IMG/VR virus record: IMGVR_UViG_3300044912_000713
Reading direction: 5' to 3' (one strand)
Length of the DNA stretch: 20,000 bases
Origin: an uncultured virus (IMG/VR IMGVR_UViG_3300044912_000713)
Taxonomy: Duplodnaviria; Heunggongvirae; Uroviricota; Caudoviricetes
This document shows positions 1 through 20,000 of the stretch, piece after piece. Each line of letters starts with the position of its first letter. Positions within the stretch are counted from its first letter, which is position 1. The notes beneath the pieces are model-generated. The model was not told the origin of the DNA, made no database searches, and saw only the letters and a program-made list of their open reading frames with translations. The position numbers and the translations under genes are program-made.

Positions 1-631
1 GAAATTTAATCTTGTAGTCAGACAGCTCGTGGCACAGCTCGAAGGCATATCCCTGGTTCTTCCTCTTCGTGAAGAGCCCGATTATCACCACGTGTTTGTA
101 GTCGGGTTCGAGCCCTAGTCTCTTTCTCGCGGCCATCTTGTCCTGCTGCTTGGCATCGACCGGGTACTCTATTATTTCGAACGGCACATTGAGGTGCTTG
201 TACTTCAAGGCGTTGTAAGGGCTGACGAAAACGAACCTGTCCGGCATGTATCTCTTGCTCCCGGGATTGAAGCTGCTGTCGTGGGTGGTTTCCACAATCG
301 TGTATTCGCGCTCGGGACGGTACACCCACTGCGCCATGTCCTCCGACATGAACATCTCGGGAAACTCCTCGACGCTCACGCAGTCCGGTTTGAAGTCCTC
401 GAATATCCGCTTCAGCTCATCCGTCTTGTTCTGTCCGAGGGTCTTGAACCGGTCCGGTTCGAGAGCCCCGACTATTATGTTTCTCTGCACCACGTAGTTC
501 CATGCCAGCATCGCGTGCTCCACGACCATTACGTCAAACCTGTCCTTCAGCAGCAGCACCTTGTTCGCGGTTACCTGCGGAGCGCCTCCCGTGCTCAGGT
601 GCGGCGTAAATATCAAAAGTCTCTTTTTCAT
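1..631 (-). CDS. Glycosyltransferase family 4 (GT-B), 3' end runs off the window
   Basis: Not in the ORF track. My translation from ATG 631 begins MKKRLLIFTPHLSTGGAPQVTANK and near the edge reads GLFTKRKNQGYAFELCHEL, typical GT4 N-terminal and G-x-x-x-x-x-K-N motifs. ATGA overlap with the GT9 stop. Confidence 0.8.
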   Translation of the reverse strand, partial: MKKRLLIFTPHLSTGGAPQVTANKVLLLKDRFDVMVVEHAMLAWNYVVQRNIIVGALEPDRFKTLGQNKTDELKRIFEDFKPDCVSVEEFPEMFMSEDMAQWVYRPEREYTIVETTHDSSFNPGSKRYMPDRFVFVSPYNALKYKHLNVPFEIIEYPVDAKQQDKMAARKRLGLEPDYKHVVIIGLFTKRKNQGYAFELCHELSDYKIKF

Positions 632-1572
632 AGGTATTCTCTTATTGAGGCATAAACAGAATCAACGGGCGGATGGCACTCCATGGTTGGATAGTTCTCC
701 AGGCACCTTATGAGGGGCGCCACGCCCTGTATGTTTCCCCACTCTTTAATCCCGTGCTTGGCGTCCGACCCGCACTCCAGCGCGCAAGAACCCCTCACGT
801 AGCGGTACTTCCACGTCTGCCCTCCCTTCCTGTAGGGGGCGCGGAACTCCTGCTTAATGTTCGACCCGAGGTGGATTATCGGCGCCTCCGTCGTCCCGGC
901 CAGGTGCAGCAGTCCGCTGTCCATCGTCACGAAGCAGGCGCTCTTCTGTATTATCCACCAGCAGTCCGAGACGCTCGTCTTGTTCATCAGGTTTCTTCCA
1001 AGCGGGATGTCAAAGTTGAAGACGGGCTTCTGTACGTTGAAGAACCCAGTCTCGCTGGAGTCCTTTCCTATCGAGACCACATGGATGCCCTGCTCGTTGA
1101 GTTTCGCCGTCAGCTCCATCCATCGGGAAGCCTCCCACGTCCTTGTCGGCCACGATGACACCGGGTGAATCACCACGTAGGGCTTGTCGGGTATCATGGA
1201 TTCATCGATGGGAAATACGGGCCTGTAATGGCACTCCATCTCGTCTTTCGCGAGCATGAATCCCAGCTGTATTGCGTGAAACTGCCTTATGTCAATCATG
1301 TTGTGCTTGTACTCGATTCCCCGCTCGTTCTTCTTTCCCACGTTGTAGAACGTGTCGTGCACTATGTAGTTCGAAGAGAAGTGGTCCATGTCTACGGACG
1401 ACCTCTTGTAGCTCGCGTCCACGTACGGGTTCTCTTTGAAAATGTCCGGACGCTGGGATATGACTGTCACCCTTTTTCCGTAGTAGTCGTGCAGCTTCTT
1501 AATCGTGGGAGTGGCGCAAATCAGGTCGCCGAGCCCGTTGCACTGCTCGAGGTTTATGGCTATTGGTTTCAT
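628..1572 (-). CDS. Glycosyltransferase family 9 (heptosyltransferase-like)
   Basis: GLGDLICATP, VVIHP...TRTW and FVTMDSGLLHLAG are GT9 motifs. Start moved to ATG 1572, which gives an ATGA overlap with the sulfotransferase stop. Confidence 0.88.
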   Translation of the reverse strand: MKPIAINLEQCNGLGDLICATPTIKKLHDYYGKRVTVISQRPDIFKENPYVDASYKRSSVDMDHFSSNYIVHDTFYNVGKKNERGIEYKHNMIDIRQFHAIQLGFMLAKDEMECHYRPVFPIDESMIPDKPYVVIHPVSSWPTRTWEASRWMELTAKLNEQGIHVVSIGKDSSETGFFNVQKPVFNFDIPLGRNLMNKTSVSDCWWIIQKSACFVTMDSGLLHLAGTTEAPIIHLGSNIKQEFRAPYRKGGQTWKYRYVRGSCALECGSDAKHGIKEWGNIQGVAPLIRCLENYPTMECHPPVDSVYASIREYL

Positions 1573-2396
1573 ATAACGTATTTGAAGTGGTCGAAATACC
1601 ACTTGAACCTGTTTACTATCCACTCGCAGACGTACTGTCCGAGCACGTCCTTTGCATCGGAGGGTCTCATCTCCAGCGTGTTTCTAATAATGTGGTCGCC
1701 GAATCCCATGTGCGGGTTGTCGTCCTCGTGCGTCAGCTGCGGGATGTGGTCGAAGTTGTGCTGGAAGAACGGTATTTCAAGGTAGTTGTATATGCGTGAA
1801 ATCTCCCTGTCGGGATTGAGGCAGAAGTCCTCGTACTTAACGAAAAGTATCTTATGCTCGTCCTTCATCTGAATGACGCTCTCTATGCGCTCCAGCATGA
1901 TGCCGATGGGAACGCCGTTTGCCCACGAGTCTATGCGCTTGTTCACTATGGTGTTCTTCATCTCGGCCCAGTCAATCATGAGGTCCTTGTGCATGTTCTT
2001 CCTGAACTTCTTCTCCATGCTGCAGAAAACGTCCCTGAGGTCTCGAACCATGCAGACTATCTTCGGTTGGTATGGCAGGAACTCCTCAATCCACCTTACG
2101 TACGGCGTCCATGCCCTTCCCTTGTCGATGTAATACTTCTTGTTGGTTATGGAGTTGGCATATCCGTGAATGGCGGAGTTGCAGAATCCGGCGAACGCCT
2201 TTCGCATGGCATCCTGGTCAAGCGCGTGCTTGAACTCTTCGATTGTGGTGAAGTTGTGCCTTGCCCCGTACAGCAAGTCCATCAATCCGCTGGTCGGAGT
2301 AGCGTAGATGTCCGGATTCTGGGCCAATATGTTCTGCAGCAGGGTGCTCCCGCTCCTCGGCATGCTGGACTGGAAGAAGATTCTTTCTACTGCCAT
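1569..2396 (-). CDS. PAPS-dependent sulfotransferase
   Basis: 5'-PSB motif SMPRSGSTLL, 3'-PB motif MVRDLRDVFCS, and VKYEDF. ATG 2396 follows an A-rich leader. Confidence 0.9.
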   Translation of the reverse strand: MAVERIFFQSSMPRSGSTLLQNILAQNPDIYATPTSGLMDLLYGARHNFTTIEEFKHALDQDAMRKAFAGFCNSAIHGYANSITNKKYYIDKGRAWTPYVRWIEEFLPYQPKIVCMVRDLRDVFCSMEKKFRKNMHKDLMIDWAEMKNTIVNKRIDSWANGVPIGIMLERIESVIQMKDEHKILFVKYEDFCLNPDREISRIYNYLEIPFFQHNFDHIPQLTHEDDNPHMGFGDHIIRNTLEMRPSDAKDVLGQYVCEWIVNRFKWYFDHFKYVI

Positions 2397-2400
2397 TTTT

Positions 2401-2436
2401 TTTCGTGAATTTATGGAAATTCTTATATTCACGGAA
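2401..2436. promoter_or_regulatory. Divergent promoter region with an imperfect inverted repeat and two Bacteroidota -7-like boxes
   Basis: 53-bp AT-rich gap between divergent genes. Arms 2401-2413 and 2424-2436 match 11/13 as inverted repeats. They contain TAAATTCA (-) and TATATTCA (+), near the TAnnTTTG consensus. Confidence 0.5.
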
Positions 2437-2449
2437 GTAAATAATTGAC

Positions 2450-2839
2450 ATGAATATATCAATAGGACCGGGCGAGGCGTACGACCGCCTCACGATACTC
2501 GAGATTAAGCTGAGGCGAATCTCCGACCCCGAAAAGCTCAAGAACGTCGACCGGGAATTGACGTCCCTCTCCGCCTCCATACTCAACTATTGCGCCCGGA
2601 CCAACCAGGCGCCACCGCCCGAGCTCGTAGACTCTCTAAGATTCGTCAACGAAAGGCTCTGGAAGGTGGAGGACGAACTCAGGCAGCTGGAGAGCGAAAA
2701 GGCCTTCGGGGACCATTTCGTGAAGCTGGCGAGGCAGGTGTACTACCTCAACGACGAGAGGGCTGAGTTGAAGAAGGAGATAAACTTGAAAATGAATTCG
2801 GAATTCGTAGAAGAGAAGTCATATAAACCGTACAAATGA
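2450..2839 (+). CDS. DUF6165-family protein
   Basis: ISIGPGEAYDRLTILEIK...VNERLWKVEDELR...LARQVYYLNDERAELKKEIN...EEKSY matches the DUF6165 pattern as I recall it, a family often found near glycosyltransferases. Confidence 0.75.
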   Translation: MNISIGPGEAYDRLTILEIKLRRISDPEKLKNVDRELTSLSASILNYCARTNQAPPPELVDSLRFVNERLWKVEDELRQLESEKAFGDHFVKLARQVYYLNDERAELKKEINLKMNSEFVEEKSYKPYK

Positions 2840-3351
2840 TAAAACCGGGAGAGATAACGGTCCTGTTCGGACAGCCGCACAGCGGCAAGAGCACCCTTGC
2901 GTGGGAGCTGAAGAAGGCTTTGATTGAATCGGAGGGAATATCCTATCCCATAGTAGACGGGGACGAGATTAGGGCCATCTTCAAAAACGGCGACTACAGC
3001 CGGGAAGGTAGGATTAGGAACCTGCAGAGAATCAGCGACATAGCCGTCTACCTAGCCCAGCAGCACGAAAGGGTTATTGTGGCTGCGGTTTACCCTTACA
3101 AAGAGGCAAGGGAATACCTCGACTCGCAGATTAAAGACGTGAAATGGATTCACCTGAGCTACGATGGGGTAAGGGGAAGGGAGACCTTCCACGTCAAAGA
3201 CTTCGACCACGTGTTCTATGGTGGAAATACATATTCAATAAATACAAGCAAAAATGGAACAGACGAGTGCTGCCAGAAAATACGCCTTATTCATCGGCCG
3301 CTACCAGACGCTGCACGAAGGGCACAAGTACCTATTCAGAAAGAAGATTGA
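2836..3351 (+). CDS. cysC: Adenylyl-sulfate (APS) kinase
   Basis: P-loop GQPHSGKST plus the CysC signature DGDEIR...YSREGRIRNLQRI. ATGA-coupled to the upstream gene. Confidence 0.85.
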   Translation: MIKPGEITVLFGQPHSGKSTLAWELKKALIESEGISYPIVDGDEIRAIFKNGDYSREGRIRNLQRISDIAVYLAQQHERVIVAAVYPYKEAREYLDSQIKDVKWIHLSYDGVRGRETFHVKDFDHVFYGGNTYSINTSKNGTDECCQKIRLIHRPLPDAARRAQVPIQKED

Positions 3352-3631
3352 CGAGGGAGTGCCGGTCATGGTTGCAATCCGGGACGTGCCGACGGACGAG
3401 AAAAACCCGTATAACCCGACGCAAGTCGTGGACATGTTCTTCCACGACCCCGAAACCTCCAAATGGATATCCGAGTCGATGATGATTGTAACAGTCATCC
3501 CGGACATAGAGGGGGTGTACTACGGCAGGGACGTCGGATACAAGGTGGAGCAGCTCGCGGTTCCGCCGGAAGTGGCGTCAATCTCCGCAACTGCGATAAG
3601 GGAAGAGAAGAGAAAAAGGGGAGAGATATGA
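3254..3631 (+). CDS. HxGH nucleotidyltransferase (cytidylyltransferase-like superfamily)
   Basis: FIGRYQTLHEGH motif and C-terminal ISATAIR motif. Confidence 0.8.
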   Translation: MEQTSAARKYALFIGRYQTLHEGHKYLFRKKIDEGVPVMVAIRDVPTDEKNPYNPTQVVDMFFHDPETSKWISESMMIVTVIPDIEGVYYGRDVGYKVEQLAVPPEVASISATAIREEKRKRGEI

Positions 3632-3852
3632 CAATCGACAAGAAGAGGCACGTCGCAAAGACCATAAGCTACCGGCTCGTAAGCACGGGAATAGGCTTCG
3701 TCATGATGTATTTCGCCACCGGCAGCCTTAAGATAGGCGCCGCTTTCGGCGTTGCGGAGCTGATATACAAGCCCATTCAATACTACCTGCACGAGAGGGT
3801 CTGGTACCGATACATAAAGTACGGACTCAAGAGAGAGAAGGGTCAACGGTAG
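3628..3852 (+). CDS. DUF2061 small membrane protein
   Basis: RHVAKTISYR...YYLHERVW signature. Start set at ATG 3628 (ATGA overlap) rather than 3463. Confidence 0.82.
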   Translation: MTIDKKRHVAKTISYRLVSTGIGFVMMYFATGSLKIGAAFGVAELIYKPIQYYLHERVWYRYIKYGLKREKGQR

Positions 3853-4660
3853 ATATCCTCATGTGCGCGAGGTAGCGGGGAAGTCCCTCTTCAATCGTGT
3901 ATTTCGGGGTCCAGCCGGGCATGAACAGCTCCGGATTGGCCTTCGTGAACTGCTGGTAGTTTTCGGGAATGGAATCGGCTTCGGCGTACTCGTATCTCAA
4001 ACCGAGAATGTCCATCACCTCCTCGAAGCTCCTATCCTGGCCAGAACCCACATCGTAGTACTTTCCACGAATACCTTCGTAGTTTTCAAGCGCGTGCAAG
4101 TTTGCGTCGACGACGTCCTGGATGTAGACGAAGTCCCTGCGGGGTCCTGTCGGAAAAAGCCGGAACGGCTCGCCCCACTTGCACTTCATGTATGCCTGGC
4201 ACGCCACGGAGGCCATCTTTCCCTTGTGGTACTCGTTCTCCCCGTAGACGTTGAAGTATCTGAGCGCGACCTGCCTTCTGCCTATCGCGTACGTCTCCCC
4301 GATGTATTTTGATGCCGCATACAGCGTCTCCGGAAGTCCGGATGACCCGGTTACGGAAGCCGACGAGCTGAAGATGAAGGGTTTGTTATTCGCCTGGCAC
4401 CAGTCGGAAAGAAGCATGGTTGAAAGGACGTTCCTTGTCATAATCATGGGCACGTCGGTACACCTGGTGTCCGCAATTGCGCCGACGTGGAAGATTGCAT
4501 CCGGGTTCAGCTTTTCAACGTACTGTGTTAGCATCTCGTGCCACTTTCCCCGCTCGAAAATCCACTGCTCAATCCCGAGGCAAATCCATCCTTTGGCTTC
4601 TATCGCCCGCTGCAGGGCACCGCCCACGAAGCCCTTGTTTCCCGTTACGCAAATCCTCAT
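3827..4660 (-). CDS. hldD: ADP-L-glycero-D-manno-heptose 6-epimerase-like NAD-dependent epimerase
   Basis: VTGNKGFVG Rossmann motif, YAASK, and the HldD-typical LRYFNVYGENEYHKGKMASV and RRDFVYIQDV. ATG 4660 preferred; TTG 4684 is possible. Confidence 0.85.
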   Translation of the reverse strand: MRICVTGNKGFVGGALQRAIEAKGWICLGIEQWIFERGKWHEMLTQYVEKLNPDAIFHVGAIADTRCTDVPMIMTRNVLSTMLLSDWCQANNKPFIFSSSASVTGSSGLPETLYAASKYIGETYAIGRRQVALRYFNVYGENEYHKGKMASVACQAYMKCKWGEPFRLFPTGPRRDFVYIQDVVDANLHALENYEGIRGKYYDVGSGQDRSFEEVMDILGLRYEYAEADSIPENYQQFTKANPELFMPGWTPKYTIEEGLPRYLAHMRISTVDPSLS

Positions 4661-4671
4661 GTCTTTTAAGG

Positions 4672-4679
4672 CAAATTTA
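4672..4679 (-). promoter_or_regulatory. Bacteroidota-type -7 promoter box TAAATTTG
   Basis: Exact TAnnTTTG match in the short gap, 11 nt upstream of the hldD ATG. Confidence 0.4.
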
Positions 4680-4680
4680 G

Positions 4681-5451
4681 TCAAACCACGCTAACCCCGC
4701 GCTGTGATACTACGGTTCCAGCCAAGTCGTTTGCGTAGTCTATGGCCGCGTAGATTTTTCCAGACCTCATGTAGCTGAAGGCAAGTGCCGCCGTGAAGGT
4801 GTCCCCTGCCCCGCTCACGTCTATGGTGTTAATCGGCTTGCGCGAAGGGTACTTGGTTCCGCCGTGCATTGCCCCGTCCGAGCCAAGCGTCACGACGAAC
4901 TTGGTGGAAAACTTCCTCTTGTGGGTCTGCAGCACGTTCTCTGCGTACTCTTTGCTGTTGAGCTTTATGAAGTCAACGTAATCGAAGATGGAGAGCTCCA
5001 TTTTTTTCTTCGTATCCATGAAGACGGGACATTTTTCCTTCTTCAACCTCGATATCCTCTTCAAATCCTCTATCTGGATGAACCCCTTGTCGTAATCGGA
5101 CACGATTATGCAGTCGGCCTTAGAAATCTTGTCCTTGGCCTCCGGGGTGAATGAAATCCGCTCGAATTCCTCCTCTTCGTCCACGCGAAGGAAGTAGTGA
5201 TTGGTCTTTGAGTCGACGTACCTTGTCTTGACCGAACCCGATGCGGAGAGGATGGCGTCCACGGAATGTGCGTTTCCGTTCTGGAAGGCGATTGAGGCGA
5301 GGTTGTTGAAAACATTCGCAGCCATCCCTTTGTTCTCCCTCCTATAGGAAGGTGTGAAAACGGGTACGGGCGCTTCCGGGGAAAGCCTGTTGGAGTCCCC
5401 GTATACGAACACGTCCGTGCACTGCTCGCCTATGACTAGAAAATTGGCCAT
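4681..5451 (-). CDS. rfaE1: Heptose-7-phosphate kinase (HldA/RfaE domain I, PfkB family)
   Basis: RLSPEAPVPV, GMAANV, KTRY, VSDYDKG and DVSGAGDTF are RfaE kinase motifs. Confidence 0.88.
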   Translation of the reverse strand: MANFLVIGEQCTDVFVYGDSNRLSPEAPVPVFTPSYRRENKGMAANVFNNLASIAFQNGNAHSVDAILSASGSVKTRYVDSKTNHYFLRVDEEEEFERISFTPEAKDKISKADCIIVSDYDKGFIQIEDLKRISRLKKEKCPVFMDTKKKMELSIFDYVDFIKLNSKEYAENVLQTHKRKFSTKFVVTLGSDGAMHGGTKYPSRKPINTIDVSGAGDTFTAALAFSYMRSGKIYAAIDYANDLAGTVVSQRGVSVV

Positions 5452-5816
5452 CAGTTTCCCTTTTTTATCCTGTAGGAGTCGTGGTCGAAGTGCTCCGTTG
5501 ACACTTCGATTATCTCCCCGTCGGTCAAGGCGTGAAGCTGGTGGGGCATACCGGTCGGTATTTCGACCACGTCGCCCGGAACAAGGCTCCTCGTATGCTC
5601 GACTCCCCGCTCCGTGTCAATCCAGTTGAAGATGAACTCCCCCACCCTGACAAACCAGGTCTCCTGCTTCACCATGTGGTAGTGCATCGAGAATCTGCAT
5701 CCGGCGCGAAACTCGAGAATCTTTCCGCAGTACTTATGACAGTTGTGAATGACCAGCTCGCGCCCCCATCCTTTGGGTATCTCGCAGCATTTAGTCAATT
5801 TTGGCTCTTTTCCCAT
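5451..5816 (-). CDS. Cupin, sugar-phosphate isomerase-like
   Basis: KGWGRE...YCGKIL...SMHYHMVKQETW...GMPHQL...EVST cupin metal-binding pattern. Confidence 0.8.
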   Translation of the reverse strand: MGKEPKLTKCCEIPKGWGRELVIHNCHKYCGKILEFRAGCRFSMHYHMVKQETWFVRVGEFIFNWIDTERGVEHTRSLVPGDVVEIPTGMPHQLHALTDGEIIEVSTEHFDHDSYRIKKGN

Positions 5817-6207
5817 TCTTTATCTTTTTTATGGTTTCCGAAGTCGACAATCCCCCTATGCGCTGAAAGAAAGTCACGTTGGCGCAGTGCTCCGCGCCTA
5901 TTATCTTCTTGCCCATGTAGTCGCTGCCGATAACCATCTGCCATGGGCTGAGCTGCCTGATGTAGTCGGACAGCTGGTGGTCCGTATCGAATACGTACAC
6001 TTTTTCAACATACACCAGAGATTCAAGAAGAGACTTCCTGAACTGCTGGTCGTTGACCGGCCTGTCAGAACCCTTGGCCTGGCGAATCCTCGCGTCCGAG
6101 TCGATTCCGACGAATACCATGTCTCCGAGCGTGGAGGCGAACTCAAGAAGCTTGAGGTGGCCCATGTGCAGGACGTCAAAGCATCCGTTTACCCATACTT
6201 TTCTCAT
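5791..6207 (-). CDS. rfaE2: Heptose-1-phosphate adenylyltransferase (HldC/RfaE domain II)
   Basis: VWVNGCFDVLHMGH, VGIDSD..I...KG.DRPVN, GSDY and STS motifs. Clustered with the kinase and epimerase. Confidence 0.85.
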   Translation of the reverse strand: MRKVWVNGCFDVLHMGHLKLLEFASTLGDMVFVGIDSDARIRQAKGSDRPVNDQQFRKSLLESLVYVEKVYVFDTDHQLSDYIRQLSPWQMVIGSDYMGKKIIGAEHCANVTFFQRIGGLSTSETIKKIKNGKRAKID

Positions 6208-6334
6208 AGGAGTATTGTAAAATTTTCACTTAATTGTCCTAGCAACGAATATAAATAATTCCACAAGATATGCAATCTTTTGAAAAATTGTGCACGTAAT
6301 CAAAAAAAACCAGTATTTTCATGTGCAATATATT
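6208..6334. promoter_or_regulatory. AT-rich divergent promoter region
   Basis: 127-bp AT-rich gap between divergent runs, with TATATTCG (-, 6246-6253) and TATTTTCA (+, 6314-6321). Confidence 0.5.
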
Positions 6335-6613
6335 ATGACAGAGATGAGCATCGATACGAGAACAGTCGAGCGCTTGGACGCCATGGAGCGCACGCTCGAA
6401 AGCCTGGTTCACAAGTTGAACAAGCTATATGTGGCGGTTGCAGGGGACGAGACCCTCGACCAGGAAGGATACCTGCAGCGGCTGAAGAAGCTGGAGAAGC
6501 AGGTTCACGAGCATCAAGTCCTAAAATACAAACTCATGGGCGCTTTCGTCGGAGGTGGTGCGATTTGGACCATACTCTGGGAGGCGTTCAAAAAATTAGT
6601 ACTGAAAAGCTAA
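6335..6613 (+). CDS. Small coiled-coil protein with C-terminal TM helix (holin-like or virion membrane protein)
   Basis: Heptad-like segments, then LMGAFVGGGAIWTILW and a basic tail. ATG 6335 or 6344. TAATG coupling to the next gene. Confidence 0.65.
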   Translation: MTEMSIDTRTVERLDAMERTLESLVHKLNKLYVAVAGDETLDQEGYLQRLKKLEKQVHEHQVLKYKLMGAFVGGGAIWTILWEAFKKLVLKS

Positions 6614-7041
6614 TGCCAGTGTTACCATCAGCAACTTCTACGGCTGCAACCGCGGCCACCAGCGCCTCCAAGGCGAGCAGCATCGCTGGAAAGGCAGACG
6701 TCATAGGGGCGGCCGGACAAGTGGGGGCTCTCGCAATCAGCACCATCGGACAGATTAGCGACGCCAACAAGCGCCGCAAGTTCGAGGAAAACTTCTCGAG
6801 GCTGACTTTGGAGCAGCAGAAGGGGCTGGAGATGCTGCTGATAGAATCGAAGTCGAACACGGAGAGGCTGTCAGTGCTAGCGCAGTATCTGACGCAGCTC
6901 AACGCGCAGCGGATATCGAACCTGGCCTCGTACTACGGGGAGAAAGAGAAGAGCGGTAGAAACAAAACATTGATAATTCTCGGTGGAGTCGTGGTGGCCG
7001 GCATACTGGTGACGTATCTGCTCCTGAGAAACAAGAACTGA
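6613..7041 (+). CDS. Tail-anchored membrane protein (paralog A)
   Basis: ATG overlaps the upstream TAA. Ala-rich N-terminus, helical core, TM segment LIILGGVVVAGILVTYLLL, then RNKN. Confidence 0.75.
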   Translation: MPVLPSATSTAATAATSASKASSIAGKADVIGAAGQVGALAISTIGQISDANKRRKFEENFSRLTLEQQKGLEMLLIESKSNTERLSVLAQYLTQLNAQRISNLASYYGEKEKSGRNKTLIILGGVVVAGILVTYLLLRNKN

Positions 7042-7042
7042 C

Positions 7043-7390
7043 ATGCCCATACCAATAATCATAGCGGCGATTGGGGCTGCGGCGAGCGTCGCATCGGCCG
7101 CTTCTGGCGTTGACAAGGCCTCCAAGGAGAGGTATTTCAGCCAGCAGTTGGCCTTCTTGAACCAAGATGAGCAGAACCAGCTAGCAAAAAAATTGGAGGG
7201 GGCGAAGAGCAACGACGAGAGGGTCAGGATACTCACATCCGCGGTCTCATCCGTGGAGGAGGCGAGGCTGAAAGGTCTCACCACTGTCCAGCTCGAAAGG
7301 GAAAAGACCAAGAAGACCCTGCTCGTGGTGGGAATCGCCGGAGCGGTCGTTCTTCTTTTGACTGTTTTAATAGTATCAAAAAGAAATTGA
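7043..7390 (+). CDS. Tail-anchored membrane protein (paralog B)
   Basis: Hydrophobic Ala-rich N-terminus, KSNxER core shared with the previous gene, C-terminal TM, then KRN. Confidence 0.75.
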   Translation: MPIPIIIAAIGAAASVASAASGVDKASKERYFSQQLAFLNQDEQNQLAKKLEGAKSNDERVRILTSAVSSVEEARLKGLTTVQLEREKTKKTLLVVGIAGAVVLLLTVLIVSKRN

Positions 7391-7391
7391 A

Positions 7392-7775
7392 ATGCCAGAA
7401 GTAAACGGTCTAGACACGCTGCAAGACAAGGCGCTGACCCCCGACAAGAAAGACCAGCTGGTAAACCAGATACAGTCGGAGATTGACTCGCTGAATCGCA
7501 TACTTAGGGAGCAGGGTGCTCCCGCCGCGGTTTTGGAGGCAGCCAAGAGGAATAAGAACTCGCTGCAGGGACTTGTCAACAAGATTCTCGCCAAGAAGGG
7601 GGTGATAACGCCGACAGAGACGAACGACGCCCTTGAGGCGATGGCGAAGGCCAAGCGGGAGCGTCTCGAGAGCGACTTCTCGACGACTGTTCGCAGATTT
7701 GCAATTGTGGCTGGACTTCTGATTGGCGGCTATCTGGCCTGGAGGTACGTGAAAAAATTAAACCAGAACGGATGA
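7392..7775 (+). CDS. Tail-anchored helical membrane protein
   Basis: Helical core, TM segment FAIVAGLLIGGYLAW, basic tail. 1-nt gap to the upstream gene. Confidence 0.75.
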   Translation: MPEVNGLDTLQDKALTPDKKDQLVNQIQSEIDSLNRILREQGAPAAVLEAAKRNKNSLQGLVNKILAKKGVITPTETNDALEAMAKAKRERLESDFSTTVRRFAIVAGLLIGGYLAWRYVKKLNQNG

Positions 7776-8095
7776 ATAAGAACTTAAAGACGGCGATATT
7801 GGTCTTCGGGGGCGGAATCGTCCTCTACTGGGCTTTCACCAAAATCAGGCCTTTCGTAAAGACAAAGAAATTGAAGAAGGAAATCGAATCGGGTTCCGCC
7901 GGAAGCGCGGAGAAGGTTAAAAAGGCGGGCGCGGCCCTGAGGGCTTACAACACCGCCAAGAGGGAAGGGCAGCCGAAGGAGTTTCTCGACGAACTGAACC
8001 TCGAGCTCATGAAGGAGTACGGGGTTAAAATCATGACGGACAAGTCTACCGGAAAGACATTCGCGGCCGATTCCGATGGCAACAAAATAGTGTAA
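7772..8095 (+). CDS. N-terminally anchored membrane protein
   Basis: TM segment TAILVFGGGIVLYWAF followed by a Lys-rich soluble part. ATGA overlap. Confidence 0.72.
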   Translation: MNKNLKTAILVFGGGIVLYWAFTKIRPFVKTKKLKKEIESGSAGSAEKVKKAGAALRAYNTAKREGQPKEFLDELNLELMKEYGVKIMTDKSTGKTFAADSDGNKIV

Positions 8096-8096
8096 G

Positions 8097-8618
8097 ATGG
8101 CAGTACCTCCAGTGATAACGACAATACCACCTGCAATTTCGGTGACCGCACCGGCGGGAAGCGTGCTGGGTACGGGGATAACGTACCAGCAGTTTTTGCA
8201 GAGCCTCGGCACGTACAACTACGGTGTCGAATACTTCTACATGCAGGCCTCTACCTATCCGGAGATTGGACAGCCGGTATATTACAACAGGTTCCTGGCG
8301 AACGGGGACTCCGTGACGGCTTTCTTGCCTTTTCATGTCGACCCTTACCAGTCCCAACCGGCCATCTTCTACGAGACCGAGAGGGACCAGATAATCTTCA
8401 CCGGACTGACCGCCCTGCAGTTCAAGCTCCAGCCGACCAGCACCGTGTACTTCAAGTTCTTCGCCACGATTCTCTACATAGGCAACGATTCCAACCATAG
8501 CTGGGACGCCTACATGGGAACCGACGCGTTCAAGCAATTGGAGCAGGAGGAGGGAATCACGTTCTTCGACGACTACTGCAATTACCTAATAGACGAAAGC
8601 AACGACAATGTCAATTAA
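8097..8618 (+). CDS. Hypothetical beta-rich protein, possibly virion structural
   Basis: Aromatic-rich alternating beta-strand pattern and acidic tail. Coupled between the membrane genes and the Thr-rich gene. Confidence 0.6.
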   Translation: MAVPPVITTIPPAISVTAPAGSVLGTGITYQQFLQSLGTYNYGVEYFYMQASTYPEIGQPVYYNRFLANGDSVTAFLPFHVDPYQSQPAIFYETERDQIIFTGLTALQFKLQPTSTVYFKFFATILYIGNDSNHSWDAYMGTDAFKQLEQEEGITFFDDYCNYLIDESNDNVN

Positions 8619-10077
8619 ACGGGAGCTCATACAGTTCACGCTGGTCAATTCGACCGACTGCGAGTACACCATTCCGCTCATGCAGCTGAATGTATATTCT
8701 ATCAACGCAACGACCAAGTACAGCTGGAACATAACCTCCCAGAACCTTTCCTGCGGGACGGGAAGTATCGTGATAAATTCAATCACATACAACATAACAT
8801 TTGCCCCGAACCTGGCCGGACTCCTGGCCGCGTTGAACGCGCTCGGATTCGGATTCTTCTGCAGCGAGACGATTGGACCCAACACATTCATATACACCGT
8901 CGACGACACGAACATATACGGAAACCTTGACCTGTGCGCGACCGGAACGACCACGACGACAACGTCAACAACATCAACGACATCAACGACTTCCTCAACG
9001 ACTTCGACGACTAGCTCGACCACGTCGACCACCTCATCTACGACATCTACGACTTCAACGACCTCTTCAACGACATCTACGACTTCTACTACAAGTTCGA
9101 CCACGTCGACCACTTCATCGACAACCACCACGACATCGACTACCACCACGACGACAACCCTTTCAGGCGTAAACCTTAACCTCCTCGAGCAGGCGGTAAC
9201 AGGCGGTAGCAATATAAACGCAGAATACAGCACAGACCTCGGTGTCACATGGACACCGTTCCTAAACAATCCGGTAACTTCGGGCAATCCAAATTACAAT
9301 TCGTATAATTTTCTAAACCTGCTACCCGGAACCACATTGTACGTCGCGTTGCTTGACACATCTAACAACGACATACAATACGGTTCAGGATTTTTCAGCT
9401 CCGACTATGTCTCACTGTGCGGTAAGTCAACGCCATTCATCACGACTATATTAACCGGAGTAAACAATATCTACTTGAACGTCGCGGTGTCCGGTGGAAA
9501 TCTGGTTAATTGCCCGGTTACCACTACCACGACTACAACGACCACATCAACTACGACAACCACAACAACTTTGCCGGCCTGCGTCGAATCGGTATCTTTC
9601 GACGTTACCAGCCCTGGTGACGTATCGGTGACAAACTGCTGTGGAATCGCTTCACTCAACACGTACGCGATAGGAAGCTACACCCTAACTGCGGACTGTT
9701 ATCAGCTTAACGGCGTTGTTGCGATAGACGCGGTAATAACCAACGTCGTATACTCTCTTCCTGCGTGCAACTGTCCTCCGACGACCACAACCACGTCTAC
9801 GACCACCACGACTACGACTGTGGGTCAGCAGATAAACATATTCTTGGACACGACTTCGATTAACGTGTGCTCGGGTAATACCTTCAACAACGTATACATA
9901 ACCCAGAGCTCGACTTTCGGACCTGGAACGATTGTCTACTATGACGCCGGTTGCACGCTACCAATGAACAACACGAACACCTACTTCTACGTTGTTAAGA
10001 ATCCTAGCGCGTCGCAGACCGTGTACGACTGGGATGGAACGACGGGGACGATAGGAAACTCGGTCGGAAGCTGCTAG
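8608..10077 (+). CDS. Mucin-like multidomain protein with three Thr/Ser linkers (putative virion spike/fiber)
   Basis: 489 aa with four beta-rich domains separated by pure T/S tracts of 71, 17 and 13 aa. 15 Cys, only 4 Lys and 1 Arg, no His. Confidence 0.75.
   Translation: MSIKRELIQFTLVNSTDCEYTIPLMQLNVYSINATTKYSWNITSQNLSCGTGSIVINSITYNITFAPNLAGLLAALNALGFGFFCSETIGPNTFIYTVDDTNIYGNLDLCATGTTTTTTSTTSTTSTTSSTTSTTSSTTSTTSSTTSTTSTTSSTTSTTSTTSSTTSTTSSTTTTTSTTTTTTTLSGVNLNLLEQAVTGGSNINAEYSTDLGVTWTPFLNNPVTSGNPNYNSYNFLNLLPGTTLYVALLDTSNNDIQYGSGFFSSDYVSLCGKSTPFITTILTGVNNIYLNVAVSGGNLVNCPVTTTTTTTTTSTTTTTTTLPACVESVSFDVTSPGDVSVTNCCGIASLNTYAIGSYTLTADCYQLNGVVAIDAVITNVVYSLPACNCPPTTTTTSTTTTTTTVGQQINIFLDTTSINVCSGNTFNNVYITQSSTFGPGTIVYYDAGCTLPMNNTNTYFYVVKNPSASQTVYDWDGTTGTIGNSVGSC
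8947..9159 (+). repeat. Thr/Ser coding tract 1 (71 codons, TTS/TTSS periodicity)
   Basis: Only ACN/TCN/AGY codons, with varied third positions. Confidence 0.95.
9520..9570 (+). repeat. Thr/Ser coding tract 2 (T9-S-T7)
   Basis: 17 consecutive Thr/Ser codons. Confidence 0.95.
9781..9819 (+). repeat. Thr/Ser coding tract 3 (T5-S-T7)
   Basis: 13 consecutive Thr/Ser codons. Confidence 0.95.
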
Positions 10078-10099
10078 GGTATATGAAAACACAAAAAAA

Positions 10100-10109
10100 A
10101 ACCATAAAA
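10100..10109 (+). promoter_or_regulatory. AACCATAAAA leader motif (one of six exact copies)
   Basis: 1 nt before ATG 10111. Other copies are on the minus strand at 5827-5836, 14928-14937, 16426-16435, 18186-18195 and 19940-19949, each 0-11 nt upstream of a start codon. Confidence 0.6.
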
Positions 10110-10110
10110 G

Positions 10111-11088
10111 ATGAGAACGGAAGAAAAGCGGCTGACGCTGATTTGCGTGCAGCCTTCAATAATCTACTACGCATGGCAGGTGGAGGTCATGCTCACGAAC
10201 TTCGAGCGGCTCAACCTTCACGATAAATACAACATCCACTGCCTGTTCGCCTACAACAAGAGCGAACCGGACTGGAGGGAGAAGGTGGCGCTCGTCACCA
10301 AGGTGATGTTCCGATTCCAGGGAGTGGCCGAATTTTACTTCTACCCGGACACGAGGCAGTATCCGGTAAGCTACATCTCATCGATTAGACCCAACGCCCT
10401 CAAGCAGCACTTCGCCAGATTCCCCGAGCTCGGGAAGCAGGCGGTTTTCTACCACGACTGCGACATTATCTTCTCCAAGTACCCCGACTTCCTCGATGTC
10501 ATGGTCGAAAGCGGGGAATGGTTCGTTTCGGACACGATATCCTACATCGGATACGAATACATCGTATCGAAGGGACACGACGTGCTCGACCTCATGTGCC
10601 GCATAGTGGGATGCCACCCGTTCCTGATTAGGGACAGGCAAAGCCAGTCTGGAGGCGCGCAGTACCTGATGAGGGGCGTCGACTTCCAGTTTTTCGACAA
10701 GATGGAGAGGGATTGCGAGCGCATGTACCGAGAGGTGACCGACCTAAACAACAAGAAGAAGCAGCTCGACCCCAAGCACCACGAGCTACAAATCTGGTGC
10801 ACCGACATGTGGTGCCTCCTCTGGGGGGCGTGGATGAGGGGATACGACACGCACGTCTCGCCGGCCCTTGAGTTCTGCTGGGCCACGGACCCGCTGGAGA
10901 AGTTCGAGAAGAACTACATTTTCCACAACGCCGGCGTTACGAAGGCCGGAGAGGGATTCTTCTACAAGGGACTCTACACAAACTCACTGCCATACCAGGA
11001 TGAGAGGTATCCGATAAACCCGCAGTCCGCGAGCTCCAAATACCACGAGCTTCTTATGGAGGTCGGAAAGACAAGCTGCCTAATATAA
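10111..11088 (+). CDS. GT-A glycosyltransferase resembling plant peptide O-glycosyltransferases (SERGT1/GT96, HPAT/GT95)
   Basis: Ordered motifs YYAWQVEVM, YISSIRP, VFYHDCDIIF (DxD), GGAQY and WCTDMW parallel YxxWQ, YxxxN(K/R)P, DxD, GG and WxxEMY of the plant enzymes. Confidence 0.6.
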   Translation: MRTEEKRLTLICVQPSIIYYAWQVEVMLTNFERLNLHDKYNIHCLFAYNKSEPDWREKVALVTKVMFRFQGVAEFYFYPDTRQYPVSYISSIRPNALKQHFARFPELGKQAVFYHDCDIIFSKYPDFLDVMVESGEWFVSDTISYIGYEYIVSKGHDVLDLMCRIVGCHPFLIRDRQSQSGGAQYLMRGVDFQFFDKMERDCERMYREVTDLNNKKKQLDPKHHELQIWCTDMWCLLWGAWMRGYDTHVSPALEFCWATDPLEKFEKNYIFHNAGVTKAGEGFFYKGLYTNSLPYQDERYPINPQSASSKYHELLMEVGKTSCLI

Positions 11089-11093
11089 AACCC

Positions 11094-11324
11094 ATGATAG
11101 ACAAGATTAAAGAGATAGTCCAGTCGTACGCGACTATGGTAAACCCCACGGACGAGCAGAAGCGCGCCGCCGAGATAAGGCTCCTGAGCTGCATGAAGTG
11201 CGAGGAGTGGAAGCAGAACGCTGTCGGAATCAGCTACTGCGGAAAGTGCGGATGCGCGACAAAGGGAAAGATATTCTCCCCGAAGGGGGTGAACGCATGC
11301 CCGCTGGGCAAGTGGATAATATAA
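11094..11324 (+). CDS. Small Cys-rich metal-binding protein (DUF6171-like)
   Basis: RLLSCMKC...CGKCGC...K...CPLGKW pattern, common in phage ORFs. Confidence 0.7.
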   Translation: MIDKIKEIVQSYATMVNPTDEQKRAAEIRLLSCMKCEEWKQNAVGISYCGKCGCATKGKIFSPKGVNACPLGKWII

Positions 11325-11334
11325 AATTCTAAAC

Positions 11335-11850
11335 ATGCCATACAGTTACGGAGAGTTCAAGACCCAGGTCAGGGACCACATAGTGGACAACTTCCCCAGG
11401 AGCACTAAAATACTGGACGTCGGCGCCGGAAGCGGCACCTACGGGAACCTTCTGAAGCCCCACTACGACGTGGTGGACGCCATCGAGGTTTTCCCAGAGT
11501 ACGTGAAAATGTTCGACCTGCGCTCGAGGTACAACTACGTGCACATTGGAAACATCATGCAGTTCGGGTTCGAAGGATACGACTACCTCGTGCTGGGGGA
11601 CGTGCTCGAGCACCTGACCGTCTCTGACGCGACCTCGCTGATTGAGAGGATTGACGCGCTGGGAAAGAAGGCGCTGGTGGCCGTGCCGTACATGTTCGAG
11701 CAGGGGATTGAATTCGGAAACATCTACGAGACCCACCACCAGCCGGACCTCACCGTGGCGAGGATGTACCAGCGATACCACACCCTTAGGCTCATATACG
11801 GAGACCTCGGCTACGGTTACTACATCAACTACATACCGCCGATAAAATGA
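11335..11850 (+). CDS. Class I SAM-dependent methyltransferase
   Basis: ILDVGAGSG, DAIE and YDYLVLGDVLEHL motifs. Confidence 0.88.
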   Translation: MPYSYGEFKTQVRDHIVDNFPRSTKILDVGAGSGTYGNLLKPHYDVVDAIEVFPEYVKMFDLRSRYNYVHIGNIMQFGFEGYDYLVLGDVLEHLTVSDATSLIERIDALGKKALVAVPYMFEQGIEFGNIYETHHQPDLTVARMYQRYHTLRLIYGDLGYGYYINYIPPIK

Positions 11851-12548
11851 ACCTGAAAGTCGTAGTAAACAACAGGAACAGGCTCACGACGACCAGAAAC
11901 ATGGTCGAGCACCTGCTGCGGCTGAACCCGAGGCAGGAAATCGTCATTCTCGACAACGCCTCGACGTATCCGCCCCTCATGGAGTGGTACCAATCCGTAA
12001 ACGAGAATCCGGAGAGGTGGCCCACCCTGCAAATCAGGCTCCTGCCGAACCTCGGACACCTGGCGTTCTGGAACTCAAACATGCAGGGCGAGGTCGGCGA
12101 GTACTTCGTGTACAGCGACTCAGACATAGAGCTCGACCCGGAGATGCCCCATAATTGGGCGTTGCAGATGATTAACTTGATTGAGAAGTACGAAATCAAT
12201 AAGGTCGGGCTTTCCATACGGATTGACGACATACCGGACCACTATCCCCATAAATCCCAGGTTTTGAGGGACCAGGCCGGATGCTGGAAGGAAGAGGCGG
12301 AGCCGAACGTGTTCTGGGGCGATACGGACACCACATTCTGCCTAATCAGGAACGTGGGGGGAAATCCCTACAGAAGCCTCAGGGTGGCCAGAAAAGGCTT
12401 CAAATCGCGCCACACACCCTTCTACCTAGACTTCGAAGACCTGTCTCCGGAGGAGCTTTACGTCCTGGACAACCACGACGGGCGGTTCCACACCCAGTAC
12501 ACGAGCGCCCACGTGCGGGAAAAGAAAAAGACGAATCCCCATGAATAG
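11847..12548 (+). CDS. GT2-like glycosyltransferase
   Basis: VVVNNRNR, IVILDNAST, NLGH and YSDSDI (DxD) motifs. Confidence 0.78.
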   Translation: MNLKVVVNNRNRLTTTRNMVEHLLRLNPRQEIVILDNASTYPPLMEWYQSVNENPERWPTLQIRLLPNLGHLAFWNSNMQGEVGEYFVYSDSDIELDPEMPHNWALQMINLIEKYEINKVGLSIRIDDIPDHYPHKSQVLRDQAGCWKEEAEPNVFWGDTDTTFCLIRNVGGNPYRSLRVARKGFKSRHTPFYLDFEDLSPEELYVLDNHDGRFHTQYTSAHVREKKKTNPHE

Positions 12549-13413
12549 ACTTAAAAACAATGACAATCCAAGGGTCACGGCGATACTGTGCACCTACGGT
12601 CGCTTCTCCTGCGTGGAGAGGGCGGTTAACTGCTTTCTCGCGCAAAGCCATGGAAACAAAGAACTCGTCATTTACAATACGGACGATGAAAACCCCTATC
12701 TCGACCGAGGCGGTCGTTTGGAGGCCCACGGCATACTAATAGTCAACAACGGGAGGGACAGGGTAACGGGACTTCCGTACACGAACGTCGGAGCCGTACG
12801 AAGGGACGCGCTGGTGTTCGCCGGCGGGGAATACGTGGTAACGTGGGACGACGACGACATATACCTGCCCCACCTGATGGAGCAGGCGTTGGACAGGATT
12901 TGGCACACGGGACTTCCGTCATTCAAACCGGCCATGTCGTTCTTCTACAGCGGGGACTACCTGAGGCTGGTCCAGAACACCATGGAGGCATCCGTCGTAG
13001 CGAAAAGGTCCAAGGTAGAGGAGTATGGATACAACCTCGAGACGGGAAGGGAGGGTCTGGCGTGGTACACGAGGATGAGGGACAATCGCGAGCTCGACGA
13101 GAACGACGCCCACTGCGTACCCAGCTACTGCTTCAACTGGAACGATGGTGACACCATGAAGGCTCCCCACAAGCAGTCCGGCGACATAGACAATCCCGAG
13201 AATTTCGAAATACACAAGACCCGCTCCACCGACCGGGTGGACGGCAGAGACATCGAAATATACGGGGTAGAAAAAATGGCCCGGGTTTACGAGCCATACT
13301 TCAGGTTCCTATTCGACCATTCGAGCGAATTCCCGGACGACCTGTTCGACAAATACGTCAGCAGGAGCTGGGACTACGTGGAATCGCTGGTGGGTTTTTC
13401 CAGACGCTCATAG
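12541..13413 (+). CDS. Glycosyltransferase family 2
   Basis: VTAILCTYGR...AVNCFLAQ...KELVIYN...VGAVR...YVVTWDDDDIYLP. Confidence 0.85.
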   Translation: MNRLKNNDNPRVTAILCTYGRFSCVERAVNCFLAQSHGNKELVIYNTDDENPYLDRGGRLEAHGILIVNNGRDRVTGLPYTNVGAVRRDALVFAGGEYVVTWDDDDIYLPHLMEQALDRIWHTGLPSFKPAMSFFYSGDYLRLVQNTMEASVVAKRSKVEEYGYNLETGREGLAWYTRMRDNRELDENDAHCVPSYCFNWNDGDTMKAPHKQSGDIDNPENFEIHKTRSTDRVDGRDIEIYGVEKMARVYEPYFRFLFDHSSEFPDDLFDKYVSRSWDYVESLVGFSRRS

Positions 13414-13995
13414 GGTGTCCGAGGTTTTCCCCCTTCTACCCAGAAACGCCTGCGAGTCCTCGCAGTGTATCAGCTCGAACCCGTTTTCCAAGAGGTAGGG
13501 AATCGAGAGCTTCCCCTTTCCATCGAATTGGTCGTTGAAGACGTCGTCTATGAGCACGAAGCACGTGTCGGCGAGCATGTCCCACGCGGCCTTCAGCTCG
13601 TTTACGGAGTGCTCCTGGCATCGGCGGACGTTCTCCGCGTCTCCAACATAGTCGTAGCTGTCGAGGAATAGCAGGTGAATCGGCTCTTTGAACGCCGAAA
13701 GGTAGGCTACGGAGTCTTGTTTGGTGTATTCAACGTAGTCTGACGGCGGCACGACGATTTTCGCCTTGTTCAGGTGGTTCTCGTCAATGTCGACGACGTA
13801 CACCCTCGAATCCGTCTCACGGGCGTGGTACTCCCAGTTTAGGGTGCTCCACCCGTCCCCGAACCGGCACTCGTCCGTGTTGTTCCTTATGCACCCGGTC
13901 TCTACTATGTTTATGGGATGGTCGAAAGTTGCGGCGAGCGTCAACAGCACCCGCGTGAAGGACGTGTTTCGTCCTGTCTCTGGCTTTGTGTTCAT
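13408..13995 (-). CDS. Class I SAM-dependent methyltransferase (Methyltransf_24-like)
   Basis: IVETG...GWST, VVDID, DSVAYL, LLFLDS and VLIDD motifs. Confidence 0.8.
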   Translation of the reverse strand: MNTKPETGRNTSFTRVLLTLAATFDHPINIVETGCIRNNTDECRFGDGWSTLNWEYHARETDSRVYVVDIDENHLNKAKIVVPPSDYVEYTKQDSVAYLSAFKEPIHLLFLDSYDYVGDAENVRRCQEHSVNELKAAWDMLADTCFVLIDDVFNDQFDGKGKLSIPYLLENGFELIHCEDSQAFLGRRGKTSDTL

Positions 13996-14006
13996 TTCTT
14001 TAATTT

Positions 14007-14927
14007 TTATTCGGGAATGTCGGGAAGCGAGTTGAACGTCTTGATGGCGGAGGGCTGCTTCACGGACGCAATCTGCTTGGCCTCCACAATCTTAATCTGG
14101 TTGTCCTCGTCCAGCGACAGGTAAGCCCCCCCTTCTATTCGCGTCTCCAAATCGACCGCCTGCTTCCCGTAGTAGTCCTTCGGGAGGAGCTTCGCCAGCT
14201 GAATCAGCGCGGTCTTTCTCGCCATCCAGAAGTTCGGGTCCTTTCGGTCGTTGAAGTAGAGCTCGTTGTTGTACTTGCTGAGCTGCTGAATCTTGACTAT
14301 CTCCCCCTTCGAGAGGACGAAGAACTGCTGCCTTCCGCTTTTCAGCGTCGCGACCGCGTAGACGAACTTGAACGTCTCGGAGTCCCTCTTCACCGAATAG
14401 TCCGCGACGTGCACGATGTTGGGCGTCAGTCCGTACGTCACCTTGAACTCCTCCCCCTCGAACACGACGTACGTGTCGATGTGGTCCACCTCCCCGGAGC
14501 GCAGTATTATCGACACGAGGCCCCTGTATCCTATCTGCGGGGTTACGGTCATCTTTCCGTCAATCCTGCGGGGAATCAGGAAGAACTCCTGCTGGTTGGA
14601 CGGCATGAGCCCTATCTCCGCCCCGGCCAGTATCGACGCGAACATCGACGCCGGGTTCTCGATGAAGGCCTGCTGCAGCTTCTCGTTCTTCTTAATCTCG
14701 GTCAGCACGACCTGCACGAACTTCGATACGGGTATGTGGTGCGTGGCCAGAAGGTCGGGCAGCACGTTTTCCTTGTAGGACTCCATGTACTTCTGGAATC
14801 GCTGGATTGGCGTCAGCGGTCTGCTCGCCTCCGCCGGTAGCGACTCCACGGGGGTTGAAATGTCTTTTGCCGGTTGCAGCTCCTGCTGCGGCTGGGTCTT
14901 TCTGACCCGCTTTCTTGGTGTTGTCAT
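14007..14927 (-). CDS. recT: RecT-family ssDNA annealing protein
   Basis: AEIGLMP...FLIP...QIGYRGL...VFEGEEF...VYAVA...MARKT...LAKLLP. ATG 14927 directly follows the AACCATAAAA leader. Confidence 0.9.
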   Translation of the reverse strand: MTTPRKRVRKTQPQQELQPAKDISTPVESLPAEASRPLTPIQRFQKYMESYKENVLPDLLATHHIPVSKFVQVVLTEIKKNEKLQQAFIENPASMFASILAGAEIGLMPSNQQEFFLIPRRIDGKMTVTPQIGYRGLVSIILRSGEVDHIDTYVVFEGEEFKVTYGLTPNIVHVADYSVKRDSETFKFVYAVATLKSGRQQFFVLSKGEIVKIQQLSKYNNELYFNDRKDPNFWMARKTALIQLAKLLPKDYYGKQAVDLETRIEGGAYLSLDEDNQIKIVEAKQIASVKQPSAIKTFNSLPDIPE

Positions 14928-14938
14928 TTTTATGGTTT

Positions 14939-15070
14939 TTATTTGTTTGTCCTGTATAGCCTGGTGTATCCCTGCCTGACCTCGCAGAAGTACCGCACGT
15001 ACCTCACGTTGTACGGAAGGTACACGACGTGTCCGCACAGCTCGCAGCGGTATCTGTACCTCGCGCTCAT
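14939..15070 (-). CDS. 43-aa Tyr/Arg-rich CxxC peptide, below the ORF track cutoff
   Basis: MSARYRYRCELCGHVVYLPYNVRYVRYFCEVRQGYTRLYRTNK*. ATGA overlap with the upstream stop, and fills the gap up to the recT leader. Confidence 0.6.
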   Translation of the reverse strand: MSARYRYRCELCGHVVYLPYNVRYVRYFCEVRQGYTRLYRTNK

Positions 15071-15309
15071 AGGTTGTTGAGGATGTGTCTCCTCTCGCTT
15101 TCGGTTAGCCGGTCAGTGATGTCTATCCACAGCCCCTCCTTCACCTCAATCCTCACGGACGCGATGTCGCGCGAGAGCTCCTCGTCCTCGTCGAACGTGT
15201 GGAAGCCGTGGCACTCCTCCACCCGCTGCGGGTTCTTCTTTATGGTGTAGGCAACGTCTACCAGCGTCTCCATCGACGCGATTTCGTTTATCGAATATGT
15301 GTCAGCCAT
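15067..15309 (-). CDS. Hypothetical protein (80 aa)
   Basis: ATG 15309 lies 5 nt after the upstream stop. The longer track ORF overlaps the neighbour out of frame. Confidence 0.65.
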   Translation of the reverse strand: MADTYSINEIASMETLVDVAYTIKKNPQRVEECHGFHTFDEDEELSRDIASVRIEVKEGLWIDITDRLTESERRHILNNL

Positions 15310-15314
15310 GGTTT

Positions 15315-15620
15315 CTATTTTAGGTGCATGATTATCTTTCCCCGGTGCAGCTTCGGGATTGGATGCCCCTCGAACAGCGGAACGCCGTCGAACCTGTCCG
15401 GATTCTGGAACTCGTCCTCCATCTCCACGTGCACCTCGACGTCGTTGTTCAATATGAACTCCGCGTGGTCCAGCGAGAACCTCTCGAGGTGCGTCCTGGT
15501 CGTGAAGTTGTCGTAGTCGTTGGACACCCATCCTATCAGGTCGTGACCGATGATGGTGCCGTCCGCGAGCTCGACGCTCGGGTTGCCGTCGTCCATGATA
15601 AGCCTTCCGGGAAACGTCAT
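15315..15620 (-). CDS. Hypothetical acidic protein
   Basis: Tiles between its neighbours with 4-5 nt gaps. Confidence 0.65.
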   Translation of the reverse strand: MTFPGRLIMDDGNPSVELADGTIIGHDLIGWVSNDYDNFTTRTHLERFSLDHAEFILNNDVEVHVEMEDEFQNPDRFDGVPLFEGHPIPKLHRGKIIMHLK

Positions 15621-15624
15621 ATAG

Positions 15625-16425
15625 TTAGTAGTGTATTGATTCTATCGTGGGAACGGACACCTTGTGCTCGCAGCCGTCGGCGTAGGCGCAGTCCTTGCAC
15701 CTGAGGTAGTTCGGCCGCGGTTTGAGCTCCGACGGGTTCGCGTGGTGGAAGCTGACGTACTTCTTCATCTTGGGAATCGTTATCGAGTCGTGCAGCGACA
15801 CGTGCTCCTCTTGCACGTCGACGCGTATTATCTTGGCCTTCTCCGGGTCCTTCGACGAGAATATGAAGAAGTAGAACGGTATGTCCTCAATCCCTTCCGT
15901 CTTTCTCAGTAGGTACTTGTAGTGAATCGGCTGCAGCAGCAGCTTCGACTTGTAGACGAGCGACTCCGTGTGCCACCCGTACTCGCTGAACTTGTCGTCG
16001 AACAGCGCTGTGTACTTGATGTCTATTATGCAGTCCTCCCCGTTGAACTTTCCGCGTATGTCGGATATCCCGCTGACGGAGTCGTGAATCATGTACTCCC
16101 CGGCCTTCGCAATCTCTATGTTGTGCTCCTTCACCATTCTCTTGAACAGCTCCGCGGACCTGTGCGCCCGCTCGTAGTCGGCCGACATCTTCTCCTTCGC
16201 CGTCCCCTTGTAGGAGAGGTCCGGCTGCGGTATCGGGTCTCCCTCGCGGAGGTATCCGGTGCAGAGGTACTCGAAGTAGATTCCCAGCCTCATGGTGTCG
16301 GAGGGGGGCGATGGTATCTTCTGGAAGAACTGCTTGTGGAGCGCGACCCCGCACCCCTTCACGTTGTCGTCGTAGTAGTCGACGTAGGCCTTCAAAAGGC
16401 TCTGGCTAAGGTTTGGCTTGTTCAT
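15625..16425 (-). CDS. PD-(D/E)XK exonuclease (RecE/Cas4/AddB-like) with possible Fe-S cysteines
   Basis: LSQSLL, SGISD...IIDIKY, QPIHY, one N-terminal Cys and C-terminal CKDCAYADGC. Confidence 0.8.
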   Translation of the reverse strand: MNKPNLSQSLLKAYVDYYDDNVKGCGVALHKQFFQKIPSPPSDTMRLGIYFEYLCTGYLREGDPIPQPDLSYKGTAKEKMSADYERAHRSAELFKRMVKEHNIEIAKAGEYMIHDSVSGISDIRGKFNGEDCIIDIKYTALFDDKFSEYGWHTESLVYKSKLLLQPIHYKYLLRKTEGIEDIPFYFFIFSSKDPEKAKIIRVDVQEEHVSLHDSITIPKMKKYVSFHHANPSELKPRPNYLRCKDCAYADGCEHKVSVPTIESIHY

Positions 16426-16639
16426 TTTTATGGTTTTTGTTTATGAATCTCTTAATCCTCTTCTTCGCCCGTCTGGCGAATCCGAGCACGTATATTATCC
16501 CGAAGGCGACTTCGACGGCGACTAGCGTCAGCACCATCACGGGAAACCCGATGATGAACAGGAACCAGAAGTCCAGGTACCTGCTGAGCCTCGGGTACTT
16601 CGGCTCAATCCTCCGTATCGTACGTCCCCCTTCTGACAT
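16406..16639 (-). CDS. Small membrane protein
   Basis: About 30-aa hydrophobic stretch followed by a basic tail. Tiles the operon. Confidence 0.55.
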   Translation of the reverse strand: MSEGGRTIRRIEPKYPRLSRYLDFWFLFIIGFPVMVLTLVAVEVAFGIIYVLGFARRAKKRIKRFINKNHKNEQAKP

Positions 16640-16913
16640 CTTTCACGGCTTTTGATTTCTTTATCACCTCCATCGCCTTCTCCACCGACTCGTACTCGAC
16701 GACTATCGCCTCCTCCCGGAGCGTGTCCTCGTTCTTGAAGTTGTGTCTCTCGCAGTACAGGTTGGGGCCGGTCGTGAGGAATATGTTTTTCTCGTGGTCG
16801 TACGCGTTGGTCACCTTAATCAGGCTGCAGCTGTTGAACTCAGCGTGGTAGAACCTGCAGTTCGAGCACTTCCTAATCATGGGCAGGCTTTTCTGGTTCA
16901 GGTAGAATTCCAT
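16605..16913 (-). CDS. Hypothetical Cys-containing protein (CxxC...C...C)
   Basis: CSNCRFY...CSL...YCERH. ATG 16913 follows the leader variant AACCACGAAAGAAA. Confidence 0.65.
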   Translation of the reverse strand: MEFYLNQKSLPMIRKCSNCRFYHAEFNSCSLIKVTNAYDHEKNIFLTTGPNLYCERHNFKNEDTLREEAIVVEYESVEKAMEVIKKSKAVKDVRRGTYDTED

Positions 16914-16941
16914 TTTCTTTCGTGGTTTCAGACGTAAAATA

Positions 16942-17394
16942 TCAAAAAAGCTTGATTTGCGAGCGCGCTTCTCCCCTGTCCGGCTCAATCCTGTATACGC
17001 GGGTATAAAACTCCGATACCATGTCGTTGAGCCTGTTGAGGAAGTCGATGATTCCGGTCAGCACGGTTGTCTTTCCCACGAGCACCATCTTTCCCGTGCC
17101 GCGGTCCATCTTGGTCGTCGCGAATCCGTGCTTTCGCATCTCGGTCAGCAGGGCCTTCGAAGTCACCTGCAGGTCGTCTATGTGGTCCCTGAACATCTTC
17201 TTGTGGGCCTCCATCTCCGATATCGCCGTCACGTACTCCTTCGAGAACCCCTCCGTGTTCTCCCGGACCGCCTCCCACGCGATTTGGGACAGGCGGGACG
17301 CCATCGCCCGGCGGGCGTGCTCCGGCATCTGGGGGAGCATCTCTTCCATCTCCCGCAGAAAATCGGCCAGTATTTTACTTTTTATCGTTTCCAT
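16942..17394 (-). CDS. Hypothetical helical protein
   Basis: 150-aa ORF on the operon strand with normal composition. Confidence 0.65.
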   Translation of the reverse strand: METIKSKILADFLREMEEMLPQMPEHARRAMASRLSQIAWEAVRENTEGFSKEYVTAISEMEAHKKMFRDHIDDLQVTSKALLTEMRKHGFATTKMDRGTGKMVLVGKTTVLTGIIDFLNRLNDMVSEFYTRVYRIEPDRGEARSQIKLF

Positions 17395-17432
17395 CGTATA
17401 TTCGGGTCAGATTCTACCGTCTTCAACTGAAG

Positions 17433-18185
17433 TTATCGGGGAGGTCGCGGTTTGTGCCCGGCATCCCCGTTTTTTTTATCCACCTCCACGAGCTGCTTCC
17501 AGTCCAGCCCCGCGCTGTCGAGGTACATCTGCACCTTCTCGGCGTTCCCGTTCCTGTCCCGGTAGTATATGCAGTCCGTCTTGTAGCAGATGAAGTCCCC
17601 TTCTAGCATGTCGGCCATGTTCTTCATGTGCCCGAAGCAGGCGTTCCGTATGTTGTTGTAGACCAGCTGGTGCATCGGGTCGAAGCGCAGCACCTTGGTC
17701 TCGTCCGTTATCTCCCCGTCGGATATTATCCTATACTCCTTCGCGGAGGCGAGGTTCGCGAGCGCGGCGAGCCGAAGCGACTTGTCGGGAAGCTCGAGGC
17801 CCCTCTTGTATGTCTTGGGACTTATGACCCCGTCGAGGAATGCTATCCTCCAGTAAGCGTGGTCGACGTCGGTAGCTGCAATCTTACCCCGGAACTTCTT
17901 CAGCTTCTCGTTCCACAGGTTCACCGGAAGCCTCGGCAGCTCCACCGGCCTGGGGTTCTTCGAAAGGTACTTTTTGACGTCGGCGACGACGGAGCGGAAC
18001 ACCCACATCCCGGCCCCGATTCTGGAGTCGGAAGTCGGGAATACGAACCTCCTCCCCTCCCAGATTAGCTCGTCCGAGAAGGAGCCGGTCCGGTAGTATC
18101 CGGAGCCCCTGTGACGCCTCAGCGTCTTAAGAATGGTGTCTTTGTGCTGGTTTCTGAGAACCGTGAATCCGTGGTTTGATTTCAT
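17433..18185 (-). CDS. Minimal family-B DNA polymerase-like palm protein
   Basis: IAATDVDHAYW (motif A-like), KSLRLAALANL (motif B position) and YKTDCIYY (motif C-like) in the correct order. No recognisable exonuclease or thumb domain. Confidence 0.5.
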   Translation of the reverse strand: MKSNHGFTVLRNQHKDTILKTLRRHRGSGYYRTGSFSDELIWEGRRFVFPTSDSRIGAGMWVFRSVVADVKKYLSKNPRPVELPRLPVNLWNEKLKKFRGKIAATDVDHAYWRIAFLDGVISPKTYKRGLELPDKSLRLAALANLASAKEYRIISDGEITDETKVLRFDPMHQLVYNNIRNACFGHMKNMADMLEGDFICYKTDCIYYRDRNGNAEKVQMYLDSAGLDWKQLVEVDKKNGDAGHKPRPPR

Positions 18186-18205
18186 TTTTATGGTTCGGTT
18201 TCATT

Positions 18206-19081
18206 TTATGGCTTTTTCTTCCGTGGTTGGGACTTCTTCAGTATCTGCGCCTTCCTGCGTTGGAACTCCTTCTTCGTTATCAGCTTGGAGCGCAGCAGCG
18301 CCCGGTCGGCGTTTATGGAGGCCTGTATCTTCCTCTGCCTCTCCTCCGGGGATGCCTTTTTGCGCTTGGCCCTCTCCTTCCTCTTCTCGCGCTGGAGCTT
18401 TTCGAACCTTTCGGCCATGATGTCCCGTATCCTGTCCTTCTTCTTTGTCTGGCCCTTGTTGAGCCCGAACTCTGCCGGCTCGTCGTCGACCTCCGGCGTG
18501 TCCTTTATGTAGAGCACGAAGTCTATGAAGTAGCTGCCGGCTTGTCCGTCGTTCTGCATGCCGGGCTTCACCTTCACGATTCCGCTGAAGTAGGCGAATC
18601 CGCTCTCCCCGCTCTGCAGCTCGGCGCGTATCGCCTCCACGACCCCGTTGACGCTCATCTTTCCGTAGGGTTTGGTGTACGAGTATCCCCGCGTGTTGAA
18701 TATGTCCGTGGACCCGATGCTTCCCGCGTTGACCCTGACGTCCACGCAGTCCGGGAGAAGCTCCCGAACCCTGCTGTCAATGTCGTAGTACTCCACGGCC
18801 GCGAGATACGCGGGAGAGAGGTAAAGCGGATGGCAAATCTCCTTCGGGGGGAGCGCCCTGACGGCGGAGCCGATTGCTTTCGTCACCTCCGTGGCCGAAA
18901 CCTTCTTCCCCTTGAAGCGGGGATAGAGCTTCTGCGAAACGATTGCCCGCAGCTCCTCTGCGCTCAGAATCTGTCGGGTCGAGCTCGCCTTGTTCTGCTT
19001 GCTGAGCCTGCTCAGCAGGTAGTTGTACAGGCGCACCCCCTTCAGAGAGGAAACCGGGACGCGCTTGCTTTTACCTGCCAT
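18206..19081 (-). CDS. Lys/Arg-rich basic protein, probably nucleic-acid binding
   Basis: Basic N- and C-termini flank a globular core. No family recognised. Confidence 0.65.
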   Translation of the reverse strand: MAGKSKRVPVSSLKGVRLYNYLLSRLSKQNKASSTRQILSAEELRAIVSQKLYPRFKGKKVSATEVTKAIGSAVRALPPKEICHPLYLSPAYLAAVEYYDIDSRVRELLPDCVDVRVNAGSIGSTDIFNTRGYSYTKPYGKMSVNGVVEAIRAELQSGESGFAYFSGIVKVKPGMQNDGQAGSYFIDFVLYIKDTPEVDDEPAEFGLNKGQTKKKDRIRDIMAERFEKLQREKRKERAKRKKASPEERQRKIQASINADRALLRSKLITKKEFQRRKAQILKKSQPRKKKP

Positions 19082-19099
19082 GGATAGTGAATTTTTTAT

Positions 19100-19116
19100 C
19101 GCGGAGAATTTCCGCG
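19100..19116. other. Intergenic GC hairpin CGCGGA-gaatt-TCCGCG
   Basis: Perfect 6-bp stem in an otherwise AT-rich 59-bp gap. It has no U-tract on the coding strand. Confidence 0.4.
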
Positions 19117-19140
19117 GACACCGAATTTAATTATTGTTTT

Positions 19141-19482
19141 CTACCCGAGGCGACGATGCTCCAGGTATTTCGCGAGAATGTCGTAGTGCTTCCTTCCCAG
19201 AAGGCTCGCCCGCTGCCGCTCGGTCATCCCGAATACGGAGTAGAGGTGCTCGTCTATCAGGTTCAAACACACGATGAGAAGGGACATGTTGCCCCTGTTT
19301 CGGGGGTTCGTCCCGTAGAGGTCCCTCCAATCCTTTCCCGCCGACGCCGAAACGTTGAGGAAGACCCGCTCGAAGAGCTCGTGGGGGGTCTTGCAGTCTC
19401 TAAGCCTCAGGTAGTTGCGACCCTCCTGGGTCAGCCAGTGGTTTTCTTCCACCAGCTGGTATGTTGATTTAGCCGCTGTCAT
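19141..19482 (-). CDS. Hypothetical protein
   Basis: 113 aa, ATGA-coupled to the upstream gene. Confidence 0.65.
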   Translation of the reverse strand: MTAAKSTYQLVEENHWLTQEGRNYLRLRDCKTPHELFERVFLNVSASAGKDWRDLYGTNPRNRGNMSLLIVCLNLIDEHLYSVFGMTERQRASLLGRKHYDILAKYLEHRRLG

Positions 19483-19928
19483 GCGGGTGGGTTTTCCCTC
19501 CGGGGAGGAATGTCCGAATATCTCTTTATCAGCTCGTACGACATGAAACGCTGCAGCTCGAACCCCTGCTGCTTGAAGTTCAGGAAGTGACCGAACTCGT
19601 CCATCGCGCTCTTCCTGAAACGGTAGTGCAGCTCGTCGTCTACGATTACGTACACGTTTTCAATTCTCAGGTAGTCGTCCCCGAGGATGGTCCAGTTGAA
19701 TCCGAAGCTGTTGGATTTCCTGTGGAGGTGCTTCGACGTCTTTCTGCGGCAGTAGAAGGTCCTGGTCGCGAACTCGTACGAGCCCAGCATGCGTGGCGCC
19801 CCCTCGGCGGCCAGCCTCAGGTGCACGTTCGCATTGACCGGCGAGTCGCTCTCGTCGTAGAATATCCGCAGGTATATGCGGTTTCCGGATGCGTCCTCGT
19901 TGGCGAACGTCTTTGATTTTAGAATCAT
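19479..19928 (-). CDS. Hypothetical protein
   Basis: 149 aa, preceded by AACCATAAAA. Confidence 0.65.
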   Translation of the reverse strand: MILKSKTFANEDASGNRIYLRIFYDESDSPVNANVHLRLAAEGAPRMLGSYEFATRTFYCRRKTSKHLHRKSNSFGFNWTILGDDYLRIENVYVIVDDELHYRFRKSAMDEFGHFLNFKQQGFELQRFMSYELIKRYSDIPPRRENPPA

Positions 19929-19958
19929 GGTCGGTTGTTTTTTATGGTTTGGCGAAGT

Positions 19959-20000
19959 CTATTTCAGAATCACGTGGATTTCGTTCCACCTGTCGAATCG
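19959..20000 (-). CDS. Probable 3' end of an upstream gene
   Basis: Open frame RFDRWNEIHVILK* ends just before the leader motif. Only 14 codons are visible. Confidence 0.3.
   Translation of the reverse strand, partial: RFDRWNEIHVILK

Follow-up and report, generated by a model that had tools for sequence, protein, structure and literature searches.

Introduction

Animal mucin-type glycosylation, carried out by the ppGalNAc-T enzymes of family GT27, places dense O-glycans on Thr/Ser-rich tracts and gives them a bottle-brush form; GT27 enzymes carry a C-terminal ricin-type lectin domain. The plant and algal enzymes HPAT (GT95, PF23452) and SERGT1 (GT96), which put the first sugar onto the hydroxyls of a low-complexity peptide, belong to the secretory pathway and have a membrane anchor. 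In the mycobacteriophages Che8, Corndog and Myrna, phage-encoded glycosyltransferases modify virion proteins (Freeman et al. 2023, as summarised in passages of PMC11256854, PMC12619734, PMC12363180 and PMC10877033). According to the same passages, the glycans lie near the C-termini of capsid and tail-tube proteins, and several enzymes may act in series.

Here we describe a locus in 20,000 nucleotides of an uncultured lake virus of bacteria (IMG/VR IMGVR_UViG_3300044912_000713; the whole stretch is called the window) that resembles the mycobacteriophage case, since a phage-encoded glycosyltransferase is genetically tied to virion proteins. The enzyme and a poly-Thr tag are gained and lost together across phages, and we consider it likely that this glycosyltransferase O-glycosylates Thr/Ser tracts on virion proteins.

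Results

A poly-Thr/Ser gene precedes a run of enzyme genes

The features discussed below are as follows.
8097..8618, + strand: 173-residue protein paralogous to the probable major capsid protein of the lineage; predicted to be both partner and capsid anchor of the 8608 protein
8608..10077, + strand: poly-Thr/Ser protein of 489 residues, putative glycosylated spike, with an N-terminal 112-residue domain, T/S tracts and Cys-containing domains
8947..9159, + strand: T/S tract 1, putative acceptor (71 residues, 114-184)
9520..9570, + strand: T/S tract 2 (17 residues, 305-321)
9781..9819, + strand: T/S tract 3 (13 residues, 392-404)
10111..11088, + strand: soluble GT-A-fold glycosyltransferase, putative initiating peptide O-glycosyltransferase (325 residues, phrog_4417)
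11094..11324, + strand: six-Cys protein of 76 residues (phrog_13558)
11335..11850, + strand: class I SAM methyltransferase-like protein, accessory (171 residues; best Pfam E 2.6e-4, below cut-off)
11847..12548, + strand: GT2-like protein a, accessory (233 residues; Pfam E 1.6e-4, just below cut-off)
12541..13413, + strand: GT2 protein b with an SpsA/WcaA-like N-terminus (290 residues; Pfam E 1.3e-6, above cut-off)

The first-pass annotation had described 101 T/S residues, a 33-nt gap to the enzyme and tightly coupled downstream genes on the same strand, and this layout holds. The first gene overlaps the start of 8608 by 11 nt, and the five genes from 10111 onwards are separated by gaps of 5 and 10 nt or overlap by 4 and 8 nt. 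The window also contains GT9, sulfotransferase and heptose-type genes. Between 0.90 and 1.00 of the words sampled from the window occur in 24 lake-water runs, 18 of which are possible sources of the record; no RNA run was listed among these holders. Run X24 is not flagged among the possible sources; in it a single contig that crosses the T/S tracts and enters the enzyme gene matches 8000-10390 with zero differences; the assembly of this region is sound, and we reject an assembly artefact.

The 8608 protein contains 121 Thr, 61 Ser and 15 Cys, and its pure T/S runs amount to 71, 17 and 13 residues; in 10,000 shuffled versions of the protein, runs reached at most 15, against the 71 observed. All four Thr codons and five of the six for Ser occur in the long tract, which is therefore no simple slippage repeat; a simple microsatellite origin is rejected. 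The N-terminal domain is conserved and the Cys-containing domains are variable. We looked for a signal or membrane segment and found none, and the protein has no match in Pfam, PHROG or NCBIfam.

The enzyme has a GT-A fold and is soluble

By its predicted fold and its motifs, the 10111-11088 protein is a soluble GT-A-fold enzyme, in agreement with the earlier call of a DxD GT-A protein. It matches the unnamed family phrog_4417 (E 2.5e-58) and no Pfam family, some of its relatives are labelled 'prophage pi2 protein 34' in GenBank records, and the family comprises 2243 proteins at 90% identity and 917 at 50%. A PDB sequence search with the family profile gave no match. The predicted structure (pLDDT 95.5) is closest to glycogenin (Z 15.1, rmsd 3.5, 230 aligned), followed by LgtC (Z 14.8), WbbM (Z 14.4), Skp1 galactosyltransferase (Z 14.3) and UGGT (Z 14.2); 113 chains reach a Z of at least 8, with GT-A enzymes at the top, and the GT-A alignment covers residues 3-325 of 325. 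The motifs, assigned from sequence position and secondary structure in a ligand-free model, are D116-x-D118, G181-G182, an acidic residue at 232 and H272. Across 38 diverse members D118, G182, W229, M233 and H272 are invariant, D116 is nearly so (at least 90%) and position 232 is mostly D or E. These positions fit the DxD, G-loop and C-His that characterise GT-A enzymes in the sections of PMC7185993 dealing with them. Family homologs are found fused to other glycosyltransferases (GT2, GT6, GT7-type, GT25, GT29 and DXD sugar-binding). A GT-A fold by itself names no acceptor.

The proposed kinship with SERGT1/HPAT enzymes is reduced to a remote lead, as every member misses the Pfam cut-off. With PF23452, none of 105 close members matched at E <= 1, and one of 32 divergent members reached 11.2 bits (E 0.23; curated cut-off 23.9 bits), aligning collinearly with positions 9-115. 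A search of five records for PF23452 matched none of them, yet its positive control was likewise silent. Among the language-model neighbours in the Atlas at 0.96 is a cluster in which 10% of the members belong to PF23452. The membrane anchor expected of HPAT/SERGT1 is absent, there being no hydrophobic segment (maximum 19-residue hydropathy 1.24). The 'mucin-type' label, which means GalNAc on Ser/Thr, was also overstated and is unproven, as the donor sugar cannot be read from the sequence. Pfam finds no lectin domain in the enzyme, and GT27 is missing from the best 50 structural matches listed, which leaves room for GT27 kinship.

Enzyme and poly-Thr tails are inherited together

The linkage of enzyme homologs to poly-Thr genes, which the first-pass annotation had named as a check, is present in the relatives' loci. 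Of 46 viral enzyme loci, 35 contain an ORF on the same strand with at least 8 consecutive T/S residues, directly upstream in 29, and a 7-codon Thr pattern occurs in 36 of 45 whole enzyme-bearing records (7/7 among those at least 90% complete). We inspected 12 cultured phages out of 77 records: 11 have poly-Thr runs, on capsid, tail-tube, Ig-like or neighbouring proteins, and the twelfth has PTTV repeats. Seven enzyme-bearing fragments, 4-34% complete, have no tract (L006, L007, L010, L029-L031 and L036); in L029 and L036 the enzyme lies among genes of metabolic look, far from any T-rich gene.

As a control we took relatives of three Firmicutes-phage capsid and tail proteins. Of these 181 loci, with 9 set aside, 119 have both a C-terminal poly-Thr tail and the enzyme, 53 have neither and none is discordant. 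The enzyme is also absent from all 50 whole records searched for tail-less loci (of 52 distinct negatives), and 24 of the enzyme-negative whole records are at least 90% complete. Trees for two of the three sets (the 4995_1 capsid set being left out, and that of the iLp84 set being a quick version) give four state changes for the tail tube, three of them forced, and three for one capsid protein, two of them forced. Because many of the 181 loci are near-copies, the independent gain or loss events number about eight. The enzyme and the poly-Thr tag are thus gained and lost together across phages, as a portable two-part module whose tag is appended to capsid, tail-tube, Ig-like or fibre proteins.

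An adjacent tail and enzyme could move together as a single DNA cassette. A second tail on a non-adjacent gene occurs in 75 of 108 enzyme-positive loci versus 2 of 39 enzyme-negative loci, the latter two retaining a tail-tube tail; 33 of the 108 have no second tail.

It could be argued that the enzyme modifies host surface polysaccharide or phage DNA, the tracts being unmodified linkers that hitch-hike on a cassette. Its top fold matches do include the LPS/polysaccharide enzymes LgtC and WbbM, and GT9, sulfotransferase and heptose-type genes lie in the window. The reverse link is weak as well, most poly-Thr virus records having no enzyme: it is present in 8 of 80 poly-Thr loci and 8 of 42 whole records (1/4 among those at least 90% complete). 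One carrier, VPE25, has glycosylated DNA, which the relevant part of PMC4999554 nevertheless credits to a separate T4-like beta-glucosyltransferase. However, structural genes at a distance of 2.3-3 kb bear tails that track the enzyme, the capsid and tube tails are C-terminal, where nothing follows to be linked, and the enzyme gene is embedded in head or tail operons, at positions that differ between unrelated phages. We therefore regard the linker explanation as improbable and favour tracts that are substrates of the enzyme.

Downstream genes vary between loci

The downstream genes, which the first-pass annotation took to include extending enzymes, are not a fixed extension pathway: of 49 enzyme loci, 7 have the methyltransferase and 8 the 11847-type GT2, and both genes are missing from a member of the window's own lineage. 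Near full-length homologs of the 12541 GT2 occur in 15 of the 49 and enzyme fusions in three homologs, making it the best candidate extender; a search with it found six full-length loci, all of this lineage and all with the enzyme, and three partial matches without it. In 19 of the 271 homologs examined, the enzyme and the 11094-type protein form one fused chain, and the Cys pattern of the latter suggests zinc binding.

Most top fold matches (LgtC, UGGT, XXYLT1, LARGE1) use glycan acceptors, so the enzyme might act on the tracts as a second-step transferase after a host enzyme or, given that the donor is not readable, move a non-sugar group such as sugar-phosphate or polyol-phosphate. Against this, in Bacillota phages, Bacteroidota phages and lake viruses alike the same enzyme accompanies the same naked tag, the annotation of the 12 cultured-phage stretches lists no second glycosyltransferase, and 10111-11088 is the locus enzyme most tightly tied to the tag. 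Such a role seems highly improbable to us next to initiation on the tracts themselves.

The tract protein is predicted to bind a capsid-protein paralog

To place the window's lineage we used G001 (84 kb, estimated 90% complete) as a stand-in relative. The 8097 protein is related to P0392 (hhalign probability 96, E 4.4e-9), the best conserved of the lineage's proteins that were examined (96-97% identity among G001-G003). Searches of Pfam, PHROGs and the PDB returned no match for P0392 and its Atlas matches are at chance level, so its role as major capsid protein is a probable one. A tailless jelly-roll virus would be expected to have a jelly-roll capsid protein and an FtsK/A32-type ATPase; P0393 has a Walker A motif and no Pfam, Pox_A32 or PDB match; a PDB sequence search found nothing for it, P0392 or the 8097 profile, and a Pox_A32 search of five records found nothing. 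Among the ORFs scanned in G001 there was no Terminase_6N or other head/packaging hallmark, the genes expected of tailed phages being terminase, portal and HK97 capsid; this record is linear and may lack such genes. The window's virus may be tailless. Our literature search found no paper on this lineage.

Modelled alone, the N-terminal domain of 8608 folds poorly (pLDDT 66.7; residues 1-36 below 50), and its similarity to P0392 (hhalign E 0.11, equalled by 36 of 500 shuffles) is not significant alone. An identity as FliD, flagellin or a sheath insertion was not accepted (Z <= 4.8, BFVD E >= 0.016). The predicted complex of residues 1-112 with the 8097 protein scored 0.64 versus 0.00 for the best control. 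This mark was attained by 116 of the 157 solved pairs and by 2 of the 215 mismatched ones, counts that are rough for alignments made here; runs share at least 43% of contacts, with partner pLDDT of at least 77. The 8608 N-terminus is thus predicted to bind the 8097 protein, and 8608 is probably anchored in the virus shell, which backs the virion location proposed earlier.

Glycosylation could be real with 8608 a non-structural or host-surface protein. The protein matches no family in the databases named above, the best fold for its N-domain reaches Z 4.8, and we know of no virion from this lineage. The missing signal or membrane segment, the predicted binding to a paralog of the highly conserved P0392 and the annotation of tagged proteins in cultured phages as capsid and tail proteins speak against such a location, which we hold to be unlikely, and for a virion spike.

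Discussion

We propose that, during infection, the soluble enzyme would use a nucleotide sugar and a divalent metal, bound through the DxD and C-terminal His, and place the first sugar on Thr/Ser hydroxyls of the 8608 tracts. The 12541 GT2 would probably lengthen the glycan, with the 11847 GT2 and the methyltransferase possibly adding variation or a cap in the window's lineage. Residues 7-16 of 8608, an N-terminal strand, would be lent to the 8097 capsid-protein paralog, docking the protein into the particle, and the densely glycosylated tracts would form stiff, hydrated stalks that keep the variable distal domains off the shell. Candidate purposes are protease protection, a stiff spacer or masking. 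Enzyme-carrying viruses thus probably sugar-coat their own particles. The full picture, a self-sufficient, portable O-glycosylation device in unrelated bacterial viruses together with a true viral mucin in this lake lineage, taken as a large tailless virus, where a bottle-brush spike is strand-donated to a split capsid paralog and extended by the virus, is tentative, and we give it somewhat less than an even chance.

If true, a large unnamed phage family (phrog_4417) gains a function, and virion glycosylation reaches beyond mycobacteriophages into viruses of dairy, gut and freshwater, some of them cultured phages. Glyco-engineering could make good use of one soluble enzyme able to glycosylate a short Thr tag in the bacterial cytoplasm, and such an enzyme would also be informative about how plant-type peptide O-glycosyltransferases arose. 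The window supplies a structural hypothesis for spike anchoring; new here is the predicted binding of the tract-protein N-terminus to the 8097 paralog.

The earlier statement that no characterised prokaryotic-virus system has this pairing stands in part: mycobacteriophage virion glycosylation is known (Freeman et al. 2023, through the passages of citing papers), and our literature search found no poly-Thr tag with its own glycosyltransferase described, and no glycan, mass shift or activity for this pair in print. Phage Thr tags are not mentioned in the portion of PMC6821194 consulted.

Among known enzymes, the closest solved folds are the GT8-like GT-A enzymes (glycogenin and LgtC, also UGGT, WbbM and Skp1 galactosyltransferase; Z 14-15), which share with 10111-11088 a whole-domain alignment, DxD and C-His at a sequence identity of only 7-14%; we regard it as a new family within the GT-A fold. 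HPAT and SERGT1 add a first sugar as we propose here, but their acceptors are Ser-Hyp motifs, whereas here they would be Thr/Ser runs and the enzyme has no membrane anchor. Unlike animal ppGalNAc-T, 10111-11088 is single-domain and cytoplasmic, with neither lectin domain nor membrane anchor. Giant-virus capsid glycosylation, as in chlorovirus PBCV-1, is similarly virus-encoded, host-independent and directed to particle proteins, but involves eukaryotic hosts and other enzyme families (PDB 2p6w against 10111-11088, Z 10.9, 8% identity). Compared with the mycobacteriophages, the carriers here are Bacillota phages, Bacteroidota phages and lake viruses, and tblastn with the enzyme matched 75-77 GenBank phage records, none of them from a Mycobacterium phage such as those that encode Che8 gp110, Corndog gp38 or the Myrna enzymes. 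The acceptor differs too: here it is putatively a dedicated Thr/Ser run with multiple sites, which phages acquire and lose along with its enzyme.

A Thr/Ser-tract protein precedes a five-gene run

The first-pass annotation had described a poly-Thr/Ser protein followed by a five-gene run, and this arrangement is a real feature of the window, with the gene order as it was given there:

8608-10077 (+), tract protein, 489 aa
10111-11088 (+), GT-A-fold enzyme, 325 aa
11094-11324 (+), six-Cys protein
11335-11850 (+), methyltransferase-like protein
11847-12548 (+), GT2-like protein
12541-13413 (+), GT2 enzyme

In the tract protein, 101 residues lie in three pure Thr/Ser runs (71, 17 and 13) with mixed codon usage, and no run in shuffled versions of it was longer than 15. 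The region is reproduced in contigs of lake-water sequencing runs; one contig, whose run carries no flag as a potential origin of the window, spans 8000-10390 with zero differences. RecT, a Cas4-like nuclease and PHROG matches are viral content, and relatives in IMG/VR likewise mark the window as viral. Residues 1-112 of the tract protein are conserved across 211 relatives, and its distal domains are variable.

The enzyme has a predicted GT-A fold

Searches of Pfam and NCBIfam with the 10111-11088 enzyme gave no match, and a PHROG search placed it in phrog_4417. Its relatives number 2243 among 2427 candidates (917 at 50% clustering). By its confident AlphaFold2 model (pLDDT 95.5, pTM 0.92) the enzyme is a GT-A-fold protein, nearest to glycogenin (Z 15.1, rmsd 3.5, 230 aligned) and then to LgtC (Z 14.8), WbbM (14.4), the Skp1 galactosyltransferase (14.3) and UGGT (14.2), with 7-14% identity to all five. 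D118, G182, W229, M233 and H272 are invariant in 38 diverse members and D116 nearly so, which fits the DxD, G-loop and C-His motifs described for GT-A enzymes in PMC7185993. No membrane segment was found in the sequence, and many of the 76 longer homologs scanned carry a second glycosyltransferase domain. That the enzyme performs a second-step or non-sugar transfer appears very improbable.

Kinship to HPAT/SERGT1 enzymes is only a remote lead: an Atlas score of 0.96 against a cluster with 10% PF23452 members and a match at E 0.23 in 1/32 divergent homologs speak for it, whereas PF23452 was found in 0/105 close members. A PF23452 search of five records found none, the positive control being silent as well. 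The enzyme's mode may be likened to that of a peptide O-glycosyltransferase, a likeness that does not assign it to GT95, GT96 or GT27.

Enzyme homologs are linked to threonine tracts

Co-occurrence of enzyme homologs with poly-Thr genes, a check named beforehand, is borne out. A same-strand ORF with a Thr/Ser run of at least 8 is present in 35 of 46 viral enzyme loci, some of them near-copies, and in 29 it ends at most 300 nt from the enzyme start. Across whole enzyme records, a 7-codon Thr pattern occurs in 36/45, and in 7/7 of those at least 90% complete. Among the nine records without this pattern, G059 bears Thr/Ser tracts of a different pattern and G076 looser Thr repeats; the remaining seven, fragments 4-34% complete, yielded no tract. 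In the reverse direction, the enzyme was present in 8 of 80 examined stretches bearing ten Thr codons (of at least 129) and in 8 of 42 whole records, from 47 such stretches picked as likely coding. Thus, the enzyme is nearly always found with tracts, yet it does not accompany the majority of viral Thr tracts. The homologs at L029-L031 and L036, in large-phage fragments and remote from any T-rich gene, are possibly trans-acting or repurposed members.

The family is also present in 77 GenBank phage records, 12 of which were inspected; in 11 of these cultured phages poly-Thr runs lie on structural-module proteins.

Threonine tracts in the 12 inspected phages
phiFL1A: poly-Thr on tail tube and capsid-region protein
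bIL285: poly-Thr on tail tube; adjacent capsid without
1706: poly-Thr on capsid and ORF13
phiCTP1: poly-Thr on gp11 and tail tube
VPE25: poly-Thr on tail tube
iLp84: poly-Thr on capsid, gp8 and tail tube
Semele: poly-Thr on gp74/gp75
4995_1: poly-Thr on capsid
PMBT8, R3.3, MA9V-3: poly-Thr on structural-module proteins
SAC12B: PTTV repeats

In 1706 (L050) and bIL285 (L049), near-identical short motifs terminate tags on different proteins of one phage (in 1706, a Thr run followed by HHD closes the capsid protein as well as ORF13), which points to tag copying between genes. In VPE25 (L052 5773-5900), the capsid gene stop is closely followed, in the -1 frame, by a poly-Thr extension that carries no annotation; the arrangement suggests programmed frameshifting, by which some of the capsid subunits would receive the tag.

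Tail and enzyme are gained and lost together

As control loci, relatives of three structural proteins were collected with cores lacking the C-terminal poly-Thr tail. Of 181 loci, 119 had both tail and enzyme, 53 had neither and none was discordant; the other nine were excluded because of truncation or insufficient length. The loci with neither include capsids 94-99% identical to positive ones, and the enzyme was absent from the whole records of 50/50 negatives (52 distinct; 24 at least 90% complete), as searched with a model that detected it in 8 of the poly-Thr records. In trees built without tails (identical rows merged; six truncated, short or partial loci omitted), the tail/enzyme state changes four times for the tail tube (20 rows; three changes forced by strong branches) and three times for the capsid (56 rows; two forced).

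Because an adjacent tail could share one cassette with the enzyme, tails on other genes were counted in loci of at least 12 kb: they occur in 12/12, 29/31 and 34/65 enzyme-positive loci of the three sets, versus 0/9, 2/27 and 0/3 enzyme-negative ones. That the enzyme has another substrate, the tracts hitch-hiking with it, is quite improbable; VPE25 DNA is indeed glycosylated, but PMC4999554 ascribes this to a T4-like beta-glucosyltransferase. The prophages L210 and L213 keep poly-Thr on the tail tube and have neither enzyme nor capsid tail; we read these as orphan tags after loss or recombination.

Accessory genes are patchy

Among 49 enzyme loci, the 11094 gene occurs in 14, the methyltransferase in 7, GT2 11847 in 8 and GT2 12541 in 18 (near full length in 15, 8 of these outside the window's lineage). 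Fusions to the enzyme among 271 homologs involve 11094 in 19 and 12541 in 3, and L380, of the window's lineage, has tract protein, enzyme and GT2 12541 in order with nothing between. No second annotated glycosyltransferase was found near the enzyme in the cultured phages inspected. This patchiness and that absence indicate a core of tag plus enzyme. GT2 12541 is the likely extender of the proposed glycan; the 11335 methyltransferase and GT2 11847 are optional parts.

A second methyltransferase, at 13408-13995 (-), converges on the cluster (Methyltransf_24, E 6.9e-9); its homolog directly follows the enzyme in L026, and protein P0138 is a fusion of the enzyme with this domain. A second sugar-modification block at 628-6207 encodes GT9, sulfotransferase, APS kinase, nucleotidyltransferases, epimerase, PfkB kinase and cupin proteins. 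It is heptose-pathway-like and could furnish the putative tract glycans with donors or sulfate, or else act on the host surface; its epimerase is absent in close relatives' loci.

A putative anchor on a probably tailless particle

In the 84-kb relative G001 (estimated 90% complete; L241-L245), no terminase was found, nor head or portal hallmarks among the ORFs scanned. It encodes many small membrane proteins, lytic enzymes, polyvalent proteins, a 2813-aa collagen fibre with an S74 chaperone, small Thr/Ser-tract proteins (L242 5885-6280 and 6327-6815), the 232-aa P0392 and the Walker-A ATPase P0393. The window's lineage probably has a tailless, membrane-containing particle, and G001 may represent a group of large viruses without tails that has yet to be described. 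At 6290-8095 the window has five small conserved genes without a family match. Two of the products have a strong membrane segment at the C-terminus (hydropathy 2.7 and 3.1), and the set would be akin to the membrane proteins of virions that contain lipid.

The P0392 sequences of G001-G003 share 96-97% identity, while neighbouring window proteins show ~40-70% to these viruses, and P0392 adjoins P0393; this high conservation and the adjoining ATPase make it the probable major capsid protein. The 8097-8618 gene (+), upstream of 8608 and accompanying it in relatives, encodes a P0392 paralog (hhalign probability 96, E 4.4e-9, spanning P0392 108-202). Residues 1-36 of the tract protein did not fold when modelled alone. 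Its predicted complex with the 8097 product scored 0.64 against 0.00 for the best control, on a scale whose mark (reached by 116/157 solved and 2/215 mismatched pairs) is only a rough guide with own alignments; runs agreed in at least 43% of contacts, with partner pLDDT of at least 77. The best predicted contacts pair 8097 residues 112-122 with 8608 residues 7-16 in reverse register, and this model suggests that 8608 donates a strand completing a capsid-like domain of 8097. The 8608 start resembles P0392 56-100 at a fitting position, a likeness that is statistically not significant. A non-virion role for 8608 is unlikely.

Comparison with known systems

The comparative evidence for the tag/enzyme pairing is strong at the level of sequence. 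Most probably, the enzyme attaches O-linked sugars to the tracts inside the cytoplasm of the host, and the glycosylated tracts would form stiff, protease-resistant stalks on the particle. The pairing is open to direct testing in cultured dairy phages. Within the main texts of open-access papers covered, we found no description of a dedicated multi-site tag combined with this enzyme family. This kind of system is already known from mycobacteriophages, whose virion glycosylation by phage-encoded enzymes is cited in PMC11256854, PMC12619734, PMC12363180 and PMC10877033.

Follow-up and report, generated by a model that had tools for sequence, protein, structure and literature searches.

A putative remote viral relative of plant GT95 and GT96 glycosyltransferases, coupled to threonine tracts and predicted to glycosylate virion proteins

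Results

Gene content of the window

The window, by which we mean the whole 20,000-nucleotide stretch of DNA from an uncultured virus, contains an ATG-to-TAA reading frame that, judged by its sequence, is a real gene and encodes a putative glycosyltransferase of 325 residues. The protein encoded directly upstream, our candidate acceptor, has no Pfam or PHROG family above cut-off. We reject a microsatellite origin of its three threonine tracts, as the mixed threonine codons indicate that they are maintained at the protein level. These and the other features considered here are listed in Table 1.

Table 1 Features of the window, with the conserved motifs of the enzyme.
Feature	Position	Strand	Remark
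GT9, sulfotransferase, APS kinase, two nucleotidyltransferases, epimerase, PfkB kinase, cupin	628..6207	.	Sugar-nucleotide and sulfate block
173-aa beta-rich protein	8097..8618	+	Paralogous to the candidate capsid protein (231 aa) of syntenic viruses
489-aa poly-Thr protein, 121 Thr and 61 Ser	8608..10077	+	Candidate acceptor; gene directly upstream of the enzyme
Thr/Ser tract 1, 71 residues (48 T, 23 S)	8947..9159	+	Mixed codons
Thr/Ser tract 2, 17 residues (16 T)	9520..9570	+	
Thr/Ser tract 3, 13 residues (12 T)	9781..9819	+	
Putative GT-A glycosyltransferase, 325 aa, phrog_4417 family	10111..11088	+	Probable remote GT95/GT96 relative, from sequence and model
YYAWQ, aa 19-23	10165..10179	+	Counterpart of the HPAT/SGT1 WQ motif
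YISSIRP, aa 88-94	10372..10392	+	Counterpart of YxxxNRP (HPAT) or YxxxNKP (SGT1); plant Asn replaced by Ile
DCD, aa 116-118	10456..10464	+	DxD motif after a beta strand, within YHDCDIIF (aa 114-121)
GGAQY, aa 181-185	10651..10665	+	From conservation and profile alignment
WCTDMW, aa 229-234	10795..10812	+	Counterpart of plant WxxEMY; Glu replaced by Asp
H272 to FYK (aa 284-286)	10924..10968	+	Counterpart of plant His and FxK
76-aa Cys-rich protein, phrog_13558	11094..11324	+	Comes after the enzyme in close relatives; homologous genes in 14 of 169 loci
Methyltransferase and two GT2 genes	11335..13413	+	Candidates for glycan extension or decoration
Methyltransf_24 protein	13408..13995	-	Candidate for glycan methylation
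RecT and PD-(D/E)XK nuclease-like gene	14007-16425	-	Recombination module conserved in the syntenic group

The first third of the window holds a near-complete ADP-heptose-like block (PfkB kinase, nucleotidyltransferase, epimerase and GT9), with a sulfotransferase and an APS kinase. On the other side of the enzyme, the 76-residue Cys-rich protein is probably the same as a DUF6171-like piece that is fused to three members of the enzyme family (P0121, P0130 and P0149).

A conserved family with a GT-A fold

The window enzyme is matched by the phrog_4417 profile at E 2.5e-58 over positions 3-291 of 293, and is a full-length member of that family. PHROGs lists it under 'unknown function' and some GenBank records name it 'prophage pi2 protein 34'; no function is given for it in PHROGs, Pfam or NCBIfam, and the window enzyme itself finds no match among Pfam, NCBIfam and PDB sequences. 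The sequence-only reading of this locus had taken it for a rare viral member of a plant-type family, an idea not supported by the breadth of the family, which spans phages, prophages and Bacteroidota: 2243 of 2427 candidates were accepted as relatives, the profile search yielded 917 representatives (clustered at 50% identity), and tblastn places the enzyme in 77 of 50,697 phage records.

The five motif stretches on which that reading was built are all found in the ORF, in the order given and with verified residue positions. Near-invariant among 141 diverse relatives are W22 (98%), Q23 (96%), Y88 (100%), D116 (99%) and D118 (100%), as well as Y145 (100%), G182 (100%), W229 (97%), D232 (89%), M233 (99%), H272 (99%) and K286 (100%). 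Presumably the DCD motif binds the metal and the nucleotide-sugar, as in GT-A enzymes generally, with H272 as a putative third metal ligand.

The AlphaFold model of the enzyme has a pLDDT of 95.8, and its comparison with solved structures by Foldseek and by VIA-align leads both times to GT-A enzymes, the best being glycogenin (Z 15.0, rmsd 3.7, 231 residues aligned), LgtC (14.6) and the Skp1 galactosyltransferase (14.5). The glycosyltransferase fold is thus settled at the level of the model, and catalysis is predicted. Retaining GT-A enzymes of the GT8, GT24 and GT6 families (glycogenin, LgtC, Gat1, UGGT, WbbM) are the nearest solved structures, with Z 13-15. They nonetheless differ from the window enzyme, with TM about 0.4-0.5 and a profile match confined to the DxD strand: the HH-align comparison with GT8 gives E 0.015 over only 18 columns, for a thin GT8 profile of 6 sequences, and the Pfam scan shows no PF01501 hit in the window protein. 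Among 86 longer relatives scanned, 27 carry a second glycosyltransferase domain at E<=0.01, of GT2, GT6, GT7-like, GT25, GT29, GT32 or GT61 type.

Relation to plant GT95 and GT96

HPAT1-3 are the hydroxyproline beta-arabinosyltransferases of family GT95 and SGT1, or SERGT1, is the peptidyl serine alpha-galactosyltransferase of family GT96, with PF23452 as the Pfam family; they transfer Araf to hydroxyproline, or Gal to serine beside hydroxyproline. We gathered plant and algal sequences, at least 133 stretches, by a metagenome scan with a short motif. Nine of the ten plant or algal ORFs tested match PF23452 at 140-438 bits (cut-off 23.9 bits), and a two-domain ORF with two PF23452 stretches (L352) was identified as SGT1 by homologue search.

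In HH-align, 50 sequences of the viral family and 25 HPAT-type domains align over 262 columns (P 90.7%, E 1.3e-6), with WQ, YxxxxRP, DxD, YI, WxxD/EM, H and FxK in register. The match to the SGT1 profile (E 1.4e-5) covers the first 110 columns. A deeper viral profile gives 4.3e-5 with the HPAT-like, 6.2e-5 with the SGT1-like and 2.7e-6 with both sets, over 234-258 columns (234 for SGT1), and SGT1 escapes detection when the alignment is restricted to close relatives (E 0.045). The profile comparison supports the plant link proposed from the motifs, as five other families, GT8, GT6, GT2, GT7 and GT32, reach only E 0.013-0.33 over 18-89 columns, with control profiles that are thinner than the test profiles (Neff 1.6-4.0 versus 3.3-5.0). 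One reversed and ten block-shuffled profiles give E 0.014-0.14.

The models tell a similar story. Among viral structures, a plant HPAT model (pLDDT 95.3) is matched best by A0A6J5SW30 (TM 0.71, against 0.54 for the next), which is also the best viral match of the window model (TM 0.88, 38% identity). Its PDB neighbours are the same GT8-like set as those of the window model, so the GT8-like best matches do not refute the homology; no solved HPAT or SGT1 structure is among the PDB matches listed for either model. Nor do the results go against the sequence-only reading by its own measure, a best match to a non-peptide glycosyltransferase or to another fold with WQ and WxxEM unaligned: the GT8-like matches are shared with the plant HPAT model.

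One may still ask whether the likeness is generic to GT-A folds, the family being a diverged GT8-like branch with no special plant tie. The PF23452 cut-off is reached neither by the window protein nor by 106 aligned members or 24 viral records, HH probabilities lie at 65-91% and not above 95, the control profiles are the thinner ones, and the accessible part of one source describes the HPATs themselves as GT8-related (PMC4908140). Yet generic similarity would hardly place seven motifs in order over 234-262 columns where other families and shuffled profiles stay at the values given above, nor does it fit with the viral match shared by the HPAT and window models or with the Atlas neighbours at 0.96 that carry PF23452 in 10% and 40% of their members. 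We hold this explanation to be unlikely.

Two further scans concern the wider distribution. PF23452 is also blank in 5 selected genomes and two samples of 401 bacterial genomes, but control genomes are blank too, so that these scans do not show absence. Scanning viral contigs with a plant-type motif gave 7 hits, none of them in a long ORF or matching the family.

The window enzyme and HPAT/SGT1 thus have in common a GT-A fold, the nearest solved structures and a motif series in register, and would act alike, on side-chain hydroxyls in peptide tracts of low complexity. In its DxD the window enzyme is closer to SGT1 (DAD) than to HPAT (EPD). On the other hand, it stays below the Pfam cut-off, shares 13-15% identity with GT95/GT96, too little to root a joint tree of viral and plant sequences, shows the Asn to Ile and Glu to Asp changes, and consists of a single 325-residue domain, compared with two tandem catalytic-type domains in SGT1. 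Plant arabinosyltransferases are type II membrane-anchored proteins of the ER and Golgi, according to the available text of PMC8012813; in the window enzyme the first GT-A strand begins at residue 8, which leaves no room for an N-terminal membrane anchor. Its likely acceptor is threonine, as opposed to the hydroxyproline that plant enzymes need according to PMC4908140, and no prolyl hydroxylase family occurs among the 25 window ORFs scanned. Of the plant-type assignment, a remote and specific homology stands and membership does not: sequence comparison indicates that the phrog_4417 enzyme is a remote relative of GT95/GT96.

The Atlas holds viral clusters of 274-294 residues with PF23452 in 10-40% of members, along with DUF7164 clusters, at a score of 0.96. 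They are likely intermediates between the phrog_4417 family and the plant enzymes.

Coupling of the enzyme with threonine tracts in viruses

In viruses, the presence of the enzyme is coupled to threonine tracts. Among the best 80 of 588 IMG/VR loci, many of them near-copies, 75 have a tract, which in 71 lies within 1.5 kb upstream on the same strand; in the other 5 the enzyme is present with no tract nearby. No Thr tract is seen in four viral loci (L022, L023, L033 and L077) that have the enzyme and extend 10 kb upstream of it.

The same arrangement is met in cultured phages, where the enzyme gene lies inside head-tail operons. In seven of the nine examined, the gene directly upstream has Thr runs or Thr-rich repeats: the major tail protein of phiFL1A, gp8 of iLp84, gp18 of phiCTP1, the major structural protein of 1706, the major tail protein of PMBT8, and the corresponding genes of MA9V-3 and SAC12B; in three of the seven, the annotation reads major tail or major structural protein. 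In the remaining two, bIL285 and VPE25, a major tail-type protein encoded a few genes downstream ends in a Thr run. A virus-encoded glycosyltransferase linked to structural genes is therefore observed in cultured phages, and the structural assignment in the window is a prediction. In VPE25, an Enterococcus phage, a Thr-rich frame without annotation overlaps the end of a capsid-like gene in another frame, just before the enzyme (L087:4770-4900); it is possibly a frameshift extension that adds a tag.

As a control, relatives of four virion proteins were collected regardless of the enzyme, for a total of 169 loci. The tail, counted as a run of at least 5 Thr, and the enzyme are both present in 58 loci and both absent in 111, with no discordant locus; seven capsid tails are too short for a stricter 12-residue test. 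The phiFL1A tail protein set has 27 loci, 12 with both and 15 with neither, and its tree requires four changes; in all 15 relatives lacking the tail the enzyme family is missing from the whole record, six of these records being at least 90% complete. Loci with both and with neither number 13 and 56 for the bIL285 tail protein (11 of 80 dropped), 31 and 27 for the iLp84 capsid (15 of 73 dropped, one further locus being already in the first set) and 2 and 13 for the 1706 tail protein (16 of 31 dropped), where loci were dropped for short flanks or for lack of a match. Independent pairs on well-supported branches number 3 + 1 + 2 + 1, about 7 in all from the 169 loci; no single tree is significant, and the pooled 7 of 7 corresponds to p about 0.016 if the four sets are independent.

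The converse relation is weak: only 7 of 80 poly-Thr viral loci have the enzyme in their flanks, hence the tracts do not require it. Tracts and enzyme could also move as one cassette for another reason, against which the coupled tail is not on the adjacent gene in relatives of bIL285 and iLp84.

A rival explanation is that the enzyme is an accessory glycosyltransferase for host surface glycans, LPS or phage DNA, which merely rides in a cassette with Thr-rich linkers. The ADP-heptose-like block and the GT9 and GT2 genes of the window would suit such a role, as would the loci devoid of a tract, and phage glycosyltransferases that act on DNA and on host serotype are reported in the accessible part of PMC12619734. 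This explanation is quite improbable in our view, given that none of the 169 loci is discordant, including those with tails on capsid or tail genes that do not adjoin the enzyme, and given the position of the enzyme inside head-tail operons of cultured phages. Moreover, the sugar-nucleotide block is only partly shared, its epimerase, PfkB kinase and cupin being missing from the flanks of the 12 syntenic relatives of the window.

The phiEf11 major tail protein runs at 28-30 kDa versus 21.5 predicted, as given in the available portion of PMC5221750. We discarded this gel shift as support; alone it proves nothing, because the first 24 kb of phiEf11 contains neither enzyme nor tract.

Cellular copies

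The best 80 of 138 genome loci fall into two patterns. In Bacillota, 10 of 11 loci repeat the viral arrangement of enzyme and tract. In Bacteroidota, a tract is found in only 7 of 59 loci, 52 having the enzyme with no tract nearby, and a peptidase-transporter motif is close by in 24 of 59. The Bacteroidota loci that we inspected contain pinensin-type or TIGR04149-like precursors, lanthionine and radical SAM enzymes, C39 transporters and HlyD; a long Thr run is present in the L288 precursor, and that of L266 ends in a Thr-rich stretch. The Bacteroidota copies count against a strict coupling to tracts, yet seem to point to peptide acceptors.

In Sphingobacterium detergens, a lanthipeptide cluster (L288:253-12939) places a pinensin-type precursor with a long Thr run beside a fused member of the family, and two Chitinophaga loci (L256 and L266) are radical SAM peptide clusters with Thr-rich precursors. 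The products of these three are candidate glyco-RiPPs.

A possibly tailless virus group

The proposed prokaryotic-virus origin of the window fits with its RecT gene, with the 12 of 169 searched loci that are syntenic with it, and with the peptidoglycan hydrolases that two fully annotated syntenic records encode along with many small membrane-type proteins. The PF03237 terminase is absent from four of four syntenic records (75-84 kb, 66-90% complete) and present in a non-syntenic control record; likewise, neither terminase nor portal is found among 60 selected ORFs scanned in PHROGs. The syntenic records share a conserved P-loop ATPase with Walker A, Walker B and an RHxG-hhhh-Q stretch, a motif like the A32 signature. 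The ATPase has no PF04665 hit and no match among 50,697 phage records. Its gene adjoins that of a 231-residue beta-rich protein conserved in the group, a candidate capsid protein with no database match, to which the 173-residue product in the window is similar (phmmer E 6e-8). PRD1/PM2-like tailless viruses have an A32/FtsK-type packaging ATPase and a jelly-roll capsid protein, to which the P-loop ATPase and the 231-residue protein would be putative counterparts.

This 173-residue product is predicted to pair, strand to strand, with residues 1-113 of the poly-Thr protein, at an ipSAE of 0.72 compared with 0.00 for the best control. The runs agree in at least 83% of contacts, with a partner pLDDT of at least 76, and the mark used is reached by 116 of 157 solved pairs and by 2 of 215 mismatched pairs. 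Some relatives carry a comparable N-terminal piece on the paralogue itself (a weak match, E about 7e-4); the two proteins may accordingly be the halves of a split domain, and such pairs pass this test easily. A locus search with the N-terminus of the poly-Thr protein returned no locus, and relatives are present inside enzyme-bearing loci. We somewhat favour the view that the virus is tailless and the poly-Thr protein a fibre anchored to the capsid; its structural status would follow from the assignment of that capsid candidate.

The first ~50 residues of the poly-Thr protein resemble an N-terminal extension carried elsewhere by homologues of the upstream gene (8097-8946 in the window; L002:6847-7515), and a piece of the domain may have moved across the boundary between 8097-8618 and 8608-10077. 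The window region 6290-8618 and the records G001, G002, G918 and G919 (L465-L486) outline a group with an A32-like ATPase, judged by its motif, and the 231-residue capsid candidate, possibly undescribed tailless bacterial viruses of ~84 kb.

Discussion

We propose, as the probable though predicted activity, that the enzyme primes O-glycans on the Thr tracts of virion proteins. It would be a soluble, metal-dependent GT-A enzyme made during infection, moving the first sugar from a nucleotide-sugar to threonine, perhaps also serine, hydroxyls within poly-Thr tracts that the virus's own structural proteins carry; in the window the target would be the product of the adjoining upstream gene. Threonine as acceptor and the virion as its location are, for the window's virus, drawn from the gene context, which the sequence-only reading had not used and which supports the peptide acceptor it proposed. 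The result would be mucin-like glycosylated stalks on the particle, with glycans that may be extended or decorated by the GT2, GT9, methyl- and sulfotransferases encoded nearby. A retaining mechanism is suggested by the GT8/GT6/GT24-like neighbours. The donor may be a host housekeeping nucleotide-sugar such as UDP-hexose or UDP-HexNAc, because the annotated Bacillota phage regions have no annotated sugar genes beside the enzyme. Least certain is the purpose, which could be to stiffen and protect exposed linkers, or to mask the particle surface.

Instead of priming, the enzyme might extend or cap a host-primed glycan on the Thr tracts, or transfer a non-sugar group from a nucleotide donor. Among its best solved matches, most (LgtC, WbbM, UGGT, LARGE, GT6) do act on sugars, and the window has several other glycosyltransferases. 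We nevertheless find it rather unlikely: both the profile and the reciprocal fold comparison place the enzyme nearest to the peptide-priming GT95/GT96, and the same pairing of enzyme and tract recurs across dissimilar hosts such as Lactococcus, Clostridium and Chryseobacterium, which makes one shared host priming enzyme improbable.

For the priming enzyme that we prefer, the closest parallels are most likely SGT1/HPAT in chemistry and mycobacteriophage virion glycosylation in role. The latter was reportedly described by Freeman et al. in 2023. According to citations in PMC12619734 and PMC10877033, the glycosyltransferases there are phage-encoded, and the glycans sit on capsid and tail tube subunits, at the C-termini. 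In the literature searched, virion glycosylation of bacterial viruses is cited as shown only for mycobacteriophages. The role proposed for the window enzyme from its gene context is similar. The enzyme itself is different as far as compared at the tblastn level, none of the 77 phage records that carry it being named Mycobacterium phage; and it would be one enzyme with a simple poly-Thr tag, present in phages of Bacillota and Bacteroidota as well as in uncultured viruses. Among the openly accessible papers listed, none assigns the phrog_4417 family or links it to poly-Thr tails.

A wider scenario, possible though doubtful as a whole, would make phrog_4417 a prokaryotic sister family of GT95/GT96 and a portable writer of poly-Thr tags. 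It would O-glycosylate virion proteins of Bacillota and Bacteroidota tailed phages, and of ~84-kb tailless membrane-type viruses such as that of the window, with a tagged fibre fixed to the capsid by strand complementation. Its chromosomal copies would glycosylate Bacteroidota RiPP peptides, and the plant O-glycosylation of extensins and CLE peptides would descend from a prokaryotic or viral peptide-glycosylating lineage.

If true, the proposed function would extend virion glycosylation to phages that can be cultured (dairy, enterococcal and staphylococcal) as well as to abundant uncultured viruses, in a one-enzyme, one-tag design that is testable in naturally differing phage pairs. GT95 and GT96, for which the PDB matches listed include no solved structure, would gain small soluble relatives for studies of structure and mechanism. 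Bacterial O-glycoengineering would be well served by a soluble enzyme able to prime poly-Thr, and the family may offer a handle on the origin of plant peptide O-glycosyltransferases.
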